In this document: positions 1-64,000 of the stretch, one piece after another
How positions within the stretch are numbered: the first letter of the stretch is position 1
How the letters are laid out: each line of letters opens with the position of its first letter
UHGV virus genome: UHGV-1370141
Strand: one strand, 5' to 3'
Length of the DNA stretch: 64,000 nt
Source of the DNA: a virus
Translations under genes and position numbers: made by a program
The notes under the pieces: model-generated
The model's input: only the letters and a program-made list of their open reading frames with translations
Databases searched by the model: none
What the model was told of the DNA's origin: nothing

Positions 1-2676
1 TATTTAGAAGACGCTTTGAAACCTTACGTCTCGTATACCGAAGGGGGTGAAGCACAATTACGTGGCTTGTCTTCCGAGGACGTGAAGAAACTCGCAGAAG
101 GGTTCGGTGTAAACTTAGAAGAACGTGGTGAGATGTTAGCATTTACTGCGTTTATGCTACAACGTTTCGCACCGATTTACCTCCGTTGGATTTCAGCACT
201 GAAGTCTATGGATAACGATATCGCTTTGGCAGATGTCGGTGATCCGAAGAAAGTGTCGAAAGCGGATATGATTACCCTCTACAACAAAATGAAGATGGGT
301 AAAGATTCTGTGGAATTCCGTTCGTTGACTGACCCGCGTAAAGTTAACCAGGGTTGGTTCTCTAAAGCGTGGGATTTCGTTACCTTTACACCGGCAGAGT
401 TCTTGTCAGGGGAAGAGGTTGTCGAAGCACAGGAACGTGTGTGGCGGTCAATCAACATGCGTACCGACGACAAACGGAAACAACGTTCGGGTATGCGTGA
501 TGCCGTCGAAGGCCACAAAGTTGCGTCCGTTGCTGAAACCAGTCAGGTACTGGCGAATGCGGATGCTGAACGTAACGAGAAAGTTGCGAAGGTTGAAGGT
601 TGGGAAGACGGAACTGAACAGGTTCAAATCCAAGTTGACTGGCATTCGTTACCGAAGAAAAGCGATTTGGAAGACCTGGAATCGGTCAGGTGGAAAACCT
701 ACGGTGCGGTTACTATCAACCAAACAACGCGTAATCTTTTCACGCTGTTAGAGAAGAACGTGTTGAAAGACATTGATGTGAAGAACTGTACCTATAAAGG
801 CAACTGGAAAGAAGCCATTGCGGTTATCTCGCCTGACCTGATAGGTGGTCCTAAAGAGGAGCGTTGTAAGAACTGGTTCTACAACCGTTTCTTACCGGCG
901 TATATGACCTACGTCGTTGGTCTGAAACGTTACATTCCGCAAGCAGACCCTACCGAATTGAAAGTATCCGGTGGGTTCATGTACGAATTAGCGTTGATGA
1001 TTCGTGGCGCTTACAACATGAAGGGCGGTATTCGTCAGTCCGTGTGGGAGATTCCATTCAACCCGCTGGGTGAGGAAGCAAACACTGACGCAGGTTCTGT
1101 TGCTACTGAACTTGCCAACCTGAAAGAACTGTCAAAAGAACCTGACCTGGCTGTTCGTAACACCCTGCGCTCTACACCCGCAGCAGGAAAACGTGCGAAG
1201 TGGCAGAAAGCCGATCGTGCGACGAGAATGTATCAAACCGACGAAGATACCAAAGATCGTTTCAAAGGTGTCGTTGATTGGGGTACAGCGTCTAACGATG
1301 GGTACTTGCCAAACGGTGGGTCGTCTTACGGTACACCGGGCGATCTGACTCAAGTTGTGGGTGAGATGGGCATCAGCAATTACGCGAAGTTCTCTACGGG
1401 CCAATCCGGGATTAAACTCGGGGACGTCAAAGAAGGTGATTACAAAACCTTGGCTGAGAAGTATCCAATCAGCAAACTGGGTGATGGTAAATCACCTAAC
1501 GTAGAAGGCGTTAAAGCGATGATTGCGGATGTCGCAAATACCTTAGGTGTTCCGCCTGCGGTCGCGATTGCGATGGCGAAAGCCGAATCTGATTTCAAAT
1601 ACGGTGTCAAGAACCCAGGTGCGTCAGCAGCAGGGTTGTTCCAGTTCATTGACAAAACGTGGTCTGGAATGATGAAAGGGTATTCTCGTCGGTACGGTAT
1701 ACCGCAAGTAAACCAGTATGACCCGTGGGCAAATACCATCCTCGGGGTACAGTTTATTCGTGACAATATCATGCAGGCGCAGAAAGACTTGGGTGGTGTA
1801 GAACCGCCTCCGGCTGTTGCGTATCTGTATCACTTCTTGGGTCCAGGCGGTGGTAAGAAGTTCCTTAATGCGTGGCGTCAGAATCCGAACATGCCAGCCG
1901 ACAAAGCAGAAGGCATTACTCCTCAAATCCTTAGAGGTAATAAGGGGGTCTTCTACGAAATGCGTGGCAAACAGATTGTTCGTATTCGTACTGTTGGCGA
2001 AGTTATTAATGAACTGAACCGCCGTATGGGTGCTGTGGCGACAAACGAAATTGCGGCTAACCCAGCTTCAACGAAAGACATGGTGAAAGGGCTAACGCCT
2101 GCGGTTGCCTCCTCTCCGGCGGTAGCAGCAGGGGCAGCTAACGATCCATCAATTTCTGGAGCGACGGATAACTTGCCTGCGTCCAATGCGGCGCGTCGTG
2201 ACGATGCGTTAGCAGAGAAAGGTGCAATGAGTGCAGACAACGTCAAAGCCGCAACCAGTGGTGGTCCGGCAGTACCGTCACCTGGCGGTAGTAGTGCAGG
2301 CGGCGACGCCTCTATGATTGGGGAGACCGTTGCAGCCGGAGCCAGAAACGAAGGGTTGCCTGAAGAAGATGTCGAGAAGGTGAAAGAAGGTGCTATGCAG
2401 CGCGTAGCAGCGACGAGTAAACCGGCACCTGCGGTTACTTCTGATGCACAAAACGGGCCTACACTCAGTAATGGTGATCCGATTAGTGTTCAGCAGTTGG
2501 CTGTTGCGAAAGAATCGGCGGGCTATCTCAAAGAGATTGTCACGATCCTTAAACAACGCCCGCAGCCGGTTCAAAACACTGTATCGTCTAAACCTACGGC
2601 ACCAGCAGGTTCAGCATCACGACAAATGTCCGTTGAACAGCCAGCACGACAGCTTAACGTTAGACGTGCAGGTTAA
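1..2676 (+). CDS. Large virion-associated protein with lytic transglycosylase (SLT) domain; 5' end lies outside the window
   Basis: Frame open to position 1 (listed ORF begins at a TTG at 16). SLT-type motif AESDFKYGVKNPGASAAGLFQFIDKTW (E-S...A-G-L-x-Q...TW). C-terminal about 200 aa is A/G/S/P-rich low complexity. Followed by a hairpin. Confidence 0.7.
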   Translation, partial: YLEDALKPYVSYTEGGEAQLRGLSSEDVKKLAEGFGVNLEERGEMLAFTAFMLQRFAPIYLRWISALKSMDNDIALADVGDPKKVSKADMITLYNKMKMGKDSVEFRSLTDPRKVNQGWFSKAWDFVTFTPAEFLSGEEVVEAQERVWRSINMRTDDKRKQRSGMRDAVEGHKVASVAETSQVLANADAERNEKVAKVEGWEDGTEQVQIQVDWHSLPKKSDLEDLESVRWKTYGAVTINQTTRNLFTLLEKNVLKDIDVKNCTYKGNWKEAIAVISPDLIGGPKEERCKNWFYNRFLPAYMTYVVGLKRYIPQADPTELKVSGGFMYELALMIRGAYNMKGGIRQSVWEIPFNPLGEEANTDAGSVATELANLKELSKEPDLAVRNTLRSTPAAGKRAKWQKADRATRMYQTDEDTKDRFKGVVDWGTASNDGYLPNGGSSYGTPGDLTQVVGEMGISNYAKFSTGQSGIKLGDVKEGDYKTLAEKYPISKLGDGKSPNVEGVKAMIADVANTLGVPPAVAIAMAKAESDFKYGVKNPGASAAGLFQFIDKTWSGMMKGYSRRYGIPQVNQYDPWANTILGVQFIRDNIMQAQKDLGGVEPPPAVAYLYHFLGPGGGKKFLNAWRQNPNMPADKAEGITPQILRGNKGVFYEMRGKQIVRIRTVGEVINELNRRMGAVATNEIAANPASTKDMVKGLTPAVASSPAVAAGAANDPSISGATDNLPASNAARRDDALAEKGAMSADNVKAATSGGPAVPSPGGSSAGGDASMIGETVAAGARNEGLPEEDVEKVKEGAMQRVAATSKPAPAVTSDAQNGPTLSNGDPISVQQLAVAKESAGYLKEIVTILKQRPQPVQNTVSSKPTAPAGSASRQMSVEQPARQLNVRRAG

Positions 2677-2683
2677 TACATAC

Positions 2684-2708
2684 GGGGGTGGGAAACCACC
2701 CCCATCTT
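2684..2708 (+). terminator. Hairpin (GGGGGTGGG-aaa-CCACCCCC) after the SLT protein gene; weak T-tract
   Basis: Perfect 8-9 bp GC-rich inverted repeat directly after the stop at 2676; approximate coordinates. Confidence 0.4.
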
Positions 2709-2721
2709 AAAGAGGTAGAAA

Positions 2722-4923
2722 GTGGACGCTAGAACAGTTAACGACTCAAGCTGGGTCAAAAACCTATTTAATGGCGCAGTCGATGGCCGAGATGAACGTT
2801 TCCTGGCCTTGCGCCGCTATTCCGGTGGTATGATGTCGTTTGAAGACACCACAGTTGGTGGTAGTAAAGCGATTAACACACCGCCCCAGTTTACACTTTT
2901 TGCAGACCCTTCCTCAACAGGCGCGTTTGCACAACCCGACGCGACTAAGAGCGGTACCGAGTCCCTTTATAATTCCTCAGCCGCAGGGTCTTATCGCTTA
3001 GGGACGTATTACTACGAAAGTATCAGCCAGAACTCATTTTACGTTCATTGCCGTTTCGGTAAACCGAAGTATCTGGGTATGGCTTCGTTCTTTGCGAACA
3101 TGTACGACTCTAACCTGGCGTATCTTGCACGTACAGGTGACTATCCAGGAATTATTCGAACAGCGGCATCGTATATCGGTGCGGCTGCTATTTGGGCGAC
3201 GGTGGGTACTGTGGCATTCGCGGTGATTCTGATTACACCGAGGATTCTTTCGGCAGCGCTGAATAAAGAAACGTCAAGATACTATTACGTTAAGCCCACA
3301 ATGCATCTGTACTTACGTGCAGTGCAAAACATCCTGAACACCCAGCTAATTTATCGTCGTTTAGTACCAACGGGTGTGTTAGGGACTTTTGCGTTGGGTT
3401 ACGATACCGAAAGTAAAGAAAATAGTTACCATAAAGATCGTAAAGAGTGGTATGAATCTTTGCCCGAAGTCTGGAAAGCGAACGGTGAGTTTGACATTTA
3501 CCGAATGATTAACCGTTACCAGACCTTGGCGAACTACCAGGCTAAAACTATCGACGCGATTCGTGTAGAATCCGGTGACGATGAAGAATTGTTTGCCAGT
3601 CGCTTACGTGCGTTTTACTATAATGCTACTTACAGCGATAACGTACGTCTAAAAGCAGAACAGTTCGAAGTCTCACTATACAACTTGGAAAAAGTTGCCA
3701 GAAGTGAAAAGGGGGGTTACGCTTCTCCGATACAGGATATTGACAGCCAGGAAGACGAACTCATCGGACAGATGAGTAATAGCCTGGTGGTGGGTGGTAC
3801 CGCTAATGAACTGCAAGAGCAAGCTGCACAAATCCAGTCAGAGCAGGAAAAAACCCGTCAGGCTATGGAGAAACGTGCGGCAGCTGCTAAGCAGTTGAAC
3901 TCTACGTTGGATGAAAAGAACCCGGAGGATCTTACTGAGGGCGATATTGTCGAAGTTCAAGATTGGATGAACAAAGGTAAAGATGAATCCAAAGTAGGAA
4001 CGTTCTTTAAAGAGTTTACCGATATGGTTGCGGATGTTGGCGATAACGTCCTGTCAGAGATTAAGAACGGTTCACAATGGGTTACTTGGCGTATTGACGG
4101 TAAAGACACCGTTTCGCGTTCGTTCTCTAACTCCACGAAAGAACCTGAGATTTCCGGGATGGTAAACTCCGCAACAGCAAAAGCGCGTTCGTTGGAGGTT
4201 AACCTGTCGGGTGGACAAACCGGTTTTAGTGCGGTCGATGCTTTAGTTTCCGGTATTAAGTCAGCGATGCGAGGCGTTGCAGACACCCTACATTTGACAG
4301 GGATAATGTCGTTGTACAACTCCTCGGTGATAGACTTCCCAGAAGTCTGGGATAGTTCTGACGCATCAGGAGACGACATTACTTTAACCATTCCTTTACG
4401 TTGTTGGTCGGGTAACGACCTGGATATTTTCCAGGATTTGTTAGTTCCGCTTTCGTTTTGGATTGCAGCAGTGTGTCCTCTGGCTACAGGTAAACAATCT
4501 TTTACTCACCCGTTCTATTTAGAGTGTTATTCACAAGGACGTTTTTCTTTCCGTAACGCGATGGTGACGTCGATGTCGTTACAGTTCGGTGTGGGTGGTT
4601 TAGGTTGGCGGCCAGGTGATTCCGTCCCACTGTCTTGCGACATCTCTGTTACTATTCGTGATTTGACTCGCGTTATGTACATGCCCATTGTTACTGACAC
4701 AGGTGTGTGGGATGATGATAACAAATTCAGTGAATTTATGGCGTGTTTAGGTGGTGCTACGTTGTACGAACGTACTAACGGTATTGCGCGTGCCAAGATT
4801 AATGCGAGCATCTGGGCACAAAACTGGGCATCTGCATGGTCACAGGGTAGTTTTATTAACTCGGCACTGGATGTTATCCCAGCACGCCAGATCGCGAACA
4901 TCTTCCTGCCGCAAGCACGTTAA
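2722..4923 (+). CDS. Hypothetical virion protein (733 aa) with an internal hydrophobic segment
   Basis: Long ORF, probable GTG start preceded by AGAGG; hydrophobic stretch AASYIGAAAIWATVGTVAFAVILI; same strand and tight spacing with the SLT gene. Confidence 0.5.
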   Translation: MDARTVNDSSWVKNLFNGAVDGRDERFLALRRYSGGMMSFEDTTVGGSKAINTPPQFTLFADPSSTGAFAQPDATKSGTESLYNSSAAGSYRLGTYYYESISQNSFYVHCRFGKPKYLGMASFFANMYDSNLAYLARTGDYPGIIRTAASYIGAAAIWATVGTVAFAVILITPRILSAALNKETSRYYYVKPTMHLYLRAVQNILNTQLIYRRLVPTGVLGTFALGYDTESKENSYHKDRKEWYESLPEVWKANGEFDIYRMINRYQTLANYQAKTIDAIRVESGDDEELFASRLRAFYYNATYSDNVRLKAEQFEVSLYNLEKVARSEKGGYASPIQDIDSQEDELIGQMSNSLVVGGTANELQEQAAQIQSEQEKTRQAMEKRAAAAKQLNSTLDEKNPEDLTEGDIVEVQDWMNKGKDESKVGTFFKEFTDMVADVGDNVLSEIKNGSQWVTWRIDGKDTVSRSFSNSTKEPEISGMVNSATAKARSLEVNLSGGQTGFSAVDALVSGIKSAMRGVADTLHLTGIMSLYNSSVIDFPEVWDSSDASGDDITLTIPLRCWSGNDLDIFQDLLVPLSFWIAAVCPLATGKQSFTHPFYLECYSQGRFSFRNAMVTSMSLQFGVGGLGWRPGDSVPLSCDISVTIRDLTRVMYMPIVTDTGVWDDDNKFSEFMACLGGATLYERTNGIARAKINASIWAQNWASAWSQGSFINSALDVIPARQIANIFLPQAR

Positions 4924-4939
4924 TGTTTGAGAGGAAATA

Positions 4940-5503
4940 ATGGCTAATACGCTATTAGGTAAATCAGGAAAACAACTGGTTTATGAGTTATTAGTAAAAA
5001 AGAATCCAGGTTTGGTAGAGAAAGGTATTACAATCGATAAATTGAATTTCGGCACGCCGTCACATATTCCTGCGGTAGAAACACCAGAAACTCAATTTAC
5101 GCGATTAAATACTCAACTTAGCGTCCAGGGTATCATCGAGCAGAAAACATTTGGTAAAATTGACGTTATTTATCGTCGGTTGGATTTAGAGCACCTGTTA
5201 GGTGACTTTGTAGTTTCTGTTGCGGGTGTTAATGCGGCTACGGTATCTGAGGTACTACAGCTTTTTCGCACTAAGTACAATTTGCAGATTACGGATGACG
5301 AAGTTGAGAACCCAACAGCTGCACCAGACAGCAGAGATAAAACCATCATTATCATGAACGGGAGATCTTTGGCTTGGACAGGTCAGTTGGAAGTGTACTT
5401 AACTGAACTGCCATCTGACGGTAAGGATATTTCGAAGCTGATTAAAGTTACCGAACTTGACGGTTTGACGTATATCTCTTCTGGAATTGTTCCTGGCGCT
5501 TAA
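4940..5503 (+). CDS. Hypothetical protein (187 aa)
   Basis: ORF starts 17 nt after the preceding stop; last gene before a bidirectional terminator. Confidence 0.5.
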   Translation: MANTLLGKSGKQLVYELLVKKNPGLVEKGITIDKLNFGTPSHIPAVETPETQFTRLNTQLSVQGIIEQKTFGKIDVIYRRLDLEHLLGDFVVSVAGVNAATVSEVLQLFRTKYNLQITDDEVENPTAAPDSRDKTIIIMNGRSLAWTGQLEVYLTELPSDGKDISKLIKVTELDGLTYISSGIVPGA

Positions 5504-5567
5504 AAAAAGAAAAAAAATAAGAAAGTTAACCTACCTCCTTTCGGAGGTAGGTACTTTTATTTATTTC
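5504..5567. terminator. Bidirectional rho-independent terminator (CCTACCTCC-tttc-GGAGGTAGG flanked by A-tract and T-tract)
   Basis: Perfect 9 bp stem with A-rich 5' flank and TACTTTTATTTATTT 3' flank, between convergent genes ending at 5503 (+) and 5561 (-). Confidence 0.6.
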
Positions 5568-6391
5568 GCCAAATCTGCTTCTTTTACAAAAATACCGTCA
5601 GCGTTCAGATAGCCTTTACGGTCTTTGATTTCGTGCCAGGCTAAAGAGAAGCAATGGCGAATGTCAAGACGATAGTAGAGAGCCAGTTTTGCAAGACGGT
5701 ACAAAGCCCAGTTAAGCTGATCGAAACCAGCATCGGAGCGAATAAATGCGGTAGCGAAGATTTCGGTAGCGTGGAGATACAGATGGTGCGGATACCCGTT
5801 GTCATCAAAATGTTCTTCAACGTCAGCGACATCATCCACCTGTAGCTGTAAACCGTGCTCGATGATCTCGGTGGTTGACATTTCTCCAGACAGTTTGTCT
5901 TTACCCAGTTCCAGGATGTTTACCAGAACCACTAACGCATCACCGATACCATCCATGATCAGTTCAGGTTTGTTTTTACTGATACCTGTTGCGATTTCAC
6001 CAAACTCTTCAAAGAATTTCGTGATTTGGGTTTCCAGTTTACCGTTATCGAGGATGCCGCGTTCTTTAGACCAGCCTTTAACATGTTCTGCACAGTTCGC
6101 AATAGAATAGACCGGAACCGATACGGTGTGCATTACTGTACCGTTATATTCGGCACCTGTAAGTTTAAGCGGCGCTTCAATCGTTTCGATGTCCAGTTCC
6201 TGATTACCGGTGTGGCGTTTACCTTCTACGCGAACACGGTTAGTACCAGGATTTACCCCGATGGTGTAGATAGCATCAAACTGAATCGCTTTCTCGTCCA
6301 TAGCGCGTAGTTGTGTGTTAACTTCGTCCAGGAAGTTACCTGGGTTAAGAACGATGTTGTAGATAGCGTTGATGTTAAAACGTTCGCCCAT
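5561..6391 (-). CDS. MazG-like (all-alpha NTP pyrophosphohydrolase) candidate
   Basis: Motif FFEEFGEIATG...PELIMDGIGDALVVLVNILEL resembles the MazG EExxE...ExxD signature; assignment from memory of the family only. Confidence 0.4.
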   Translation of the reverse strand: MGERFNINAIYNIVLNPGNFLDEVNTQLRAMDEKAIQFDAIYTIGVNPGTNRVRVEGKRHTGNQELDIETIEAPLKLTGAEYNGTVMHTVSVPVYSIANCAEHVKGWSKERGILDNGKLETQITKFFEEFGEIATGISKNKPELIMDGIGDALVVLVNILELGKDKLSGEMSTTEIIEHGLQLQVDDVADVEEHFDDNGYPHHLYLHATEIFATAFIRSDAGFDQLNWALYRLAKLALYYRLDIRHCFSLAWHEIKDRKGYLNADGIFVKEADLAK

Positions 6392-6602
6392 TTTAAAACT
6401 CCATTAGATTAAACAAAAAAAGAATAAAGATTAGGGGTGCTACATAAGCACCCCGTGAACTGTTAAATTTTGCAAGCCCCGCCTGAGCAGTTATCGTCTT
6501 CCGTAGTTGGGTCAGCACCCTTCTCTACGGTAGCTTCCGGGTCTAAGCCAGGGATTGCAAATTCGTCAGTTTCTTTAACGGTTTCTACTTTAACTTCTTC
6601 AG

Positions 6603-6827
6603 TCATTTTTTAGTTTCCAAATTTCTTACAAAGGGGTTAATAGTTTTGATTTTAAGGTTAGCGAACGGCGACAGAAGTTTCACCATCGGTGCTAGACCTG
6701 GCGGCGTCTCTTTATATCGCACGATGCGCACTTTCGATTTACCAGGACCCTTACGTACACGGTTGTAGCCAATAAAATATAGAGCACCTGTAAAGAATCT
6801 CAGGCTGTGAAATCGTGGTTTTTTCAT
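6603..6827 (-). CDS. Small basic hypothetical protein (74 aa)
   Basis: ORF in co-directional - strand block; very K/R-rich; no recognisable motif. Confidence 0.3.
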   Translation of the reverse strand: MKKPRFHSLRFFTGALYFIGYNRVRKGPGKSKVRIVRYKETPPGLAPMVKLLSPFANLKIKTINPFVRNLETKK

Positions 6828-6997
6828 CAGACATCCCCAAAAGCCAGAAAGCGTTTACGACCCTTGTGTGGTCCTTTACGCCAGCGACTAGCGATAGTTT
6901 TACGATTTACTTTGCAACGGATTCTCTTATTCAGATTGATATACTTTATAGTAACTTTAATGACATCATTCGTCATAAAGAATTCCCTCATCATTAA

Positions 6998-7444
6998 TTA
7001 ACCCATTAAATGGATTACAACGTCTTTAGTTACTGAGTTTGCAAGTAAGCGGAAGAACTTCATGTAACGGAACATGCTAAAGAAAACCCCAGCGTCATCT
7101 ACAATGACAAGGCTGTATTTTTCCTTTTCTGTACCCATTTGGTAACCGCTGATTTGTGTGATGTTTTCCGGTAAGTCTTCGAGACCCAAACGGAATAGCA
7201 CATCGTCCTCTAAGAACCCTTTTGGGCTAACGAACAACACTTTCCCTTTATGGTTCTTAGCTAACTCGACACCAAAGTCTGTAAGCCCCATCTGCCTACC
7301 TGTACCGTAGCGGATAGTACGAAATTCAGATAAGGCATTGGGACCATAACGATCGGTAAACGGATTATCTTTAGAATCCAGATCGGTTAAACCTTTTGAT
7401 AATTCTTCTACTACGATGTTATAGTTAACATGAGTTTTAGACAT
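6998..7444 (-). CDS. Hypothetical protein (148 aa)
   Basis: ORF in - strand block, 30 nt upstream of thyA. Confidence 0.4.
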   Translation of the reverse strand: MSKTHVNYNIVVEELSKGLTDLDSKDNPFTDRYGPNALSEFRTIRYGTGRQMGLTDFGVELAKNHKGKVLFVSPKGFLEDDVLFRLGLEDLPENITQISGYQMGTEKEKYSLVIVDDAGVFFSMFRYMKFFRLLANSVTKDVVIHLMG

Positions 7445-7474
7445 TTTATCATACCTTTTTAATTAGGTGGTAAT

Positions 7475-8515
7475 TTATACTGCGACGGGGGCCGCAATAT
7501 GTGGATGAGCTTGATAACCAACTAATTCGAAGTCTTCGTATTTGTAATCGAAGATAGAATCCGGTTTACGTTTGATAACCAGTTTAGGTAACGGGTAAGG
7601 CTCACGTGTAAGTTGAAGTTTTGCTTGTTCCAGATGGTTAGAATACAGATGAACGTCTACACCACTATAAACCAACTCGTCTGGAACCATGTTCAGTTGT
7701 TGAGCAACGATGTATGTTAACAACGCGTACGAAGCGATGTTGAACGGTAAACCTAAGAATACGTCGTTTGATCGCATCAGGAAGAAACACGAAAGCTTAC
7801 GACGCGGAATACCTTCACGATCTAAAGTTTCATGAAGTCGTTCTTCATCATCAATATCTTCGTGTTTAATAAGCGGTGCGCTCGCAAATTTTTCCGGTTC
7901 GTTTACTTCGTACCATTCCAGTCTCTCAAGCAGTGACATTTCCGTTGTGTAGAATTGGAAGTAGTTGTGACACGGGTTAAGTGCCATATCGTCCAAGTCA
8001 CTTACGTTCCAGGCACTAACAATAATACGGCGGGAGTCAGGGTCTTCGAGAAGTTGTTGGATAACTTTGCTGATCTGGTCGTGAGATTTGCGATAAATAA
8101 CGATACTTTCTTCAGGGTTGTCCTTTGCAATAGTACCAACGTAGCGATAGCCTCGTTCTCTCAATACGTCTTTACTACGCTCGTCCCAAAGATAAACCAG
8201 TTTGGTATCCATCCATTCCCGCCACTGGTGTCCGTAGACAGGTCCTAATTCCCCTTCCGCATTCGCCCACTCGTTCCAGATTCTTACCCCATTCTCTTGC
8301 AGGTACTTCACGTTAGTGTCACCGTTCAAGAACCATAACAGTTCATGAATGATACTTTTCAGGTGAACCTTTTTCGTAGTAACTAATGGGAAACCTTCTT
8401 TCAGGTCAAAACGTAGTTGGCGACCAAATACAGAAAGTGTCCCTACACCTGTACGGTCTTTCTTAACAACGCCGTTATCCAGAATGTCTTGCATTAACGC
8501 TAAATACTGTTTCAT
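7475..8515 (-). CDS. thyA: Thymidylate synthase (ThyA type) with two insertions
   Basis: Near-identical blocks to E. coli ThyA: [87 protein letters not shown]. 346 aa versus 264 aa. Confidence 0.93.
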
Positions 8516-8823
8516 TAGATTTTGTCCTTTTCGAGTTCAGTTAAAATTTCAAATAGGTCTGCGTTGGATTGCAGTACGACTTCACTGCCTTCTGCTACAA
8601 CGGTAATTGAAGGCTTCTTACCACGTAGCAAGAACTCCCAACGCATTGTTCTTACGTGGCTGTCGAGTAACTGCTTTAATTTGTGGTTAACTTCGACTTC
8701 CAATTTGCCCAGTAACTGTGGTGTAATAGCTTCGCCTGAGTTTTTGTTATAAAGCGTACGCACTAAAGAACGTAAAGAATAGCCAATGCATTGCGAAATT
8801 GCCCAACCCGAATAGTTTTCCAT
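8515..8823 (-). CDS. Hypothetical protein (102 aa)
   Basis: ORF whose stop overlaps the thyA start (TAATG-type junction). Confidence 0.4.
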
Positions 8824-8824
8824 G

Positions 8825-9370
8825 TTAATCCTTCAAAATGTCTTTAAGCTTTAGTTTTGTATAGAACGGAGAACCGCTTAGTTCTTCTGTCCAACTTATA
8901 CGTCCGTTCTGTAGAACCCGGTCGAAGATTAGGCCGTACATCTTTACAATTCTGGCCAATTGATAAAAGAGCGTCGTGAGGTGTAACCGACGCTCCATTT
9001 GTGCACGGGCGGTACAACTGCGCACCGCTTTGATAGCAAGTACCGCTTCTGGCATCAACGTAAGCGCGATTGACTCAGGATGTTCATTTTTCCATTTCTT
9101 AATGGCTAGTAGTCGGTGTAAAGATTTTTCAAGGGGACGTAAATCCCCGTTATTCATCACGTAAACCAAAGCAGCAATATCCCACAAGGCAATACCTACT
9201 GCTTTAGCAACAAACAACCCGTCCTGTGTTGTCGTGGACTCACAGACTTTGCCAATACTTCCGTAAACACGTGCAGTCCATGCGTCTGTCTGTTCGCCAG
9301 GTTTTATACCCGCGTTATCCAGAAAGTGTTTAAACGCATTAACATGATCAGTTAACTGTATTTGTTTCAT
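8825..9370 (-). CDS. Hypothetical protein (181 aa)
   Basis: ORF tightly packed with neighbours on - strand. Confidence 0.4.
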   Translation of the reverse strand: MKQIQLTDHVNAFKHFLDNAGIKPGEQTDAWTARVYGSIGKVCESTTTQDGLFVAKAVGIALWDIAALVYVMNNGDLRPLEKSLHRLLAIKKWKNEHPESIALTLMPEAVLAIKAVRSCTARAQMERRLHLTTLFYQLARIVKMYGLIFDRVLQNGRISWTEELSGSPFYTKLKLKDILKD

Positions 9371-9384
9371 TTCCGATACCCGAT

Positions 9385-9849
9385 TTAGTCACGAGACTTT
9401 ATTTTAAGGTACGCAACCGCAGCTCCCATGATTGCAATACCGGCACCCCAACCTATCCTTTCTATTACACTCATATCGTCCCATCTTTTCTCTTCGTTAC
9501 GTCGTTTGGCCTCGTCTGCCCGTTCTCTCCACATCGCTTCGCGTTCCAGACAGCTGGGATTTATTTCCTCTTCACAACGACGTTTCCGTTCTTCTTCCCC
9601 AATCAGTTCTTCTAAATAGAGTCTCGTTTCTTCCACAGCTTGCTCATAGACGTCTATGCGATCGGGAAGAATTCTCCTGTGAGAGGCTTTGTTGCGAACG
9701 GAAGCAATCATGTGGAGTTTCCGTTCGTATTTTGGTTCGAGAAGATAGGCTATGCTTTTGGTCTTCTCATGAAGTCCACGACCAGTACCGCCGAGTTTTT
9801 CCACAAGTTCTTCTACAGAAATTGCAAGATCGAGAATATATCCACGCAT
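9385..9849 (-). CDS. Hypothetical protein with R-x4-H (HEPN-like) motif, charged coiled-coil region and C-terminal TM anchor
   Basis: Start moved to internal Met (MRGYILDL) to avoid overlap with the upstream gene; motif ASVRNKASHR; C-terminal IGWGAGIAIMGAAVAYL hydrophobic helix. Confidence 0.35.
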   Translation of the reverse strand: MRGYILDLAISVEELVEKLGGTGRGLHEKTKSIAYLLEPKYERKLHMIASVRNKASHRRILPDRIDVYEQAVEETRLYLEELIGEEERKRRCEEEINPSCLEREAMWRERADEAKRRNEEKRWDDMSVIERIGWGAGIAIMGAAVAYLKIKSRD

Positions 9850-9909
9850 AATTGTTTCTCCGCTTAAACGCAGTCTTGGGAGACATAAGTTTGTTCCCAA
9901 CTGTAAAAA

Positions 9910-10278
9910 TCATTTCAACAAAACAAGATGAATTTGGTATTCGTCATCCGCAGGAGAAGAATAGTCGCCGGTTTCAGGAAACGATAAATCCCCTAGTAGA
10001 CTGTGGAAGGATAATCCGTGTACAGCTTCAACTTTTCGTACAAGCGGAAAACCTGTTCTTTTAATCCAATTGTAATCGACAAACAAAACACCACCAGGAC
10101 TTCCCGAACCTGACCACACGCGAATGTCCACAGTCTTTCCTGAGAAGTTGGCAAGTACAGTGCGCAGTCCTAATAGCACATAACGGGGGAAGGGTACTTC
10201 AATAACTTGTTTTGGTAAAACAAATTCAGGGAATTTAAAACCGAAACCGTTGGGGGTATTAAAAAATTGAGCTTGCAT
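9910..10278 (-). CDS. Hypothetical protein (122 aa)
   Basis: ORF in - block; first gene after an upstream terminator. Confidence 0.35.
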   Translation of the reverse strand: MQAQFFNTPNGFGFKFPEFVLPKQVIEVPFPRYVLLGLRTVLANFSGKTVDIRVWSGSGSPGGVLFVDYNWIKRTGFPLVRKVEAVHGLSFHSLLGDLSFPETGDYSSPADDEYQIHLVLLK

Positions 10279-10295
10279 GGTAATTCTCCTTTAGG

Positions 10296-10336
10296 GTAAA
10301 AAATAAAAATACCCTACTCCCAGACAGGAGTAGGGT
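10296..10336 (-). terminator. Rho-independent terminator (CCCTACTCC-cagaca-GGAGTAGGG plus T-tract on - strand)
   Basis: Inverted repeat followed, on the - strand, by a U-run (plus-strand AAAAATAAAAAT); immediately after the stop of 10342..11001. Confidence 0.5.
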
Positions 10337-10341
10337 AGGTG

Positions 10342-11001
10342 TTACATACGGGTAACTGAATCCCAGTAATCACGAAGATATTCTTGGTCTTCAGGATCTT
10401 TTGGCGTAGCCGGAATATGGCCGTCAAACTCAAACGGAATCACGGACAACACATCCGCAATCTCGTAACGCTCGACTTCCAGTTCAACTTTCACCCAGTC
10501 ACCAACGCTGGTGCTACTACGCATCTCGGTGATAAGATCGTTAAAGTCACCTGAAACTTCAATGGCAGGGTGTCCGGTGGTGATTGTGAAAATATCAATA
10601 TCCCAATGCTTAGCCCCTTTATCGGCTAATTCACCCGGCTCTAAGTGAATACGTTTCACCAGGTGTGCCAAATAACCGTCTTTGTAAAAAGAGAGTGCGG
10701 AACTAATCCCGATATCCGAATTCTCTTCAACCTTTCCGTCCAGGAATTTACGCTTAAGCGTTAGCTGTGCCGTTCCGTCTTCTTTAATACGGATACGACG
10801 ACGCCCACCTTCTATCGGCATGAGAATGTCCATGAACATCTTGGCTTCTTGTGCGTGGAGCCAATCCCATCCCGCTTGCGTCGGTTTTACCCAAACGCAG
10901 TATTCCTTTTCGACTTCGTGTTTAATGGACTCACCAGCAACACGAATGATTTCTTCTTCCTGCGCTTTATCCAGCCGCGCTAGGGTATCGAACAATCCCA
11001 T
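10342..11001 (-). CDS. CYTH-like (triphosphate tunnel) domain candidate
   Basis: N-terminal EVEKEY resembles the CYTH ExExK start; RRRIRIK and LTLKRK basic strands; VELEVERYEI acidic strand. Low confidence. Confidence 0.3.
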   Translation of the reverse strand: MGLFDTLARLDKAQEEEIIRVAGESIKHEVEKEYCVWVKPTQAGWDWLHAQEAKMFMDILMPIEGGRRRIRIKEDGTAQLTLKRKFLDGKVEENSDIGISSALSFYKDGYLAHLVKRIHLEPGELADKGAKHWDIDIFTITTGHPAIEVSGDFNDLITEMRSSTSVGDWVKVELEVERYEIADVLSVIPFEFDGHIPATPKDPEDQEYLRDYWDSVTRM

Positions 11002-11822
11002 TAGATTAATCCCATACGTTCACTGACGTCCGTAATATCGAACGTCGAGTCGTTATAGTCGATGTTTTCTACAATAGAAATCACCAGATTAGGAAGCCAT
11101 TCAGAATGTAGTGGTGTAATCACCCGACCGTTCATGACGTAATAATGCAAGAACGGAAGATTCATCGAATGGCAGTAAGACAGGGTATTACCTAAACAAG
11201 ACCCGTCGTATTGCAATAGGTGCAACTTACGCAGCAGTGCATTCTTAAATGCACCAGTCGCGTAGCTACTAAACTCACCGGGACGGTAATCCGTTTTCCC
11301 GTAAATTGCCGCTTTTAATCGACGACCTAACTGAATACATTCCGTACCCGTTAACGTACGTAAACGAAGAATATCAGGAAATTCAGTCTCCAGACGTCCC
11401 ATCGTTTTAATCGAGTAACCCATGTGTAACATGTAGTCAACGATACGCAAGTAGTGATAGTAACCTTCCAACGTCAGGAACTGACCGTGTATCGTGTCAA
11501 ATTTTGACCCGTCGGGTTTCGCGTAGAAGTTACTGATCATCTTACCCACGGTAGTACGACCGTTGGAGTAAAAGTTGATGTGGTTCACCCCATCGGTAAA
11601 CGGGAGTTGTTCAGGTAAAGCACAAACATAGCCTAACCGTCTCAGGTATAGGACATAAGCAAGGCGCTCATCAGGCGTGAGTACAATGCTTGACGCGTTC
11701 ACGTAGGATTTAGAACGTAAATCGCCCGGCGCATAACCGAGCGTTAAAGCCAATGATTGAATGTCTTCACTTTGACTTTTGATTTTCTTTAATACGGAGC
11801 GCAGTAATTGTGGTTCGGACAT
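11001..11822 (-). CDS. Hypothetical protein (about 273 aa)
   Basis: Start set at internal Met (MSEPQLL) to remove overlap with the upstream gene stop. Confidence 0.4.
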   Translation of the reverse strand: MSEPQLLRSVLKKIKSQSEDIQSLALTLGYAPGDLRSKSYVNASSIVLTPDERLAYVLYLRRLGYVCALPEQLPFTDGVNHINFYSNGRTTVGKMISNFYAKPDGSKFDTIHGQFLTLEGYYHYLRIVDYMLHMGYSIKTMGRLETEFPDILRLRTLTGTECIQLGRRLKAAIYGKTDYRPGEFSSYATGAFKNALLRKLHLLQYDGSCLGNTLSYCHSMNLPFLHYYVMNGRVITPLHSEWLPNLVISIVENIDYNDSTFDITDVSERMGLI

Positions 11823-11832
11823 ATCCGGCCTC

Positions 11833-13107
11833 TTAGATTGCAAAGTAGTCTTCCACGATTTCATCGGTAGACTGATAACTTACACTACCTGCCGCTAAAA
11901 CGTAGTTACGTTTTTCGGTGGTCATCAGCGCTTGTATCGCGTTAGCGCCTGCGTAAGTATAAAGTTTCAGTTCAGTGGTTTCGGGAGTAACGTTTTTCGT
12001 TTTATCCCATTTGGCATCCAGTGCTTTAAACAACGCTAACATTCGTGTCCCGTACGTACTAAAGCTCGTGCCGGTTTCCACACGCAAGTTAGCCATGATG
12101 TTTTGAATCACGGTTTCCGCAATCTGTTTGCCCTGACCTTCCTGAAGTTTGCCCAGGTAATACTCTGTTGAGTCCAAGTTGCCGGTAGCAGCAGCTTGAA
12201 TCATCAACTCCCCGTAAAGCGCCTCTTTTGCTTGATCGTCACTGATAGCCTGAATCATCGGGTCGATTTTTGCAGGCAATCCGTAACTGTTAAGTTTCGT
12301 AGACAGACCGTAGATCAACGCAGACGACGTGTTAATGTCTAACGCTGAAAAACTGTCACTGCCTTTGAAACTGTTAATCAAGTTGTCGATGGCTAAGAAA
12401 TCGTCAAGGTCTTTATAGCTGTCAAACGTGTGTTGTACGTCATCAATAACTGAGGTTATCTGGTAACGCATACTGTTGACTTCAGACATAAAGTTGTTGA
12501 CTTCATGACTGATTTCTGAAGGAAGCTTAGCCAGTTGACCTGCGATATTCAGCGTTCCTTCGAGACGCTTCTTCACGGAGGAGAAGTCAGTACCGATTCC
12601 TGACAGAAAAGAATCACTCAGCGACGAAAGGCTGTCCCAACCTTTGCCCAGTAAACTTCCTGAGTCACCGGGTGACAGATACCCTAGTGCTTTAAGCCCT
12701 TCCTCATTAACCTTTTTGAAAGGTTCTGAAACATCACGCTTCTGCGGATCGAGAACAGGTAGTGTCTCTTTAGTGTTAGAAGCAAACCCAGGAACTTTTT
12801 GTCCTGGGGAAACACCGGAGGTGGAGCTGCCTGCTGTTTTGGTACCCCCTACGCTGGCAATGTCACTACCACCGAACAGGTTACCGATTTTTGAGGTCAG
12901 TTCACTTCCACCGCTGATGAGTTTGTTAAAGGTTTCACCAGCACGATCGGAAAGCTGACTGACTTTATCTACGGTATTCTGAATGCCACGTTCGGCGTTC
13001 TCTACCGTAGATTGTACTCGGTTAACCGCATTCTTCGCGGTATTAACCGAGTTGTCGATAGCCGATTGACCTTTGTTAATCTGGCCGGTTATCTGATCGA
13101 GTTTCAT
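11833..13107 (-). CDS. Hypothetical protein (424 aa), N-terminal coiled coil, S/G-rich middle
   Basis: Long ORF; heptad-like N-terminus (QINKGQSAIDNSVNTAKNAVNRVQSTVENAERGIQNTV). Confidence 0.45.
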   Translation of the reverse strand: MKLDQITGQINKGQSAIDNSVNTAKNAVNRVQSTVENAERGIQNTVDKVSQLSDRAGETFNKLISGGSELTSKIGNLFGGSDIASVGGTKTAGSSTSGVSPGQKVPGFASNTKETLPVLDPQKRDVSEPFKKVNEEGLKALGYLSPGDSGSLLGKGWDSLSSLSDSFLSGIGTDFSSVKKRLEGTLNIAGQLAKLPSEISHEVNNFMSEVNSMRYQITSVIDDVQHTFDSYKDLDDFLAIDNLINSFKGSDSFSALDINTSSALIYGLSTKLNSYGLPAKIDPMIQAISDDQAKEALYGELMIQAAATGNLDSTEYYLGKLQEGQGKQIAETVIQNIMANLRVETGTSFSTYGTRMLALFKALDAKWDKTKNVTPETTELKLYTYAGANAIQALMTTEKRNYVLAAGSVSYQSTDEIVEDYFAI

Positions 13108-13919
13108 TCTGTACTCCGAAATTGATAAGCCTCGAGGTCAACCGTGTGAACGACTTCGTAAATCTTGTTGTCGTTTTTGCGTTTTAACGTCAACAGAATG
13201 TCGAATTTCTTCACATCAATCGCCTTGAGTATCCTCATAAACCATTTCCAAGACAGCTTCTTTTTCAGTCGCATGTTGTGCTGCATATTGTGCCGCATGT
13301 CGTTGCGTTTAGAAGCGATAGGAAGACAGTTCTCTGGATTATTAACATAGTTCGTTGAAAGTCGATGCCACCAATCCGAAGTCATTTTGATATTCGCAAA
13401 GATTGTCCACAGGAGTCTCGAAAGGGGGTGTTCCATCGTCTTTGCTGTCCCCGCACAATCTCGGAAGAAACGATTTAATTCCGTACTGGCACTGGCCGTC
13501 GGTTTCTCGTTACAGTCTTCAAAATCGTAGCGGATAAGATCGTCACGCACTCGTGTGGTGACTTCAGAAATGGTTTTTGTCTGGAAACGTCCACGGTAAG
13601 TCGTTATACAGATTCTTAACGATTCTACTCCGGTAATCACTAACCCTTCCGTGAAACCTCGCCACGTAAGGTCAACTGGTAAGTCACGGTTGTTACCTGA
13701 GGTAAGTTTCGTTGAGATGCGTTGTACTCGATCTTCGAGAACGGCCTTCGAACGTGTGCGGAAATCAGGGGACAGGATGTGTCTTGCAACTGCAAGCTTA
13801 TAATCTTTAGGTTCCCACCCAATCTGAGTTTTATATTCCCAGTAAAGTTTTTGCAACGGTTTACCCGCACGTTCTTCTTCGTCTCGTTGCAGTTTTGCTT
13901 TTGCTTCGTTATCCATCAC
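13104..13919 (-). CDS. Hypothetical protein (271 aa)
   Basis: ORF with 4-nt stop/start overlap with the downstream gene. Confidence 0.45.
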   Translation of the reverse strand: MMDNEAKAKLQRDEEERAGKPLQKLYWEYKTQIGWEPKDYKLAVARHILSPDFRTRSKAVLEDRVQRISTKLTSGNNRDLPVDLTWRGFTEGLVITGVESLRICITTYRGRFQTKTISEVTTRVRDDLIRYDFEDCNEKPTASASTELNRFFRDCAGTAKTMEHPLSRLLWTIFANIKMTSDWWHRLSTNYVNNPENCLPIASKRNDMRHNMQHNMRLKKKLSWKWFMRILKAIDVKKFDILLTLKRKNDNKIYEVVHTVDLEAYQFRSTE

Positions 13920-13949
13920 TTCACCTTGTTACAAGGGGTTAACTGATTA

Positions 13950-14498
13950 TTAAACAGGTCGGTTTAAAAGGTAGTGTTCGATGAGTACCTCCATTTCACG
14001 AAACAAATGTGCACAGTGATTTACCAATGCCCGATCTTCATCGGTCTTGGGCTTTAAGAAAATATCTTCGTAAGGTTCGATAAGCTCGAGTAACTGCGTT
14101 AGCTTATAATAGGCAACCGCCGGATTGGACGTCCCAAAATAAGTGTCTAACCAGCGGTTTTCTGATGAGTCTTTTTGTTTACTTAACGACTCTGGCAATG
14201 ATAACCACTCGATAGAGGTTCCATTAATCGTGCGTTGGTATTCGTTGATATAAAAAGCAAGACGTTGGTAAAGAATATCGAGATTAGCGATACGTAACTC
14301 GAGATTACCACGTAAGCTGGGGTGGTAGGGTTCGGTATCTACGTTTATAGGCAACGTAAGCAACCGTAAGCCGCTAAACGTTCTCACGTAGGGGTTATGG
14401 ATGTTCTTATGAAACTCCTGCCTTAGAGACTCTCTGAGAGCCTGTAAACGCTTTTGCTGTAGACGTTTCTTAAAACGTGTTATTAATCCTGTAAACAT
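13950..14498 (-). CDS. Hypothetical protein (182 aa)
   Basis: ORF in - block. Confidence 0.4.
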   Translation of the reverse strand: MFTGLITRFKKRLQQKRLQALRESLRQEFHKNIHNPYVRTFSGLRLLTLPINVDTEPYHPSLRGNLELRIANLDILYQRLAFYINEYQRTINGTSIEWLSLPESLSKQKDSSENRWLDTYFGTSNPAVAYYKLTQLLELIEPYEDIFLKPKTDEDRALVNHCAHLFREMEVLIEHYLLNRPV

Positions 14499-14570
14499 AA
14501 TTCACTCCGAAAGAATGTCTCACGTAAATAATATCTGTCTGACTTCTTTTTGAAAATGAGGTGGTTTTAA

Positions 14571-15035
14571 ATGGCTGAAGAAGAAGTGAAATACCAGGCG
14601 TTAGATGGTGAAGTAGACGACGAAGAATCGCTTCTCCGCCAAACGCAACAAGCCCGTGTCAGAATTGTCAATCTAATCTTAGACGATCCTAATGCTCACA
14701 AAGACTTAAAGACCGTGGATCGTATCGGGACGTTATTAAACGACCTAGATAAGCAGATCATTTCTAAACGTCGTGTTGCCGCTGCCCAGAAAAACAGTGA
14801 AGCGAACCAAGACTTGGCTAACGCACTGAATACAATTCTGATGCAACGCGGTAACGTGAAAATAAAACGTCACGATGAAGAACCTGATGAAAATAATGGT
14901 TACCAACCCACCCTTCCAGACATTCCTAACGTAGAAATCTCGGAAGGGGAGTTGGCTCCGGTTGGCGAACAAATTGACGTGAAGTCCATTATGACTGCGG
15001 CGTTTGCGCGTCCTTCTTCGGACGAGCCAGACTAA
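14571..15035 (+). CDS. Acidic hypothetical protein (154 aa)
   Basis: Isolated + strand ORF with strong SD (GAGGTGG) 7-8 nt upstream; strongly net-negative composition. Confidence 0.45.
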   Translation: MAEEEVKYQALDGEVDDEESLLRQTQQARVRIVNLILDDPNAHKDLKTVDRIGTLLNDLDKQIISKRRVAAAQKNSEANQDLANALNTILMQRGNVKIKRHDEEPDENNGYQPTLPDIPNVEISEGELAPVGEQIDVKSIMTAAFARPSSDEPD

Positions 15036-15711
15036 ATAGCGCAGAATCACGTGGGTCGACACCGACCCACTCTGCCATAAACCGGATGTGTTCCTTGAAC
15101 GGATTCACACCATCGCGTTTAAGCTGCTCTACCGTCTCTTTTGTAAGTTCCGGCGTTAGCAGGGCAGGGTGCGTAATGGTAAAGCTAGGGATAGGCTTTT
15201 TCAGATGTTTCGCATTGAGTTCAATCCAAGCGAACCAATCGTACATTATCCAACAATCCCAAGCTGTCGCTAAACGACCCGGCGTAAGTTCCGAATGCGG
15301 CCACGACACTAACTCAACCTGCACCATATCGTAATAGATACGGAACATCTGCAAGAACGTTTGCATTTCTTGGTCAGTAAGATCAGTATACGGCCAGGTG
15401 TTAATTGTCAGCGTCGGTTTTTCGATAGGCGAATGCATCTCGATTTCGAGTAACATACATTCGAACTCGTTCTTCATCGTCAACAACAGTTCGGTGGGTT
15501 CTGCATTCATCAACGCGCGTTTATCGCGTTTCTGATATTCCTCTTTCCAATTCTCAAACCCCAAGACAGTCGCCCATTCCTCCGTAAAACGACGACGATA
15601 AACGTCGTAATCCATAATTTCCAATCTTTCAGGTTTGATGGCTTTGACCCAACCGATTCGGGTGTCAAACAACGCATCGATATCAATCAAAAAACGTCGA
15701 GAAAATCTCAT
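14989..15711 (-). CDS. Hypothetical protein (240 aa)
   Basis: ORF; 3' end converges with 14571..15035. Confidence 0.45.
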   Translation of the reverse strand: MRFSRRFLIDIDALFDTRIGWVKAIKPERLEIMDYDVYRRRFTEEWATVLGFENWKEEYQKRDKRALMNAEPTELLLTMKNEFECMLLEIEMHSPIEKPTLTINTWPYTDLTDQEMQTFLQMFRIYYDMVQVELVSWPHSELTPGRLATAWDCWIMYDWFAWIELNAKHLKKPIPSFTITHPALLTPELTKETVEQLKRDGVNPFKEHIRFMAEWVGVDPRDSALFSLARPKKDAQTPQS

Positions 15712-16376
15712 GACGGATGGCCTATGTTGTTACCAATGTGCATCGCTTTCAGATACGCAGACCAGGTACGTGTTGCTTTCGAACTGGTACGTTCTGCTCC
15801 CGGCAGGTCAATACGTCCCTTACCGGTTTGACGTAACGATTGATAGAACGCACGTTGTAAAGCTTCGTTACCCCCACGCGCCCACAGAAACTCTTTCAGT
15901 GTCCAGTCGTGACCATCGGAGTACATGATGTACGCTTCTGGGAAAGATACACCAGATGCTTTAGAAGGACCAACAACTTGACCGGAGAGTTTATCACGAA
16001 CTTTGTCGTTCTTCGCTACTGCCATTTTCTTTTCTTGCATCTGCGTTTGACGACGCGCAGGCAAGCGCAATACCAGATGTGGGTAGCGGGTACGATGGAA
16101 AACACCCGTTTTCGGCTCAGTTAACCACAATCGCTGTTCCAGGTTCAAACCTAAAACACGACATAGCTTAACGTTTCGCATGTGGTCGATTTTAACTTTA
16201 CTGCCGACCGGGTTGTAAATCGGTAAGCCTTCACGAAGACGATTAAACTGTTCGTCCGTCATTCGAGCAAAGGCTTTCTTTGCTGCCTCTGCGTTAATCC
16301 CAGAGGGGTCAACCAGGCTTAAGATTTGTAAGGCGTAAGCTTCTGCTTTTTTACGCCGCGCTGGATCGAGTTTCAT
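15708..16376 (-). CDS. Hypothetical protein (222 aa)
   Basis: ORF with 4-nt overlap with the downstream gene. Confidence 0.45.
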   Translation of the reverse strand: MKLDPARRKKAEAYALQILSLVDPSGINAEAAKKAFARMTDEQFNRLREGLPIYNPVGSKVKIDHMRNVKLCRVLGLNLEQRLWLTEPKTGVFHRTRYPHLVLRLPARRQTQMQEKKMAVAKNDKVRDKLSGQVVGPSKASGVSFPEAYIMYSDGHDWTLKEFLWARGGNEALQRAFYQSLRQTGKGRIDLPGAERTSSKATRTWSAYLKAMHIGNNIGHPS

Positions 16377-16650
16377 TTTCTACCGCCTTACGCAAGTTGG
16401 AAAGTGTCCCTGCTTCGAGGGTTTCAATCCAATAACTGATGTCGTCGGTGTTTTCAGGTACGTCGAATTTCACCGGCGGGTAACCGTAGTGTTCGAGTAA
16501 CTTGGAATAATATTCACCGACCTTTAAACAAAAAGATTCACGATCGGGAAAGAAAGTAGCGAAAGTCTCACGAAATGCCGCTGCTGTTTCCAGACTGACG
16601 CTGGCTAAACCTTCGCTTAAGCGCTCCACAATCTCCGTTTGATAACGCAT
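16351..16650 (-). CDS. Hypothetical protein (99 aa)
   Basis: ORF in - block. Confidence 0.35.
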   Translation of the reverse strand: MRYQTEIVERLSEGLASVSLETAAAFRETFATFFPDRESFCLKVGEYYSKLLEHYGYPPVKFDVPENTDDISYWIETLEAGTLSNLRKAVENETRSSAA

Positions 16651-16695
16651 AACGACTCCTTAGCTAGGGTAGGGGATTACCCTACCCTAACGCTT

Positions 16696-18192
16696 TTATT
16701 TCTTTTTGGTGAGGAACTTCGGTTCCAGGCCGTCCACGGCCATACCCAGAATCGTACGGGCAGTTAACGTGCGTTTACCACCTTTCGTTTCTTGGTCTTT
16801 AAACATCCAGTATTCTACGGTGTTCTCCAGAATCTCATTCCAATCCCATTTCTCATCAATGAGTTTGTAGATTTCTTCCATCGTGAGGTGGTATTTAACC
16901 TCTAAACGATGGTAGTTGTTCTGCATGTACGCAATCGCGGCCGTGATTTCTAATGCCCGACGCAGTTTCGGGTTATCGTCGATCATGTCGCGAATCGTCG
17001 TACGCTGGAATTTAACACCAGGCAGAATCTGGAGTTCTTTAATGGAACCACCGCTACCGCTGGATGTAAATCCAAATTCGGATTTTTTCAGAGTGTCACT
17101 CAGGTAATGCCACAGGCTCAGGTGATACAGTAGACCCATCTCTTGCGAGAAGATCATCTGGAACTTCACGCCCGTGTGACCGCCTTTAGCACGGTACTGC
17201 GTAAAGGTGATAACTTTCAGGTCGTTAACCGACGCGTTCATGGCTTTTGAACGTGCGGTTGGGTAAAGTTCTTCGTTAACACCGGTCTGGGCGTTATAAC
17301 TCTGGTCTTTTTTCAGCTCGCCTGATTTTGTCGCAACAATAAACGAGTTAGTCAAGAAACTTAATTGACGACGAGGAATCCCTGCGAATTTGAGATCGTC
17401 GTTCGCATCGTCCAGCAGTTTCGCGTTTGCTTTCTGTCCTTGACGACCGCCCGCCATCGCCTTACCGGAGTCATCGGCCATCTGTGCAACAAAGCCCATG
17501 TAGAAACCACCACGGGCAAACGCAGACGGCCAACGGCTCATCATGTTCGATTTCTGTAAGGCGTCGTGGGCGTTGAGGATGTTCTGATCGGAATCACCGA
17601 TATCCGTTTTAGCGTGCTTGTCTTCCAGAGAAGACGAGTGCCACTCCGACAGGGAGTCGATAGAATACAGCCACGGGTCAAGGATTTCTTTTTGCTTACG
17701 ACGAACCGGGTCAAGGAACGGCGTTACACGCGTTTTACCAGACATATACTGCTTGAAGCGTTTTTCCACTTCATCACGAATATAGTCACTGTAATATTGT
17801 TCCCCTGGCATCACGTCAGAACCAACGAGGTTATAACGACCTTCGTGAATAAGTTCCAGTACCGAAGTTCCATCGTCAATACCGTTGGCGTGCATGGCAG
17901 AAATATAACCGGTCTCTAAGCGATCGAGGGCAGCAGACACTTCGGTATCGTATTTCGAACCCCACTCCGCTTTATAGCGTTGCAGGATTTGGAAGATACA
18001 GAAATCCAACAGTGTGGATTTGAAGGTGTTACCACGACCCGCGAAACCCATGATGTGGGCAAAACCACCGTTAAGGTAGTATAAACCATCTTCGCCTCTT
18101 TCGTAGTTGCCTAAGGCGTGGTCCATGATGGTATAAACGTTAAAACGAGGACGAATTACTTCACCGATAACTTGCTTAGTTGGGCCTGCCAT
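16696..18192 (-). CDS. RecA-superfamily recombinase candidate (UvsX-like non-canonical P-loop)
   Basis: GGFAHIMGFAGRGNTFKSTLLDF...QRYK resembles, from memory, T4 UvsX GG..G..ILAGPSKSFKS...RQYP; later IDSL. Protein is about 100 aa longer than UvsX. Confidence 0.35.
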   Translation of the reverse strand: MAGPTKQVIGEVIRPRFNVYTIMDHALGNYERGEDGLYYLNGGFAHIMGFAGRGNTFKSTLLDFCIFQILQRYKAEWGSKYDTEVSAALDRLETGYISAMHANGIDDGTSVLELIHEGRYNLVGSDVMPGEQYYSDYIRDEVEKRFKQYMSGKTRVTPFLDPVRRKQKEILDPWLYSIDSLSEWHSSSLEDKHAKTDIGDSDQNILNAHDALQKSNMMSRWPSAFARGGFYMGFVAQMADDSGKAMAGGRQGQKANAKLLDDANDDLKFAGIPRRQLSFLTNSFIVATKSGELKKDQSYNAQTGVNEELYPTARSKAMNASVNDLKVITFTQYRAKGGHTGVKFQMIFSQEMGLLYHLSLWHYLSDTLKKSEFGFTSSGSGGSIKELQILPGVKFQRTTIRDMIDDNPKLRRALEITAAIAYMQNNYHRLEVKYHLTMEEIYKLIDEKWDWNEILENTVEYWMFKDQETKGGKRTLTARTILGMAVDGLEPKFLTKKK

Positions 18193-18207
18193 TTAGCGCT
18201 CCAATAA

Positions 18208-18507
18208 TTAACGATTCTTGGTCGGAAGAAGAAGACGGCGTTTGTGCCAGAATTCAAAGTAGGTCTCTACCCACTCGGTGACTTCTTCCGATTTTTCAGG
18301 ATAGGGGTTCTCAATAGACTCGAAACGACGTTTGTTGCGCTCGTCGATTTCTAATTCCATCACGCGCTTACCGTTAGGTAAAGAGGTCACGCTAAGAATC
18401 TTACCTACTTGAATAGGCTTACCTTCTTTGTCTTTTTTCACCGGGGTAAGATAGATTTCCGGTTCCAGACGAGGCGTGGTGTTTCGAGTCAGTAATTTGA
18501 TTTTCAT
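18208..18507 (-). CDS. Hypothetical protein (99 aa)
   Basis: ORF immediately downstream of 16696..18192. Confidence 0.35.
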   Translation of the reverse strand: MKIKLLTRNTTPRLEPEIYLTPVKKDKEGKPIQVGKILSVTSLPNGKRVMELEIDERNKRRFESIENPYPEKSEEVTEWVETYFEFWHKRRLLLPTKNR

Positions 18508-18604
18508 CGAGCTTTACCTTTATGAGATAATCTCGGTCATAAGTTCAGGATGAACTGTAAAAAGACTTTACTATGTAACCCTGACTTATAATCCGAGGTT
18601 TTAA

Positions 18605-19360
18605 ATGAACGTAAATCCACTTGCAGCGTTAACTAGCTTTGCCGCTAAAGCGTCTGCAATCTTACCCAAAGGGTTCAGTGGCCCTCAACAAGAGATTGCA
18701 TTAACCACTTACGACGACATGTCAGACGTTTCCAAGTGGATGCAACAGGAAAAATTCTTACACTTTGCAGGCATGTTGGTTATTGTACCGCCAGGCTTCA
18801 ATACCTACGTAATGGATCACATTAACCGCTTAGAATCGGTGTGGAGTTCATTACAGAAGATCTACGACGGTGTCCTTTTACCTGTTGAGTTGCAACTTTC
18901 CGCCCTTACACATGATGTGGGCGTACTGTCATTACCTATCGGTTTCCGTTATAAAAACGTTAACATTCCGTTACGTAACGTGAATCCGAAAGACCTGGTT
19001 AACCAGTTGGCTAAGTCTTACACCAACAACGTTATTGACCAGCGTCCGATTGAGAAAACGTATCACAGTGCTACGGAGATCGATATTGCGTTTAACCGTG
19101 CAAAAGCACTGAACGTTGAAATCACGAAGAAACTTCGTACGAACATCGATAAATCCATCGAGTCCATCAAAGCCTCTGCAACGATTCTGTCTGAACAAAA
19201 CATTCATCCTAACGTGGCAAAAGAACTGACAGCGATGTTAGACTTTGCATCCGATTGGGTTGAACTGTTTGGTTTGTTCATGAAACAGGTGAACGAATTG
19301 ATTGAATGTCTGAACGTGACGGCTGAACGCCTGAAAGCGCTGAAGGCAAACAAAAAATAA
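18605..19360 (+). CDS. Hypothetical protein (251 aa)
   Basis: Isolated + strand ORF with GAGG SD, followed by a clear terminator. Confidence 0.45.
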   Translation: MNVNPLAALTSFAAKASAILPKGFSGPQQEIALTTYDDMSDVSKWMQQEKFLHFAGMLVIVPPGFNTYVMDHINRLESVWSSLQKIYDGVLLPVELQLSALTHDVGVLSLPIGFRYKNVNIPLRNVNPKDLVNQLAKSYTNNVIDQRPIEKTYHSATEIDIAFNRAKALNVEITKKLRTNIDKSIESIKASATILSEQNIHPNVAKELTAMLDFASDWVELFGLFMKQVNELIECLNVTAERLKALKANKK

Positions 19361-19373
19361 AAAGTAAAAGCTA

Positions 19374-19410
19374 CCCCTAGACCACAAGGTCTAGGGGTAA
19401 TCTTTATTTT
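19374..19410 (+). terminator. Rho-independent terminator (CCCCTAGACC-acaa-GGTCTAGGGG plus T-tract)
   Basis: Perfect 10 bp stem followed by TAATCTTTATTTT, 14 nt after the stop of 18605..19360. Confidence 0.55.
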
Positions 19411-19414
19411 CACG

Positions 19415-20299
19415 CTAAAAACCAGATATAAAGGTGGGCGCAATCCATCGCCACTCCTGCCAGCGTGGTCCTGTCATTGGCCCACACCAGACCCGTTTCC
19501 AATGTGCCCTGCGTATGTGCGCTGCGCGATGAGGCGTTAAACAGATTCTCCTGCCTTCCCTGCGTTGTTTTTCTAAGTCTTCGCGTTGTACTGGACTTAC
19601 GTCAACAACGACAGGTTCTCTCCGTGGGAGGATTTCTGTATCAGGTACGTAACGTGTCGTTCTACCACGGTATTCCCGTCTCTCGCGTTCCGATTTCTTC
19701 ACCCGCGAGGAAAGATATAAACCGATATGTACCTCATCCAGAAGTTCCTCGTCCTTTGACTCGTTAGCAAAGTAAGGCTCTAAACTAACAAAGTCATCTG
19801 CCTTTCTGTTGAACCGATAAATCTTGGTTGTCCAACAGTGCCGCTGATTTATCTCCACCCATCGTAAAACGAACAATACTTCTTCACCTTCGAATTTACG
19901 ACGACCGATAAAGAGCGTAGCAGGAAGTTCGTTAATCTTGACAGTCACGGAAAAGGTGAATGAAGGGATGGCTTCAATCCACGCGTACGGAATATCCGTT
20001 AAACGTTCTGTGTCTGCAAGTAATCCCATCAGCTCTTTATCAGAGATAATTTCAATACCTGCGTATTGCCAACCCAAACCTAACGACTGACGAATAGAAT
20101 ACGGCACCTGTTTGGTGGTGCCGAACTCACGGTACGTTGGGTCGTTAACGGGCAGAAAGGTTACGGGAAGTTGTCTCTTGTGTTCCCTGACAAACGTTAG
20201 AAAACGATCTTCTTTCAGACCAAACAAGTCTTTGTGTGCAGTCTCTATAGCTTCACTAATACGTCGAAGCGTGTCTCCATAAATTCTGCGTCTTAACAT
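19415..20299 (-). CDS. Paralogue A of a two-gene family with conserved basic C-terminal motif (AAHIRRAHWKRVW.GP)
   Basis: Start moved to internal Met (MLRRRIYGD) with AGGAGA SD, removing the 113-nt overlap with the upstream paralogue; shares GW.Y.G, IPa.T and the C-terminal motif with 20310..21242. Confidence 0.5.
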   Translation of the reverse strand: MLRRRIYGDTLRRISEAIETAHKDLFGLKEDRFLTFVREHKRQLPVTFLPVNDPTYREFGTTKQVPYSIRQSLGLGWQYAGIEIISDKELMGLLADTERLTDIPYAWIEAIPSFTFSVTVKINELPATLFIGRRKFEGEEVLFVLRWVEINQRHCWTTKIYRFNRKADDFVSLEPYFANESKDEELLDEVHIGLYLSSRVKKSERERREYRGRTTRYVPDTEILPRREPVVVDVSPVQREDLEKQRREGRRICLTPHRAAHIRRAHWKRVWCGPMTGPRWQEWRWIAPTFISGF

Positions 20300-20309
20300 T
20301 ATAATTCTC

Positions 20310-21242
20310 CTAGTCTTGCGTGTGGGGTACGTAGCCTCGGACAAATGTCGGTGGAATCCAGCAAAGTTTTCTTTTTCTTTCACCGTTTCTTGGGCCAACC
20401 CAGTATCTACGCCAGTGTGCACGACGTATATGTGCAGCTTTGGCGTGTTTGATACCCTGCATGGCTTTCAAGTCGGTGTTAAATCCTTTTAGATATTTTA
20501 CTTGTCCTGGTGTGATATCAACCTTAACATCACGTTCTCGCGGTTTAACGTCGTAACTAATACTACCGTTCTTTTTGATTTCCCTGAACTTAATATCATT
20601 AAAAGACTCCCTGTAATTAGGCGGGATTAGCGTGCACAGAAATATCATCGAAGTGGCGGCTTTGGCCAGAGATAACCATAACATCTTCTCTTCTTCGGTC
20701 TGTACGCCAGTTGTATAATCAATTTCAACAAGCCCGTTTCCTACACTACGAAGCTCTAACGAACAAGTGGCAATTGTGGTAACTCCTTCTGTTAACCCGT
20801 AATCAGTATTTGTAGCGATTATAATAAACCTTTTCTTCCCATTTTTTCGATAGCCGAGAAAGAAAGTCTCATCCTCTTTACCTACGTCGATTGCCACAGT
20901 CCATGCGGGTATAAAGTCCAACCATTCTTCAGGGAATTTACTGGGCATCTCAGTCTCGAAAACAAGTTCTCTAAGTGCTTGGTTGGATATTAAGGAAACC
21001 CCGCCATATAGCCACCCGATTGCCAACGTTTGTGCGTGAAGGGAACGTGGATCTTTGAGACCTAACTCAGTGTCGTAGGGTATAAAGGAATTGGTTAAAT
21101 GGTTACGATTCTTTTTTATCCATTTCGAGACAGGATTTTCTTTTGTTTGGTTTTCTTCCATGACATTTTCTAGATGCTGACTCCCCATTTGTCTAAGACA
21201 GTCTTTAATACCTTTTACTTTTTTACTTTTGTACAAATACAT
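20310..21242 (-). CDS. Paralogue B of the same family (C-terminal AAHIRRAHWRRYWVGP)
   Basis: 310-aa ORF in tandem with paralogue A; same C-terminal motif. Confidence 0.5.
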   Translation of the reverse strand: MYLYKSKKVKGIKDCLRQMGSQHLENVMEENQTKENPVSKWIKKNRNHLTNSFIPYDTELGLKDPRSLHAQTLAIGWLYGGVSLISNQALRELVFETEMPSKFPEEWLDFIPAWTVAIDVGKEDETFFLGYRKNGKKRFIIIATNTDYGLTEGVTTIATCSLELRSVGNGLVEIDYTTGVQTEEEKMLWLSLAKAATSMIFLCTLIPPNYRESFNDIKFREIKKNGSISYDVKPRERDVKVDITPGQVKYLKGFNTDLKAMQGIKHAKAAHIRRAHWRRYWVGPRNGERKRKLCWIPPTFVRGYVPHTQD

Positions 21243-21262
21243 GGTATATGCTCCTAAAATGG

Positions 21263-21294
21263 TTAAAATAAAGCAACCCTAGCCGAAGCTAGGG
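21263..21294 (-). terminator. Rho-independent terminator (CCCTAGC-cgaa-GCTAGGG; U-run on - strand)
   Basis: Inverted repeat with plus-strand A-run on its 5' side, immediately after the stop of 21301..21789. Confidence 0.45.
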
Positions 21295-21300
21295 TGTATG

Positions 21301-21789
21301 TTAGTCGATCTTGACGTAATTTGGGTAATTAGCTTTCAACCACTCCCACAGGTGTAATGCGAGCATACCTTGGTCGTAGCTAATAATATCCACAATACCG
21401 TGTGAGTGTGCTTCATTACCCCAAATTTGACTATAGAAACGACGCCACTCACCTTCTGCATATGGTGGTACAATTGCTGGGATAAAACCGTTATGGTATT
21501 CGTTAATTAGTGATTGTAAAGTTTCAATACGGATTCCGTATAACCGTCTATCGATGAACGATTTTGTGATCCCACCAAAGAAACCAACAAAGAAATCATC
21601 CAGACTCGTTATAAGTCGGGCTCTGTAATTATTTTCGATGTAGTCGGCGGCAACGCCAGCCATCCACGGAGTATCGACGACCATTGGCGCGAGTTTATTT
21701 CTGATCGTGGCATGTACACGGTCGGTATGGTTGAGGAATTCATGAATAATGTCGGAATTTTTCAAAGCGATAATTTGATTTAAATTCAT
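21301..21789 (-). CDS. Hypothetical protein (162 aa)
   Basis: ORF with AAGGAG SD. Confidence 0.4.
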   Translation of the reverse strand: MNLNQIIALKNSDIIHEFLNHTDRVHATIRNKLAPMVVDTPWMAGVAADYIENNYRARLITSLDDFFVGFFGGITKSFIDRRLYGIRIETLQSLINEYHNGFIPAIVPPYAEGEWRRFYSQIWGNEAHSHGIVDIISYDQGMLALHLWEWLKANYPNYVKID

Positions 21790-21806
21790 GTTTTAATCTC
21801 CTTAAG

Positions 21807-22355
21807 TTAAACGGTGCTTGTCTTAGCGGGTTGAAGTTTTGATGATAAATAAATAATCTCGGAACTACACACCCTTTTTACTAATGCCAAATTTTCAATA
21901 AAGATATCTCGAATGCGAGACGTGGTTTCATTAGTAAGAATATCGCTCCAGCATACAGTATCGACTATGTTGGTTTCAGCATTCTGTTGCTGTATAACAC
22001 CAACGTAAATCGTTTCGAAATCGTCTGGGGAATGGTTTTGTAAATAGTGTGCTGCGTCGACGAACGCCTTTTCCAGTATTGATTCTACCGTAGTGTCTGG
22101 GTCGGTTACACGAACCAGGTAGGGTCGCTCTATCACTGCGTGAATCCGCCTTTCTAACACGTCTACCAGAAAATCCACCATCGCTTTAGCATCTAAGATT
22201 ACCACGGTTTCCCCGTTGTTCTCTTTTGTTAGCTTTCTCTCGTACACCGCTATCGCGTCGTGCAGTTCTAACGTCACTTTATTTCGCATTTCGGTAAGTA
22301 TTTTATTTAGCCTGTCTCGTGACGAGCTCAGAGAGAAATCAATAAGTAATTTCAT
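21807..22355 (-). CDS. Hypothetical protein (182 aa)
   Basis: ORF in - block. Confidence 0.4.
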   Translation of the reverse strand: MKLLIDFSLSSSRDRLNKILTEMRNKVTLELHDAIAVYERKLTKENNGETVVILDAKAMVDFLVDVLERRIHAVIERPYLVRVTDPDTTVESILEKAFVDAAHYLQNHSPDDFETIYVGVIQQQNAETNIVDTVCWSDILTNETTSRIRDIFIENLALVKRVCSSEIIYLSSKLQPAKTSTV

Positions 22356-22356
22356 G

Positions 22357-23094
22357 TTAATAATCCTGATAAATGACGTCAGCCCGGTCTTTACGTAACT
22401 GGCAGTATGTCACATCCGCACCGTTAGGGATTCGCACACCGGTGTCTTCAAGATAGATAACACCAGTCTGATTACAGAAATAAAAAGACCACAAATACGG
22501 ATCGCCATGACACCCATTTTCGTAATGATTGAACGGCCAATAACCACGATGTAATTCATCAAAATCATCGCGCTCGATACCGTAAGCAATCATTTCTTTT
22601 TCCCACAACTTACATTCAGCGTCATAAGTCGAATACCAGAAACCAACGAGATTCTTTGTTCGTTTGACGTTCATTAAGTCGTTATAAATGGGAAAGAGCG
22701 CTTTATTGTAATTTTCTAACATGTTCGAGGAAAGTAGAAAATTCACGTAGTATTCTAGCCATTGATAAACGGCCTCCCAGACATCTTCAGAGGAGAAATG
22801 TTCGAATACGGCGTCATCACAATCGTAGTTATCGAAGATCGCTGAGAGATCTATTATGACGTCACGAAGGTCAAAGTTTCGGTTGGTGTTGACAGCGTCA
22901 ATAACCTCAGAGACGAGGTGGGTAAAGACATTTGTACAGGCTGATTGTGCGGTGTAAAAGAATTCTCCTTGGACAGTTGACCATTTTGGGTCTTTCAGGC
23001 GTTCATTGAAGTATTGTGGCCAAATTTTATAAAAGAGTCCCTCGAACAACGAGGGATTAATACGTTGTAATTGAGGGACATAAACTTTCAACAT
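22357..23094 (-). CDS. Hypothetical protein (245 aa)
   Basis: ORF in - block; W/Y/F-rich. Confidence 0.4.
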   Translation of the reverse strand: MLKVYVPQLQRINPSLFEGLFYKIWPQYFNERLKDPKWSTVQGEFFYTAQSACTNVFTHLVSEVIDAVNTNRNFDLRDVIIDLSAIFDNYDCDDAVFEHFSSEDVWEAVYQWLEYYVNFLLSSNMLENYNKALFPIYNDLMNVKRTKNLVGFWYSTYDAECKLWEKEMIAYGIERDDFDELHRGYWPFNHYENGCHGDPYLWSFYFCNQTGVIYLEDTGVRIPNGADVTYCQLRKDRADVIYQDY

Positions 23095-23131
23095 GGTGAC
23101 TAACTCCGAGGGTTCTACACCTGAATAATAT

Positions 23132-23803
23132 CTATCTAAGAAAGTTTTTAGCGAAATAGGGATCGATGTGAAACGCTTTCACGAGAGAATCATAGCCGGA
23201 GTGAATCTGATCGGAGTTGAGCAGGAAACGGTCTAGATCGTGAGGCAATATCCAGGCGTCACCTTGTTTGAAAATAGTGTGACCTACAGTTTCTGGAGAA
23301 AATCGAATTTCTTCCGGGAAGGGATACGTTTGCTTCAAATCGAGGTCGGTGGGTTTTAAGGTAACTAAACGAACGGGTCGTTTACTGGCCACCTCCTTAA
23401 CGAATTGGTTACGATCAAACCAGATAATCTTTTCAGGGTAGCTTTCCAGCTCACTCCAGACCTTGTTAATCACCAGATTAAAGTTCTGTTGCAGTTCCCC
23501 GGATTGGTTAGCGTAACCTAAGCACTCTTCTACCAAAGCTGGATTACCGTAAGTGTTAGTAATAACCTGTGCAATCACACGTTGTGGGAAACAATCTTTC
23601 GGTATATCACAACCTGCATTGTACAATGCAATGATTTCCCACAATGAGCGTAAGGCAAGTTCAAGTGACACTTCCCCGAGTGTATAGTGGTCGTCAGAAT
23701 AGGGGGCTTTAAAGCCCCACTGCTGACGCGCAATTGCTGAAAAGCGTATCTGGATATAACTCGGTGCCATCGATAACGCTTGACTAAAAACAATCAGCAT
23801 CAA
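23132..23803 (-). CDS. Hypothetical protein (223 aa)
   Basis: ORF with 4-nt overlap with the upstream gene. Confidence 0.4.
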   Translation of the reverse strand: MMLIVFSQALSMAPSYIQIRFSAIARQQWGFKAPYSDDHYTLGEVSLELALRSLWEIIALYNAGCDIPKDCFPQRVIAQVITNTYGNPALVEECLGYANQSGELQQNFNLVINKVWSELESYPEKIIWFDRNQFVKEVASKRPVRLVTLKPTDLDLKQTYPFPEEIRFSPETVGHTIFKQGDAWILPHDLDRFLLNSDQIHSGYDSLVKAFHIDPYFAKNFLR

Positions 23804-25311
23804 AGTTCCTTATCGGTCAATATTCGTTTGTTTGAATAATAACCACACCATAGACCATGATACTTCTCACCGATATACACTAACGCGTATTCAATATACT
23901 GACGTTCTGGACGACGTACGGCAATGTAGAATCGCCCGTTTGGTTCTTTGATACGGTTGATTTCCGTACGCGTCGGTATGTCGATAGCACGCGTAAGAAT
24001 AGTTTTAACGTCAACCTTCCCGTTAGGGATTTTAATGGAAACGTCAAACCCTTTATCCACGTTTCGGTAAAAGTCTTTGGTGGGTTTACCTTTTTCGTCA
24101 TAAAGCAAATCGGTAATATCATTTAAGACAACGTTCGATTTGCCTTCCAAACAGTCACGCAGCCACTCTGCCAGTTCATCACGAATGGTTACGCAGCGGT
24201 ATGACAATAACGCGGGACGCAGAATACGACTGATAGACAAGTCTTCGTACATCCACAGGTTTTTGTCTTCGCTAAAGTGCATTTTGTCAACCGGGATACC
24301 GTTAGCCGCAGCTTCCGCAAACTTCTTACGTTTTACGAACAGGTTGAACACAACAGCGATAGGGTCAAACTGACGCAAACGTGGTACGCCCTCCCAGGCT
24401 TTAGCAGCGTGGGCGTTAACCAAATCATAAACGTTCGTCCACGGCTCACGTGTAAACATCACACAAAACTGCGCATCAGGGATGTATTTTCCGACGAAGA
24501 CAATATCGTCCTTCTGTTTTGCGTGGTTACCCCCGAACATGTAATAGAGATTTTCACCGTTTACTTTAACTGTAGGGTGTTGCTCATTTACCATCGGGTA
24601 GCAGAACTTGGTTACGCAAATATCAGGAAACGCGGCAACGTTAACGCCTTCACTGACGATTTCTTCCTGCTGTTCTTCCGGGATTTCGTCTGCTGACCAG
24701 TACGCCTGATAATCTAAACCTTCTCCGTGCGCAGAGATGGATGATCCTTTTCGTGCCAGCCCGTCAGCTCGTTCGTTACCGTAGTGACCAGAGTGTCCTT
24801 TGATTTTAAGAACACGAATCCCTTTTCCTTCTTTCTTCAGACGTTTCTTAATTTCCCACATCCGTTGAACCAGCTCAAGGTTCGCGATAGGGGTTCCATC
24901 AGCCCGTCGCCAGTCCCGCTTAGCCCAACCGTCAATCCAATCGTTAAACGTATTCACAACGTAAGACGCGTCGATATAGATAACGTAGTTTTTTGCAACG
25001 AACGGTGCTTTTTCGAAAACGGTTAAAAAAGCAACAATCTCTGCAACATCGGAGTGGTGGTGTTTCGGTACCGGAATAACACAGTCTACGAACTCAACAG
25101 AGTCCGGTAGCGCAGGAAGTTTTTCCTCTTTGTTAATCTGGCGATAACCAGAGGTCGTAATCCCTTCGGGAATGGTAGGGTGGCGATAAACGCCACCGTC
25201 AACAATCTCTTCCTTGTTAAACAGGTAGCCGTGAATCCCACCGCCTGTTCCCATCGGTGAGGTTAAATGGCTACCGTCGGTATAAAGTACAGCAACATCA
25301 ACGTTCTTCAT
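23800..25311 (-). CDS. RNase HI-domain protein fused to a roughly 300-aa C-terminal domain of unknown function
   Basis: N-terminal RNase HI catalytic set: VAVLYTDGS, SDVAEIVAF, YIDASYV, KGHSGHYGNERADGLA (compare E. coli RNase HI EIFTDGS ... KGHAGHPENERCDELA). Remainder unassigned. Confidence 0.7.
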   Translation of the reverse strand: MKNVDVAVLYTDGSHLTSPMGTGGGIHGYLFNKEEIVDGGVYRHPTIPEGITTSGYRQINKEEKLPALPDSVEFVDCVIPVPKHHHSDVAEIVAFLTVFEKAPFVAKNYVIYIDASYVVNTFNDWIDGWAKRDWRRADGTPIANLELVQRMWEIKKRLKKEGKGIRVLKIKGHSGHYGNERADGLARKGSSISAHGEGLDYQAYWSADEIPEEQQEEIVSEGVNVAAFPDICVTKFCYPMVNEQHPTVKVNGENLYYMFGGNHAKQKDDIVFVGKYIPDAQFCVMFTREPWTNVYDLVNAHAAKAWEGVPRLRQFDPIAVVFNLFVKRKKFAEAAANGIPVDKMHFSEDKNLWMYEDLSISRILRPALLSYRCVTIRDELAEWLRDCLEGKSNVVLNDITDLLYDEKGKPTKDFYRNVDKGFDVSIKIPNGKVDVKTILTRAIDIPTRTEINRIKEPNGRFYIAVRRPERQYIEYALVYIGEKYHGLWCGYYSNKRILTDKEL

Positions 25312-25313
25312 TC

Positions 25314-26048
25314 TTAATCCCTGGTTAACTGATCACGAATCTGTGGTGGAATATACTCACCGGTTTTCAGTTCTTCGTGACAGGCTTTAGCACGTTCGTA
25401 CCCATACTCGCGAGTAATCAGTGCAAGGTGATAAATACGTGCGGTGGTATAAGCTTCTTTCGCGGCATCCCACAAAGCATGGTGTTCAAATGCCGGTTTA
25501 CCCCGCGTCCAGTAAACTTGCTCAACGGTCAAGTCAGGCTCAAAACCAAACGCCAGCGCTAAACGTTCTGCGGTGCGGTCACTGTCTAACGCGCTGAACT
25601 TACGGAATTTACCTGGAGGGACGTCACATTGTGCGAACGCGTTCATGAAAATCGGCGAATCGAAATCCGGACCACGCATGGTGATAACAAAATTGTGTTT
25701 ACCGGTGATTTCGTCTAACCACTTACGCATCGCCCACAGCGCTTCCGGCATAGGAGTTGTACCGCCCCATGCTTCCGTGTAGGCTTCACGAGACGGTGCG
25801 TATTCAGGTTCCCCTTTACCTTCCCACCATCCTACGGTCTGTGGGTCTTCGTGGAACACAGCTTTTGCTTTAGGGTCGTTAGGATCAATACGCATATACG
25901 ACGACCCCACCATTTTTAAAGTCGGTACGTCAAAGGCAACTAAGCCCGTGGTTAACAGATACGCATCAGGACGCAGTGATTTAGTTTCTGCGTCGGCACC
26001 GATTACCAACGTCGGTAAGGTGGGTTGAATCGTTTTCGGGTATGTCAT
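25314..26048 (-). CDS. DEDDh 3'-5' exonuclease (T4 DexA-like)
   Basis: LVIGADAETKS (Exo I D-x-E), GPDFDSPIF (Exo II), HHALWDAAKE (H-x4-D Exo III); overall order resembles T4 DexA from memory. Confidence 0.6.
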   Translation of the reverse strand: MTYPKTIQPTLPTLVIGADAETKSLRPDAYLLTTGLVAFDVPTLKMVGSSYMRIDPNDPKAKAVFHEDPQTVGWWEGKGEPEYAPSREAYTEAWGGTTPMPEALWAMRKWLDEITGKHNFVITMRGPDFDSPIFMNAFAQCDVPPGKFRKFSALDSDRTAERLALAFGFEPDLTVEQVYWTRGKPAFEHHALWDAAKEAYTTARIYHLALITREYGYERAKACHEELKTGEYIPPQIRDQLTRD

Positions 26049-26085
26049 GTTAAGCTCCTTTCTCTATACATTAGAAGGGGGTTAA

Positions 26086-26130
26086 ACGTTAAAAAGAAAA
26101 TACCTCCTGTACCCCGAAGGATACAGGAGG
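26086..26130 (-). terminator. Terminator-like hairpin (CCTCCTGTA...TACAGGAGG) with U-run on - strand
   Basis: 9 bp inverted repeat with plus-strand A-run on 5' side, immediately after the stop of 26136..26591. Confidence 0.4.
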
Positions 26131-26135
26131 CGTTG

Positions 26136-26591
26136 TCAGTTCAAACACATTGTCAGATACTGATCGTAGGCGTCTAATAAAGCTTGCCGGTCAGAGCGAT
26201 AATTCCACAACAACGAATTCAGTTTACGTGATAAATCCCGACTGATTTCTTGTGGCGTTAACGCTTTGTCGTCTAATAACATCTTTTCTGGAACGGAATG
26301 TAATTTAGGAATTTCAAATCGTTCGCAGATAGGTGCTAACATCGGTGGATTCCACCCGCGTTTGACTGCTTGTTGATTTAAGTTTCGTGTGTAAAGATAA
26401 ACGTAATAAGCGTATGTATTCACATCCGCAACATATTCCCGCATCGCGTCTTTATCAATTTTCCAATTTAGCATGATAGGCGGCGCTGGCGGAGGTTGTA
26501 ACGCAGTATAGGATGGCCGTTTACCGGGTTCTCCATAGCCATTACTCACCAAACCCACGCACAAAATCATGATGAATAACAGCGATTTCAT
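26136..26591 (-). CDS. Secreted (signal-peptide) hypothetical protein (151 aa)
   Basis: N-terminus MKSLLFIMILCVGLVSNGYG is signal-peptide-like. Confidence 0.45.
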   Translation of the reverse strand: MKSLLFIMILCVGLVSNGYGEPGKRPSYTALQPPPAPPIMLNWKIDKDAMREYVADVNTYAYYVYLYTRNLNQQAVKRGWNPPMLAPICERFEIPKLHSVPEKMLLDDKALTPQEISRDLSRKLNSLLWNYRSDRQALLDAYDQYLTMCLN

Positions 26592-26594
26592 CAG

Positions 26595-27098
26595 TTACTC
26601 CTTAGGTGAGGATAACGTCTTTATGATCTCCTGACGGAAACTGTTAGCGTTTTGACTACCAACAGGTCGCGCCGAAGCTTCTTTGCGTTGTTCTGGTGTT
26701 GAAGCTGGGCTAACAGGAGTTTCTGGTTTCTTAGGTGTTAAATCTTTGGTAGAGTTGTCTTCTTTTACCGTGCTGTACCCACTTTCATATGGCGGTTTCT
26801 GGCCGAGGCAAATAAAGAGCTTGTCGTATAATCTACCATTATCATCTTTCAGTTTGTCACGATCTTGCTTCATCTCTTGGTAAGATTGCGACATGTATTG
26901 ATCATGAGATTGTACGGTAACGAGCTTGTGAAACTGCACTACGTACGCATAGGAGACGAAAGCCGAGTAGGATAACAAGACCGTGATGATTAAAGTCATT
27001 ATCTTGTTTGCTCTTGATACGTTTTCTCCTTCTCCTGGTTTAAATGCTTCCATCAACATCTGAATGAAGAACGGAAGCACTTTAAGAAATGAACCCAT
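26595..27098 (-). CDS. Membrane protein (N-terminal TM helix, charged C-terminal tail; 167 aa)
   Basis: Hydrophobic segment KIMTLIITVLLSYSAFVSYAYVV followed by a K/D/E-rich region; 4 nt upstream of the secreted-protein gene. Confidence 0.45.
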   Translation of the reverse strand: MGSFLKVLPFFIQMLMEAFKPGEGENVSRANKIMTLIITVLLSYSAFVSYAYVVQFHKLVTVQSHDQYMSQSYQEMKQDRDKLKDDNGRLYDKLFICLGQKPPYESGYSTVKEDNSTKDLTPKKPETPVSPASTPEQRKEASARPVGSQNANSFRQEIIKTLSSPKE

Positions 27099-27123
27099 TG
27101 CTCACCTCGGAGTATTTTTAATT

Positions 27124-28497
27124 ATGTTAGACTTACAAGGTTTTATTCAGATACCGGCTCTGTTTGACAATCAGGACGGCGTCACCGCTCCGGTAGGTGA
27201 GCTGTCTGATCTGACCCTCTCGTACGCGAAGAGTAAACAGACGTTTACTAAATCCAATCTGCAAGTGCAGTTGGTGACATTTACGTCTAAACGAGAAAAA
27301 CAGACGGTTGTTGTTCCAGCCGAGTTTTCTGATCATATTCTAACCGTTTCTCAATGGATTTACCAGCAAGCCATCTTGGGGAATCTGAGAAATGACGAAC
27401 TTGAATTCCAGCGCCTATTATTAGGTCAATTCCAAACAACCATTTCCGGTGTCCAGTCCGGTGCGATGATCCAGACGAACAGTAATTGGTTCCCACGTTG
27501 GGTGAGCTGGAAATATGAAGCAACTGCAGATCAAGTACAAGATGACACTGATGTAGATAACCAAATCATAGTTTGGTTCTCGGATGAAGACTTCGACCAG
27601 GACTACACGGGTTTTGAAATCGAAGTACAGATGCCGATTGAGCCAATCGACACATTCTTGGCCACAAAGTCAGTCGTTGAAAAAGCGATGGAAGGGTTTA
27701 ACCTTACCGAACACCATAAGAAAATCAACGAGTTAATGGCAGGGTTCCCGTATACTGCCATCCAAACTAACTACTACACCTGGCATGACCAAGAAAACTA
27801 CGAGTCAACACTGGTTATTCCAATGTCGGTTATCATTTACGGACGTGCAGGAAAAAACCCAACGAAAATAAAGCAAGCGTTGCGTGAACATATTCTTGCA
27901 AACTCCAGCTTTACGGTTCCGATCGGGGTGAAGGTATTCCCTGAGATCTTTACCACTACGAAATTCACAATGGTTCCGGGGTGGAAAATCCGTGGTATAC
28001 CGAATGAGGAAGACGTGGCGGCTCTCTATTCCCCCATCCTTCCATATGATTTCTGGGTCAAAGCCATTACAAAGTTTGGGGAATGGTCTGATCAGTCTGT
28101 TGCGGAAAGAAATAGTAAAACGGTAAGCAAACCGACGACGGATGTTACCGATTTACCGACCGTGTACAAATCACTGAACATGGTGGTTATCAGTGGTCCT
28201 GAAAACGACACTCGTAAGAATACCTTACACGAAACGTTACCAGACTACGCACTGATTGCAACAACAAACCCAGACATTGCACGAATGTCGAAATCCACCA
28301 CAGAATGGTTAGCGTTGTTCTTCCAGGCGTTAATAGCAGCGGAAGAATACCATCCGTATCAGACCAGTCTGGATGTCGTGAAACTCGTTGATGAAGCCGA
28401 TCCAGATAACTATTTCTGGGTGTTCGAATACGATAACGTCGAATATCGCATACTGTCTCGTAAATCGAAATGGTACACTGAAATCGACGAGGAGTAA
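27124..28497 (+). CDS. Hypothetical protein (about 458 aa)
   Basis: Start placed at the internal Met (MLDLQGF) so it does not overlap the divergent gene start at 27098; start uncertain. Confidence 0.45.
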   Translation: MLDLQGFIQIPALFDNQDGVTAPVGELSDLTLSYAKSKQTFTKSNLQVQLVTFTSKREKQTVVVPAEFSDHILTVSQWIYQQAILGNLRNDELEFQRLLLGQFQTTISGVQSGAMIQTNSNWFPRWVSWKYEATADQVQDDTDVDNQIIVWFSDEDFDQDYTGFEIEVQMPIEPIDTFLATKSVVEKAMEGFNLTEHHKKINELMAGFPYTAIQTNYYTWHDQENYESTLVIPMSVIIYGRAGKNPTKIKQALREHILANSSFTVPIGVKVFPEIFTTTKFTMVPGWKIRGIPNEEDVAALYSPILPYDFWVKAITKFGEWSDQSVAERNSKTVSKPTTDVTDLPTVYKSLNMVVISGPENDTRKNTLHETLPDYALIATTNPDIARMSKSTTEWLALFFQALIAAEEYHPYQTSLDVVKLVDEADPDNYFWVFEYDNVEYRILSRKSKWYTEIDEE

Positions 28498-28500
28498 TGA

Positions 28501-29124
28501 ATGGCTACGCGTTTACCTCTTTTGGTTCCCGTTAACACAACGGGTTTATTTAAGGTAAAAACACCGTTTACGTTAGCCGAAACGGTTATCTTCACGGTGG
28601 AGGCATCACGTACCTTCCCAGATTTAGTACGTCAGAATATTGATGTTTACAACGAGTATTACAAGCCCGTTGGGTTGGAGCGAGAAGAATATCTTGCTGA
28701 TGCTACCGTTAACGCGTCTATTCTTACGTTTAAATCACGCGATGGTCAAGTCGTTTATATCCCCGACACTTACGTAGAATCGTGCCCCGGTTTATCGGGA
28801 ATCGCGTACCAGCGTAATGTGATGGTGGTGGACTTATCGTTTGTACCGGATTATGTAGATGTGTCGGTGATGACTAAAGACGTTTCGGATATTCTTACCC
28901 GTACGTTGGGTATCGACCCGAAAGTCGAAATCACGACCATGGAGTATGAAGGGAAAGTGACGGAGGAGCAACACCTGCAAATGGAAGCGGCTCGGAAAAG
29001 GAAAATTCGAGAGGCTATTCCGTTGTCAGAACAGGTTACTTCGTTGACAAACGAAAACAAAAAATTAAAAGAGTTAAACAACCAGATGTTAGAGATTCTT
29101 AAAGCTAACGGGTTAGTTAACTAA
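28501..29124 (+). CDS. Hypothetical protein with C-terminal coiled coil (207 aa)
   Basis: ORF starts 4 nt after the preceding stop; C-terminus QVTSLTNENKKLKELNNQMLEILKANG; followed by a terminator. Confidence 0.45.
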   Translation: MATRLPLLVPVNTTGLFKVKTPFTLAETVIFTVEASRTFPDLVRQNIDVYNEYYKPVGLEREEYLADATVNASILTFKSRDGQVVYIPDTYVESCPGLSGIAYQRNVMVVDLSFVPDYVDVSVMTKDVSDILTRTLGIDPKVEITTMEYEGKVTEEQHLQMEAARKRKIREAIPLSEQVTSLTNENKKLKELNNQMLEILKANGLVN

Positions 29125-29170
29125 AAGAAATTACCCTACTCCTTTTCGGGAGTAGGGTAGCTTTTATTTT
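29121..29170. terminator. Bidirectional rho-independent terminator (ACCCTACTCC-ttttcg-GGAGTAGGGT with T-tract)
   Basis: Perfect 10 bp stem followed by AGCTTTTATTTT; between convergent genes ending 29124 (+) and 29169 (-). Confidence 0.6.
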
Positions 29171-29717
29171 AAATGTCGACTTCTAGTTTACGGTAATCAA
29201 TGACGCCTTGAGCAATCATAGCAGCAACATCGTTCCAAGTACGAAAAATGAAGTAAACGGTATCCCCGTTTAAAAAGATATTGGATTCTTTATCCGGGAA
29301 ATCATTTTCGCTGAGGTAGTAGTAGGGTTTGTCGAATGGGAAGTCACGCTCATCAGAGGAACCAAGTACCGCATAACGATTGCCACAGTCGAACAGAATC
29401 TTCCAACCTGATACTTCACTATTAACATCAACACGATCGACGATTTCAACAGTAATCGGAGAATGGTCAAGAAAACTGATCGTGATTCCCTCGCAATACC
29501 GTTTGAATCGCCAAATATCTGTGGGTACAATTTCAGACGCTGCTATAAGGGAATAAAGTTGTGTTGTGGTGATCTTTTTGTAAACGCTATTGCCGTCTCC
29601 CAAACGGTCAAATAAGAAATTAGCCAGGAAATTTATATCCTTTAAACGTGTACGGAAAACAGAACCACGGCGAATACCATAAGCCAGGTGGGTTAAATAT
29701 TCAGATGATGGAAACAT
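29169..29717 (-). CDS. Hypothetical protein (182 aa), paralogue of 29780..30712
   Basis: Shared blocks with the neighbouring gene: N-terminal MFPSSEYL/MTFPSEVI and NIFLNGDTVYFIFRTW / NIGLNGGVVYFILSNW. Confidence 0.45.
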   Translation of the reverse strand: MFPSSEYLTHLAYGIRRGSVFRTRLKDINFLANFLFDRLGDGNSVYKKITTTQLYSLIAASEIVPTDIWRFKRYCEGITISFLDHSPITVEIVDRVDVNSEVSGWKILFDCGNRYAVLGSSDERDFPFDKPYYYLSENDFPDKESNIFLNGDTVYFIFRTWNDVAAMIAQGVIDYRKLEVDI

Positions 29718-29730
29718 TTTAATACTCCTA

Positions 29731-29770
29731 AGATGGAAAAAAGAATTAACCCTACTCCCGGAGGAGTAGG
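29731..29770 (-). terminator. Rho-independent terminator (CCCTACTCC-cgga-GGAGTAGGG; U-run on - strand)
   Basis: Same stem sequence as at 29134 and 10311; plus-strand A-run on 5' side. Confidence 0.5.
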
Positions 29771-29779
29771 GGACTTAAA

Positions 29780-30712
29780 TTACTTTTTGGCTTGACCCAG
29801 GTTTTCAAGAACCAGTTCACGAATGTACTTTTGAGTACGTTTCTTCGGCGGTAAAGCCATAAGGGTGTCAACAATTTCCTGACCGCCGATAACCTTGCTG
29901 ACGAGTTGTTGAACTTGGAAGAGTTCCGCTTCTTCGTCACTGATCTCATTAGCTTGGTCTTTCTGACACAGCGCTTCTACCAGGTCAGCTACGGATATTT
30001 CTTTTTCGTCACCAGGGAAATCCAGGTTTAACGATTCGAAAACATCACGTTTAACGAGCACAGATTTCAGATCATCGTAGTCTTCGCAAACGGCGACTTC
30101 TGTACCAGGGACGGTTTCTTCTTCGTCTTGATCTTCATTCTCAGCGGAGAGGTAATTTACTTCTGTTGCGTGGAACGTTGCGTCAGCTTTTCTCAGGACG
30201 TAGCTCACATGCGCCCAGTTGCTCAGGATGAAGTAGACGACGCCCCCATTTAATCCGATATTGCCTTGGCGAAGCTCGAGAGCAATTTCCAGGCGGCGCG
30301 AAATCTGCCCCAAGTCAAAGAAAGACTCGTCGCGTGCCGCAACAACTTCGTACTGATTCACCCCTTGTTCTACAACAACGAACCAGTTATCCGGGAGAGG
30401 ATATGGGTTGGGCATGAGAGAATGTTCGATCCCTACGCTTGGGTCAACAGTAACGGATGTATGCCGCATTCCCATGGAGAAGTTGAACATATCCCCATTT
30501 TGAACCGCAATTGCATTGTCGATTGGAAGAATTTTGGTGGTACGATCGATAGAGAAAATCACTTCTTGCGTAATTGAAGACTGATTACTGCCTAGGAAAT
30601 GGTTGCGCAGAAAGGCAGCGGTTGCACCTACGCTGGTTTGCAGCATATGGTAGTTATAACGACGACGTAGAGTGTTAGCCAGTTCGTAAATTACTTCAGA
30701 TGGAAAAGTCAT
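29780..30712 (-). CDS. Hypothetical protein (310 aa) with acidic C-terminal half, paralogue of 29169..29717
   Basis: See paralogue; acidic stretch ENEDQDEEETVPGTEVAVCEDYDDL. Confidence 0.45.
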   Translation of the reverse strand: MTFPSEVIYELANTLRRRYNYHMLQTSVGATAAFLRNHFLGSNQSSITQEVIFSIDRTTKILPIDNAIAVQNGDMFNFSMGMRHTSVTVDPSVGIEHSLMPNPYPLPDNWFVVVEQGVNQYEVVAARDESFFDLGQISRRLEIALELRQGNIGLNGGVVYFILSNWAHVSYVLRKADATFHATEVNYLSAENEDQDEEETVPGTEVAVCEDYDDLKSVLVKRDVFESLNLDFPGDEKEISVADLVEALCQKDQANEISDEEAELFQVQQLVSKVIGGQEIVDTLMALPPKKRTQKYIRELVLENLGQAKK

Positions 30713-30765
30713 TTTAATAGTCCTCTTTAGGTTTGTTCAAATCAACTAAGGGTTTTGTAAAAAAG

Positions 30766-31245
30766 TTAAAAGAGTGGGAGGTTACGCCATTGACCTACGG
30801 AATAGAAAGCCTTCGGATGTTTACGAATATAGTCCTTCGCTTCTTTCGGTAACCAGCGTTGACCTGCACGTTTCTGCTGGGCAACAATAACAGCCAGCAG
30901 CAAATAAGGATTCTTTGACCCAGGGAATTTTGCATTCGTTTCTAGCGCAATATCCAACATCGATTCCCATCCCAGTGTTTTAGACTGAGCGGGTAAACGG
31001 TCTTCGATATACATCAACCAGTTCATGATTTCTCTGGGTTTAAATGGACAGGTGTAGTTCGCCCAGCTTATCATGAAAAACTTAATAATCTTTGCAAATA
31101 CCCACAACGGTATAGCTACGAATACACAGAAAATCACCATTTGTTTCGTAGGGGCGTTTACGAACGTCACTAACAGTAGAACGGTGATTACCTCTAATAC
31201 CACGAACCAAAAGCGGGTTGGGTAACGCCAGATAAACTTCAACAT
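30766..31245 (-). CDS. Membrane protein with two N-terminal TM helices (159 aa)
   Basis: FWFVVLEVITVLLLVTFV and VIFCVFVAIPLWVFAKIIKFF hydrophobic helices, then a basic C-terminal region; two genes from the secreted SLT lysin candidate. Confidence 0.45.
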   Translation of the reverse strand: MLKFIWRYPTRFWFVVLEVITVLLLVTFVNAPTKQMVIFCVFVAIPLWVFAKIIKFFMISWANYTCPFKPREIMNWLMYIEDRLPAQSKTLGWESMLDIALETNAKFPGSKNPYLLLAVIVAQQKRAGQRWLPKEAKDYIRKHPKAFYSVGQWRNLPLF

Positions 31246-31264
31246 ACCTTTGCTCCTTTAGGGG

Positions 31265-31302
31265 AATAAATAAAAGTACCCCTAATCCGATTGGATTAGG
31301 GG
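31265..31302 (-). terminator. Rho-independent terminator (CCCCTAATCC-gatt-GGATTAGGGG; U-run on - strand)
   Basis: Perfect 10 bp stem with plus-strand A-run on 5' side, right after the stop of 31309..31818. Confidence 0.5.
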
Positions 31303-31308
31303 CAAGTA

Positions 31309-31818
31309 TTAGAAGAACGGTTGGTTTGGAATCACAGCAAATTCCAGAACGAAGATGTGTTCAGGGGCACCTGCCTGACGCCAGATTTTGTGCGTAGTCG
31401 CCAGTTTCTCCAGAATCGTCAGGAAGCTACGCTGGCAGTAGGTGTTCTCACCCAACAGCAAATTCTGTAACTCTACAGTGGCTTCCATATACGCTTCTTT
31501 AAAGACCTGATTCGGATTGTATTTACCGGTATGATGCCACAACAGAACTTTCCCTTGCTCTGTGTCTCTCACGGCCGGACGTAACCCGCAAATCCACAAC
31601 AAGGCAAGGTTGACGTTCCAGTCAAACTCTAAGCCTTCTTCTTCGTCATCACCGAAAGCCGTTTTAAGGGCATCGTAAAACTCATGTCGCGTTGCAAAGT
31701 CTTCGTCGGACTTTATCTGGTCTTCGTTACTGCTACGAACGATACTGTACACGTCCTGGGCAGTAATTTGGGTAGCCTTAGTGATACCTTTATACCAATC
31801 GGTTACAACGATGCTCAA
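31309..31818 (-). CDS. Hypothetical protein (169 aa)
   Basis: ORF with 4-nt overlap with the upstream lysin-candidate gene. Confidence 0.4.
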   Translation of the reverse strand: MSIVVTDWYKGITKATQITAQDVYSIVRSSNEDQIKSDEDFATRHEFYDALKTAFGDDEEEGLEFDWNVNLALLWICGLRPAVRDTEQGKVLLWHHTGKYNPNQVFKEAYMEATVELQNLLLGENTYCQRSFLTILEKLATTHKIWRQAGAPEHIFVLEFAVIPNQPFF

Positions 31819-32501
31819 AGGGTGACTCCTTGTTTAAATGGAAAACTGGTGTTTATCGTATCCCAAATTCGGTTAACTTCTGCCAACTGAATCTGGCGTT
31901 CTGGTTTCTTCGCAAACGCAAGCTGACGAGATGCTACAGGCTTGTTGATTTTCGCACTGTAGAACGTTGCATCTTTCATAAAGCTCGCCATTTCTCGTTG
32001 TGCTGCCCGAGACTTGCTTTTAATCCTGGCGTGTGCACCGCTTTCACCCCAGTGATAAGCCAATGCAATTTCTGCAATAGTGGGCTTGCGTTTGAGTCGT
32101 TTAGTCAACCCCTTTTCTAAATGTTTAACGTAGACGGAAGCCAATAGCACCGCATTACGAGGATTGTACAAATCCGCGTTACGACTAAGTCCGATTTCGT
32201 TGCCGTAGAGTTTTAGTAAATTACGCTTTGTGCTCGGTAGCATCTGAACCAGACTGTGCGCTTTAGACGTTCGATTATACGCCTTCGGATTAAACCGCGA
32301 TTCCCGATAGATTAGCGTGGTCATCAACTTAGGATCGACGCCCTGCTTTCGGGAGATTTCCACAATCAACGGTTTTACCCGTTCGAAACGGTCTTGAATC
32401 ATTTCGAATTCACGATGGTGTTTGGCACTGGGTGCGGATTTGGATGCGTATGCGTTAAACGCGAAAAGTGTTACCAGTAAAAGAAAGAAAATACGAAACA
32501 T
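31815..32501 (-). CDS. Secreted lytic transglycosylase (SLT family); endolysin candidate
   Basis: Start set at internal Met (MFRIFFLLLVTLFAFNAYA, signal-peptide-like) with GGAGA SD; SLT motif RESRFNPKAYNRTSKAHSLVQML and AYHWG. Confidence 0.6.
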   Translation of the reverse strand: MFRIFFLLLVTLFAFNAYASKSAPSAKHHREFEMIQDRFERVKPLIVEISRKQGVDPKLMTTLIYRESRFNPKAYNRTSKAHSLVQMLPSTKRNLLKLYGNEIGLSRNADLYNPRNAVLLASVYVKHLEKGLTKRLKRKPTIAEIALAYHWGESGAHARIKSKSRAAQREMASFMKDATFYSAKINKPVASRQLAFAKKPERQIQLAEVNRIWDTINTSFPFKQGVTL

Positions 32502-32601
32502 ACTAGTTCTCCAGTTGGATTTATACATTTCCGTGTTCCGTAGAACGAAATCACGGCGCGGACAGCTGGAACTCCTTTGTTGTGTGCCCTAATGATAATA
32601 T

Positions 32602-33126
32602 CTATTTAAAAAGGTTTGGAATTAAAGGTTTTGCTTCTTGGTAAAGCGTATCGGGTAAATAGAAACGGTAATGTTGTCTCCTCGGTACGAGTTTCTTTTC
32701 GATAAACAAAAAGATTTGTTGACGTTCAGCTTTTGTCAACCAACCGTTAGCCATCCCTAACGGCGGTAAAGCCACCCCACCCTCTAAGTTTTCTGCGGCA
32801 TCTGCCAACGCGGTGATACCCGCGATAACATAAGAAACCTGGGATTTCAGTTTCCAATGTGTTTTAGTTGGTAAGAGAATGCAGTTTTCCTCGGGATAAA
32901 CATACACATTCCCTATTCGTATTTCGTTAGCGAAGCAACGTTCTCGGTAGTCCTGATAAAGCCCAGGATAGCGTTCTCTGCACGCTAAAGCGATACCCCG
33001 ACCCATTGCCCCTACACAATTTATCGTAACGACCTTGAAGCGCTCAGGGGCGTTAAACAGGTCGTTGTCAATATCCGATTCTGGAAGTATCGTTAGCATA
33101 ACGGTCTTACCGAGTGAGGTAAGCAT
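32602..33126 (-). CDS. Macro-domain-like protein (ADP-ribose binding/hydrolase candidate)
   Basis: VVTINCVGAMGRGIALAC and GVALPPLGMANG resemble macro-domain blocks (VVNAAN...GGGGV...G and AFPAISTGVYG) as recalled for E. coli YmdB; start may be an internal Met. Confidence 0.4.
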   Translation of the reverse strand: MLTSLGKTVMLTILPESDIDNDLFNAPERFKVVTINCVGAMGRGIALACRERYPGLYQDYRERCFANEIRIGNVYVYPEENCILLPTKTHWKLKSQVSYVIAGITALADAAENLEGGVALPPLGMANGWLTKAERQQIFLFIEKKLVPRRQHYRFYLPDTLYQEAKPLIPNLFK

Positions 33127-33199
33127 AATTGATGCACAGGGATAAACCGCGTTCCACCAATCGCCAACTCAACCAAAATCGCTATATACGTTTTAGACA

Positions 33200-33574
33200 T
33201 TAACGATTCCTTTTCACCCATTGACTGATAACGGACTCCAGTCCTTCGTGTTCGAGACCGAGGCGTTTCATGGCAAGGTGTAATTCCAGCGTGTGAGTAA
33301 TCTGTTCTCGGGTTTGGGCGTCGTTCATCTTCTCCCAGACCTTCTCCAGATTAATGTTAAATTTTGACAGCATATACGCTTCGCGACACGCACCACGACG
33401 CCACAAACTCGGTTTAACGAACGGTAATTCGATTTCTGGAATCAGCCACAGCAGTTTATTAACCCGCGTAAGTTCACTACCACCGATTTCGTGACACTGA
33501 TAACAGATTTGTAAGATGTCGCTGTTATCCAGTGGTTCACTAAATAGATACGGGGTTTGGGTTCCTGGTAACAT
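33200..33574 (-). CDS. Hypothetical protein (124 aa)
   Basis: ORF in - block. Confidence 0.4.
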   Translation of the reverse strand: MLPGTQTPYLFSEPLDNSDILQICYQCHEIGGSELTRVNKLLWLIPEIELPFVKPSLWRRGACREAYMLSKFNINLEKVWEKMNDAQTREQITHTLELHLAMKRLGLEHEGLESVISQWVKRNR

Positions 33575-33776
33575 CTGGATTCTCCTTAGGCTCGAAAGGT
33601 GATTCAGGTGGCAGCGTTCCTAACGCACCTTGAATACAGGCTGTCAGTGCAGGTTTACCAAAACACACCTGACCGATCTTACCCATGTTGGGATGCTGGA
33701 GAAATGCTTTTGCGCGTTCGTATTCTTTCCAGCAAATGCTTGTATCCATTCCACCTACACCGAAACTGTTTAACAT
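33540..33776 (-). CDS. Small hypothetical protein (78 aa)
   Basis: ORF filling the gap between the GNAT gene and 33200..33574; short, uncertain. Confidence 0.3.
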   Translation of the reverse strand: MLNSFGVGGMDTSICWKEYERAKAFLQHPNMGKIGQVCFGKPALTACIQGALGTLPPESPFEPKENPDVTRNPNPVSI

Positions 33777-33842
33777 AAGTAGCTCTCCTGACGTAAAATT
33801 CTCACACTCATAGTGAGGAACGTCAAGAGAGCCTTTATTGTT

Positions 33843-34286
33843 TTAGAAAGTTTTGCTGAAATCCACCCATTCTTTATCGTGAGAATAGGTTGCTTTGTAG
33901 CCACGACGAATGAAATACTCTTTCGCTTCTTTGCACTTCGTGTACATCCCAATGGCAATTTCACCGAATGCTTCATCAGCGGCTATCGCTTTGAAGATTT
34001 CTTTCATTACCCCACGCTGACGGTAATCAGGCAGCACGTATAACGAACGAATTTTGAGTACCCCGTTGCGATTACGGTAACTGCAATAACCCACCGCAAC
34101 ATCGTCGATATAAATCAGAACAACACAGTTGCCTTCGATCAGTTGACGCACGTTTAATTTCGGTACAGCGGTTTTGATTTTCAGCATCGTTGCTTGGTGA
34201 TCTAAGTAACGGTAATGAAGTGCGAGTAAATCTTTCGCTTGTTCTTCACCGATTTTAGAAAGTGCGTTCAACAAATAAATTTCCAT
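33843..34286 (-). CDS. GNAT-family N-acetyltransferase
   Basis: Core LYVLPDYRQRGVMKEIFKAI (GNAT motif A R/Q-x-x-G-x-G/A region) preceded by beta-strand VVLIYIDDVAVGYCSY; size typical of GNAT. Confidence 0.55.
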   Translation of the reverse strand: MEIYLLNALSKIGEEQAKDLLALHYRYLDHQATMLKIKTAVPKLNVRQLIEGNCVVLIYIDDVAVGYCSYRNRNGVLKIRSLYVLPDYRQRGVMKEIFKAIAADEAFGEIAIGMYTKCKEAKEYFIRRGYKATYSHDKEWVDFSKTF

Positions 34287-34318
34287 TTATCAGACCTTAC
34301 AGACGCAAAAAGATGAAA

Positions 34319-34447
34319 TTAAAACCAACGTCCAATGATAAAAGCGGCAGCGGCGAGAAGCAGTACGGTAATAAAACCCGCACCCCATGTTAGTTCCGCG
34401 TTATATAAAGCGCCGATTGCAGCATTGGTAGTATTGACAACAGTCAT
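34319..34447 (-). CDS. Small hydrophobic protein (about 42 aa; not in ORF track)
   Basis: Manual translation MTVVNTTNAAIGALYNAELTWGAGFITVLLLAAAAFIIGRWF with GAGGGA SD upstream; coordinates approximate. Confidence 0.3.
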   Translation of the reverse strand: MTVVNTTNAAIGALYNAELTWGAGFITVLLLAAAAFIIGRWF

Positions 34448-34605
34448 AGTTCTTCCCTCGTAAAACACCCTCCCAGTTACCCAGGAGGGGGTTCTAACTT
34501 AACTGTGCGTAGAGCCTTTGAAAGCCCATCCGTACTTATTAATCAGCCAGTTGAGAGATTTCCCAATAATCCACAACGACCCAAGTGTTAACAGAATACC
34601 CTCAA

Positions 34606-34806
34606 TCATGACTTCCCTCCAACACACCGCCACTCACATTCGCGTTGGTGCCAAATTGAACCCCAGGTGAGCCTAATCGCGTACGCTAAGACCACCCATA
34701 AAATCGCCGTTATACAAAATAGCACGTACAGAATGGCAACCAGCACCATGACGCTAAACCCTAAAACGCTTAGTAACTGACGCCACCAATCAGTTTGCGT
34801 AGACAA
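34606..34806 (-). CDS. Small membrane protein (66 aa)
   Basis: Hydrophobic core LLSVLGFSVMVLVAILYVLFCITAILWVVLAYAI; TTG start whose codon overlaps the SbcC-like gene 3' end. Confidence 0.35.
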   Translation of the reverse strand: MSTQTDWWRQLLSVLGFSVMVLVAILYVLFCITAILWVVLAYAIRLTWGSIWHQRECEWRCVGGKS

Positions 34807-37312
34807 TTTTTACTCCTTCGTTGTAAACCGCAGGCAGTGTTACGCCTTCAGGTTCAATAACACAGTATGCGGCTTCGTTAAGTTTTGAATGAATTTCTGC
34901 TTCGTGAGATACCACCAGTAACTGAGAGAACTCACCGGAATTCGCCAGGGTTTTAATAAACCCAACGAGGTTATTTCGGTGTTCTTCATCCATCCCTTCT
35001 GACGGCTCATCCAACAGTAGCGGATACTGATGAAGTTTCAGGGCTTTGTAAGCGGTTAAACGAAACATCAAATTAAAGATGGCTCGCTGCGCTTTCGACC
35101 CTTTCCGCACGTCAGGTACCGGTTCAGGATGGGTTTTTAACTGCACTGGGAACGTGTAGTCTAAGTCACCGTCGGTTAAGTCACACGGCATGACCCGCAT
35201 AGGGTAGGTCCAGACTTGTTCGATATATCGCGTCATCAATTCCGTGATTCTCACGATAGCGTTGTAGAAGTATTTGCGTAGTACCCCTTTCTCGGGCGAG
35301 AACGCTTGAATCATCAGTTTGTTATTGAATTGCTGTGCCTGTAAATCCGATAACTCCTTTTCTAACGCAGTAAGTTGGTTGAGCTCGTTTTCCATCTGAC
35401 GGTACCGTTCCCGTGCTGTGGTGAACGCATCCAACTTGTTTTCTCGGGCGTTTAATAACGTTTCGACCACCGTGTTGGTTAATGTTACCTTAACATCGTT
35501 CTCTAAACGCTCAAAAACCGCATTAAAATTGTCTACAGTGGCTTTAAGTTCGTTTAGATAACAAAAGGTATCATTAGCAACTGCGTGCTCTCTACGGCGC
35601 TCTGAGAGCGTTTCTGTCGCCTTACCCAAACGCTCCTGCTGGAAGGCAATTTTCTGCTGTAGAGCACCATCAACGTTACCTACCGCTGCAACTGCGTTTG
35701 CCCACTCTTTTTCCGCTTTAGCAAAACGGTGTTTCGTTTCGTGGTATTCAATTGCGGAATAAAGTTCACGATCGAACTCTGCACACAAACTGCCAAACTG
35801 ACTGCGGTTATCCGTAAAGACATTCCGCTCCTGGAGACGTTTAAAGAACAAACTCAATACCGGGTCTTTCGAGTATGTTAAAACGATTTCCCGCACTTGG
35901 CGCATGTAATTAACGTCCGACTCTAATTCCGTACGGTCTCGCAACACGGAATCAAGCTGAGTCTGTAACGTATTACGTTGCTCCATTTGTCCACGAATGG
36001 CTTCTTCCAATTCAGGCAAAGAACGACGCACGCCCGGACGGAATTTAAATTGACACTGCGGACAATCAACCTCTGCGGTTTCCAAATAGTGATTCCGTTC
36101 GTGGTTGAGGTTCTGCAATACGTTTTCAACGCGTTGTAGTCGGTCACGCAACCCAGATGAGTTCTGGTCTAAGGTCAACAGTTTCTCTTCCAGTACGTTC
36201 AACCGTTCCGTTGATTTAATAGCATCCAGCGTTGTTCCTAAACGTTGTCCCCAGACACGCGCATCCGTCGCTGCTTTAAGCTGGTCAATGTTAACGGTCT
36301 CCGCAAACAGTTCAGGGAAAAGATGTTCGGTGTCCCACTGCTTTAATAACTCACGCAGTTTTGCAACCGTGTTCTTTAACCCTTCGTGATTCCGCATCAG
36401 GTAATCTTGGCGGGTAGACTCGTCCATCAACAGAGACAAATCTTTGTTTAGCATAGACAGCTCTGTTTCAGCAGAGACCACCGCTTCACGGGCAGTGGCT
36501 TCAACGCGTCGTGCTTCCTCTACCTGTTCTTCCGTAGGTAATCCACCACGGTGTTCCAAGATAGCATTAATCGGTGCTTCGATTTTAAGCAATAGCGATT
36601 GAATCGTTGCCACCGTAACGTCACGATTCAGGCCCGGCAGTTGTTCAATCTGTTTGTTGAGTTCACGTAAATCTGCTTCTAATGCTTTTAACCGTGTTGC
36701 TAACTGCTGACGTTCTTCCTCGTTATCAATCACGCGGGTACGCAACTCTGCAATCTTGCGGCTGGTGATTTCAATACCGCCGTTTAACATCGTCAGGTTT
36801 TTTCGTAAACGTTGATAAAAACCTAACGCGTAAGTTAAGTCTGACGTACTTAAACGGTAGAACCACTTACGACGCAGTTCCGTTCCTGCATCCGTTAAAA
36901 GCACTTCTCCGTTCAGTAACTCTTTAATCTCTTTTGTAATGCCCGTGATTTCTTCTACACGAGAGTTATACACTTTCGCATTACCTTGTTCGACGATTTT
37001 GGTACCCGTCGTCAGGTTCTCGATATCGCAAACCAGTGAGTTGCCTTTACGTGCAACCTTAAATTTGTAACGATGGTCGTTAACCAAACAGATGTTGGTG
37101 TAAGAACCCCCGTCACGGAATTCGGATTTCGAAGGTGCGATAGGTAGAAACACGGACAGTAAGCTGGTCTTACCGCAGCCGTTACCACCGAGGATAATAG
37201 TGGTTGGGGAATGGATAGTAAAATCGAAGGTTTCGATTTCGTGTAGTCCCATCCCGGTAAACCCTTTAAGTACAATACGTTCAACTTTTAACATGTCCAC
37301 CTCCATATTCAC
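34790..37312 (-). CDS. SbcC/Rad50-like SMC-family ATPase with zinc hook
   Basis: N-terminal Walker A IILGGNGCGKTSLL; long coiled-coil middle with CPQC zinc-hook; C-terminal Walker B LLLDEPSEGMD and H-loop VVSHEAE. Confidence 0.8.
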   Translation of the reverse strand: MNMEVDMLKVERIVLKGFTGMGLHEIETFDFTIHSPTTIILGGNGCGKTSLLSVFLPIAPSKSEFRDGGSYTNICLVNDHRYKFKVARKGNSLVCDIENLTTGTKIVEQGNAKVYNSRVEEITGITKEIKELLNGEVLLTDAGTELRRKWFYRLSTSDLTYALGFYQRLRKNLTMLNGGIEITSRKIAELRTRVIDNEEERQQLATRLKALEADLRELNKQIEQLPGLNRDVTVATIQSLLLKIEAPINAILEHRGGLPTEEQVEEARRVEATAREAVVSAETELSMLNKDLSLLMDESTRQDYLMRNHEGLKNTVAKLRELLKQWDTEHLFPELFAETVNIDQLKAATDARVWGQRLGTTLDAIKSTERLNVLEEKLLTLDQNSSGLRDRLQRVENVLQNLNHERNHYLETAEVDCPQCQFKFRPGVRRSLPELEEAIRGQMEQRNTLQTQLDSVLRDRTELESDVNYMRQVREIVLTYSKDPVLSLFFKRLQERNVFTDNRSQFGSLCAEFDRELYSAIEYHETKHRFAKAEKEWANAVAAVGNVDGALQQKIAFQQERLGKATETLSERRREHAVANDTFCYLNELKATVDNFNAVFERLENDVKVTLTNTVVETLLNARENKLDAFTTARERYRQMENELNQLTALEKELSDLQAQQFNNKLMIQAFSPEKGVLRKYFYNAIVRITELMTRYIEQVWTYPMRVMPCDLTDGDLDYTFPVQLKTHPEPVPDVRKGSKAQRAIFNLMFRLTAYKALKLHQYPLLLDEPSEGMDEEHRNNLVGFIKTLANSGEFSQLLVVSHEAEIHSKLNEAAYCVIEPEGVTLPAVYNEGVKIVYAN

Positions 37313-37324
37313 GGAGCGTGGTGT

Positions 37325-37372
37325 AAAAAGAAAAAAAATAAAAGAGAAGGGAGAGAACCCGAAGGTTCTCTC
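37325..37372 (-). terminator. Rho-independent terminator (GAGAGAACC-cgaa-GGTTCTCTC; long U-run on - strand)
   Basis: Perfect 9 bp stem with a roughly 20 nt plus-strand A-run on 5' side, right after the stop of 37379..37987. Confidence 0.55.
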
Positions 37373-37378
37373 GTGGTA

Positions 37379-37987
37379 TTACGGCTGGTAGAGTTTGTAA
37401 CCCATCTCCTGCCAGTTTTGGATATTTTTCGATTGCTCAACCCAAGCCTGGCCTGCGTCGGACGCAACAACTTCCATCGTCAGTAAACAAATCAGATTGG
37501 TAACGGGAACACATTTGCCTGGTGTAACGTCATCCAAATACACCGGATACAGATAAGGTGATTTGATGCTTTGATACGGATAGGAATAATGCGTTCCTAC
37601 AACCCAACCTTCTTCCACCGGGCAGAGGTTAAAGGTACGCGTTTCTGGGATTTCCCCTTCAGAGATCCAATTTACAACGTCGGCCTTAATACGGCCGTTG
37701 TCGATGTAGTAGAACACAACACGTTGCGGGATACCTGCACCCCCGGTAGGGTCTATTGCTTCCAGCGCTTTAAACGGTGTATTATTTAGCGTAGTACGGT
37801 TATCTAACGCGTACATCAGCTTTTCGTAAGCGGTTGGCGTTTTACGTTCGAAATACGCTTTCAAACGCGGGTACGCTAAGAACCCTTCGACTTCTTCCTC
37901 CATTAAATCGATGAATAACGGAGAATGTGGATTAGCTTCGTTTAGTCGCATCGCTTCGATAAAACGAACCAAAGTAATTTCGTTCAT
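37379..37987 (-). CDS. Hypothetical protein (202 aa)
   Basis: ORF directly upstream of the SbcC-like gene; no metallophosphoesterase motifs seen, so not an SbcD/Mre11 homologue by eye. Confidence 0.4.
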   Translation of the reverse strand: MNEITLVRFIEAMRLNEANPHSPLFIDLMEEEVEGFLAYPRLKAYFERKTPTAYEKLMYALDNRTTLNNTPFKALEAIDPTGGAGIPQRVVFYYIDNGRIKADVVNWISEGEIPETRTFNLCPVEEGWVVGTHYSYPYQSIKSPYLYPVYLDDVTPGKCVPVTNLICLLTMEVVASDAGQAWVEQSKNIQNWQEMGYKLYQP

Positions 37988-38004
37988 GTTTCAGTTTCCT
38001 TTGG

Positions 38005-38033
38005 CAAAAAAGAAGCCCCGTACACAGCGGGGC
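38005..38033 (-). terminator. Terminator-like hairpin (GCCCCG...CGGGGC; U-run on - strand)
   Basis: GC stem with plus-strand A-run on 5' side, after the stop of 38042..38518. Confidence 0.4.
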
Positions 38034-38041
38034 CGGGCTAA

Positions 38042-38518
38042 TCACAGCCCTAAGTGCGTGAGTGATAAGATAGGCTGTGAGACACCCTGGATAGTAGCGT
38101 GGGAACGATACATTTCGGCGTTGGTTGAGAATACCTCGTTAGCGATAATGCATTCACCCGTCTCTAAAGATAGGAGATAAATGTAATCGCTCCATACGCT
38201 TTGTACCAAGACCCACTCTAAGGATGGACCACAGTCTGATGTTGCTTGCAAATAGTGGAAATAAGGACGTATCGCATCCACCGCCGCATTAAAGCGACGA
38301 TGATAAATTCGAGTTAAGTCAAACGACCAAATTGTTTCCAGGTCAATAGGGCGTAAAGTACGCACGGTTTTGATAATAGTTTCCTGGTCGTTGTGTCGTG
38401 CAGCATCAGCAATCAATAGCAGTTTCCAAGCTACCGTTAAGTTGTGGCGAATATACTCAGGCTTAGCCGTCAGTTCGTGATGGAATTGGGCTGCTTGATA
38501 AACATTAGATAAACGCAT
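38042..38518 (-). CDS. Hypothetical protein (158 aa)
   Basis: ORF in - block. Confidence 0.4.
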   Translation of the reverse strand: MRLSNVYQAAQFHHELTAKPEYIRHNLTVAWKLLLIADAARHNDQETIIKTVRTLRPIDLETIWSFDLTRIYHRRFNAAVDAIRPYFHYLQATSDCGPSLEWVLVQSVWSDYIYLLSLETGECIIANEVFSTNAEMYRSHATIQGVSQPILSLTHLGL

Positions 38519-38596
38519 TTTAATTCTCCTTTAGGTAAAACAAGTCGTAAAAAGGACCCCGGACGAATCGGAACGTACCGGGGCCAAGACTACACA

Positions 38597-38986
38597 TCAG
38601 TAATCTAATTCGATAGCACCTAACATCTCACCGCGTTCTTCGATGACGATAAGATGGCGGTCACGTGATTTGCTTTTCGCAAGCGTTAGTACAACTGTGG
38701 GGTCACACGTTTTGGTCGTTACAGGAAGCACCTCTTTTGCTACAGAGTCGAGTACGAAATAATAACCCGCAGGGCAGGTTGTCCCACCATCTGCTTTTAC
38801 GAGTATATAGCGTCCATCTGCGCCAACTTCTTGGCACTCGCCTGCATCGCCTTCGCAGACTTCAAAACCCGGTGGGTTGTAGTGATAGTCTGTGTTCGTT
38901 GCCGGGGTAAGTAATAAATCGTCGATGTGTGTAGAAGCCATAACTCCGATTGAGAAAAACGCCAACAAAGCGCAGATAAGACGCAT
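38597..38986 (-). CDS. Small secreted protein 1 of 5 (129 aa)
   Basis: N-terminal signal-peptide-like MRLICALLAFFSIGVMAS; several Cys in mature part. Confidence 0.45.
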   Translation of the reverse strand: MRLICALLAFFSIGVMASTHIDDLLLTPATNTDYHYNPPGFEVCEGDAGECQEVGADGRYILVKADGGTTCPAGYYFVLDSVAKEVLPVTTKTCDPTVVLTLAKSKSRDRHLIVIEERGEMLGAIELDY

Positions 38987-38996
38987 GGTTTACTCC

Positions 38997-39407
38997 TTAG
39001 ATTTTAAGTTTGTCCTGTGCTACAACGATTGGTGCTCCAGAGGTGTCGATAACACCTACAGTCGGCACACCATTTTTGATTTTGAAGAACGGTTTGTTTT
39101 CGCCTGAACACAATTGGTTGTCTTTGTATTCGATTTTCTGTGCTTTCCAAGTTTCCAGGTTGAGTACCGACATAGGGCTGTCGTAGCACCAGGCACCACC
39201 TTGCTCAACAACGAAAACATATCTGTTACCTTTGTATTCAAACAAATTCTTTGTCTGGCAATACAGACCGTCAATTTCTGTGCAGTAGAATTCATCGGTA
39301 CTGTTGACGTATTTGATACCCGCCGGTAGCTTTATTGTTTTTGCTGCTACGTTAAGAGAGAACAGAACAGTTACAGCAACGAGTAAAGTTTTGATAAACG
39401 TTTTCAT
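38997..39407 (-). CDS. Small secreted protein 2 of 5 (136 aa)
   Basis: Signal-peptide-like MKTFIKTLLVAVTVLFSLNVAA. Confidence 0.45.
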   Translation of the reverse strand: MKTFIKTLLVAVTVLFSLNVAAKTIKLPAGIKYVNSTDEFYCTEIDGLYCQTKNLFEYKGNRYVFVVEQGGAWCYDSPMSVLNLETWKAQKIEYKDNQLCSGENKPFFKIKNGVPTVGVIDTSGAPIVVAQDKLKI

Positions 39408-39422
39408 GACAGACTCCTTAAA

Positions 39423-39905
39423 TTAATTAACCGTAGCTACGTATTTCTTAACCAGATAGGCGAATTCATTAACGCCGATATCGCCAAACCAAACCAGGTA
39501 ACCTGGGTCGACGTTGTAATAGTAACCTACCACGACATGGGTCTGCGGGTTATAAAGCGTCGTGATGTATTCCCAACCACAAGCATTGCTTTTGCAAGCG
39601 GTAGATTCAAGCCAGATTTTGCCGTTGATTTGCACGGGAATAACATCGCCGCCAGGACCATCCATCACGCCATCTTTACCGAATAACCCGTCTAGTCCGA
39701 CAGGTTTCAACGCTTTATCGATTGCGGCTTTATAAGTCGCATCGTCGGTATAGAGTGTGTTGATATCAGGACATGCACTGGGTTGTTCAGCCCAGGCTTC
39801 CGGGTTACAACTAAGTGCTTGTTTTACACTAGCCGCTTCTGCGTTAAAGGTAAAGCCCGTGAACAGAACCGCCACGAAGAACATCAGGGTATGTAAACGT
39901 TTCAT
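39423..39905 (-). CDS. Small secreted protein 3 of 5 (160 aa)
   Basis: Signal-peptide-like MKRLHTLMFFVAVLFTGFTFNAEA. Confidence 0.45.
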   Translation of the reverse strand: MKRLHTLMFFVAVLFTGFTFNAEAASVKQALSCNPEAWAEQPSACPDINTLYTDDATYKAAIDKALKPVGLDGLFGKDGVMDGPGGDVIPVQINGKIWLESTACKSNACGWEYITTLYNPQTHVVVGYYYNVDPGYLVWFGDIGVNEFAYLVKKYVATVN

Positions 39906-39923
39906 TGTAAATTCTCCATTAAA

Positions 39924-40316
39924 TTATTCAGCGCTACGATTTAAAGTAATACGACCGATCAGTTCTGCATTATGGAAGAAGTCCACAGCAGTATAGTTAC
40001 CGACCTCTAACGGATGAATACTGACTGACATGACTTTTGGTTGTTCGCAGGCGATATCCGTCAGACGTTGGTAGACTTGTGCACGAGTGTCAGCAATGAG
40101 TAATCCGGTACACGATTCACCACGCACTAAACGATAAACTTGCAGTTTACCGAAACTGCGCATTAACGTAGGCGACTCATCCGGGTTGATAATGGGTGAA
40201 TCAGGAGCCGGTTCGTAATGGCGGACGTCCGAATCGCCGAAAGCATAAGTGGCCGTAATACCGACTGCACAGAAAATAATGATGGTATAAAGTATAGTTC
40301 TGATATTCATTTTCAC
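39924..40316 (-). CDS. Small secreted protein 4 of 5 (130 aa)
   Basis: Signal-peptide-like MKMNIRTILYTIIIFCAVGITATYA. Confidence 0.45.
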   Translation of the reverse strand: MKMNIRTILYTIIIFCAVGITATYAFGDSDVRHYEPAPDSPIINPDESPTLMRSFGKLQVYRLVRGESCTGLLIADTRAQVYQRLTDIACEQPKVMSVSIHPLEVGNYTAVDFFHNAELIGRITLNRSAE

Positions 40317-40338
40317 GCACTCTAAAAAAGATTAATAC

Positions 40339-40800
40339 TTATTTGTTAGGACGGGTGTGTCCACAGTTCTGGAAGAAAGTTTCAGACAGACGTTCGCCTT
40401 CTACGGTAAAGTTAGCGGCTTCGTTTCCGTTGATATTCACACTGAAAGTTTTGGCATTGCCGATAGCATTAACGAAAGCCACCCAAGCGAGTTCTGCTTT
40501 GTCACTACCATCCACCGTAGGGATGTTGTAAGTTTTGCCATTTACGACAATATCCAGCGTGTTGTCTTCAGCGTTAGTTGCACCTACAGGTTCCCCGTAA
40601 TACCAAACCATGCGACCGTAAAATTTGCGATTCGCGGTTTCAGTGTCACAGTTGATAGACAGTCCGTTTCCGGTGGTGTCTTCGATTTCGTAAACAGCTT
40701 GACCTGGGTTCTGTAGTTGTTCCCAACTATTGATTGCAGCGTGTGCAGTATTGAATCCGATTGCGAAAAGGCCGATTAAAAAGGAAGTGAAGATTTTCAT
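40339..40800 (-). CDS. Small secreted protein 5 of 5 (153 aa)
   Basis: Signal-peptide-like MKIFTSFLIGLFAIGFNTAHA. Confidence 0.45.
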   Translation of the reverse strand: MKIFTSFLIGLFAIGFNTAHAAINSWEQLQNPGQAVYEIEDTTGNGLSINCDTETANRKFYGRMVWYYGEPVGATNAEDNTLDIVVNGKTYNIPTVDGSDKAELAWVAFVNAIGNAKTFSVNINGNEAANFTVEGERLSETFFQNCGHTRPNK

Positions 40801-40892
40801 TGTTTTGCTCCTCGTGGGGTTAACAAGTAAAAGAGTTAATCTTAACTCTCACCTAAGTAATATATATCTGAGATTATTTTTAATGTTAGATA

Positions 40893-40926
40893 ACAAAAAA
40901 TAAAAGGTGGGGTTTACACCCCACCG
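40893..40926 (-). terminator. Rho-independent terminator (GGTGGGGT-ttac-ACCCCACC; U-run on - strand)
   Basis: Perfect 8 bp stem with plus-strand A-run on 5' side, right after the stop of 40930..41508. Confidence 0.5.
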
Positions 40927-40929
40927 TTG

Positions 40930-41508
40930 TTAAACGTCGAATCGATACTGACGAGAATTGATTAAGAATTCTGTATTCAGTTCAATCCATTCGAGCAGGT
41001 CACCCAGTTGTAAACGACTTGGGTTTTCTAACTCGATAGTGGCAACCGGATAAGAGTTTACTAATTCCGTAATTGCCTCAATACCTTCTTGCGTTCCATC
41101 GTCTTCTAAGGTAATTATAAACGGCATATCGGTACGCTCTGCGTTCGGGTTATACAGACTGACTTTCGTTGCCTGTACAAACGCCGAGTAATCGTCACGC
41201 ATGATTCTAATGTCAGGCGCTAACGTTACCCAGAGGTGTTGTCCCGGTTGGAGTTTACGTTTTGCGTAGTTTAAGAACGGATTAGCCGGTAAGTTTTCCA
41301 AACCACTGCAAATGTTCCGTAAATGAATTCCTCGCGGGTCTTTATAGTCCACAGTGAAAATTCCTACCGGTTCACGGTCTGCCTGTTTTACCAGAAAGGC
41401 CAATACCGTGTCCGCTCTCTCTGGTAAGGAAAGCTCTATTCCCTCAAGCTCCCCGTCGACGAGGTTTTCCAACCAAACGTCTTTTCTCATTTCTATTAAT
41501 CGGTACAC
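40930..41508 (-). CDS. Hypothetical protein (192 aa)
   Basis: ORF in - block. Confidence 0.4.
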   Translation of the reverse strand: MYRLIEMRKDVWLENLVDGELEGIELSLPERADTVLAFLVKQADREPVGIFTVDYKDPRGIHLRNICSGLENLPANPFLNYAKRKLQPGQHLWVTLAPDIRIMRDDYSAFVQATKVSLYNPNAERTDMPFIITLEDDGTQEGIEAITELVNSYPVATIELENPSRLQLGDLLEWIELNTEFLINSRQYRFDV

Positions 41509-41520
41509 GGTACCACCTCT

Positions 41521-42294
41521 TTAGTTATTGAGATTTACATCTGCGATAAACAACAATTGTTTGCCGTGTTGCTGTACTTCTTTCCAACCTAATTTCATAG
41601 CAGTATCAACAACATCAACCATGCTGTAACGGGACATCAAAGATTCTGATTTTGTTCCTGACATTAAGTAAAGTGGCTCATTAGGGCTACGGTCACGTGC
41701 GTCAGGAAGTTCACGTACGACTGCCGAGCCTTCGGGTACGGTAACAAGATGAATCACGGTAAATGGCCTCTTGTGCGTTAAATAGATACGAAATCCAACG
41801 TGTTCAGATTCATGAAAGATTTTCCTCACAACCACATCTTTCAGTGTTGTTTGAACATCAGCCCCAGGCAATATCATGGATTCGCGTGAAACGAAACAAC
41901 GACTATTTTCAATTGTGGAGAAATAATTACGTAGCGGTAAACTGGCGTTATTATCGCGCAGTCTTTTGCTTAAACGGTCGTAATCCATTTCTTTAACTTC
42001 TTCTAACCATGCGTAGGCACGTTCAACGTAGTACAGACCAACAGCGCGATAAGTTAATACTTTGCCTGTGGCCACTTGCCAGAGCTTAACGGTTAGCGTA
42101 TCAGGTTTATATCGCCGATATTCTCCGCGTGTATAAGTGATACGTTGATAAAGACCCACGTCTTCTGTTGGCGCGGATTCGACCGATTGTAATTGCAGCG
42201 TTCGATGAAATCTATCGTCTAGCAACAATGAAGCCAGCGAACCTTTAACCATATACGGTTCAGATTTAAAGAGGTCGTCTAAATGAATTTTCAT
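41521..42294 (-). CDS. Member 1 of a four-gene paralogue family with conserved C-terminal module (GWKEV...GKQLLFIADV)
   Basis: 257-aa ORF; the C-terminal roughly 30 aa is shared with the three neighbouring genes. Confidence 0.5.
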   Translation of the reverse strand: MKIHLDDLFKSEPYMVKGSLASLLLDDRFHRTLQLQSVESAPTEDVGLYQRITYTRGEYRRYKPDTLTVKLWQVATGKVLTYRAVGLYYVERAYAWLEEVKEMDYDRLSKRLRDNNASLPLRNYFSTIENSRCFVSRESMILPGADVQTTLKDVVVRKIFHESEHVGFRIYLTHKRPFTVIHLVTVPEGSAVVRELPDARDRSPNEPLYLMSGTKSESLMSRYSMVDVVDTAMKLGWKEVQQHGKQLLFIADVNLNN

Positions 42295-42361
42295 TTCTAT
42301 TTCCTTCTTAACAAAAGCCGCGACTAAAGCGCGGCAGTTAGAGAAAGTGTATTTTCACTTA

Positions 42362-43513
42362 TTAAAGGTCAGCAACAAACAGCAGCTGATTGCCGTACGG
42401 TTCGACAGATTTCCAACCGTAATCTTTACCGATCGTCGTTAGATGACCGGTATTTAACTTTTTGTCAACCATTCGCAGACGCATCATTAGCGTATTGGAT
42501 TCTGCCGCATCGAGTAATAACGCAGGTTCTTTTTCAGTGCGGTCATCTGCTTTCGGGAAGAAACTGTAATATTGACTTTTGGGCAGATCGATTGACAACG
42601 TATAATTTTTCTTTGTAACGAATAACGCCATCCCTTCGAAATTGCAATCGAAGCGATATTCCCAACCCGCTTCTGCTAAAACGTCCTTTAGCATCTCCAT
42701 GACTTTAAGCTGGTTAACGCTAGGCAGTCGGTAGATTGCAAGACCACTTGGGAAAATGCGTATACCGTCGACGACACTATCGGTGGTTTCGTCAATAAGT
42801 TCAGGATAGCGTTGTGAGAAAATGTGATCGCTCTTGCTTTTCTCTTCGACGTCACGAATGAATTGGGCTAATTCGTCTTTTAAGGCAGACATTTGATTTT
42901 CTCCTTTGTCTTCAATAATCAGGTGGGGTTCGCCGCTAACTAAAATGTGGTAAACAATGTCGTCGGTAGAACGGTAAGTGAGCTTGATAGCTTTATCACT
43001 TAACATTTCGTAGCGGAAGAAGCTTTCGTACCAGCTTGAGCCGAAATCGTTTTGTGTGAGTTCCTGCTCAACTTTGATGGTTTTTGCTTCAAAGCCAATT
43101 AACCCGCTTAATAACGCGAGTTCTGGTTTAGTTAAAATAGCTGCGCCGTGAAAGGACACTTGTTCAAGCTGAAAACATAAATTACTGACTTTACCACTTG
43201 GGAAGACTTTAAACATAATCTTCCGGTTGCTACTCTTTTCTCTAACAACGAGTTTACGGTAATTTAGTCCAGAATTTGTGTAAGCCGTGAACTGGTAACC
43301 TTCAATTTCTTCGTCGTAAGTACAGACATCGACAGGCGCGATAATCTCATCGTATTCACTCAGTACACAGCAGCCCAAGTTATAACCAAACAACTCGCGT
43401 TGTAATGAAGACTCGATGGTTAAGCTTGGCAGTGGCCATGTCCGATTATAGCATCTGTCCATCAGTTCTTTTAGGATCTTGACATGCCCTGGTTTAGAAA
43501 TAATATTTCGCAT
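42362..43513 (-). CDS. Member 2 of the paralogue family (C-terminus GWKSVEPYGNQLLFVADL)
   Basis: 383-aa ORF; shared C-terminal module. Confidence 0.5.
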   Translation of the reverse strand: MRNIISKPGHVKILKELMDRCYNRTWPLPSLTIESSLQRELFGYNLGCCVLSEYDEIIAPVDVCTYDEEIEGYQFTAYTNSGLNYRKLVVREKSSNRKIMFKVFPSGKVSNLCFQLEQVSFHGAAILTKPELALLSGLIGFEAKTIKVEQELTQNDFGSSWYESFFRYEMLSDKAIKLTYRSTDDIVYHILVSGEPHLIIEDKGENQMSALKDELAQFIRDVEEKSKSDHIFSQRYPELIDETTDSVVDGIRIFPSGLAIYRLPSVNQLKVMEMLKDVLAEAGWEYRFDCNFEGMALFVTKKNYTLSIDLPKSQYYSFFPKADDRTEKEPALLLDAAESNTLMMRLRMVDKKLNTGHLTTIGKDYGWKSVEPYGNQLLFVADL

Positions 43514-43541
43514 TTTTACTCTCCTTTAGGGTTTTCGTTAC

Positions 43542-44081
43542 TTAAACATCAAAAGCTAAGAACAACAGTTGCTGACCGAGTTTGCGCACAGTATGCCAGC
43601 CGTGCGCTTTTGCTGTTTCTACTAACGTTTCCCAATCGTCAACGTTACAACCGTCTTTTTTCAGTTTTGTAAGTAGTGTCTCTGCTTCTTTATCTGTCAA
43701 CAATAATCCTGGGTTACTTAACGTAGACGTAAGTGGGTTAGGGAAATATGCGTAGCGTCTTGCGAAAGTAAAGTTCACGAGATAACGTGCTTTCCCCGTG
43801 TCTAGAAGCGTAACAACATCCACGCCGCCGTCGTAGGACGCGCTCGTCACTTTCCATCCTGTACCGGAAAACAGTTGACTGAATAATTTGGTAAAGATAT
43901 CCCCGGAACCGCGATGATAAAGCACAGCATCTTCGTTGATTTTTTCTATTTCAATACCAGTGATCGTTGTACCCGGTTGAATAACGTTAGACAATATACT
44001 GTACGGGCTTTCAAAACGATGTTTACCCACACCCAGGTTAACAAACTTAATAGCTTGTTGTTTCATTTCGATACTAACCAT
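43542..44081 (-). CDS. Member 3 of the paralogue family (C-terminus GWHTVRKLGQQLLFLAFDV)
   Basis: 179-aa ORF; shared C-terminal module. Confidence 0.5.
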   Translation of the reverse strand: MVSIEMKQQAIKFVNLGVGKHRFESPYSILSNVIQPGTTITGIEIEKINEDAVLYHRGSGDIFTKLFSQLFSGTGWKVTSASYDGGVDVVTLLDTGKARYLVNFTFARRYAYFPNPLTSTLSNPGLLLTDKEAETLLTKLKKDGCNVDDWETLVETAKAHGWHTVRKLGQQLLFLAFDV

Positions 44082-44108
44082 GATATTTTCTCCTTTAGGT
44101 TTTTTTAC

Positions 44109-44846
44109 TTACGCGGTTTTAATTAACAGCAGATAGTCCTTCGTAATCTCAGCACAACCCCACCCTCTCATCGCGGCGATTTTACGAAGATCAATTTTCT
44201 CGTGATATTTCAATAAGGGATCGTCCGGGTTAATTTCAACCAGGTGTGTGGCTTTAGAAATCGTTTCCACATCTGGTATTTGTTTTGCTAAGTCCGATGC
44301 AATTAGTTCAATAACGCGGTATCCGTTTAACACAGAAACATAAATGCGTAAACCATATAGCGTGCCCTCGTCTTCTAATGGACAAAGATCGATGCCGGGT
44401 CCAAGCAGTGATAACTCGACGTTATCGGGAAGGTTTTCTGCATTTCGGAGTAACCCTATCCCATTTCTAAACAGAGGGAAGTAAGAGAATAGTGGTGGTA
44501 AAGCCCAACCATTCCCAATAAGCACATCAGCGATACTCGTAGGTGTGTTCGCAAGAAGACGAATGTGGTCAGCCACAACTTCAAGTTCGGCATCACTGAT
44601 CAACTTATAGATTAACATGACACTGGTTTCGGTATTAATAACAAAGAAGACGCGGTTGGCGTAACTGCCTATCACGTATTCGTCAATCATACAGTCGATA
44701 ACGTCACTGTCTGGATAATCTTCAGGTTTAATTGTTCCAGCATCGATTAACTTAGCAGGTTGCGATTGTTTTAATAGTTCTTTAACCACCGTAGAAGAAA
44801 GTTCTAAACTGGTGTTGGTAAAGATATCGTCTAACAATTCTCTCAT
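44109..44846 (-). CDS. Member 4 (divergent) of the paralogue family (C-terminus GWGCAEITKDYLLLIKTA)
   Basis: Start set to internal Met (MRELLDD) preceded by AGGAGA SD; weaker match to the C-terminal module. Confidence 0.45.
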   Translation of the reverse strand: MRELLDDIFTNTSLELSSTVVKELLKQSQPAKLIDAGTIKPEDYPDSDVIDCMIDEYVIGSYANRVFFVINTETSVMLIYKLISDAELEVVADHIRLLANTPTSIADVLIGNGWALPPLFSYFPLFRNGIGLLRNAENLPDNVELSLLGPGIDLCPLEDEGTLYGLRIYVSVLNGYRVIELIASDLAKQIPDVETISKATHLVEINPDDPLLKYHEKIDLRKIAAMRGWGCAEITKDYLLLIKTA

Positions 44847-45231
44847 GGGGTTTATTCTCCTAAAAAGGGATAAGGAAGTCACTACGTTCCTCTGGGAAGA
44901 GTATGTCGGTATACTACGTATACCTCCGCTATTTATATCCGTATACATAATGCCCCCTACCCCCTACCGGTATCCCGAGTAGCAGAATAAAGGGACAATC
45001 TGTAAATTTTAAGTAATACTATGATTACCGTGGTAGATAAGGTGAATAGTGACGGAAGAGTCTCACTACCTCTTCGATACCGTCTTTCTGTTCAGCGAAC
45101 ATGGTAGCCTCCACTATTGTTAGTATCCGTTTCGAAAAGAAACGTGCCCATAGGGGTTGAAGTGCGAGTTCAACCCCTATTCACTTAAGTAAAATATATC
45201 TGAATCTATTTCCGATCTAAGGAACGACCTA

Positions 45232-46197
45232 ATGGAGAAATCCAGCGTTGATTTTTTCTCAATTGGTATCGTCGCGGAAGACAAACCCCGTGGTACAGAT
45301 CGGGTAAAAGTGATACCAATTGAAACCAACTTTGCGAACCCTACCGTTGTACAATCGGTTTCCTCAACCGCTGAAAAGGTACACGATACTGGGGGTGCTA
45401 CTGACAACCTAACGATTAAAACAGGTAACACGATTACCGCAAAGTGGTGGAAGTTTAATTCCAACCGAATTAATTCCCCAGACGTTAAGCGAGAAGATTA
45501 CGTTATCTTGCTACGTCTAGGGCAAACCGATATTTATTTTTGGATTGATCTGAATTTTGCTAACGTTAAGCGATTAGAAGATGCGGTTTACGCGTGGTCT
45601 GCTGACCCTGAAAACCAGATGGCGGATGACTTGTCGAATGCGTATGTGTTAAACGTCTCAACGATTGACAAACACGTTACCCTAAGAACAAGTATGGTGA
45701 ACGGGGAGAAAGCGGCGTGGTTATTCCAATTCGATAACGCTAACGGGTCGTGGCAGTGCGTTGACCATAAAGGGAATAAGTATTACATTAACTCGGTGGA
45801 AGACGATTTAGGTTTTGAGAACGCGATGCTTTCGAAAGTGAACATCAACAAAGAAGATGCATTCATTTACGCAAAACGTTCGATTAACCTGGAAACGAAA
45901 ACGATTAATGAGAAATGCGAAGTTCGGAATACCGAAGCGTCGAAATCGGTTACCTTTAAAACAGAAACCTGGCTAACTGAAGCTTCTGGTTCAACAACGT
46001 ATAAAACGCCGAACTTCAAGCAAGAAGGTAATGAAGCGATGTTCACCGGTAATTTGGAAGTTGCTAAGAACTTCAAATACGGTGGTACGGGCGAAGGCGT
46101 GGGTATCTTTACGGTTAAGGATGCGGTTATTTCCGGTATTACCTTCAGCGTACACATCCATGACGGCGTCCATGGCCCAACTTCAGGCCCACGCTGA
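45232..46197 (+). CDS. Hypothetical protein (321 aa), possibly structural
   Basis: First + strand gene after the divergent intergenic region; T/N/K-rich beta-like composition. Confidence 0.45.
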   Translation: MEKSSVDFFSIGIVAEDKPRGTDRVKVIPIETNFANPTVVQSVSSTAEKVHDTGGATDNLTIKTGNTITAKWWKFNSNRINSPDVKREDYVILLRLGQTDIYFWIDLNFANVKRLEDAVYAWSADPENQMADDLSNAYVLNVSTIDKHVTLRTSMVNGEKAAWLFQFDNANGSWQCVDHKGNKYYINSVEDDLGFENAMLSKVNINKEDAFIYAKRSINLETKTINEKCEVRNTEASKSVTFKTETWLTEASGSTTYKTPNFKQEGNEAMFTGNLEVAKNFKYGGTGEGVGIFTVKDAVISGITFSVHIHDGVHGPTSGPR

Positions 46198-46315
46198 TTT
46201 CCCCTTTTTCTTACGTTGGTATTATATATTGTGACCTGACGTTGGTAAGCTTCTTATCAACACTTTTCTTAAACCTCATCGTTTAGTTAAGCAGGCCACT
46301 TTTTTCGCGCACTCA

Positions 46316-46345
46316 CTCCTCCCTTCGGGGAGGAGCTATCTTATG
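46316..46345 (+). terminator. Terminator-like hairpin (CTCCTCCC-ttcg-GGGAGGAG)
   Basis: Perfect 8 bp GC stem with tetraloop followed by a moderately U-rich tail; downstream of 45232..46197. Confidence 0.4.
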
Positions 46346-46396
46346 CTTTGGTTGTAACACGATACAGTCCTTCCTTTCTTTAACTGGAGAGTAGCT

Positions 46397-46606
46397 ATGG
46401 CTATTAAAGAATTCTCTTCTGCTGAACACATTCCTGAAGAGTTCAAGAAAATTGGTAACGTAAGCGCTTTCGGTGATACCGTAGACGACGTTACTGCTAA
46501 GCTGGCTGTCGAAGCTGAAAAGATCGGCGGTGAAGCGTTTAAAGTTATCGGTATTTCCGGTAACAACAAACTGCACGGTAACGCGATTGTCTACAAAAAA
46601 GACTAA
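46397..46606 (+). CDS. DUF1471 (YdgH/BhsA/McbA)-like small protein without signal peptide
   Basis: FGDTVDDVTAKLAVEAEKIGGEAFKVIGISGNNKLHGNAIVYKK resembles, from memory, the E. coli BhsA/YcfR core (...GAKSFRITSVTGPNTLHGTAVIYK); GGAGAG SD; flanked by hairpins on both sides. Confidence 0.5.
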   Translation: MAIKEFSSAEHIPEEFKKIGNVSAFGDTVDDVTAKLAVEAEKIGGEAFKVIGISGNNKLHGNAIVYKKD

Positions 46607-46608
46607 GT

Positions 46609-46666
46609 GAAAAAAAAACGTGCTACTCCTACCCTCTAAGAGGGTAGGAGGTTACTTATTTTTTTC
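46609..46666. terminator. Bidirectional rho-independent terminator (CTCCTACCCT-ctaag-AGGGTAGGAG; A-run 5', T-run 3')
   Basis: Perfect 10 bp stem between convergent genes ending at 46606 (+) and 46656 (-). Confidence 0.6.
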
Positions 46667-47918
46667 TTGCACGGAAACGATGCATTTCCAAATAGACTTT
46701 TTCCCAGGGACCGAAAGGCCCTACGATTGCCTGTGCATCGTTAATTTTCTTCTGGTTATACCAACGGGCCTCACGGAACACGTAGTTTTGACTGTCGAAT
46801 TCCGTGGTGTTAAATACCCATTCCCCTTCTTCCCACGTCGGCCAGTAACCAACGGTTTTACCGAAGCGGTTTAACAGATAACCCAGTTGTTTTTCCCCAT
46901 CAGGGTCATTAGGATCTTTAAGGTATAAACGTCCCCAGATAGCGTTGTGAGAAACCCCCACAACTTCTTCTTCCAGATACGGATTATCCACCGTAAAGAT
47001 AAACGACGACTCGTGGGTTAAAAGCGCCTTTAACGTTTCTGGGTTGCGGATACGCTGTACGCTGGTCGGGGATGACAGATCGCCAACGCCGATGCTATCC
47101 CAGTCGTAATAACGTCGGGTTTCTAGCACAGTACGCGCAACGTCAAAGTTCGGTAACGAGACCATAATGGCTTTGTCGGAGAAGTACCCAGTAACCGGTA
47201 ACCAGTGTATCAGACCCCCGATAACAAACCCCACGGTTTTACCCGTAATAGATTCCGGTAAAGAAATCATTAACGTGGAATAATAGTCACGGGTGGTGTC
47301 GAGTTTGTTTAAGGTCAAGTTAGCAATGGGGTACGTTTTAACATTCCCCAACTTACTAAAGACCATGCACCCGATATCCGGTGTCCCTGCACGACGTACT
47401 ATCTTACCCGCACCCGGTAAACGTACACCAACAGTATCCGACTGATGTGGTACCCATTGACCGTTGATGTTGTACAACACCCCGTTACGGTATTTGTCTT
47501 TCCATTTATCTTCGCAAACAATCACAACGTCGTCAGCATCGTCTATACTGAAATTTTGACTGTAGTGATAACCGGGAGGACACAGATAAGTTTCTACTGG
47601 AACATCAGCATTAATCGATTGGTAGTGTGCCCAATCAAACTCTAACGTCGGTAAACCGTCTTTCAACGCAGAGATAACCACACCGGCTTTTTCATTCAGC
47701 CAGTCTTGTAACGTATCGGTACGGTTTTGTAAGTCAGCGAGGTGATATTGGCTAATTAACGTATAGTCTTTACCAAGCGCACTCAGACCGACTTCGAAAA
47801 TATGGTAATCAGAACACAAGGTTTCTAAGGGTTGCGTGACGTCGATGGCTCCCCAGGTACGGGTCTCTCGAGAGAAGCCAAAAGCGCTGTCAGGCCGTAC
47901 TTGATAAGCAGTAGTCAC
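46656..47918 (-). CDS. Hypothetical protein (about 420 aa); start uncertain
   Basis: Listed ORF (46656..48134) would overlap the 5' end of the divergent fibre gene by about 150 nt; an in-frame GTG preceded by GAGGA gives a start at 47918. Confidence 0.4.
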   Translation of the reverse strand: MTTAYQVRPDSAFGFSRETRTWGAIDVTQPLETLCSDYHIFEVGLSALGKDYTLISQYHLADLQNRTDTLQDWLNEKAGVVISALKDGLPTLEFDWAHYQSINADVPVETYLCPPGYHYSQNFSIDDADDVVIVCEDKWKDKYRNGVLYNINGQWVPHQSDTVGVRLPGAGKIVRRAGTPDIGCMVFSKLGNVKTYPIANLTLNKLDTTRDYYSTLMISLPESITGKTVGFVIGGLIHWLPVTGYFSDKAIMVSLPNFDVARTVLETRRYYDWDSIGVGDLSSPTSVQRIRNPETLKALLTHESSFIFTVDNPYLEEEVVGVSHNAIWGRLYLKDPNDPDGEKQLGYLLNRFGKTVGYWPTWEEGEWVFNTTEFDSQNYVFREARWYNQKKINDAQAIVGPFGPWEKVYLEMHRFRARKK

Positions 47919-47985
47919 AGCTCTTTTCCTCAATAGATTCAAGTCATAGTATGAACTCGACGCCCACGGACTATAGGAGTAGATA

Positions 47986-50900
47986 ATGGCTGTCGTCCTA
48001 GACCCACACTTCAAAGAACCGGGGAATAAAATAACCGGTGAAGCGGTCGCCGTCATTGGTACGAAGTACCGAATGTTGGTACCTGCCCACGCCCCTTTTT
48101 TCACCACATCCCTGGTGGTCAAGAGCGGCGGCAAAATACTGACCTTAGGCGACGATTACGTTATTACACACCCGTACGAGACCGGTATGTTGCGCACAGC
48201 CTATCTCGTGCACGGGATGATTTGGATTGTTAACGACAAATACAAATCGAATTTCACGGTAGATTACCACGCCGTAGGTTGCGGTGAGGCAACCCAAGAA
48301 CAGATTACCGCAGAACGCGAACTCAATAAAGATAAATACCCGTCTGCGTGTCAATGGGATACCGTTATCGGCGACGTTTACTTTCCACCGGTCGACATTC
48401 AGTTCGACTGGGAAAACTGGAAAGGTGAACTGGAATTAATGCAGACCATTGCAGGCTTAGGTGATTCGTTAGGTAACGTGGTGAATCGGGTAGACCCGAT
48501 TGCACGTAACACGTTAGATATCGAGCATCGCGCTAATGGTACGGTTAGCACGTCTGAACAGTACGCAACGTACGACAACAAAGGTGGGTATACTTACAAT
48601 ACCGCTAAACGTCGTTTCTCCGTTACGTACAAAACCACCACGTTAAATGAATATTCCCTGTCGATGAAATACCGTATTCCGGCTATTTTTCCGAATATGG
48701 GGAGTATTAATCCGAACGAACAAATCGATTGGATGTTGTGCTATGCGAATGGTGGCGCAAGTATCCTTCGTCTCCAATTAAAACAACGTAAAATCAGCCT
48801 ACGACTGACGGTCGCGTTAGGCAGTGGTTCGACCGATTATGATTATACGTTAATCAACGGTTTGACCGATGACGAATTAAAAGGCGAATTAACGTTTAGC
48901 GTTGTCCGTCAACCGGGTAACGGTGTATACGTTATCGAGGTGACGACTAACAAACAGTCCATGGACTATACGTTTAACGTCGACACACCGCCAGACGAAT
49001 TCTCAGCAGGTTACAGCAAAACGGATGTTGCGAAGTGGCTGAAATACAAAACCAACGTTAACTTAAACTGGTGGGCGGCTGAAAACGATTACGCTCAATT
49101 CCTTGCGTTACCTGGTGCGCCAGAAGCAGACGTAAGTAACGACGTTTATCAGTTAATCGTTAAGTACCATCAGTTAGTAGAGCAACTCTATCGCAACGCA
49201 CCTGCACACGAACACGTTACACGTAAGGACAACCCGCACAGCGACACGTGGGGACCGATTCGTGCGTTAGAATTAAACGGCATTGCGTCCGACGCAGCGT
49301 TAACCTACGGGAAAACCAAGCGACAGTTAACGGACTACGTTAACGCTAAATACCCAACACAGGCAACGCTAACCACCCAGAGAAAACTGCTTCGAGAATC
49401 GGCGAGCAAGAACGTTAACGGCACGATTACAGCGCTCCCTGGCTTTACGTCATTTACTACTGAAGTCGACCCAGTGTCGATGTCGAAATACGTTAGTCGG
49501 CAATTTAGCGAATATTACGTTTCGAACGGAATTGGATACCACGGAGCACTTCGCTACGCTGGAACTAAAAACGGGTTCTCATGTTATTTTAACGGTGTTC
49601 CCGCTGATTTACAAGACATCGACTTTATTGTAACGGGTACAAGAGTTGCAGGCGATAATTCAGCGATCGGCGTGGCTCAGATGCGATTCTACGAGAATCC
49701 GGGTACCGAGTCCGGTAAGTATGTTGAGCTGGAAGGTTCGCTCTCCGGAGATCGCCTTTCCATCCAAGTATCGCTTGGCGGATATGGTGTCGGTACAGAC
49801 CCACAAGTCCGTTATATCTCCAAAGCACCTGATCCGGTGGTGCCTGCTGGCGATTTCACATTACGTTTCCAGATGAAACGAACCGGTAATCTTTTTGACG
49901 TTATCGTTACGGTGAACGGGAAAACCTACAGTGCGCGTGTCAATTTCGTCAATATGGATGCCGAGTTAGAAGCGCTGGAAAACCGTTATCACTTCAAGAG
50001 CTTTATTAATAACGTTGCAGATAGGGTCAGTATCCAATCTGCTCACAACAGAAACTACGTTACCATCAAAAAGGCTCCTGACGTTGTTGACGAAAGACGT
50101 TTAGGCGCTCAATTCGTTGTTGATCCGAAGTCCATTAAGTTTATCGGTCAAGGTTCTACCGATGTTCATGCGGGTAACAACCCTGTTACGTTACAGGCAG
50201 GCGATAACCAGCTTGTGCTATACCCCGATGACCGTGGACTGTTGTGGCGTGGTAAGAAACTCTTAGACCCCACTACGGTAGCGCCGTATTTGCCGGGTAA
50301 TACCGCAGGCGGTACAGGTCTGTTCTACGGTGCATCTACAGCTACAGTGGAACTTACTGGTAGCGGGATTAAAGCATCGCCGTTTGTCGCAACGTTTATC
50401 CTTCCGGTTGCCGAAGACGTCACGACGTTAGCCTGCTGGCAGTTAACGGATGAATTCGGTACGGCTGAAAACCTTGCAGCTACACCCGCGTTAATTGAAA
50501 AACTGGACGCAGAGTTTACCGGTAAGTTAGTTGCTGCCAAGTCGTACATCAACGACATGCAGCTTACCAGTTCGATTACTATCGACAAAATTACCTTTGG
50601 TTTAGGTAACGTTGCGAATACCCCGGACCTCGATTTGCCGATTTCTGTTGCACAACAGACTGAGTTAGACAAATACTCACCGAAGGTTCACCAACACCCG
50701 TCTTCTGTGTTCGGTGTTGAAAACGCAGACACCACGAAACGGGGTCTGATTAAATTCGGTCTGGAAGTGGATGATACCACTTTAGCACTCGATGGTAGTG
50801 TGGTGATGGCGCAGACTTCCCAGATTGAAAATTTGGAGAATACCGTCGGCGGGGTTGACTCGGGTGCGCGCGTTGACATTATTCGCTTTGGTAAGTCCGG

Positions 50901-52311
50901 TAACGACTTAATTGACGTTACGGTTAAAGACAATATCCTGGTGTCACTTCCTGCTTCCACGTATTTCGTTGGCGGCGAAACGTACGACGTGCCGTTGATG
51001 ACGGTTAACGTTACCGAACGTTTCCCGAACCCGAAAACAGTAATTTACGCAGGGATTTTTGTTGATATCGTTGACAACAAAGCGAAGTACATTATCCACG
51101 ACAGCTATAACCAAGCTGAGACGGATACCATGACGCGTGTGGGAAGACTCGTTGTTAATGATCTTTCCGAAGTGGATGTAGTGGAGTTGCGTAACGTGAC
51201 ACGGTTAGGCGATTTCCGTGAGCTGAAAGACCACGTCGCCAATGACAACGCACACATTCACCGCTCCGCGTCACGTGCAGTGCTGGGGTTAAGCAATTTA
51301 ACAGTAGGTGCGCCCTGCTGGGCTTCTGGACTTCAAGCGGTTGTGCGTGGCGAGGCAGATTGGCGCTATGTGGTTGGTGGTGGATATAAAGCACTCGATG
51401 GTGTGAAATACGACCAGCTTGCGTCGAAGTGGGTGTTTGATGCGAAAGGGGTAAGTGATAATGTTCACGGGTTTATCCACAACCTGTTCCCAGTATTTAA
51501 CAATGCGGGGATGCGAGTCAGTTGGGAAACCGAAAGCAACGCAAAAACCGGTACGGTGCTAGAAACCATCCTGGGTTGCTGGAAAAACACCGATGGCGAG
51601 TTTATGCGGTTGTCGTTACTTATCACCCGTGGTTACCGGTTAACTGACAGTAACGGTGAATATTGTTACGCGGGGTTCGGTTTGAACTTCAGTAACGGGA
51701 AATCGGTAGTGTTAGGTTTCACGCCAACGAAACGTGTTACAGCTGCACCATGGAGCACATTACAACCTGACGTAACGTTTAGTCACACCCGTGGTGCAAA
51801 CAACGCAATAACGTTTAATGCAACACTGACCTTAGCTGGTACTGCGTATACCATTGTGGTGTATTTGTCTGCGACGGATAAATACGTAAGCTGTACAGCA
51901 GCAGGGGGAACTACGCAGAAAATCTCACTGAGTGACCGTTTAACCGGGTTCAACCTCGCACCTATCGTTAACGATCCGTATACCCCTATTTACTACGGAT
52001 TAGGGGGACTTTATGAGGACGAAGTGCGTGCTAATATCCGTTCTACGGCAGACAGCATAATCGGGAACAAACTCTACGGTACGCTGTTGGATTATATCAG
52101 CAACTACTCCTCGTTAAATCGTGTACGCGTCGTGGAATTGGCCGGGACAAGCTCAGACCCTGAAACGCTTAATGCGCTAGTGGCGACTGAGTTTAATAAC
52201 AACCTGGCGGATTACGCTGCGTTACCGATACCTCCTTATCTTAACAAGGAGCGCGTAATGTCGTTTATCGACACCAACAATTTAGTGCAGGCGGTAATCA
52301 TTCGCGATTAA
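47986..52311 (+). CDS. Tail fibre/tailspike-like receptor-binding protein 1 (1441 aa)
   Basis: AGGAG SD; N-terminal anchor motif PAHAPFFTTSLVV...LGDDYVIT shared with the next three genes; very large T/N/G/V-rich beta-type protein. Confidence 0.6.
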   Translation: MAVVLDPHFKEPGNKITGEAVAVIGTKYRMLVPAHAPFFTTSLVVKSGGKILTLGDDYVITHPYETGMLRTAYLVHGMIWIVNDKYKSNFTVDYHAVGCGEATQEQITAERELNKDKYPSACQWDTVIGDVYFPPVDIQFDWENWKGELELMQTIAGLGDSLGNVVNRVDPIARNTLDIEHRANGTVSTSEQYATYDNKGGYTYNTAKRRFSVTYKTTTLNEYSLSMKYRIPAIFPNMGSINPNEQIDWMLCYANGGASILRLQLKQRKISLRLTVALGSGSTDYDYTLINGLTDDELKGELTFSVVRQPGNGVYVIEVTTNKQSMDYTFNVDTPPDEFSAGYSKTDVAKWLKYKTNVNLNWWAAENDYAQFLALPGAPEADVSNDVYQLIVKYHQLVEQLYRNAPAHEHVTRKDNPHSDTWGPIRALELNGIASDAALTYGKTKRQLTDYVNAKYPTQATLTTQRKLLRESASKNVNGTITALPGFTSFTTEVDPVSMSKYVSRQFSEYYVSNGIGYHGALRYAGTKNGFSCYFNGVPADLQDIDFIVTGTRVAGDNSAIGVAQMRFYENPGTESGKYVELEGSLSGDRLSIQVSLGGYGVGTDPQVRYISKAPDPVVPAGDFTLRFQMKRTGNLFDVIVTVNGKTYSARVNFVNMDAELEALENRYHFKSFINNVADRVSIQSAHNRNYVTIKKAPDVVDERRLGAQFVVDPKSIKFIGQGSTDVHAGNNPVTLQAGDNQLVLYPDDRGLLWRGKKLLDPTTVAPYLPGNTAGGTGLFYGASTATVELTGSGIKASPFVATFILPVAEDVTTLACWQLTDEFGTAENLAATPALIEKLDAEFTGKLVAAKSYINDMQLTSSITIDKITFGLGNVANTPDLDLPISVAQQTELDKYSPKVHQHPSSVFGVENADTTKRGLIKFGLEVDDTTLALDGSVVMAQTSQIENLENTVGGVDSGARVDIIRFGKSGNDLIDVTVKDNILVSLPASTYFVGGETYDVPLMTVNVTERFPNPKTVIYAGIFVDIVDNKAKYIIHDSYNQAETDTMTRVGRLVVNDLSEVDVVELRNVTRLGDFRELKDHVANDNAHIHRSASRAVLGLSNLTVGAPCWASGLQAVVRGEADWRYVVGGGYKALDGVKYDQLASKWVFDAKGVSDNVHGFIHNLFPVFNNAGMRVSWETESNAKTGTVLETILGCWKNTDGEFMRLSLLITRGYRLTDSNGEYCYAGFGLNFSNGKSVVLGFTPTKRVTAAPWSTLQPDVTFSHTRGANNAITFNATLTLAGTAYTIVVYLSATDKYVSCTAAGGTTQKISLSDRLTGFNLAPIVNDPYTPIYYGLGGLYEDEVRANIRSTADSIIGNKLYGTLLDYISNYSSLNRVRVVELAGTSSDPETLNALVATEFNNNLADYAALPIPPYLNKERVMSFIDTNNLVQAVIIRD

Positions 52312-52321
52312 GGAGAATTTT

Positions 52322-55300
52322 TTGATGAAAGCGTATCCTTACGATCCTCGGGGGACGAAAACCGAGAATCACTTCTTAGAGGAGCGTATCATCGGGTCAG
52401 AAAACAACAACGACCGGGTGGTGATTTTAGACCATCGCCCGTTCTTTGAAGACTTAGTCGTCAGACAACCAGGTTCAACCACCCCACTGAGCCGTGGGGT
52501 GGACTACGAACTGCAATATCAGCTGACGGAACTGGATGACTCGGTAGCAGCCAACGTGTATTGTGGGGTACACCTTATCAACCCATCCATTAAAGGTATT
52601 GTAACCTTTGAAGGACAAATGCTCGGCGGTACGTTCTACGACCCGTTCGTTGACATGCTCGACGAGTTGGTGAAATATTTGAATAACCCAGTCAGTGCAG
52701 ACTGGCTGTTGTTAGACGGTAGACCGTCATTATACCCAGCTACGCCTGCGGCAACGTCCTGGGCGGATTTGCTGAACAAAAAATACTTAGCGTCAGCGAT
52801 TCACGATATTGAGTTGAAAACCGATGACGCTAACCAGCTAATTAAAGATAAATTAGCCGAAGTTAAAGCGCTAGTGACTGCGTTGGGGAAAGAAATTGAA
52901 GCGTTTAACTACCCAGCACATATCGCCGCGACGAACCCGCACGAAACCACGAGCGCACAAATTAACGCCCATCCCGTTAACCTGAAAACACCTGACACCT
53001 TTATGGCGTACGGGTTAAAGTTGAAAGCGTTAACGGATGAACTGAAAGCGTTTCGTTTACCACAGTCAGTTATTGACACGTATATCTCCCACTGGATTTC
53101 TTCGGAAGTACGGGGCGTGTTTAACTGTACGGTGTCTGGAAACCGCGCACAATTCCGTTCGAAAAACGGTGAGTCAGAAATCATTTTTGCGAATGATGGC
53201 TTTACGTTAAAATCCAACGGTTCTGTGGTATTAGCGGTAGGGCATCTGGAAGGCACAGGTGCGGGGCGTTACATTAACTGGCGTGCGGGTAAAAACACGT
53301 TACGCATCGAGTCAACCGGTGACGCTTTAGGGATGAACAAACTCACCCTGAACGGTAACCCGTTGTTGACCACCACAGCGCTGATGGAGTATCAGCAAGA
53401 CCCTGATGCTGGCGGGAGTGGCGGTAGCGATCCTGATGACTCCAAAGTGTATATCGAAGGCCGTAACGGGATTAGTTTTACCGGTAAAGGTTCTCGTGCC
53501 GATCCCATCGTGGGGACTATCGACCCGACGAAAGCGACCACCGCTGAAAAAGGTGTTGTTAAGCTTAAAACCGGTAAAGGCACAGAAACGGTTGGGGTTG
53601 CTGCAACACCTGCGTCATTAACGCCGTATTCAACCGACTTATCAGGGTACGTGACTAAAACGACCATGATTAACGGTAAGCCGATGAACGACGGTTCCAG
53701 GACAATCACGAAAGCTGACCTGGGATTAGGGCAAGCGGATAACACCGCAGACCTTGACAAACCGTTGTCTACTGCACTGAATGCTTCGGTTAGTGGTTTA
53801 GCAGATGTTGGCCACCATCACGACTGGTCAGAGTTAGGCATTTATAAAGCCTCGCAGACGGTTTACGGTATCGGTCGTTACGCAACTAACCAGAATGGCT
53901 TAGTTGAAAACCGTGCAGTGGTACCGAACATCCTAAAAGAGCTTTCAGCACGTTTAGATGTGGTTGCTGCCGCAATTGCGAATGCGAAAGAAGGTACGGT
54001 AACTGATTTTGCTGCTGTGAAAGGTGCAGACTGGCGTTTTAATAGCCAGGGTACGGCAATCTCCGTTCAGGATTTGAAATATTTCTATTTGCTAAATGGT
54101 GAAAAGGCCGACGGTGTCGTTACCGGCGCGATTGACCTGCAAACCACCCCGATGTTTAACTGGTTCTCACCGAACAACCAGCTTGAGCTGACTTGGCCTA
54201 CGGGGAAAGTTAGTAGGGGTACTGGGATTAGTTGGGATGGAATTGTTGATCCTCCAACAATGGGGTTTCAGTCAGTTCCGGTAGGTAAAACCGCTATACA
54301 GATGGGTGACCAGTCAGTTGTTACGGTGCTGGCAAAAACACGGGTCAAAGCTTATCAGAATAGGCTGTTTGTTTACGCCGCTGGCGGTGGAATGATAACC
54401 GTTTATGTAAATGGTGTTGTGGCTGCTACCGGTGAATCTCCGTTGTTAATGAACTACACAACGTCGTCAGATGTTGAAAATTACACAATCGCTGTTAAAG
54501 CAGAATGTAGCGATACGGCTAAGTCCGCAGCGGTACAGTTTGAAGTTTACGATGGCGATTACCCTGTTTACTTCAGTGGCCCTGAAACACACGTAGAGCT
54601 TCTCCAGGAGTTTGTTACCACGCACGTAGGGATTCGTCACTATTTGTACGTTAACATGCTCACAGGCTCTCTATATTCGCGTGCTGAACCGATTCAGAGC
54701 ATCGCAGTTGATCCTGAACGTGGTTATATCGGTTACGTTGATATTGTTGCTGGTGAGAATTACGCGAATAAAACGGTAGGGTTCGAAACCACGTTTGATT
54801 TCGGGAAAAGTGCCGAGGTTAGTGAACACATCGACACGCGTAAAGCGCACGGACTCAGTTCTGTGGACTGGGCGTTAACGGATAACCCACGTTTGCCGTT
54901 ATTAAACCGTGCTATTGCCGAACCGAGAGCGTGTATCTTTAGGAAAGCGTTAGCAACCGGTACAGGCGATGTTTTCCATCTTGTCAGTCGTGGTCTTTAT
55001 ACTTACGCACACAACCAAAACGTGAAGTCCAGTCTTCAGTACGTTGTGATTCCTGAAGGTGCTACACCGTATTGCTGGTTTACACCGTTTAACCCGAAAG
55101 AAAACAACGCACCGACTTTCGAAGGTTCGTTTGCGTTTGACGTTGACGACGTCGGTGGGACGCAAGCCCTTGCTGCTGCGCCGGATTTGGTTCTATGCTC
55201 GTCAACGCAAGGGAGTAGCGTTAAACGTCGCTATCTGCGCATTGACCTAACTGCCAAAGCGTGTAAGCTGGGGATTGGTTCCCGTTCAGATTCTGCCGTT

Positions 55301-56506
55301 ACTGACATTCCGTTGGTAATGGAGGAGTCTGGGGAAACAGCGGTGAATGCAACGTTTAAGGACGTTTTGTTCAACGGTGAAGAAACGAATGCTGCGATTC
55401 TCGATTTGATTGGCTGGGGTGCCGCCCGAGATAAAATCTCTGCAAACCATGCACCTCGTGGGATGATTCGTTACCGTTATAACGTAAGTACGCGTGTGTT
55501 ACGTTTAGCGTTGTCGTTCTCGCAGTTTGGGACGACGACAGTTAAACAACGTCAGTTGGAAATTCAATTCCCGTTCGACTTAGTGGATTATTTCACCGGT
55601 GACGGAATAGGATTATCGTTTAAAGAACTGAGCGCGAAATGCCGAGTAACGATTAGCCATGCGTTGATTGATCCGGTTACGAACAACATCGACATTGATA
55701 AGTATCATTACTTACGTTCGTTGTTTGAGTCGTATTTGGATTCATCCGTTGGGTATTTGGCTGATAACAAAGACGCTGATTATAGTCAGTCTGTGATTGA
55801 CCCTGCGACTTATGAGATTAGTCAAAAATACCGTGCCACGGAGAGCATTGCCTTGCCAACTGGTCAGGGAAGTGTTGCGGTTTCTCACGATGGGCAGTTA
55901 CCTGCGCAGTTCTTTGACCGTAAACTGTCTCGTGGTGCGTTGATGGCGAAGAACAACGAACTGCACACTTCCTGGAACAATGTGTGGAGTACGACTAAGG
56001 TTGCTGCAAGTCGTTATCGTCACAAACTCATTCTCCGTTTTGCACAAGGTGTTGATAAACAGCAATACCGAGTTGCAAAAGTGACGGGAACGATAAAAAG
56101 TAACTGGCCAGGTAAAGTGATTATCGGCGACGCTGGGAAAGACCCATTCTTAGCGTCTACCGATAGCGCAGAGTTTGCTCTGTCAACCAGTTCTGATGCT
56201 GGTAAAGCGATTAGTATCACTGCCACTGACTTACGCGTGGGTCAGGACATCTATATTGTCTTAGACCCGCCAGGTAATAATCCAGAAGGTTATGAACTTA
56301 ACTTTACCTGTTCGTTAGACGTGACTGATGAGCAAAGCACTCGTCAGGATCAGCTTAATGCGCAGAGCTTCGAACTGCGTAGCGGTGAAAAGCAGTTCTT
56401 AATGGAGAAACGCAATCCGTACCATATCACGAGTAAAGCGTGGAAATGGATACTTTCTGTACTGAAACGAGAACTTAACGGGAAGCAGTTAGGGGATCGT
56501 ACTTAG
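52322..56506 (+). CDS. Tail fibre/tailspike-like receptor-binding protein 2 (1394 aa)
   Basis: GGAG SD; N-terminal HRPFFEDLVV...RGVDYELQ; GGSGGS linker; TAEKGVVKLKTGKG...TETVGVAATPASL repeat flavour seen in fibre proteins. Confidence 0.6.
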   Translation: MMKAYPYDPRGTKTENHFLEERIIGSENNNDRVVILDHRPFFEDLVVRQPGSTTPLSRGVDYELQYQLTELDDSVAANVYCGVHLINPSIKGIVTFEGQMLGGTFYDPFVDMLDELVKYLNNPVSADWLLLDGRPSLYPATPAATSWADLLNKKYLASAIHDIELKTDDANQLIKDKLAEVKALVTALGKEIEAFNYPAHIAATNPHETTSAQINAHPVNLKTPDTFMAYGLKLKALTDELKAFRLPQSVIDTYISHWISSEVRGVFNCTVSGNRAQFRSKNGESEIIFANDGFTLKSNGSVVLAVGHLEGTGAGRYINWRAGKNTLRIESTGDALGMNKLTLNGNPLLTTTALMEYQQDPDAGGSGGSDPDDSKVYIEGRNGISFTGKGSRADPIVGTIDPTKATTAEKGVVKLKTGKGTETVGVAATPASLTPYSTDLSGYVTKTTMINGKPMNDGSRTITKADLGLGQADNTADLDKPLSTALNASVSGLADVGHHHDWSELGIYKASQTVYGIGRYATNQNGLVENRAVVPNILKELSARLDVVAAAIANAKEGTVTDFAAVKGADWRFNSQGTAISVQDLKYFYLLNGEKADGVVTGAIDLQTTPMFNWFSPNNQLELTWPTGKVSRGTGISWDGIVDPPTMGFQSVPVGKTAIQMGDQSVVTVLAKTRVKAYQNRLFVYAAGGGMITVYVNGVVAATGESPLLMNYTTSSDVENYTIAVKAECSDTAKSAAVQFEVYDGDYPVYFSGPETHVELLQEFVTTHVGIRHYLYVNMLTGSLYSRAEPIQSIAVDPERGYIGYVDIVAGENYANKTVGFETTFDFGKSAEVSEHIDTRKAHGLSSVDWALTDNPRLPLLNRAIAEPRACIFRKALATGTGDVFHLVSRGLYTYAHNQNVKSSLQYVVIPEGATPYCWFTPFNPKENNAPTFEGSFAFDVDDVGGTQALAAAPDLVLCSSTQGSSVKRRYLRIDLTAKACKLGIGSRSDSAVTDIPLVMEESGETAVNATFKDVLFNGEETNAAILDLIGWGAARDKISANHAPRGMIRYRYNVSTRVLRLALSFSQFGTTTVKQRQLEIQFPFDLVDYFTGDGIGLSFKELSAKCRVTISHALIDPVTNNIDIDKYHYLRSLFESYLDSSVGYLADNKDADYSQSVIDPATYEISQKYRATESIALPTGQGSVAVSHDGQLPAQFFDRKLSRGALMAKNNELHTSWNNVWSTTKVAASRYRHKLILRFAQGVDKQQYRVAKVTGTIKSNWPGKVIIGDAGKDPFLASTDSAEFALSTSSDAGKAISITATDLRVGQDIYIVLDPPGNNPEGYELNFTCSLDVTDEQSTRQDQLNAQSFELRSGEKQFLMEKRNPYHITSKAWKWILSVLKRELNGKQLGDRT

Positions 56507-56581
56507 GACAGGCTGCCTGCGGGCAGTTGTGTGTCCGTAGGTAACCCCTCCCTGTAATGGGGAGGGGTATCCATTTTATTT
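56507..56581 (+). terminator. Rho-independent terminator (two hairpins; ACCCCTCCC-tgtaat-GGGGAGGGGT plus T-tract)
   Basis: Hairpin then ATCCATTTTATTT directly after the stop at 56506. Confidence 0.55.
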
Positions 56582-56601
56582 AAAAAGTAGGAGTCTTTAC
56601 G

Positions 56602-59600
56602 ATGCCGAGAGAAGACGCGGCGCAGTTTAACGGTACGCTAAGCACAGCAACGTACCCTAACCGATTTAATGTGGTCATTCCACCTGAAGGACCTTTTTAT
56701 CGTATCGGATTAAAACTCACAGTAGCCGACGATACCGCGCCTAACGGACGTCGTACTCTGATTGAGGGGTTGGACTACTATTTAGGCTATTACTTTAAAG
56801 AACTCGCAGAAGCTGAACAAGATCAGATTTATGGCGGGTTTATGTTGCTTACTGCAACAGAAATCGAATATGAGATTTTAGGGGTAGCACGTCAATACCG
56901 TGTGCCGCAATCTGAAATCGGGAAGTTCTTAGTTCGTACTGACCTGAAAGACCCACGTAACGTGGACTGGTCTGAACTAATGGCGTATGCGCCGGTTATT
57001 CAGCCTATCGACCCGCCTGCTAACTTAGAAGAAGCGATTCTGAGGGATGAGGTTGTTAAGGCGTTAGAAGACATTCGCAAGAAAATCATTAAGCGTTCTA
57101 CGGAATTAGATGCTGCGTTCAGTGAAGTCACTAACCTGATTTACGAGAACGGGAAAAAGGTTTTCGACGAAGAATTATACCAGCATCACCGTAACCCTAA
57201 CGCGCATCATTACACCACCGATGACATTGCCGCTCTCCCCGTATTAGGACGTGCTGTTGACGCTACAAAAGCGTTTGGGTTGACGATTGACGAGTTGGCT
57301 ACGCTGATGGGTTCAGCGGGTATTGAGCAATCGGACGTTGACCAGTTAATGGGTGAAGCCCTCGGCACCGTTTACGGTCGATGGGGCACCACGAACGGTA
57401 ATGAATTAACGTTTAAAACGTCAGGTGGCCACATCATCAGTATTCGTGGTGATAAGTGGTTAATTACCTCGCCACAACCGTTGGTGATTAAAGCAGACCA
57501 GGACAACAACGAATCGGGTTTAGCGGTTGAATTCAGTGCGGGTCTGAATACGCTTTGGGTTCACTCGGGGTCAGAACAGGATGTATTAGCGCCAGTTTAT
57601 AACTCCGTGTATCTGGTTACGCCAGAAATGGTGAACATGTACCTGACGTCAGTAACGTTGCTCGAAGCAAACGCATATTTCAAAGCGTCAGACACTGTAA
57701 AACCGCACGGTACCGCAAAACAGACTAACCCGGTTACGTTAAACGCGAATATTCCTACAGCGACCGAATCAGTTTATGGGTTGTTCTCGATTACGAATAT
57801 CTCCACGTCTGCGGCGTTAGGTACTGCTATCTCCCAGAAAGCCGTAACCGAACTAAAAGACCGTTTGGACCTGTACGTTGACGATGACTATACCGTTAAC
57901 GGTAAAGGGTTTGTTAAAACAGGTGACAATATGGTGTTAACCTTAACGAAAACCGATTTCGGTATCGATAGGATGGATAACACCACGCCAAGTGCTAAGC
58001 CGGTGACGAAAGCGTTAGCGAACGTGTTGAAAAACAAGAGTTTGAAGACGCACACCCACACTACTGCTGATTTGGATAACGTTCCAATTGGTAGTGCAAC
58101 GGTTGACGGTATCTTACAGCTGTGGGATGCGATTGACACCACTAACGATAAAGCTGTCACGTCACGTCAAGGCTGGTTGTTCGCAAAAGAGATTAAGAAA
58201 GTCTCTGATAAACTCAATACCATCTTACCGGCATGGACGGTAGGTGGTGCGAAGTTCGGTAACAAGAACTTCTTACCTATTCCAGCGTTAGGCAACTACG
58301 CAGGCTACACCAAAAACCAGTCCTACCAGAAAGGGATCGTTGGGTATCAGCAGGGTAAGGTTTATTCACTCCGTAACGGTTCTAACGGCGTTCCAGGTAC
58401 GGAAGCTATCTATTACGGCTATGCTGACATTAACACGTCAAACGCGTTTGTAAATCCGCAGCAAACCTCAGTGAAATATCACCCTGCCGGGATGAGTAAA
58501 TATCCTGGCGTGACCCTAAAAGCGATATTGATTGGTGGGCAGGAAGCGATTATTTGTCTGGGTTCTGACAATAACCGATATTTGGTGCTGTTCAATGGTT
58601 CGATGGACCACACTAAGCACACGGTGGTATGTCGTGTTACGATGCCTATGTACCGTAACGACAACCCCGGCGGTACTACGGAACAGACCTGGAATCCCCG
58701 GCCAGAAGCTGACGATGTTGTGTTAGTTGACGATCACGTTTATCTTCTCCGTTCTTCGGTAAGTAACATTGCTTATGGCGTGGCAGCATGGCGTTTACGT
58801 AAAGCCGATTTGACTACTAATACTGAGTTAGAGTTTGAACGCGTAACCCTAACCGGTGAAATGGGGCAATTCGGAGATAACCTCTGGTTACGATTTGGTC
58901 AGAAGACCGAAGAGTCGCAAACGGGTCAATTCTTTACATTTCTCACGCCGGAGGGTCGTGCTAAATGGACGATCGGACGTAGCTTTGTTCACGGTCCAGA
59001 ATGTAACCACGCCTGTGCTGTACGCGAAAGCGTGATTCGTGTGAACCATATGCCTACTGTGTGGTTTGCAGCGGCCGACGGTACGACGATTAATTTCCGT
59101 CAATGGGCAACAAGTTTTACAATCGATACGTTAACGGGAAAAGTTACGTTAGAAGGAGGCGAACGCTTCCCCATCAAGGCTGATGCTACTACACTCTCGT
59201 TCGCGGATGGTTCAACTGTAGAAACCAGTCGTAAGTGGGGTGGTGGTCTGGCAAACAACCGTTGTTTCGCGACATATGCTAAACCCAACGGTACAGGAAT
59301 GATGCTTTCCTGTTGGCAGATTAACGATGCGGACCAAATGCCTAATGTTTCTATTAAAGGAACACAAGGCAAAGAGCTTTTCGATTATCTGCGTTATGAT
59401 AACCCAAACAACACCTCGGGCGAAGGAACGTTTACCTGGGATAAAGGTCGCGGTTCTATTTATACCATCGGTCTTTCCCATCCGGTCGGCATTGGCGGTT
59501 CGAATAAGGTGTGGTTGTCTAATCCACGTAACCGTTACACCATCGAAGTAGAAGTTGATCCGAACAAACCTTACGATGTTCCAGGTTATGGCGGATACGG

Positions 59601-61785
59601 TCCGAACAACAACCGTCGTGAAGTCGATGCGACGCTTTACGAGCAGCTTAGCTGTATGGCTGCGTGCATGACTCCTGAGGAGCGTCACGGACAGTTAAAC
59701 GGTTGGTATTTGACCAAAGCAGAAACGTTCCCGTATCGCAACATCTACGGTAACTTCGCGTTGTCTTCCGAACGCTTAACGCTAGAAGAAGCCGATCGCC
59801 AGAAAATGATTCGGATGATCGTTGACGGTGCGCCATCTGGTCAAGCAAATGGTTACGCGAACGAACGTATTAGTGCTGCCCATCAAACCGGTAATGCATT
59901 GTTTGCTCTTTGGATGTTGGGTATCAACACCGTGTGCGAATTTGACTTGTTGCAAGTTTCGTGCATGAAAACCTCAAGTAACGGACGTCGAATTCTTGAC
60001 ATCTATTACTTCATGGTGAGTCCATCTAAAGAGAACGGCTACTTACGGTTCAACTCAGCCACCTTTAAGTTGGTGGACTGGTTCTTAGACCTCGATTATG
60101 GTTTAAGTTATCAGTCTCTGAGGGAAGAAGCGGGTAATAAAACGCGACGTGTAGGCCAGCCAATTTTTGCTTCTGCCGACGGTGTAAACTTCGGTCTATG
60201 GCTACCTTATACGCTGACAATACGGAATATCGGGGACCTAAATGCTTTGGGTTACGCTGCGAAGTACACCTTCGACCCTGGGTCGGGTTGGACTCGCGTT
60301 CCTGGTAAGTCACAGTTGCGTCAGATGGCCCCTGCTCATAATCCCGAATCAGGTTGCTACATGGGTGCGGGTAATTGGGACAAGATGGCGTTGATTTTCT
60401 CTAAAGCTGACCGTGTTTTCTGTTCAGGTAACGCGTATACAGCCGCAGAGTTCGTTAACGACACGACGTTCTCAACGGGAGGTCAGGCTGTTATTATTGC
60501 TGGTGTGGAAACAGCGGAAGGTTGGATTCTGTATTTGACAGAAGAAGTCAAATTAGATTTCGGTAGCAGCAGTTACACACTCCCAACGTGGTCTGTGGAT
60601 TTAAGCAGCGAGTTCCCGTCCAATCACGCTAACCAGACGTTCTACGTACACGCTGAGGTGTCGGGTTCTACCGCACAATACCGCATCGGTTTGGAGCAGT
60701 TAGCCGATACTTCAACAAGACTGTTCGTCGGGACAGTAACCACCGATTCCAGCCGTATTACTGATATCAGTATCGACAAAGTAAAACGCTTGGGTCGTGT
60801 AAAAGAGCTGGAAGACCACGCAGCAATTATCGACCAACACGATGTTGCAGCAGCGTTTGACAGAAAGACGGGTCCTCTATTAACGCTGGTTAACAAGCCC
60901 GTTAAAGCACCTACGGCGTCTGCGTCGAAAGGCGAAGGGTATGTTGACGGTCAGAAATGGGGTTCACTGTCTGGCATCACGACGCGTCCTAAGTTACCAA
61001 TTCAGGAAACGTATTCGGGTTATAAGAGTGTGGCCAGAGTAGCGTATGAGAACTGCGCCGACCAATTCTGGCAGAAAGCGGTAGCTGCTAACATTACGAC
61101 AGCCACTGCTTCTGAGAACTCGCAGGCAGCGTCTGCGAACATGAAATGGATAGGTGCGTATACGAAACCGACTACCGGAACGTATGCTTACTTAGCATTG
61201 AGTTTGCGCGTTCAAGTGCCAGGTAATCCAGGAACGGCGAATCGTGCTCTGAAGCTGAGACTTGCTGCACCAACCGGTATTGTTGAAGCTCGGTATGCAA
61301 TAAACCAGGCCGGTGGTACGATGAAAGAGCAGGACGTCACGTTAACCGCCAACCAGTACCTGGAAAAAGAGCACAGTGGGTTTAAACCTGCCGAGGAGGT
61401 TCGTGTTCATGTCACGTTCGTTATTCCGAAGAACGAATATGAAAGTTATCGTACGAAGTTTGGGGCGGTACAGTTGATTGACGTCGAGTCTGGTACTACA
61501 ATCAAACAGGCAGATATTGATACGCCGTTCTTTGTCTTTACGGACACTGAACTGTCTGCACAATCCGGTTTGGTGTATAAAGCGGTCAAGGGTCAGTTTG
61601 ACAATCTCCCGAGTGAACCTACACTCATTGTGCGAGATGGTCAGACCGGAACTAACCCACCGGTGAAATCGTCTTACGCTGACGGTACGCTAACGGTTTA
61701 CGTAGCGACCGCGTACGATGGTGTGAATCCGGCAGAAACTCGCGATATCGACAAACTCCAGTTCAATCTTATGTTTACATCTTAA
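56602..61785 (+). CDS. Tail fibre/tailspike-like receptor-binding protein 3 (1727 aa)
   Basis: AGGAG SD; N-terminal PEGPFYRIGLKL...EGLDYYLG anchor motif; very large. Confidence 0.6.
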   Translation: MPREDAAQFNGTLSTATYPNRFNVVIPPEGPFYRIGLKLTVADDTAPNGRRTLIEGLDYYLGYYFKELAEAEQDQIYGGFMLLTATEIEYEILGVARQYRVPQSEIGKFLVRTDLKDPRNVDWSELMAYAPVIQPIDPPANLEEAILRDEVVKALEDIRKKIIKRSTELDAAFSEVTNLIYENGKKVFDEELYQHHRNPNAHHYTTDDIAALPVLGRAVDATKAFGLTIDELATLMGSAGIEQSDVDQLMGEALGTVYGRWGTTNGNELTFKTSGGHIISIRGDKWLITSPQPLVIKADQDNNESGLAVEFSAGLNTLWVHSGSEQDVLAPVYNSVYLVTPEMVNMYLTSVTLLEANAYFKASDTVKPHGTAKQTNPVTLNANIPTATESVYGLFSITNISTSAALGTAISQKAVTELKDRLDLYVDDDYTVNGKGFVKTGDNMVLTLTKTDFGIDRMDNTTPSAKPVTKALANVLKNKSLKTHTHTTADLDNVPIGSATVDGILQLWDAIDTTNDKAVTSRQGWLFAKEIKKVSDKLNTILPAWTVGGAKFGNKNFLPIPALGNYAGYTKNQSYQKGIVGYQQGKVYSLRNGSNGVPGTEAIYYGYADINTSNAFVNPQQTSVKYHPAGMSKYPGVTLKAILIGGQEAIICLGSDNNRYLVLFNGSMDHTKHTVVCRVTMPMYRNDNPGGTTEQTWNPRPEADDVVLVDDHVYLLRSSVSNIAYGVAAWRLRKADLTTNTELEFERVTLTGEMGQFGDNLWLRFGQKTEESQTGQFFTFLTPEGRAKWTIGRSFVHGPECNHACAVRESVIRVNHMPTVWFAAADGTTINFRQWATSFTIDTLTGKVTLEGGERFPIKADATTLSFADGSTVETSRKWGGGLANNRCFATYAKPNGTGMMLSCWQINDADQMPNVSIKGTQGKELFDYLRYDNPNNTSGEGTFTWDKGRGSIYTIGLSHPVGIGGSNKVWLSNPRNRYTIEVEVDPNKPYDVPGYGGYGPNNNRREVDATLYEQLSCMAACMTPEERHGQLNGWYLTKAETFPYRNIYGNFALSSERLTLEEADRQKMIRMIVDGAPSGQANGYANERISAAHQTGNALFALWMLGINTVCEFDLLQVSCMKTSSNGRRILDIYYFMVSPSKENGYLRFNSATFKLVDWFLDLDYGLSYQSLREEAGNKTRRVGQPIFASADGVNFGLWLPYTLTIRNIGDLNALGYAAKYTFDPGSGWTRVPGKSQLRQMAPAHNPESGCYMGAGNWDKMALIFSKADRVFCSGNAYTAAEFVNDTTFSTGGQAVIIAGVETAEGWILYLTEEVKLDFGSSSYTLPTWSVDLSSEFPSNHANQTFYVHAEVSGSTAQYRIGLEQLADTSTRLFVGTVTTDSSRITDISIDKVKRLGRVKELEDHAAIIDQHDVAAAFDRKTGPLLTLVNKPVKAPTASASKGEGYVDGQKWGSLSGITTRPKLPIQETYSGYKSVARVAYENCADQFWQKAVAANITTATASENSQAASANMKWIGAYTKPTTGTYAYLALSLRVQVPGNPGTANRALKLRLAAPTGIVEARYAINQAGGTMKEQDVTLTANQYLEKEHSGFKPAEEVRVHVTFVIPKNEYESYRTKFGAVQLIDVESGTTIKQADIDTPFFVFTDTELSAQSGLVYKAVKGQFDNLPSEPTLIVRDGQTGTNPPVKSSYADGTLTVYVATAYDGVNPAETRDIDKLQFNLMFTS

Positions 61786-61819
61786 TGACTCGGGACAAGG
61801 ATGTCTCGAATAAAGGAGA

Positions 61820-63025
61820 GTGGCCATGGCCTCCATTGTTTATCAATATCCTTTAGATTTAACGGGCTCGCTAACGTCTAACGCTGTGGAGCGTCAGATT
61901 ACGTTAGGTACAGGTAAAGTAAACCGTGCTTTTGCTTTTCCTGACGGCCCGTTCTTTGCGGACACGTTCCGTTTACGTGTTGCTAACCGACCGGATGCAA
62001 CCTACGAACGTGGTACCGATTATGAGTTGATTTTTGCACACCCGACTTATGAAAAGCTGACTAAAAACCGCGAGATTGTTATGGCGGTGGTGGTCACTAA
62101 CACAGCGATTCCAACAGATATTACGGTATCTGCGCAGGTCGTTGGTGGACCACAGTCTGCGAACATCGTGGCTATCGAACAGGCGATTGCTGAATTAAAC
62201 CTCGATAACCGTACGGTTGCGTTTAAAGACCTGCGTAACGTACCAGATACATTCCCTTCTGCACCGACGTATAAAGACGTAGGTGACATCTACGGTTTTG
62301 AATATATCATTACCGTATTGGCGGGTATTAAAGATGCGATCAGTTCCGGTGACGCAGTACAGTTAGAGAACATTAAAGCGATTTTAGAAAGCCTGAAAAA
62401 TGACTTCTTAGACGCTTTAAATGCACACATTAACGCAACCGGTAACGTTCACCATCTTGATATTCATCAGGTTAACGGGTTAACAGAAACTGAAATCCGT
62501 GCGCTTATTCGTGACGTCCAGTCTGCCATCGACGCAACGATTACGGAAATCAATGCACTGAAGAAAGCGGACGAAGCTTTAGGTAAACGTATTGACGCTG
62601 TTGTCAACTCTCTGGAAGCGTGGAACGACCAACTTAACGTGGTTGCTCAAAACTACCAGAAAATGGCCTTAGCGTTGGCGAACCTGAACTCGTTAGTGTT
62701 ACAGCTGCAAAAGAGCATTAACGATCTGAACACGAAACTGAATCAGGTTATTCAGCGTGTTGATGCGTTAGAGCAACAGGGTCAAGAAACCGATCAGAAA
62801 ATCGATCAGCTACAACAAAACCTGGATGCGCTTAAACAGCAGGTTAACAATAACACGAACGCAATCAGTCAAGCGAACCAGAACCTACAAAACCACATTG
62901 CGGCAGATGACCCGCACACCGGTTATCTCCACAAGAGATACGGTGGTGTGGTTCAGGCCCCAGTACACGTTAACGCTAACCTGACGTCTCGTGATGACGT
63001 ACAGGCGGAAGCGGGTACGAAATAA
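61820..63025 (+). CDS. Fibrous protein 4 (401 aa) with shared N-terminal anchor and long coiled coil
   Basis: N-terminal FPDGPFFADTFRLRV...RGTDYELIF; residues about 230-350 are heptad-rich (LEAWNDQLNVVAQNYQKMALALANLNSLVLQLQKSINDLNTKLNQVIQRVDALEQQ). Confidence 0.55.
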   Translation: MAMASIVYQYPLDLTGSLTSNAVERQITLGTGKVNRAFAFPDGPFFADTFRLRVANRPDATYERGTDYELIFAHPTYEKLTKNREIVMAVVVTNTAIPTDITVSAQVVGGPQSANIVAIEQAIAELNLDNRTVAFKDLRNVPDTFPSAPTYKDVGDIYGFEYIITVLAGIKDAISSGDAVQLENIKAILESLKNDFLDALNAHINATGNVHHLDIHQVNGLTETEIRALIRDVQSAIDATITEINALKKADEALGKRIDAVVNSLEAWNDQLNVVAQNYQKMALALANLNSLVLQLQKSINDLNTKLNQVIQRVDALEQQGQETDQKIDQLQQNLDALKQQVNNNTNAISQANQNLQNHIAADDPHTGYLHKRYGGVVQAPVHVNANLTSRDDVQAEAGTK

Positions 63026-63034
63026 TTTAATTAC

Positions 63035-63078
63035 AGGAGGAACTATGCTTATGGGCGTAGTCCTCCTCTTTTTTATTT
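63035..63078 (+). terminator. Rho-independent terminator (AGGAGGA...TCCTCCT plus CTTTTTTATTTT)
   Basis: Inverted repeat plus long T-run directly after the stop at 63025. Confidence 0.55.
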
Positions 63079-63090
63079 TAAGGATACGGA

Positions 63091-63483
63091 ATGGCGATTA
63101 GTGTTAAAAACGTACGCGACCGAATCACCAACGTAGAGAATCAGATGGCGACTGGGCCACGCATAGATCCTCAGGTTGCGTCAAAGGCGCACAATGCCGC
63201 AGACTCTTTTTCAGGTTGGACGCCAGGTCGTCTAGACTGTGGCGGTAGCTGTAGCTGGACGTGCTCGAACGGCTGCACACATGGTTGTACGAGTTGTTCA
63301 GGTACGTGTACATCTGTGTGTGTAGGAAGTTGTTCGTCTGCTTGCGGTAATCAGTGTACCGGATGTTCCGCTACATGCTCTGGTGGGTGCACTGGTTGTA
63401 GCGCTACATGCAGCGGTAGATGTTCCGGGCGTTGTAGCTCGGGTTGTAGTGGCGCGTGTGCGTCTTGTTCAGGGCCGACTTAA
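63091..63483 (+). CDS. Leader plus Cys-rich repeat peptide (130 aa); candidate RiPP precursor
   Basis: AAGGA SD; first about 45 aa Cys-free, then about 25 Cys at nearly regular C-x2-3-C spacing separated by S/G/T (CGGSCSWTCSNGCTHGCTSCSGTCTSVC...). Immediately upstream of a radical-SAM ORF. Confidence 0.55.
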   Translation: MAISVKNVRDRITNVENQMATGPRIDPQVASKAHNAADSFSGWTPGRLDCGGSCSWTCSNGCTHGCTSCSGTCTSVCVGSCSSACGNQCTGCSATCSGGCTGCSATCSGRCSGRCSSGCSGACASCSGPT

Positions 63484-63507
63484 TTTAACAGATAGGTATT
63501 ATCTCTG

Positions 63508-64000
63508 ATGATAGAATTAACCACACCGACAGTATCCGATCAATTGTATTCTGAAGCAAGAACGTTAAATGTTATTACTACATCCAAATGTAATCTGGAC
63601 TGTAGTTTCTGCGGCGGAGCCTATTACATGCATAGAGAGGATACAACCGCAGAAGTACAAAAGAAAAGTATTATCGAGGCGCTGGAAAATAACCCAACCA
63701 TTACAAACATTCAATGGTCAGGGGGTGAACCATTACTCGCTTCGCGTAAAATTGATACCCTTATAGAAGAGATAAGGGAGAAGTATCCTCGTTGCGATCA
63801 TTACCTCTATACCAACGGTTTAAAGATGCGTAAAACGCATCTCCCGTTGTTAAAGGGTTTCGATAGTATCTTTTTTAGCATGGACGGATTCAAAGAATCA
63901 GAGCGCCCATTCATGCGGATTATCGAAGAAAAACAATACGAGGTTTTGGAGACAATTTACGAGTTGAAAAATATTCGTACTTGGGCAGTCTTGACGCGAG
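63508..64000 (+). CDS. Radical SAM enzyme (N-terminal about 164 aa; 3' end beyond window)
   Basis: Manual translation from ATG near 63508: MIELTTPTVSDQLYSEARTLNVITTSKCNLDCSFCGG (CxxxCxxC cluster) ... NIQWSGGEPLL (SAM glycine-rich motif) ... YTNG ... FFSMDG. No stop before 64000. Not in the ORF track because it is open-ended. Confidence 0.7.
   Translation, partial: MIELTTPTVSDQLYSEARTLNVITTSKCNLDCSFCGGAYYMHREDTTAEVQKKSIIEALENNPTITNIQWSGGEPLLASRKIDTLIEEIREKYPRCDHYLYTNGLKMRKTHLPLLKGFDSIFFSMDGFKESERPFMRIIEEKQYEVLETIYELKNIRTWAVLTR

Follow-up and report, generated by a model that had tools for sequence, protein, structure and literature searches.

Two adjacent genes in a 64,000-nucleotide stretch of the viral genome UHGV-1370141 (the window) encode proteins that both terminate in AAHIRRAHW(K/R)R.W.GP...W...PTF. 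To what family do these proteins belong, what might the shared C-terminus do, and what might two such copies serve for in one phage? An earlier, sequence-only reading of the window quoted both C-terminal strings exactly and described the genes as a tandem pair. It could not place them in a known family, and proposed that the conserved His, Arg and Trp residues, with a Cys, form an element that binds nucleic acid or metal. Both genes and their homologues in jumbo phages currently carry the annotation "hypothetical protein".

Two adjacent paralogues

The features of the gene pair are given below, with positions counted from the first letter of the window.

20310..21242, minus strand: ORF A, very probably an AcrVA2/FinQ-family protein, 310 aa; ATG start, with the TAG stop at 20310-20312 included
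19415..20299, minus strand: ORF B, very probably a second, diverged AcrVA2/FinQ-family paralogue, 294 aa; internal ATG start at 20299
21251..21255, minus strand: Shine-Dalgarno sequence AGGAG of ORF A, 8 nt upstream of the ATG at 21242
20307..20311, minus strand: Shine-Dalgarno sequence AGGAG of ORF B, with a 7-nt spacer to the ATG at 20299; overlaps the TAG stop of ORF A
21276..21295, minus strand: terminator-like hairpin and subsequent T-run a short way upstream of ORF A, past the stop of the preceding 162-aa gene
19371..19400, scoring on both strands: terminator-like hairpin with a stem of 12-13 bp, located downstream of both ORF B and a convergent 251-aa gene

The program-made list of open reading frames has ORF B begin at a GTG (19415..20422, 335 aa), which overlaps ORF A by 113 nt. 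The sequence-only reading had preferred an internal start with a good Shine-Dalgarno sequence, and this choice holds for the ATG at 20299. On four related metagenome contigs, the genes called independently also have a length of 294 aa, and in the related GenBank record NZ_CP134650.1 the orthologue of ORF B is likewise annotated by PGAP with 294 aa.

ORF A and ORF B can be aligned end to end by BLASTP, with 26% identity over about 300 residues (E 3e-23). This alignment identifies them as full-length tandem paralogues, with a similarity far above that expected by chance, and so bears out the pairing first proposed. The internal block GW.Y.G is present in both proteins, as IGWLYGG and LGWQYAG. 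A second proposed block, IPaWT, is present in ORF A as IPAWT but not in ORF B, which reads IPSFT. No third copy of the pair was found in the 64-kb window by tblastn or by a six-frame motif search. An ORF at 29780-30712, which also encodes 310 aa and is also hypervariable, was rejected as a third copy, given that it resembles the pair neither by tblastn nor in its motifs and falls in another PHROG.

With a ribosome-binding site for each gene and terminator-like hairpins on either side, the pair looks like a compact two-gene unit. A scan for sigma-70 promoters returned two sites, against 5.1 in shuffled controls, and neither is usefully placed. The 22-nt stretch from the upstream terminator to ORF A is unique in the window, and no phage promoter motif was obtained from it.

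Placement in a known family

A search of ORF A alone against all PDB chains matched one protein, AcrVA2, the anti-CRISPR of a Moraxella bovoculi prophage (PDB 7CI1/7CI2), with an E-value of 8.9e-5 to 7ci1. The match runs through the C-terminus, HIRRAHWRRYWVGP...WIPPTFV in ORF A against HIRRGHWHGYWQGT...WQPAVFV in AcrVA2. ORF B alone gave no match to the PDB. A profile of 14 jumbo-phage homologues matched AcrVA2 with E 8.7e-8 (profile positions 100-299 to chain residues 98-317), and a 129-sequence family profile that includes the pair matched it with E 6.1e-37, colinearly and over the full length. As a control against circularity, an HMM was made from 118 PF26125 proteins with the window lineage excluded, and it scored AcrVA2 at 135.7 bits, ORF A at 53.0 bits and ORF B at 39.9 bits.

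It is very probable, then, that both proteins belong, as divergent members, to the AcrVA2/FinQ family (Pfam PF26125, "AcrVA2-like"). The family itself is already known, and what is new is a tandem pair of divergent, previously unannotated members. This overturns the statement that the pair could not be placed in a known family. By the terms of the sequence-only reading itself, a confident match to a characterised family with an understood role for the motif would undo it, and AcrVA2 provides such a match.

Further searches give the extent of the family. A HMMER scan of 1.84 billion cluster representatives returned 2,986 relatives, 1,218 of them at E <= 1e-10; most have 300-350 aa, with homology that starts at about position 75 and runs to the end. 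A 68-sequence alignment, used as the query in an indexed search, found 317 proteins, and PF26125 is assigned to all 120 of those that were listed. Two of these 120 listed matches carry the name "AcrVA2 family anti-CRISPR protein", which is how NCBI and UniRef name matches to the family. Precomputed PF26125 "AcrVA2-like" matches are present on orthologues that are 97-99% identical to ORF A and ORF B. Among the PHROGs, both proteins fall in phrog_6160 (ORF B with E 1.2e-21), to which no function is assigned. Scans of both proteins and their close relatives with Pfam-A and NCBIfam were empty, as they were for AcrVA2 itself. Since AcrVA2 and proteins named as "AcrVA2 family" are also unmatched there, the model being absent, these empty scans are uninformative. 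A megablast search with the locus found no match in the phage collection.

The family extends to conjugative plasmids. When AcrVA2 is used as the tblastn query, it reaches the same genes of Alexandravirus Erwinia jumbo phages as ORF A does, together with FinQ on over 500 enterobacterial conjugative plasmids (E. coli, Salmonella, Shigella). FinQ, which acts in fertility inhibition on IncI/F-like plasmids of E. coli and Salmonella, is a member of the same family, with 25% identity to AcrVA2 (E 4e-11), and the predicted structures of the two proteins have been aligned by Marino et al. (bioRxiv 10.1101/2022.11.29.518452). Neither ORF A nor ORF B matches FinQ directly by tblastn against plasmids.

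The AF2 model of ORF A from the 129-sequence alignment has a pLDDT of 75.8 and a pTM of 0.73, values that lean on an alignment dominated by other members of the family. A shallow alignment of 11 sequences gave a poor model, with a pLDDT of 47. Modelling covers ORF A alone, and the predicted structure has the organisation of the AcrVA2 fold: a helical N-terminal part, a mixed alpha/beta middle and a small beta-stranded C-terminal domain.

The C-terminal motif

The motif was located in both proteins, and residues of ORF A were mapped by HMMER alignment to 7ci1.

20343..20438, minus strand: putative C-terminal effector motif of ORF A, residues 269-300, AAHIRRAHWRRYWVGPRNGERKRKLCWIPPTF; H271, R273 and H276 correspond to H286, R288 and H291 of AcrVA2
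19430..19525, minus strand: putative C-terminal effector motif of ORF B, residues 259-290, AAHIRRAHWKRVWCGPMTGPRWQEWRWIAPTF; H261, R263 and H266

For the residue mapping, AcrVA2 residues 5-319 were rebuilt from the HMMER alignment, and 275 family sequences were aligned. The residues that correspond, and their conservation in the family, are as follows.

AcrVA2 H286: H271 in ORF A, H261 in ORF B; H in 275 of 275
AcrVA2 R288: R273 in ORF A, R263 in ORF B; R in 274 of 275
AcrVA2 H291: H276 in ORF A, H266 in ORF B; H in 275 of 275
AcrVA2 G298: G283 in ORF A, G273 in ORF B; G in 273 of 275
AcrVA2 W79: W77 in ORF A, W77 in ORF B; W in 267 of 275
AcrVA2 D89: N87 in ORF A, D87 in ORF B; D in 212 of 275, N in 12 of 275

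The pair thus shares with AcrVA2 the C-terminal H-I-R-R-x-H-W...W-x-G...W-x-P with its essential H286, R288 and H291, as well as W79, and at the profile level it is colinear with AcrVA2 over the whole protein. In AcrVA2, the substitutions H286A, R288A and H291A abolish downregulation of mRNA yet leave binding to Cas12a in place, and W79A and D89A result in partial or moderate loss of function (Marino et al., bioRxiv 10.1101/2022.11.29.518452). The near-invariance of the two His and the Arg, together with this mutagenesis, upholds the earlier proposal that the basic and aromatic C-terminus is the most conserved element and the functionally important one. On the residue mapping, the HxR..H motif is identified as the effector signature of the AcrVA2/FinQ family.

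In length, AcrVA2 (322 aa) and the pair (310 and 294 aa) are similar. Identity outside the C-terminal 45 residues is only about 9-20%. Unlike AcrVA2, ORF A has Asn in place of D89. Given the moderate functional loss of D89A, this Asn would count against a function like that of AcrVA2. Of the residues E98, D129 and D195 of the peptide pocket of AcrVA2, only E98 is kept, in both copies: D129 aligns to a gap, and D195 aligns with E184 in ORF A and N179 in ORF B.

The Cys that had been counted as part of the motif is placed differently in the two proteins, in RKLCW of ORF A and in VWCGP of ORF B, and in a close orthologue of ORF A it is replaced by Tyr. In every alignment examined, Cys is absent as a conserved column, and no invariant metal-ligand residues were seen beyond the two His. 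Because the Cys is not conserved, the idea of metal binding is left unsupported. It is decidedly improbable that the pair constitutes a novel family whose basic His/Arg/Trp(/Cys) C-terminus directly binds nucleic acid or metal: the family is known and its structure is solved, and direct binding of RNA or DNA has not been reported for AcrVA2. The suggestion of nucleic-acid binding does accord in spirit with the RNA-directed effector role that may be ascribed to the motif by analogy with AcrVA2.

An exchangeable N-terminal and middle part

The part of ORF A upstream of the conserved C-terminus varies between close relatives.

20547..21242, minus strand: variable module that comprises the N-terminal and middle parts of ORF A, residues 1-232, presumed to serve in target recognition; contains W77 (AcrVA2 W79) and N87 (AcrVA2 D89)

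In the 224-kb relative L005, nearly all proteins in a 20-kb stretch are 96-100% identical to those of the window, and ORF B is 98.6% identical. In contrast, ORF A is only 72% identical to its L005 orthologue, with all of the divergence within residues 1-232. For these residues dS is 1.21 and dN is 0.26 (dN/dS 0.22), whereas the C-terminal 78 residues (233-310) are identical at the protein level, with dN of 0 and dS of 0.20. The relative L018 presents the reverse, with ORF A 88% and ORF B only 63% identical to the window. Therefore, in closely related phages a constant C-terminal module is joined to exchangeable N-terminal and middle modules.

The saturated dS of about 1.2 in the variable part of ORF A indicates that the recognition module was replaced by recombination between close phages. 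Positive selection was considered as the cause of this divergence, and is unproven with a dN/dS of 0.22 and a saturated dS of 1.2. Compared to their orthologues, both genes are under purifying selection (dN/dS 0.04-0.24), from which it follows that both are functional coding genes.

Phage, hosts and genomic position

The window derives from an SPN3US-related jumbo phage of Enterobacteriaceae. The UvsX-like protein encoded nearby at 16696-18192 is 81% identical to its counterpart in Salmonella phage SPN3US, a jumbo phage that encodes a chimallin homologue. Positions 10000-30000 of the window are 97.4% identical to a 222,441-bp circular "plasmid unnamed1" of Enterobacter ludwigii 51A:C, which is evidently a phage genome and which carries the same gene pair, annotated as hypothetical. 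A Salmonella assembly holds a fragment 89% identical to ORF A, and relatives of the phage infect or reside in Enterobacter, Salmonella, Escherichia and Erwinia.

Upstream of the slot that the pair occupies is an RNase H gene block, and on the other side of the slot are the convergent 251-aa gene and the UvsX-like gene. In SPN3US this slot is empty, and gp213 and gp214 are separated by only 62 nt. One copy is present in Asesino, ChrisDB, pEa_SNUABM_4, EC001 and SaP7, and two copies are present in the window lineage. The single-copy jumbo-phage homologues in phrog_6160 are gp235, gp236 and a third protein in the Erwinia phages Asesino, ChrisDB and pEa_SNUABM_4 respectively, MGA_211 of Escherichia phage EC001, a protein of Salmonella phage SaP7, and AD1_242 of an Alexandravirus. 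They share with the pair the syntenic slot, 21-30% identity over the full length and the same invariant residues, and differ from it in that the window lineage has two copies, which are 26% identical to each other.

ORF A scores 113-123 bits against the single-copy syntenic genes of Asesino, SaP7 and EC001 and about 90 bits against ORF B, and the best non-orthologous matches of ORF B are the ORF A group. Because ORF A is nearer to the single-copy genes than to ORF B, and ORF B is nearest to the ORF A group, these scores are consistent with an ancient duplication inside the jumbo-phage clade.

That several jumbo-phage genera carry the gene at a fixed syntenic position, close to the genes for RNase H and the UvsX-like protein, along with the purifying selection on both copies, might be expected if the proteins served the phage in housekeeping, as virion components or as regulators of its own gene expression, and shared no more than ancestry with AcrVA2. 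This is improbable, given that SPN3US does without any copy, that only four records of Salmonella or Escherichia phages were matched compared to 28 with a UvsX-like neighbour 80-90% identical, and that a copy number of 0-2 and the swapping of alleles between near-identical genomes are unexpected for an essential gene. Rather, with a copy number that ranges from zero to two among relatives and with a jumbo phage or phage episome as carrier, the genes are accessory genes of a mobile element. AcrVA2 is also carried on a mobile genetic element, but there it lies beside acrVA1 in a prophage, as opposed to a tandem pair in a lytic-type jumbo phage.

Proposed mechanism and targets

The best explanation overall, and one that is probably correct, is that the locus encodes a tandem AcrVA2/FinQ-family pair that silences specific target proteins. 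Whether the mechanism is shared with AcrVA2 is, in our judgement, evenly balanced. If it is shared, the variable N-terminal and middle part would bind a specific peptide of one target protein, probably while the target is a nascent chain leaving the ribosome. The C-terminal beta-hairpin module (H-x-R-x-x-H-W...W-x-G) would then trigger translation-dependent loss of the target mRNA, such that the target protein would never be made. The step of mRNA loss would be borrowed from AcrVA2, itself an incompletely understood model.

The retention of effector residues within the same family, and the NCBI family name "AcrVA2 family anti-CRISPR protein", could suggest that the pair, like AcrVA2, silences Cas12a and thus consists of genuine type V-A anti-CRISPRs. 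However, Enterobacter, Salmonella, Escherichia and Erwinia, the host genera of the relatives, are not known for type V-A systems or Cas12a; they usually carry type I-E or I-F systems. Phages of the SPN3US type also encode a chimallin homologue, and the chimallin shell of related phages already excludes DNA-targeting nucleases. In addition, the recognition part of both proteins has almost no sequence in common with AcrVA2. The AcrVA2/FinQ family as a whole is widespread on mobile elements, including megaphages, with most members in settings without Cas12a and with divergent N-terminal regions (bioRxiv 10.1101/2022.11.29.518452). Silencing of Cas12a by the pair is therefore highly unlikely.

Since Cas12a is not known from the hosts of this phage lineage and the recognition part has strongly diverged, targets other than Cas12a are inferred, and the host range, probably without Cas12a, sets the pair apart from AcrVA2. 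Most likely, each paralogue has a target of its own, either another protein of host defence or a protein of a competing mobile element. Silencing of such targets would be of use to a phage that shields its DNA but has its mRNAs translated in the cytoplasm, as host defence proteins are.

The pair might instead act only in competition, as FinQ does, by silencing co-resident conjugative plasmids or competing phages rather than host immunity. FinQ is the homologue of AcrVA2 on those more than 500 plasmids of E. coli, Salmonella and Shigella, hosts that are common to the phage, and it reportedly lowers the mRNA of F transfer genes (bioRxiv 10.1101/2022.11.29.518452), that is, of a competitor and a non-CRISPR target. 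In Enterobacter ludwigii a relative of the phage is maintained as an episome of 222 kb, a setting in which other resident elements would be of consequence. The pair and FinQ have in common their hosts among the Enterobacteriaceae, whereas FinQ is plasmid-borne and single-copy, and ORF A and ORF B lack a direct tblastn match to it. On balance, competition of this kind is rather unlikely to be the whole explanation. It departs from the best explanation solely in what is targeted, and the mechanism would be the same.

The reading of the pair as silencers of specific target proteins can be put in a more specific form, to which we give tentative and less than even credence. In short, the pair may be a two-target version of a "nascent-chain-guided mRNA silencing" device in a chimallin-encoding (nucleus-forming) lineage of jumbo phages with hosts free of Cas12a. 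Each paralogue would silence a different defence or competitor protein that is translated in the cytoplasm, and specificity would be reprogrammed by recombinational swapping of recognition modules onto an invariant C-terminal effector.

Implications

To our knowledge, AcrVA2 is so far the sole protein of a bacterial virus that has been shown to recognise a nascent chain and to eliminate its mRNA. The locus leaves this picture of AcrVA2 unchanged, and supplies two diverged, adjacent copies from a jumbo phage of Enterobacteriaceae. It bears on the question of which proteins are targeted by the roughly 1,800 or more AcrVA2 homologues of Cas12a-free hosts. The genes of the pair and their homologues in jumbo phages, now listed as "hypothetical protein", can be re-annotated as AcrVA2/FinQ-family.

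Close genomes that differ almost only in the presumed recognition module, in some of ORF A and in others of ORF B, constitute a convenient natural system for the study of non-Cas12a targets and for the mapping of specificity, and in this allele series lies the chief value of the locus. If the two-target reading is true, the near-isogenic alleles of the window, L001, L005 with the E. ludwigii episome record, and L018 would map the determinants of specificity and lead to new targets.

Variability around the AcrVA2-like genes

The syntenic slot for AcrVA2-like genes in jumbo phages is empty in SPN3US (JN641803.1, locus 4220-4283), in which the gap between gp213 and gp214 is 62 nt. An AcrVA2-like gene fills this vacant slot in the single-copy carriers EC001 (Escherichia) and SaP7 (Salmonella). 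All three phages belong to one species by classification (Seoulvirus SPN3US), and the alleles of EC001 and SaP7 are clearly different.

The window carries tandem AcrVA2-like paralogues, ORF A and ORF B, with these features nearby:
21301-21789, minus strand: 162-aa gene immediately upstream of ORF A
near 21450-21837: junction where two related contigs (L001 and L005) and an Enterobacter ludwigii record have a 174-aa gene that is absent from the window
19371-19400, both strands: GC-rich hairpin with a 12-13-bp stem and a terminator score on each strand
18605-19360, convergent to ORF B: 251-aa gene, phrog_4682 (unknown function)

The 162-aa gene, which has no match in PHROG or Pfam, is only 56% identical to its counterpart in L005, a 224-kb near-isogenic relative. 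Given this divergence and the additional 174-aa gene of the relatives (L005 8931-9455), the variable island reaches upstream of ORF A. ORF B shares the hairpin with the 251-aa gene that converges on it.

By sequence comparison, the window has a second hypervariable gene, separate from the AcrVA2-like pair:
29780-30712, minus strand: 310-aa ORF, phrog_11818 (unknown function)

This ORF has only 65% identity to its L005 counterpart, against 97-100% for neighbouring genes. It has no match in a Pfam search and is unrelated to the pair in sequence.

Related records

An AcrVA2-family homologue occurs in a jumbo phage of Erwinia:
vB_EamM_RisingSun 128488-129126: annotated "putative mycothiosynthase"

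Since AcrVA2 matches this region by tblastn (E 2e-7) and its product matches the predicted ORF A model (Foldseek, BFVD, E 1.4e-8), the label is probably a mis-annotation.

The E. ludwigii 51A:C "plasmid unnamed1" (NZ_CP134650.1; 222,441 bp, circular, non-mobilizable) is 97.4% identical to window 10000-30000 and has the gene order of SPN3US-like jumbo phages, with RNase H and UvsX-like genes among those that agree. On sequence, this record looks like the genome of a jumbo phage that was deposited under a plasmid label. Its deposition as a plasmid suggests a carrier or episomal state of the phage, and the record points to Enterobacter as a likely host genus.

What the first reader, a model, noticed from the sequence alone, without database searches (positions are those of the whole stretch)
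29169..30712. Adjacent paralogue pair (182 and 310 aa) with conserved N-terminal and LNGxxVYFI blocks
The two neighbouring - strand genes share an N-terminal block (MFPSSEYLTHLAYGIRR / MTFPSEVIYELANTLRRR) and a central block (NIFLNGDTVYFIFRTWNDVA / NIGLNGGVVYFILSNWAHVS). The longer one has an added acidic C-terminal region. They are separated by a terminator, so they may be expressed differentially. Function unknown.
Basis: seen in the sequence. Interest (0 to 1): 0.35.

Follow-up and report, generated by a model that had tools for sequence, protein, structure and literature searches.

The report
Swappable-domain jumbo-phage protein plus truncated duplicate
Two neighbouring genes of a 220-kb nucleus-forming ("Bapsvirus"-type) phage are true paralogues from an uncharacterised family: the long one has a front domain that related phages swap as a cassette and a near-constant tail domain, and the short one is a dispensable copy of the front domain only, which suggests a host- or competitor-interaction protein whose function is still untested.

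Summary
ORFs 29169-29717(-) (182 aa) and 29780-30712(-) (310 aa) are real paralogues (BLASTP E=1e-8; profile-profile 96%), and each is followed by a stable hairpin plus T-run.

The window comes from a Chimalliviridae jumbo phage of the proposed genus "Bapsvirus". The long gene is the positional orthologue of Salmonella phage SPN3US gp201 (phrog_11818, function unknown). SPN3US gp201 is not a virion protein and not a core gene.

The family has three parts:
- an N-terminal alpha/beta domain with no match to a solved fold;
- an acidic linker of variable length;
- a helical C-domain ending in an LPxKKRT motif whose KRT is invariant.

This full architecture is ancestral. The 182-aa gene is a Bapsvirus-specific copy of the N-domain only. 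It is under purifying selection but absent from one natural genome, and it is bounded by direct repeats of the terminator hairpin.

The new point is that codons ~8-210 of the long gene form a discrete allelic cassette. Allele classes are down to 45% identical in protein, have saturated dS, and cut across three backbone lineages with recurring breakpoints. The C-domain stays at least 87% identical.

Only hydrophobic core residues are conserved, which argues for a binding role rather than catalysis. The function is inferred, not shown: a polymorphic adaptor for host or competitor interaction.

The parts
29780..30712 (-). Long paralogue, 310 aa. It is a member of phrog_11818 and the positional orthologue of SPN3US gp201.
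   Evidence: ORF and translation. phrog_11818 E=6.5e-30. Syntenic with phiEaH2 gp122, ChrisDB gp222, SPAsTU_239, SPLA1a_200, Asesino gp220 and SPN3US_0201. Between allele classes dN/dS is about 0.15-0.3 in the N-domain; it is 0.02-0.3 in the C-domain.
30155..30712 (-). N-terminal alpha/beta domain (aa 1-186), shared with the short paralogue. It consists of three helices, a ~8-strand sheet and a helix.
30082..30689 (-). Exchangeable allelic cassette (codons ~8-210, the N-domain plus the first part of the acidic linker).
   Evidence: The block is 55-70% identical in nucleotides to two genomes whose flanks are 95-100% identical. The same breakpoints (~30690-30705 and ~30078-30085) recur in independent within-lineage comparisons. 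Allele classes cut across the backbone lineages. It is the longest strongly divergent aligned block in the 64-kb window when compared with NZ_CP173450.
29780..30081 (-). Constant part: the end of the acidic linker plus the helical C-terminal domain (aa ~211-310) and the stop codon.
   Evidence: At least 87% protein identity among 17 cluster representatives, against a minimum of 45% for the N-domain. dN/dS 0.02-0.3. Median dS between backbone lineages is 0.28, against 0.7-2.3 for the flanking genes. The AF2 model is helical but of low confidence here.
29834..29854 (-). C-terminal basic motif LPPKKRT (family consensus ALPxKKRTxK).
   Evidence: Translation. K, R and T are invariant in the alignment of members from other genera, and the motif is visible in all long members.
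29750..29771 (-). Terminator-like hairpin CCCTACTCC-N4-GGAGTAGGG with a T-run, lying between the two paralogues.
   Evidence: Scan. Fold -18.3 kcal/mol, z=-3.4. Same stem as the hairpin downstream of the short gene (D5).
29169..29717 (-). Short paralogue, 182 aa. It is an N-domain-only, Bapsvirus-specific duplicate and is dispensable in nature.
   Evidence: ORF. Only 6 clusters at 90% identity, all from Bapsvirus-type contigs. It is the only short form among the hits of an exhaustive search. dN/dS 0.05-0.66. A deep second allele exists (188 aa, 67% nt) in L013. The gene is absent from L017.
29131..29160 (.). Bidirectional terminator hairpin (same CCCTACTCC/GGAGTAGGG stem) between the short gene and the convergent DUF7194 gene. 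Together with the 29750-29771 hairpin it forms the direct repeat that bounds the short-gene unit.
   Evidence: Scan hits on both strands. Folds -21.0 and -23.4 kcal/mol. L017 carries a single hybrid hairpin exactly where the other genomes have hairpin, short gene, hairpin.
30713..30765 (-). Conserved intergenic leader. With the first ~8 codons of the long gene it forms the 5' anchor of the cassette.
   Evidence: Mean pairwise identity is 0.97 in this bin across 10 genomes, higher than in the surrounding coding sequence. There is no terminator between the upstream membrane-protein gene and the long gene.
30766..31245 (-). Context: a 159-aa protein with two predicted N-terminal transmembrane helices (phrog_20030), apparently co-transcribed with the long paralogue. 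The preceding terminator lies at 31277-31304.
   Evidence: ORF. phrog_20030 E=4.5e-10. Terminator. A membrane-protein gene sits in the same position in ChrisDB (gp221), SPAsTU and SPN3US (gp200). The transmembrane assignment comes from reading the sequence.

Best explanation
SHOWN.
- The two genes are paralogues in a small protein family confined to the SPN3US-like branch of nucleus-forming jumbo phages. Family members include SPN3US gp201 and Asesino gp220, and PHROGs catalogues the family as phrog_11818.
- The ancestral protein has three modules: an N-terminal alpha/beta domain of about 185 aa, a flexible acidic linker that tolerates insertions, and a helical C-domain of about 100 aa ending in a basic LPxKKRT motif.
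- In the phage lineage of this window, a tandem duplication left a second copy that holds the N-domain only. That copy has its own ribosome-binding site and its own copy of the terminator hairpin.
- The N-domain of the long gene exists as several deeply diverged alleles. Homologous recombination moves them between phage lineages, using conserved anchors at codon ~8 and codon ~210. The C-domain and the short gene are kept nearly constant.

INFERRED.
- The long protein is a non-enzymatic adaptor.
- Its constant C-domain docks onto a conserved partner, either a phage machine or a conserved host component.
- Its polymorphic N-domain binds a target that varies between host strains or between co-infecting phages, for example a defence protein. 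That would explain why several old alleles are maintained and shuffled.
- The short protein is a free N-domain that binds a ligand without docking. It may add a second specificity, or it may titrate the long protein or its ligand.
- The short gene probably reaches lower expression, because its transcripts must read through the intervening terminator.
For: Paralogy and membership.

Restricted distribution: only 10 representatives at E<=1e-3 among 1.84 billion proteins. tblastn hits occur only in Erwinia, Salmonella, Escherichia and Proteus jumbo phages.

Ancestral two-domain architecture at a conserved position.

Not a virion protein and not a core gene in SPN3US: the supplementary tables of PMC5105663 list 193, then 202 and 203, and omit 201.

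Binding role rather than catalysis: across the family only P63 and W110 are invariant, and A12, L35, V159 and W166 are nearly invariant. No polar residue is conserved. There are no Pfam, NCBIfam or PADLOC hits.

Flexible tether: the linker carries a 34-aa insertion in P0009 and an inserted middle domain of roughly 75-100 aa in the SPN3US and Erskinevirus members.

Cassette exchange:
- Backbones at 95-100% identity contrast with N-domains at 55-70%.
- Allele classes are shared between backbone lineages that differ by 12-30%.
- Breakpoints recur.
- dS is saturated between classes while dN/dS stays at 0.15-0.3, so these are old functional alleles, not decay.
- Between backbone lineages, dS of the C-domain and the short gene is 4-8 times lower than that of the flanking genes.

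Alleles co-circulate in the same host genera.

The short gene is functional but dispensable.

Terminators and the absence of a promoter-like element in front of the short gene.
Against: - No partner, ligand, localisation or phenotype is known for any family member. The functional part is inference from architecture and evolutionary pattern alone.
- The C-domain model has low confidence (pLDDT 28-59), so calling it a docking domain is an assumption.
- Site-specific positive selection was not tested. Pairwise dN/dS stays below 1 everywhere, so the diversity could reflect import from unsampled relatives rather than balancing selection.
- The long-N allele and the short-gene allele are not coupled: L005 and L013 share the long allele but differ in the short one. 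The two proteins therefore need not act on the same target.
- Low dS in the C-domain and the short gene could in principle reflect nucleotide-level constraint rather than recent exchange.
Confidence: 0.35

Rival explanations
1. The locus is a phage-versus-phage incompatibility or superinfection-exclusion determinant. The polymorphic N-domain would recognise a related co-infecting phage (self versus non-self), and the constant C-domain would couple this to an effector or to the neighbouring membrane protein. Allele diversity would be kept by frequency-dependent selection among phages that share hosts.
For: - Deep alleles are shared across lineages and co-occur in the same host genera.
- The long gene is co-transcribed with a 2-TM membrane protein, which is a typical class for exclusion proteins.
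- These phages persist in host cultures, where repeated encounters are likely (PMC12768965).
Against: The protein has no membrane segment of its own. It does not resemble any known exclusion protein. The Erskinevirus members lack the upstream membrane-protein gene. No experiment bears on this.
Confidence: 0.17
2. The long protein is a regulator of phage development, for example of transcription, lysis timing or the carrier state. The short protein would be a truncated, dominant-negative partner that heterodimerises through the conserved beta-sheet core and titrates the long one.
For: - The block best conserved between the paralogues and among alleles is the sheet core (aa 111-170), which could serve as an allele-independent dimer interface.
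- The gene lies downstream of an SLT endolysin-like gene and a membrane protein.
- The tail is basic.
- An attenuating terminator would set a long:short ratio.
Against: - No HTH or other DNA-binding domain was found.
- The protein is strongly acidic (pI 4.6).
- No operator- or iteron-like repeats lie in or near the locus.
- A regulator of conserved phage functions is not expected to have alleles only 45% identical within near-identical genomes.
- The short gene is missing from L017 with no other change in the long gene's architecture.
Confidence: 0.13
3. The pair has no interaction role. The short gene would be a decaying duplicate, and the variation in the N-domain would be relaxed constraint on a dispensable protein.
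For: The short gene is absent from one natural genome. The family is not core and no function is known.
Against: - dN/dS is well below 1 for both genes and both domains.
- The reading frames are intact in 9 of 10 genomes, including a 67%-identical allele of nearly the same length.
- The divergent block has sharp, recurring borders, and identical alleles occur in distant backbones. That is exchange, not drift.
- The start codon, ribosome-binding site and terminator are conserved.
Confidence: 0.05
4. The proteins are packaged or ejected virion proteins, or tail-assembly chaperones, on the model of the hyperplastic internal-protein loci of T4-like phages. The conserved N-terminal peptide (M-x-FP-S-E...) would be a targeting signal.
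For: - The first ~11 residues are conserved between alleles and between the paralogues, also at the DNA level.
- The locus abuts the tail genes that are homologues of SPN3US gp202 and gp203.
- S/A/G-x-E tripeptides occur in the linker (seen by reading the sequence).
Against: SPN3US gp201 is not among the proteins detected in purified virions, whereas gp202 and gp203 are. The genes are convergent with the tail genes, not in the same operon. The N-terminal conservation is also explained by its role as the recombination anchor and as helix 1 of the fold.
Confidence: 0.05

Closest known systems
SPN3US gp201 family (phrog_11818): SPN3US_0201, Asesino gp220, phiEaH2 gp122, ChrisDB gp222, Wellington A0A345BLN1. 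All are annotated 'hypothetical protein'.
   Same: The long protein shares the N-domain, the acidic linker and the C-domain with the LPxKKRT motif. It also occupies the same position: downstream of the macro-domain gene, the SLT gene and phrog_8114, and convergent with the DUF7194 (phiKZ gp161-like) gene and a tail gene.
   Different: Only the phage lineage of this window has the additional N-domain-only duplicate. Its linker lacks the middle domain of roughly 75-100 aa found in the SPN3US and Erskinevirus members. The cassette-type allelism was seen here among Bapsvirus genomes and has not been described for the family.
Hyperplastic internal-protein (IP) loci of T4-like phages (from my own knowledge of the literature, not tested here).
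   Same: A small accessory locus holds several polymorphic, paralogous genes that share a conserved N-terminal leader. Genes are exchanged or gained and lost between close relatives, and the locus is linked to counter-defence (IPI* against GmrSD).
   Different: IPs are packaged into the capsid and cleaved at the leader by the prohead protease. The SPN3US orthologue was not detected in virions, there is no sequence or fold similarity, and here the constant part is a C-terminal domain.
Phage morons and mosaic modules exchanged at conserved boundary sequences (a general concept from lambdoid and other phages; from my own knowledge).
   Same: The short gene plus one terminator copy is a discrete unit, present or absent between otherwise identical genomes (L013 versus L017), and is bounded by direct repeats. 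The N-domain cassette is exchanged at recurring conserved borders.
   Different: The short gene is a paralogue of its neighbour rather than foreign DNA, and no promoter of its own was found. The exchanged unit in the long gene is a protein domain, not a whole gene.

Membership tests
phrog_11818 / SPN3US gp201-like proteins | Significant match to the family profile | tested here: met
   The long protein matches at E=6.5e-30 over residues 3-307. The short protein has no hit at E<=0.01, but its family profile matches the N-domain of members from other genera at 96% probability, E=2.7e-9. 18 of 20 aligned members, which must include at least two of the four short ones, hit phrog_11818 at E<=0.1.
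phrog_11818 / SPN3US gp201-like proteins | Conserved genomic position: after SLT, phrog_8114 and (in some genera) a membrane-protein gene, convergent with the DUF7194 and tail genes | tested here: met
   The same gene order is found in phiEaH2, ChrisDB, SPAsTU, SPLA1a, Asesino and SPN3US.
phrog_11818 / SPN3US gp201-like proteins | C-terminal helical domain ending in LPxKKRT | tested here: met
   Present in the long protein at 29834-29854. Absent from the short protein, which is therefore a partial, N-domain-only member.
Toxin-antitoxin or effector-immunity gene pair | Two different, cognate proteins whose variants co-vary and which are kept together | tested here: not met
   The two proteins are paralogues. 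The long-N allele and the short allele are uncoupled, as L005/L006 versus L013 show. The long gene occurs without the short one in L017 and in all other genera.
T4-type packaged internal proteins | Presence in the virion, with a cleaved N-terminal targeting leader | tested here: not met
   The virion mass-spectrometry table for SPN3US lists gp193, gp202 and gp203 but not gp201 (supplement of PMC5105663). This is indirect: it concerns the orthologue, not this phage.
Diversity-generating retroelement target | A template repeat near the variable region and adenine-specific substitutions | tested here: not met
   No second DNA copy of the variable block lies in the 2.5 kb around the locus, and no further paralogue lies in the 64-kb window. 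The alleles differ by indels and by saturated synonymous change of all kinds. The window was not scanned for a reverse transcriptase.
Known protein folds or domains (for example SUKH/SMI1-KNR4 immunity proteins, or HTH regulators) | Significant sequence or structure match | tested here: not met
Phage moron (applies to the short gene) | Autonomous unit with its own promoter and terminator, present or absent between relatives | tested here: inconclusive
   The terminator and the presence/absence polymorphism are met. No promoter-like element lies in the ~25 nt between the upstream hairpin and the start codon, but the promoters of this phage are not defined.

The most novel reading that the evidence does not exclude
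The gp201 family could be a polymorphic recognition system of nucleus-forming jumbo phages. The constant, KKRT-tipped C-domain would anchor the protein to a conserved phage structure such as the nuclear shell or its import machinery. The swappable N-domain would determine which host defence factor, or which rival phage, is bound or excluded. The free N-domain paralogue would act as a soluble decoy. Long-lived alleles shuffled between lineages would then be the phage-side footprint of an arms race that still operates although the genome is shielded inside the phage nucleus.
Probability: 0.12. Interest if true: 0.65.

Novelty: new variant of a known kind. Interest (0 to 1): 0.4.

Why it matters
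Nucleus-forming jumbo phages are thought to escape most DNA-targeting defences, so loci that still show arms-race-type diversity point to the interactions that remain important for them.

This locus offers a compact system: one swappable domain, one constant domain and a natural domain-only copy. It occurs in phages recovered together with their host genomes in hundreds of isolate assemblies. Allele-to-host associations can therefore be tested by computation, and the cultured relative SPN3US has an orthologue (gp201) that can be manipulated.

If the diversity turns out to be neutral mosaicism, this is simply one more uncharacterised accessory family.

Tried and rejected
- **Host-genus specificity of alleles: rejected.** Each major allele cluster contains members from both Salmonella and E. 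coli or Shigella assemblies, and one also from Enterobacter.
- **Cognate pair (toxin-antitoxin or effector-immunity): rejected.** The proteins are paralogues, their alleles are uncoupled, and the long gene occurs alone.
- **Pseudogene or decaying duplicate: rejected.** dN/dS is below 1 and the frames are intact.
- **DGR-type hypermutation: rejected.** There is no template copy, and the differences include indels and saturated dS.
- **Partition, incompatibility or repressor role with nearby binding sites: no support.** No iteron- or operator-like repeats were found. A 12-nt inverted repeat at 30149-30160 / 30686-30697 flanks the cassette, but from the protein sequences it does not appear to be conserved in other alleles, so I treat it as chance.
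- **More paralogues in the window: none found**.
- **Literature: nothing found.** No paper held mentions SPN3US gp201 or Asesino gp220. The SPN3US infection-proteome paper could not be retrieved under the PMC id I tried.
- **Sigma-70-like promoter upstream of the long gene: discounted.** Its -10 element overlaps the start codon.
Full report
**1. The observation**

The window has two adjacent ATG-initiated ORFs on the - strand: 29169-29717 (182 aa) and 29780-30712 (310 aa). Each is preceded by a ribosome-binding site with the same spacing (GAGGACTATTAAAATG and AGGAGTATTAAAATG).

BLASTP aligns residues 2-181 of the short protein with 3-186 of the long one: 39.3 bits, E=1e-8 for the single comparison, 25% identity.

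The relationship holds under stricter tests:
- A profile of the short family matches a profile made only of long-family members from other phage genera with 96% probability, E=2.7e-9, over 162 columns.
- The AlphaFold model of the short protein (pLDDT 76, pTM 0.75) consists of three N-terminal helices, a sheet of about eight strands and a helix. It superposes on independently predicted N-domains of Erwinia-phage homologues at TM 0.64-0.71, although sequence identity is only 13-18%.

Residues 187-310 of the long protein have no counterpart in the short one. This region is acidic (pI 4.2), except for a basic last 26 residues (pI 10.3).

The genes are separated by a 9-bp hairpin followed by a T-run (-18.3 kcal/mol). 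A 13-bp (11-bp on the opposite strand) bidirectional hairpin follows the short gene (-21.0 and -23.4 kcal/mol).

**2. Where the window comes from**

Only the neighbouring tail genes match catalogued phages at the DNA level: Erwinia phages phiEaH2 and Stratton, 74% identity. The DUF7194 gene next to the pair is the homologue of phiKZ ORF161 and is found in 254 jumbo-phage records.

Near-identical DNA (median 96.7%) is present as a circular 221,873-bp "plasmid" record of an E. coli urine isolate, NZ_CP173450.1. It also occurs in ~222-kb contigs of Salmonella, Shigella and E. coli assemblies.

This fits the proposed genus "Bapsvirus" (Chimalliviridae). That genus was described from ~220-kb lytic jumbo-phage genomes found inside bacterial isolate assemblies (PMC12768965).

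**3. The family**

The long protein matches phrog_11818, of unknown function (E=6.5e-30). Neither protein has a hit in Pfam, NCBIfam or PADLOC.

tblastn and synteny show a single gene of this family at the same position in three other genera: after the macro-domain gene, the SLT transglycosylase gene and phrog_8114, and convergent with DUF7194 and a tail gene.
- Seoulvirus: SPN3US_0201 (gp201, 377 aa) and SPAsTU_239.
- Erskinevirus: phiEaH2 gp122 and Asesino gp220.
- Machinavirus: ChrisDB gp222.

These are documented.

An exhaustive profile search of 1.84 billion representative proteins found only 10 hits at E<=1e-3. All were full-length family members, apart from the representative of the short form and one fragment.

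The alignment of the whole family shows three parts:
- A conserved N-terminal helix (M-x-FP-x-x-V-I-x-x-L-A-x-x-L-R) leads into an alpha/beta domain. In that domain only hydrophobic or structural residues are conserved: P63 and W110 are invariant, and A12, L35, V159 and W166 are nearly so.
- An acidic linker of variable length follows. It carries a 34-aa insertion in P0009 and an extra middle domain of roughly 75-100 aa in the SPN3US and Erskinevirus members.
- A helical C-domain ends in ALPxKKRTxK. K, R and T are invariant among the members from other genera. In the window this motif lies at 29834-29854.

The two-domain form is therefore ancestral. The 182-aa gene is a truncated tandem duplicate found only in Bapsvirus-type contigs. 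The 64-kb window holds no further paralogue.

**4. No known fold or function**

- A family profile against all PDB sequences gave only a chance 40-residue match to a formin (E=0.026).
- Foldseek against BFVD returned only family members.
- The AlphaFold-database libraries were not available.
- The C-domain is predicted helical but with low confidence.
- No paper held mentions SPN3US gp201 or Asesino gp220.
- In the supplementary tables of the SPN3US virion study, the mass-spectrometry list runs 193, 202, 203, and the table of shared genes has no row 201. gp201 is therefore neither a detected virion protein nor a core gene.

**5. The main new finding: an allelic cassette**

I compared the window with two genomes whose flanks are 95-100% identical. 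Window positions ~30082-30689 (codons ~8-210 of the long gene) drop to 55-70% nucleotide identity. Over the whole 64 kb this is the longest strongly divergent aligned block.

I then fetched ten genomes in total. The flanking genes define three backbone lineages:
- Lineage A: the window, L005, L006 and L019.
- Lineage B: L012, L016 and L018.
- Lineage C: L013, L015 and L017.

These lineages are 70-88% identical to each other. The N-domain alleles cut across them:
- The window's allele is 91-95% identical to those of L015 (lineage C), L016 (lineage B) and L019 (lineage A).
- The allele of L005 and L006 (lineage A) is 98% identical to that of L013 (lineage C).

In independent within-lineage comparisons the divergent block has the same borders, ~30690-30705 and ~30078-30085 (about 30019 in lineage C). 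The most conserved bins of the whole region are exactly the borders of the two-gene module: 0.97 at 30734 and 0.99 at 29121.

Among 17 cluster representatives the N-domain falls to 45% protein identity, while the C-domain stays at or above 87%. The hot spots are residues 21-30, 91-110 (a low-confidence loop) and 181-200. The sheet core, residues 111-170, is conserved.

Between allele classes dS is saturated (1.7-2.9) while dN/dS is 0.15-0.3. These are old, functional alleles, not decay and not a burst of positive selection.

Between backbone lineages the median dS is 0.28 for the C-domain and 0.27 for the short gene, against 0.7-2.3 for the flanking genes. The 3' half of the module has therefore spread recently across lineages.

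Allele clusters are not specific to a host genus.

**6. The short gene as a unit**

The short gene is under purifying selection (dN/dS 0.05-0.66). It exists as two deep alleles: 88-97% identity among most genomes, and a 188-aa form at 67% in L013.

It is absent from L017, whose flanks are 99-100% identical to L013. In L017 a single hybrid hairpin stands where the other genomes have hairpin, short gene, hairpin. The gene plus one terminator copy is thus bounded by direct repeats with the stem CCCTACTCC/GGAGTAGGG. This is consistent with loss or gain by recombination between the hairpins.

The long-N allele and the short allele are not coupled: L005 and L013 share the long allele but not the short one.

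**7. Expression context (inferred)**

- A terminator precedes the 159-aa membrane-protein gene, at 31277-31304.
- No terminator separates that gene from the long gene.
- A hairpin follows the long gene, and only ~25 nt with a ribosome-binding site separate it from the short gene.
- The nearest upstream promoter-like motif I could recognise is TAGATATTAT at 32595-32604, a motif that recurs in front of other genes on the - strand.

The likely arrangement is stepwise attenuation, with the short gene expressed by read-through. This has not been tested.

**8. Interpretation**

Shown:
- paralogy;
- family membership;
- the ancestral modular architecture;
- the lineage-specific N-domain-only duplicate;
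- domain-level cassette exchange with recurring breakpoints;
- purifying selection on all parts;
- dispensability of the short gene in nature.

Inferred (about 0.35): the long protein is a non-enzymatic adaptor. Its constant C-domain docks to a conserved partner, and its polymorphic N-domain binds a target that varies among host strains or competing phages. The short protein is a free N-domain that adds or titrates a specificity.

Rivals:
- a phage-versus-phage exclusion or incompatibility determinant (about 0.17);
- a developmental regulator with a dominant-negative truncated partner (about 0.13);
- neutral decay (about 0.05);
- a packaged protein or assembly chaperone (about 0.05).

The remaining probability is for functions not yet imagined.

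**9. Novelty and verdict**

The family is already catalogued as an unannotated PHROG, and the genes are annotated "hypothetical" in public records. The paralogue pair itself is an ordinary kind of finding.

What is new is the N-domain-only duplicate and the evidence that one domain of the long gene is a shuffled, long-lived allelic cassette in a nucleus-forming jumbo phage. I rate it a new variant of a known kind, of moderate interest (0.4). It is a good candidate for a host- or competitor-interaction locus, and it can be tested computationally because these phages are archived together with their host genomes.

Noticed in passing
window 10312-10335, 19375-19396, 21277-21294, 29134-29157, 29750-29771, 31280-31301 (also 51984-52005): A family of hairpins of the form CCCTA...TAGGG occurs 7 times in the window, against 0.3 expected by chance. 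Three share the full stem CCCTACTCC/GGAGTAGGG. The hairpin at 31280 differs by a compensatory pair (CCCTAATCC/GGATTAGGG). At least five of the seven lie between genes. They look like a reused terminator element that could also serve as short recombination homology.
   Followed up: partly
window 32595-32604, 23125-23134, 14528-14537 (- strand); a related CAGATATATATTAC lies upstream of the gene at 40339-40800: The AT-rich motif (T/C)AGATATTAT recurs about 30-75 nt upstream of several - strand genes and may be a phage promoter element. The count with one mismatch allowed is not significant on its own (6 found against 3.5 expected). The positions upstream of genes are what make it suggestive.
   Followed up: partly
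whole window; NZ_CP173450.1 (L006, L020, L021): The phage genome is deposited as a circular 221,873-bp 'plasmid' of an E. coli urine isolate, and as ~222-kb contigs in Salmonella, Shigella and E. coli assemblies. One protein member is also labelled Enterobacter ludwigii. This matches the 'Bapsvirus' assembly-associated jumbo phages of PMC12768965.
   Followed up: yes
window 8101-8250, 42001-42300, 43800-44850, 45001-45150, 54151-54450, 63150-64000: These are other islands where the window diverges from the otherwise 96.7%-identical NZ_CP173450.1. They include 59% identity within the gene annotated as thymidylate synthase, an unaligned stretch at 44400-44850, and no alignment beyond ~63340. None was examined.
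   Followed up: no
window 30766-31245 (-): A 159-aa protein with two N-terminal hydrophobic helices (phrog_20030) appears to be co-transcribed with the long paralogue. Its C-terminal region resembles that of ChrisDB gp221 (shared LPKEA...P.AF), and small membrane proteins occupy the same slot in SPN3US (gp200) and SPAsTU. The Erskinevirus relatives lack it. It might be a functional partner, or a holin-like protein next to the SLT gene.
   Followed up: partly
L019 3001-4035 (protein P0009, 344 aa): A natural variant of the long protein carries a 34-aa insertion in the acidic linker. SPN3US and Erskinevirus orthologues have a whole extra middle domain of roughly 75-100 aa at the same place. The linker therefore tolerates large insertions.
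   Followed up: partly
window 46397-46606 (+): A 69-aa ORF corresponds by coordinates to a gene that RefSeq annotates as 'DUF1471 domain-containing protein' in the near-identical E. coli record. DUF1471 is a family of enterobacterial stress and biofilm proteins. Here the ORF has no obvious signal peptide, which is unusual cargo for a lytic jumbo phage. I did not confirm the domain with my own search.
   Followed up: no
window 27064-28497 (+) versus 26595-27098 (-): The mechanical ORF of the tail or virion gene (477 aa) overlaps the divergent upstream gene by 35 nt. Gene calls in related contigs give 457 aa, so the true start is probably about 20 codons further in.
   Followed up: no
window 30149-30160 and 30686-30697: A 12-nt inverted repeat (11 of 12 complementary) brackets the variable cassette almost exactly. 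From the protein sequences of other alleles it does not appear to be conserved, and repeats of this size are common by chance in 2.5 kb.
   Followed up: partly

What the first reader, a model, noticed from the sequence alone, without database searches (positions are those of the whole stretch)
32602..34286. Macro-domain-like protein and GNAT acetyltransferase in the same short gene run: candidate anti-defence island
The 174-aa protein has glycine-rich blocks (VVTINCVGAMGRGIALAC; GVALPPLGMANG) in the positions expected for macro-domain ADP-ribose-binding loops. Two genes away is a GNAT-fold acetyltransferase (YVLPDYRQRGVMKEIF). Established knowledge: macro domains remove ADP-ribose marks, and bacteria use ADP-ribosylation (for example DarT on DNA) and NAD-derived signals in anti-phage defence. 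GNATs are used by phages and by toxin systems to acetylate targets. Inference: these may counteract host immunity.
Basis: partly seen in the sequence, partly recalled or inferred. Interest (0 to 1): 0.55.

Follow-up and report, generated by a model that had tools for sequence, protein, structure and literature searches.

The report
Jumbo-phage AdfM anti-DarT macrodomain gene
The small macro-domain gene is this jumbo phage's copy of AdfM, a recently described enzyme that strips a bacterial defence toxin's ADP-ribose marks off phage DNA, while the nearby acetyltransferase belongs to a separate module of unknown function and shows no evidence of working with it.

Summary

The 174-aa ORF (more likely 165 aa, starting at M10) is a DarG2-type macrodomain:
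- NCBIfam DarG E 7.8e-31, PADLOC DarG E 4.6e-31, and solved DarG macrodomains E 3e-20.
- 62% identical to, and syntenic with, Erwinia phage Asesino gp217.
- 35% identical to PhiKZ gp104, the founding AdfM protein (Morgan et al., Cell Rep 2026).
- Both catalytic residues are conserved (N36, K88).

The window is 94–98% identical to a 222-kb phiKZ-like jumbo phage deposited as an E. coli "plasmid".

The anti-defence reading is therefore right for the macro gene, but that family is already known.

The GNAT is a genuine but generic acetyltransferase:
- It is restricted to the SPN3US/Erwinia phage clade.
- It is absent from Derbicus, which keeps the macro gene.
- Chance alone would put a GNAT this close in 8–13% of cases.

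The stretch is conserved synteny under purifying selection, not a mobile island.

The more unusual feature is a 78-aa gene that always follows the GNAT. It encodes a degenerate copy of the EF-Tu N-terminus. I found no paper describing it.

The parts
32602..33099 (-). AdfM orthologue: an orphan DarG2-like macrodomain of 165 aa counted from M10 (the longest ORF runs to 33126, 174 aa). Catalytic residues are N36 and K88 in 174-aa numbering.
   Evidence: NCBIfam DarG 7.8e-31; PADLOC DarG 4.6e-31; PDB DarG macrodomains 5m3i and 5m31. 62% identical to Asesino gp217 and 35% to PhiKZ gp104. N and K are invariant in the alignment. Start-site evidence.
33093..33200 (-). 35-aa ORF, translationally coupled on both sides: TAATG with the 124-aa gene and ATGCTAA with the macro gene. 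It is a truncated relative of SPN3US gp071.
   Evidence: Sequence read directly. The N-terminal 19 residues are conserved in metagenomic relative L007, where a 34-aa gene was called.
33200..33574 (-). 124-aa protein of unknown function (phrog_11720), with a conserved helical C-terminal half. Orthologues are SPN3US gp072, Asesino gp214 and Huxley gp205.
   Evidence: PHROG 5.4e-35; orthologues; family limited to this clade. AF2 pLDDT 66 with no PDB fold match.
33540..33776 (-). 78-aa protein: a degenerate EF-Tu N-terminal fragment (about EF-Tu residues 3-50) with a non-canonical P-loop. It has a strong Shine-Dalgarno sequence and always lies directly downstream of the GNAT.
   Evidence: NCBIfam EF-Tu models. 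A phage-only profile hits EF-Tu residues 10-55 at E 5e-7. Relatives carry HVNVGTIGHVDH. Adjacency to the GNAT. dN/dS 0.11. AF2 pLDDT 50.
33843..34286 (-). GNAT-fold N-acetyltransferase of 147 aa (phrog_3810), substrate unknown.
   Evidence: Pfam Acetyltransf_1, _7 and _10 above cutoff; phrog_3810 2.2e-26. Found in 53 phage records, all in the SPN3US/Erwinia clade. RimI only weak. Best PDB match 1q2y at 6.7e-6.
34468..34489 (-). Terminator-like hairpin (9-bp stem, 6 G-C pairs) upstream of the GNAT; possible 5' boundary of the transcription unit.
   Evidence: The total number of such sites is not above the shuffled expectation, so this is tentative.
31277..31304 (-). Terminator-like hairpin (12-bp stem) just after the 169-aa gene; possible 3' boundary of the unit.
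   Evidence: tentative.
31815..32528 (-). SLT-domain lytic transglycosylase with an N-terminal signal-like segment. It is the conserved downstream neighbour of the macro gene.
   Evidence: Pfam SLT 4e-14; phrog_4067; synteny.
34790..37312 (-). SbcC/SMC-like ATPase, the conserved upstream anchor of the syntenic block.
   Evidence: phrog_77 2.4e-92; 69% identical to Asesino gp207.

Best explanation
**Proposed function.** The macro gene encodes this phage's AdfM, a standalone DarG2-type macrodomain.
- It has the ADP-ribose-binding loops and the catalytic Asn/Lys pair.
- It lacks DarG's C-terminal DarT-binding domain, and no DarT gene lies nearby.

**Proposed mechanism.**
1. When the phage infects an enterobacterial host that carries a DarTG2 toxin-antitoxin defence, DarT2 ADP-ribosylates thymidines in single-stranded phage DNA at TNTC motifs.
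2. AdfM hydrolyses these adducts, so replication and packaging can proceed.
3. By analogy with the PhiKZ, PhiPA3 and Asesino proteins, AdfM is probably concentrated in the phage nucleus by the PicA import pathway.

**What is shown and what is inferred.** Shown here: homology, catalytic residues, orthology by synteny, and chimallivirus context. Inferred from the published family: the enzymatic activity, the DarT2 target and the nuclear import.

**The GNAT.** It is probably co-transcribed with the macro gene but belongs to a different, clade-specific trio (GNAT, EF-Tu-fragment protein, 124-aa protein). Its function is unknown, and the only available hints (weak RimI similarity, the adjacent EF-Tu fragment) point toward the host translation apparatus.
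For: **DarG-specific macro class.**
- NCBIfam DarG 7.8e-31, covering profile positions 7-154 of 338, which is the macrodomain only.
- PADLOC DarG 4.6e-31.
- Solved M. tuberculosis and T. aquaticus DarG macrodomains, 2.8e-20 and 7e-18.

**Catalytic residues.** N36 and K88 are invariant. They align with T. aquaticus DarG2 N22/K80 and PhiKZ N23/K78 (residue roles from PMC13309987).

**Orthology.**
- 62% identity over the full length to Asesino gp217 (YP_009290835.1), the same protein shown to localise to the nucleus.
- 35% identity to PhiKZ gp104.
- Each is the other's only hit: PhiKZ gp104 finds one locus in the relative's genome, and the window protein finds one place in the PhiKZ record.
- Same slot between the SbcC-like gene and the SLT gene in SPN3US, Asesino, Huxley, Wellington and Derbicus.

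**Published function of the family.** PhiKZ AdfM removes DarT2 ADP-ribose in vitro, rescues DarT2 toxicity, and its deletion sensitises the phage to DarTG2.

**Chimallivirus context.**
- The closest relatives are all in genera listed under Chimalliviridae.
- The 94-98% identical genome NZ_CP173450.1 encodes phiKZ-type split RNA polymerases.
- It also encodes an 87%-identical homologue of SPN3US gp244, the reported chimallin.

**The gene is maintained.** dN/dS is 0.07.
Against: - No experiment exists for this protein or for any SPN3US-like AdfM beyond the localisation of the Asesino orthologue.
- Identity to the biochemically tested PhiKZ protein is only 35%.
- The second loop reads ANGW rather than GNGG.
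- Chimallin and PicA could not be found with PhiKZ queries. The nucleus-forming status therefore rests on taxonomy and on a published assignment of SPN3US gp244 that I could not verify independently; Pfam gave no hit.
- TNTC is not depleted in the window (observed/expected 1.04), so there is no independent genomic sign of DarT2 pressure.
- Whether the natural hosts carry DarTG2 was not tested.
Confidence: 0.85

Rival explanations
1. The macro protein is a general ADP-ribose-metabolite enzyme. It would be an Appr-1''-p phosphatase or O-acetyl-ADP-ribose deacetylase, or a degrader of NAD-derived immune signals such as Thoeris gcADPR, rather than a DNA de-ADP-ribosylase.
For: Older annotations call the homologues 'Appr-1-p processing' or 'phosphatase'. 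Iyer et al. proposed that jumbo-phage Macro domains degrade soluble ADP-ribose signals.
Against: - The sequence matches DarG-specific profiles about 28 orders of magnitude better than the generic Pfam Macro model.
- It keeps the DarG catalytic lysine.
- The PhiKZ family member was shown to act on DarT2-modified DNA and to be needed specifically against DarTG2.
Confidence: 0.07
2. The GNAT and the macro gene form one functional two-enzyme system, either an anti-defence pair or an acetyl-ADP-ribose cycle. This is what the first reader's 'island' idea implies.
For: - They lie in the same probable transcription unit.
- The linkage is kept in Seoulvirus, Erskinevirus, Machinavirus and Wellingtonvirus.
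- An unrelated GNAT overlaps the macro gene in Serratia phage Yaphecito.
Against: - Derbicus keeps the macro gene in the same slot without the GNAT.
- PhiKZ, PhiEaH1, Eowyn and Ea35-70 have no GNAT next to their macro gene.
- The macro family occurs in 238 phage records and this GNAT family in 53.
- With 3 GNATs among about 225 genes, proximity within 3-5 genes has a chance probability of 8-13%.
- PhiKZ AdfM works alone in vitro and in E. coli.
Confidence: 0.08
3. The GNAT, the adjacent EF-Tu-fragment protein and the 124-aa protein act together on the host translation apparatus. The GNAT could acetylate EF-Tu or ribosomal proteins, with the fragment acting as a pseudo-substrate or regulator. 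Alternatively, the fragment could be a decoy for defences that sense or cleave EF-Tu. Either way, the module is independent of AdfM.
For: - The GNAT and the EF-Tu-like gene are adjacent in every relative examined, even where the GNAT is only 27% identical.
- GNAT, EF-Tu-like and 124-aa genes are present together in the syntenic slot in every GNAT-carrying relative aligned locally, and all three are missing from that slot in Derbicus.
- The phage-only profile is specific for EF-Tu.
- RimI is the most consistent weak hit of the GNAT family, in 7 of 8 members, and RimI acetylates EF-Tu (PMC9079301).
- Iyer et al. noted ribosomal-GNAT-like enzymes in phiKZ-like phages.
- EF-Tu is cleaved by Lit and type IV Thoeris and co-opted by Avs7.
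Against: - RimI similarity is far below the cutoff (15 against 86 bits).
- The EF-Tu-like N-terminal motif is internal, not at the protein's N-terminus.
- The fragment lacks EF-Tu domains II/III, which are the ones used by Avs7.
- The AF2 model has low confidence.
- All co-occurrence is within one clade, so it may be inherited linkage.
Confidence: 0.2

Closest known systems
AdfM (anti-DarT factor macro): PhiKZ gp104, PhiPA3 gp108, Goslar gp83, Asesino gp217 (Morgan et al., Cell Rep 2026, PMC13309987)
   Same: - Standalone DarG2-like macrodomain of about 160-165 aa.
- Same catalytic Asn and Lys.
- Encoded by a phiKZ-like chimallivirus.
- Syntenic with Asesino gp217 and 62% identical to it.
   Different: - Only 35% identical to the biochemically characterised PhiKZ protein.
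- It comes from an undescribed E. coli/Salmonella-associated relative of SPN3US.
- Activity, nuclear import and DarTG2 protection are untested for this lineage.
DarG2, the antitoxin of the bacterial DarTG2 toxin-antitoxin system (PDB 5m31, 5m3e, 5m3i)
   Same: Homologous macrodomain (about 38-39% identity to the aligned core), the same ADP-ribose loops and the same catalytic residues.
   Different: It has no C-terminal DarT-binding domain and no partner DarT gene, so it can neutralise only by reversing the modification. It is encoded by a phage.
AdfN, the orphan NADAR antitoxin of T4-like phages acting against DarTG1 (PMC11825919); AdfA; and AdfB of ICP1 (PMC11481870)
   Same: The same strategy: the phage carries an orphan antitoxin-like factor against a DarT toxin.
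   Different: AdfN has an unrelated fold (NADAR) and acts against a different toxin (DarT1). AdfB appears to bind DarT rather than reverse the modification.
RimI and other small GNAT N-acetyltransferases; the phage GNAT Rac (as cited)
   Same: GNAT fold with an acetyl-CoA-binding motif region and a size of about 150 aa.
   Different: No subfamily-level match: RimI scores 15 bits against an 86-bit cutoff, and there is no PADLOC hit. The substrate is unknown.
Bacterial elongation factor Tu (for the 78-aa neighbour of the GNAT)
   Same: Sequence homology to EF-Tu residues of about 3-50. Long-form relatives extend to about residue 85 and include an exact HVNVGTIGHVDH.
   Different: - It is only a fragment of the G domain.
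- The P-loop GK(T/S) is degenerate.
- It has a novel N-terminal extension of about 15-25 aa.
- It has no domains II/III and is not predicted to fold alone.

Membership tests
AdfM (chimallivirus orphan DarG2-like macrodomain) | Macrodomain specifically homologous to the DarG2 macrodomain | tested here: met
   NCBIfam DarG 7.8e-31; PADLOC DarG 4.6e-31; PDB 5m3i 2.8e-20 and 5m31 7e-18.
AdfM (chimallivirus orphan DarG2-like macrodomain) | Catalytic Asn (Taq N22 / PhiKZ N23) and Lys (Taq K80 / PhiKZ K78) | tested here: met
   N36 and K88 are invariant columns in alignment A1 with PhiKZ gp104, Asesino gp217 and two DarG2 macrodomains.
AdfM (chimallivirus orphan DarG2-like macrodomain) | Standalone protein with no DarG C-terminal domain and no adjacent DarT | tested here: met
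   The match covers profile positions 7-154 of 338 only. The protein is 165-174 aa. None of the eight flanking ORFs scanned has a DarT match.
AdfM (chimallivirus orphan DarG2-like macrodomain) | Orthology with a named family member | tested here: met
   62% identity over the full length to Asesino gp217. Same syntenic slot. Each is the other's only hit: PhiKZ gp104 finds one locus in the relative's genome, and the window protein finds one place in the PhiKZ record.
AdfM (chimallivirus orphan DarG2-like macrodomain) | Encoded by a nucleus-forming (Chimalliviridae) phage | tested here: met
   The nearest relatives are all in Chimalliviridae genera. The 94-98% identical genome has phiKZ-type RNA polymerase subunits and an 87%-identical homologue of SPN3US gp244, the reported chimallin. 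Caveat: PhiKZ ChmA and PicA gave no direct hit.
AdfM (chimallivirus orphan DarG2-like macrodomain) | PicA-dependent import into the phage nucleus | not testable with these tools
   Shown by microscopy for the Asesino, PhiKZ and PhiPA3 proteins only.
AdfM (chimallivirus orphan DarG2-like macrodomain) | Removes DarT2 ADP-ribose from DNA and protects the phage from DarTG2 | not testable with these tools
   Shown for PhiKZ AdfM and inferred here.
Full-length DarG antitoxin of a DarTG operon | C-terminal DarT-binding domain and a cognate DarT gene next door | tested here: not met
   Only the macrodomain half of the 338-position profile is matched. The neighbours are the 124-aa, 35-aa and SLT genes.
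GNAT superfamily (Pfam Acetyltransf_1) | Score above the curated Pfam threshold | tested here: met
   35 bits against 20.7. Acetyltransf_7 and Acetyltransf_10 are also above their cutoffs.
GNAT superfamily (Pfam Acetyltransf_1) | Acetyl-CoA pyrophosphate-binding motif (Q/R-x-x-G-x-G/A) | tested here: inconclusive
   The window has RQRGVM, with Met in the last position. R89 and M94 are invariant in the family, but the Gly is replaced in SPN3US (RRRKTM).
RimI (ribosomal protein S18 / EF-Tu N-terminal acetyltransferase) | NCBIfam TIGR01575 equivalog score of at least 86.4 bits | tested here: not met
   15.4 bits for the window protein. The best E-value in the family is 1.5e-4, with 7 of 8 members hitting weakly.
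Known defence-system proteins in PADLOC-DB (GNAT) | Significant match to a PADLOC family | tested here: not met
   Only a chance-level Csm3 hit at E 0.024. No dedicated anti-defence library was available, so AcrVA5-type GNATs were not tested.
EF-Tu / translational GTPase (78-aa ORF) | Complete G domain with a GxxxxGK[ST] P-loop, plus domains II and III | tested here: not met
   Only 78 aa. The window has GQVCFGKP, and relatives have GHVDHSRS or GHVDHGRS. The homology is limited to EF-Tu residues of about 10-55.

The most novel reading that the evidence does not exclude
The clade-specific trio next to AdfM is an undescribed module that manipulates or shields the host factor EF-Tu. The trio consists of the GNAT, a captured and degenerate EF-Tu N-terminal fragment, and a 124-aa helical protein. 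The fragment could be a pseudo-substrate or regulator of a RimI-like acetyltransferase. Alternatively, it could be a decoy for EF-Tu-directed defences such as the Lit or type IV Thoeris proteases. If so, this stretch would hold two separate counter-defence functions.
Probability: 0.15. Interest if true: 0.65.

Novelty: new member of a known kind. Interest (0 to 1): 0.3.

Why it matters
This result extends AdfM, so far tested only in Pseudomonas phages and localised in one Erwinia phage, to an uncharacterised SPN3US-like jumbo phage. That phage circulates with clinical E. coli, Salmonella and Shigella isolates. It predicts that DarTG2 is a relevant barrier for enterobacterial chimalliviruses, which bears on the choice of jumbo phages for therapy.

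It also corrects 'hypothetical protein', 'phosphatase' and 'Appr-1-p processing' annotations on this gene among the 238 phage records that hold a homologue.

The conceptual advance, that the phage nucleus needs an imported antitoxin, is already published. The macro finding therefore confirms existing work rather than adding to it.

The unexplained GNAT plus EF-Tu-fragment pairing is the only part that could lead somewhere new.

Tried and rejected
1. **Generic Pfam Macro assignment.** It was marginal, so DarG-specific profiles were used instead.
2. **GNAT-macro adjacency in independent lineages.** Only Yaphecito has it, and with an unrelated GNAT (BLASTP E 0.024). The neighbours of the macro gene in PhiKZ, PhiEaH1, Eowyn and Ea35-70 are not GNATs. 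A functional pair is rejected as unsupported.
3. **GNAT subfamily assignment.** NCBIfam, a PDB profile search and a homologue search gave nothing specific. The homologue search found only 6 close relatives.
4. **AF2 model of the 78-aa EF-Tu-like protein.** pLDDT was 50 and unusable, so no fold search was run.
5. **AF2 model of the 124-aa protein.** pLDDT was 66, and the best Foldseek hit against the PDB had E above 7. This was a dead end.
6. **Nucleotide similarity of the EF-Tu-like gene to E. coli tuf.** None was found, so a recent capture is rejected.
7. **PhiKZ ChmA, PicA and PhuZ as probes against the relative's genome.** No hits, because they are too divergent. SPN3US gp244 was used instead. 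Pfam has no model that hits it.
8. **Rfam scan of 28-40 kb.** Nothing was found.
9. **TNTC depletion as a footprint of DarT2 pressure.** None was found, with a ratio of 1.04.
10. **Supplementary files of the AdfM paper.** None are held as text, so I could not check whether SPN3US-like phages are in its list.
11. **Structure prediction of the macrodomain itself.** Not run. Both prediction jobs went to the unknown proteins, and the fold is covered by the sequence match to solved DarG structures.
Full report
**1. What is in the sequence**

On the minus strand between 37312 and 31309 lies a run of same-strand genes:

| Coordinates | Product |
|---|---|
| 34790-37312 | SbcC/SMC-like ATPase |
| 34319-34806 | three small hydrophobic ORFs |
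| 33843-34286 | GNAT, 147 aa |
| 33540-33776 | 78-aa ORF |
| 33200-33574 | 124-aa ORF |
| 33093-33200 | 35-aa ORF |
| 32602-33126 | macro ORF |
| 31815-32528 | SLT transglycosylase |
| 31309-31818 | 169-aa ORF |

The gene junctions are tight:
- The 124-aa gene starts inside the end of the 78-aa gene, behind an AGGAGA Shine-Dalgarno sequence.
- Its stop overlaps the start of the 35-aa ORF (TAATG).
- That ORF's stop overlaps the second ATG of the macro ORF (ATGCTAA at 33099).

All homologues align from that second ATG. Gene callers gave 165 aa in two close relatives. The macro protein is therefore most likely 165 aa.

Two strong hairpin-plus-T-run sites on the minus strand, at 34489-34468 and 31304-31277, bracket a plausible transcription unit running from the GNAT to the 169-aa gene. 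This is tentative, because the total count of such sites is not above the shuffled expectation.

**2. The macro protein is an AdfM orthologue**

The generic Pfam Macro model matches only marginally (E 0.0014, below its cutoff). DarG-specific models match strongly:
- NCBIfam DarG at E 7.8e-31, over profile positions 7-154 of 338.
- PADLOC DarG at E 4.6e-31.
- The solved DarG macrodomains of M. tuberculosis and T. aquaticus at E 2.8e-20 and 7e-18.

tblastn finds homologues in 238 phage records, nearly all jumbo phages. They include PhiKZ gp104.

PhiKZ gp104 was published in 2026 as AdfM (PMC13309987). According to that paper:
- It is a DarG2-like orphan antitoxin imported into the phage nucleus by PicA.
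- It removes DarT2 ADP-ribose from a TNTC oligonucleotide.
- It rescues cells from DarT2 toxicity.
- It is required for growth on DarTG2-carrying hosts.
- The Asesino orthologue gp217 also localises to the nucleus.

The window protein compares with these as follows:
- It is 62% identical over its full length to that same Asesino protein (YP_009290835.1).
- It is 35% identical to PhiKZ gp104.
- N36 and K88 are invariant. They correspond to the catalytic N22/K80 of T. aquaticus DarG2 and N23/K78 of PhiKZ AdfM.
- It has no DarG C-terminal domain, and there is no DarT gene nearby.

**3. The phage**

The window has almost no nucleotide match among deposited phages. It is 94-98% identical over 62 kb to NZ_CP173450.1, a circular 221,873-bp 'plasmid' of a urinary E. 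coli isolate.

That genome shows the marks of a chimallivirus:
- It encodes homologues of the PhiKZ split virion and non-virion RNA polymerases.
- It encodes an 87%-identical homologue of SPN3US gp244, reported as a diverged chimallin.
- The nearest protein relatives (SPN3US, Asesino, Huxley, Wellington, Derbicus) all belong to genera listed under Chimalliviridae.

PhiKZ ChmA, PicA and PhuZ were too divergent to hit.

**4. The GNAT and the 'island' idea**

The GNAT passes the Pfam thresholds but has no specific subfamily:
- RimI is the most consistent weak hit, in 7 of 8 family members. It scores 15 bits against an 86-bit cutoff.
- The best PDB match is an uncharacterised GNAT.
- PADLOC gives nothing.

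The GNAT family occurs in 53 phage records, all in the SPN3US/Erwinia clade. The macro family occurs in 238.

Evidence on a link between the GNAT and the macro gene:
- Every gene of the block has orthologues in SPN3US, Asesino and Huxley in the same order.
- Derbicus keeps the macro gene in the same slot but lacks the GNAT, the 78-aa gene and the 124-aa gene.
- PhiKZ, PhiEaH1, Eowyn and Ea35-70 have no GNAT next to their macro gene.
- Only Yaphecito has a GNAT beside its macro gene, and that GNAT is unrelated in sequence.
- The relative's genome has three annotated GNATs among about 225 genes. One falling within 3-5 genes of the macro gene is expected in 8-13% of cases.

On rates of change, all genes of the block are under purifying selection, with dN/dS of 0.06-0.15 where dS is measurable. 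They are nevertheless much more diverged from SPN3US than the core genes are:

| Genes | Identity to SPN3US |
|---|---|
| core genes (gp240, gp244, gp245) | 81-87% |
| macro | 64% |
| 78-aa ORF | 45% |
| 124-aa ORF | 44% |
| GNAT | 40% |

The stretch is therefore a fast-evolving accessory block that is vertically inherited. It is not a mobile island, and there is no evidence that the GNAT works with the macro protein.

**5. An unexpected neighbour**

The 78-aa gene directly downstream of the GNAT is a degenerate fragment of EF-Tu.
- Relatives carry HVNVGTIGHVDH, identical to EF-Tu's first strand and P-loop. Their GK(T) is mostly replaced by SRS or GRS.
- A profile built only from phage sequences hits EF-Tu residues of about 10-55 in the PDB at E 5e-7 to 2e-6. 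Other GTPases are essentially absent from the hits.
- Genuine EF-Tu fragments still score E of about 1e-5 against 5.8 billion proteins.
- The long forms (109-110 aa) also resemble EF-Tu's second and third strands.

Other properties of the gene and its family:
- The family is confined to this phage clade.
- It follows the GNAT in every relative examined, including Wellington, where the GNAT is only 27% identical.
- It is under purifying selection, with dN/dS of 0.11.
- It has no nucleotide similarity to E. coli tuf.
- It is not predicted to fold alone (pLDDT 50).

Context from the literature:
- RimI acetylates EF-Tu (PMC9079301).
- EF-Tu is cleaved by Lit and type IV Thoeris and is co-opted by Avs7 (PMC13581612).
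- Iyer et al. noted ribosomal-GNAT-like enzymes in phiKZ-like phages (PMC7824862).
- I found no paper describing this gene.

Its role is unknown. A translation-directed or decoy function is a hypothesis only.

**6. Verdict**

However, this is a new member of an already characterised family.

The GNAT part and the island idea are not supported.

Interest is modest. The EF-Tu-fragment/GNAT pairing is the one lead that might be new.

Noticed in passing
window 33540-33776 (-): A 78-aa gene encodes a degenerate EF-Tu N-terminal fragment. Relatives carry an exact HVNVGTIGHVDH but a broken P-loop. It lies directly after the GNAT in every relative examined, is under purifying selection, and was left unannotated by PGAP in the near-identical E. 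coli record. I found no literature on it.
   Followed up: partly
whole window; NZ_CP173450.1 (L016-L020): The window is 94-98% identical to a 221,873-bp circular record deposited as a plasmid of a urinary E. coli isolate. That record is really a phiKZ-like jumbo phage genome. Proteins 97-98% identical are also labelled Salmonella enterica (a cluster of 378 sequences) and Shigella flexneri. This suggests phage carriage or contamination in many isolate assemblies.
   Followed up: partly
window 34319-34806 (-): Three small hydrophobic, membrane-like ORFs (49, 44 and 66 aa) lie between the SbcC-like gene and the GNAT. They have weak counterparts in SPN3US, Asesino and Huxley.
   Followed up: no
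L012:1103-2037 (Erwinia phage Wellington): Wellington carries two tandem GNAT genes (gp214 and gp215) at this position. Its EF-Tu-like sequence appears split between two reading frames: a hit at 2159-2215 and the annotated gp216 at 2226-2525.
   Followed up: no
window ~8080-8516, ~30115-30675 and ~44305-44849: These are breaks in the otherwise collinear alignment with NZ_CP173450.1. Next to thyA the relative has about 313 bp more than the window, corresponding to a 106-aa hypothetical gene. The 310-aa ORF at 29780-30712 has a diverged segment.
   Followed up: no
L017:12148-13134 and 16698-17165 (NZ_CP173450.1, outside the window): The same phage genome has two further GNAT genes. One, of 328 aa, lies next to a DNA adenine methylase gene.
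   Followed up: no
window 31815-32528 (-): The SLT transglycosylase next to the macro gene has an N-terminal hydrophobic, signal-like segment. It is annotated as an endolysin in Huxley and Derbicus, and a second SLT domain lies in the giant protein at the window's start.
   Followed up: no
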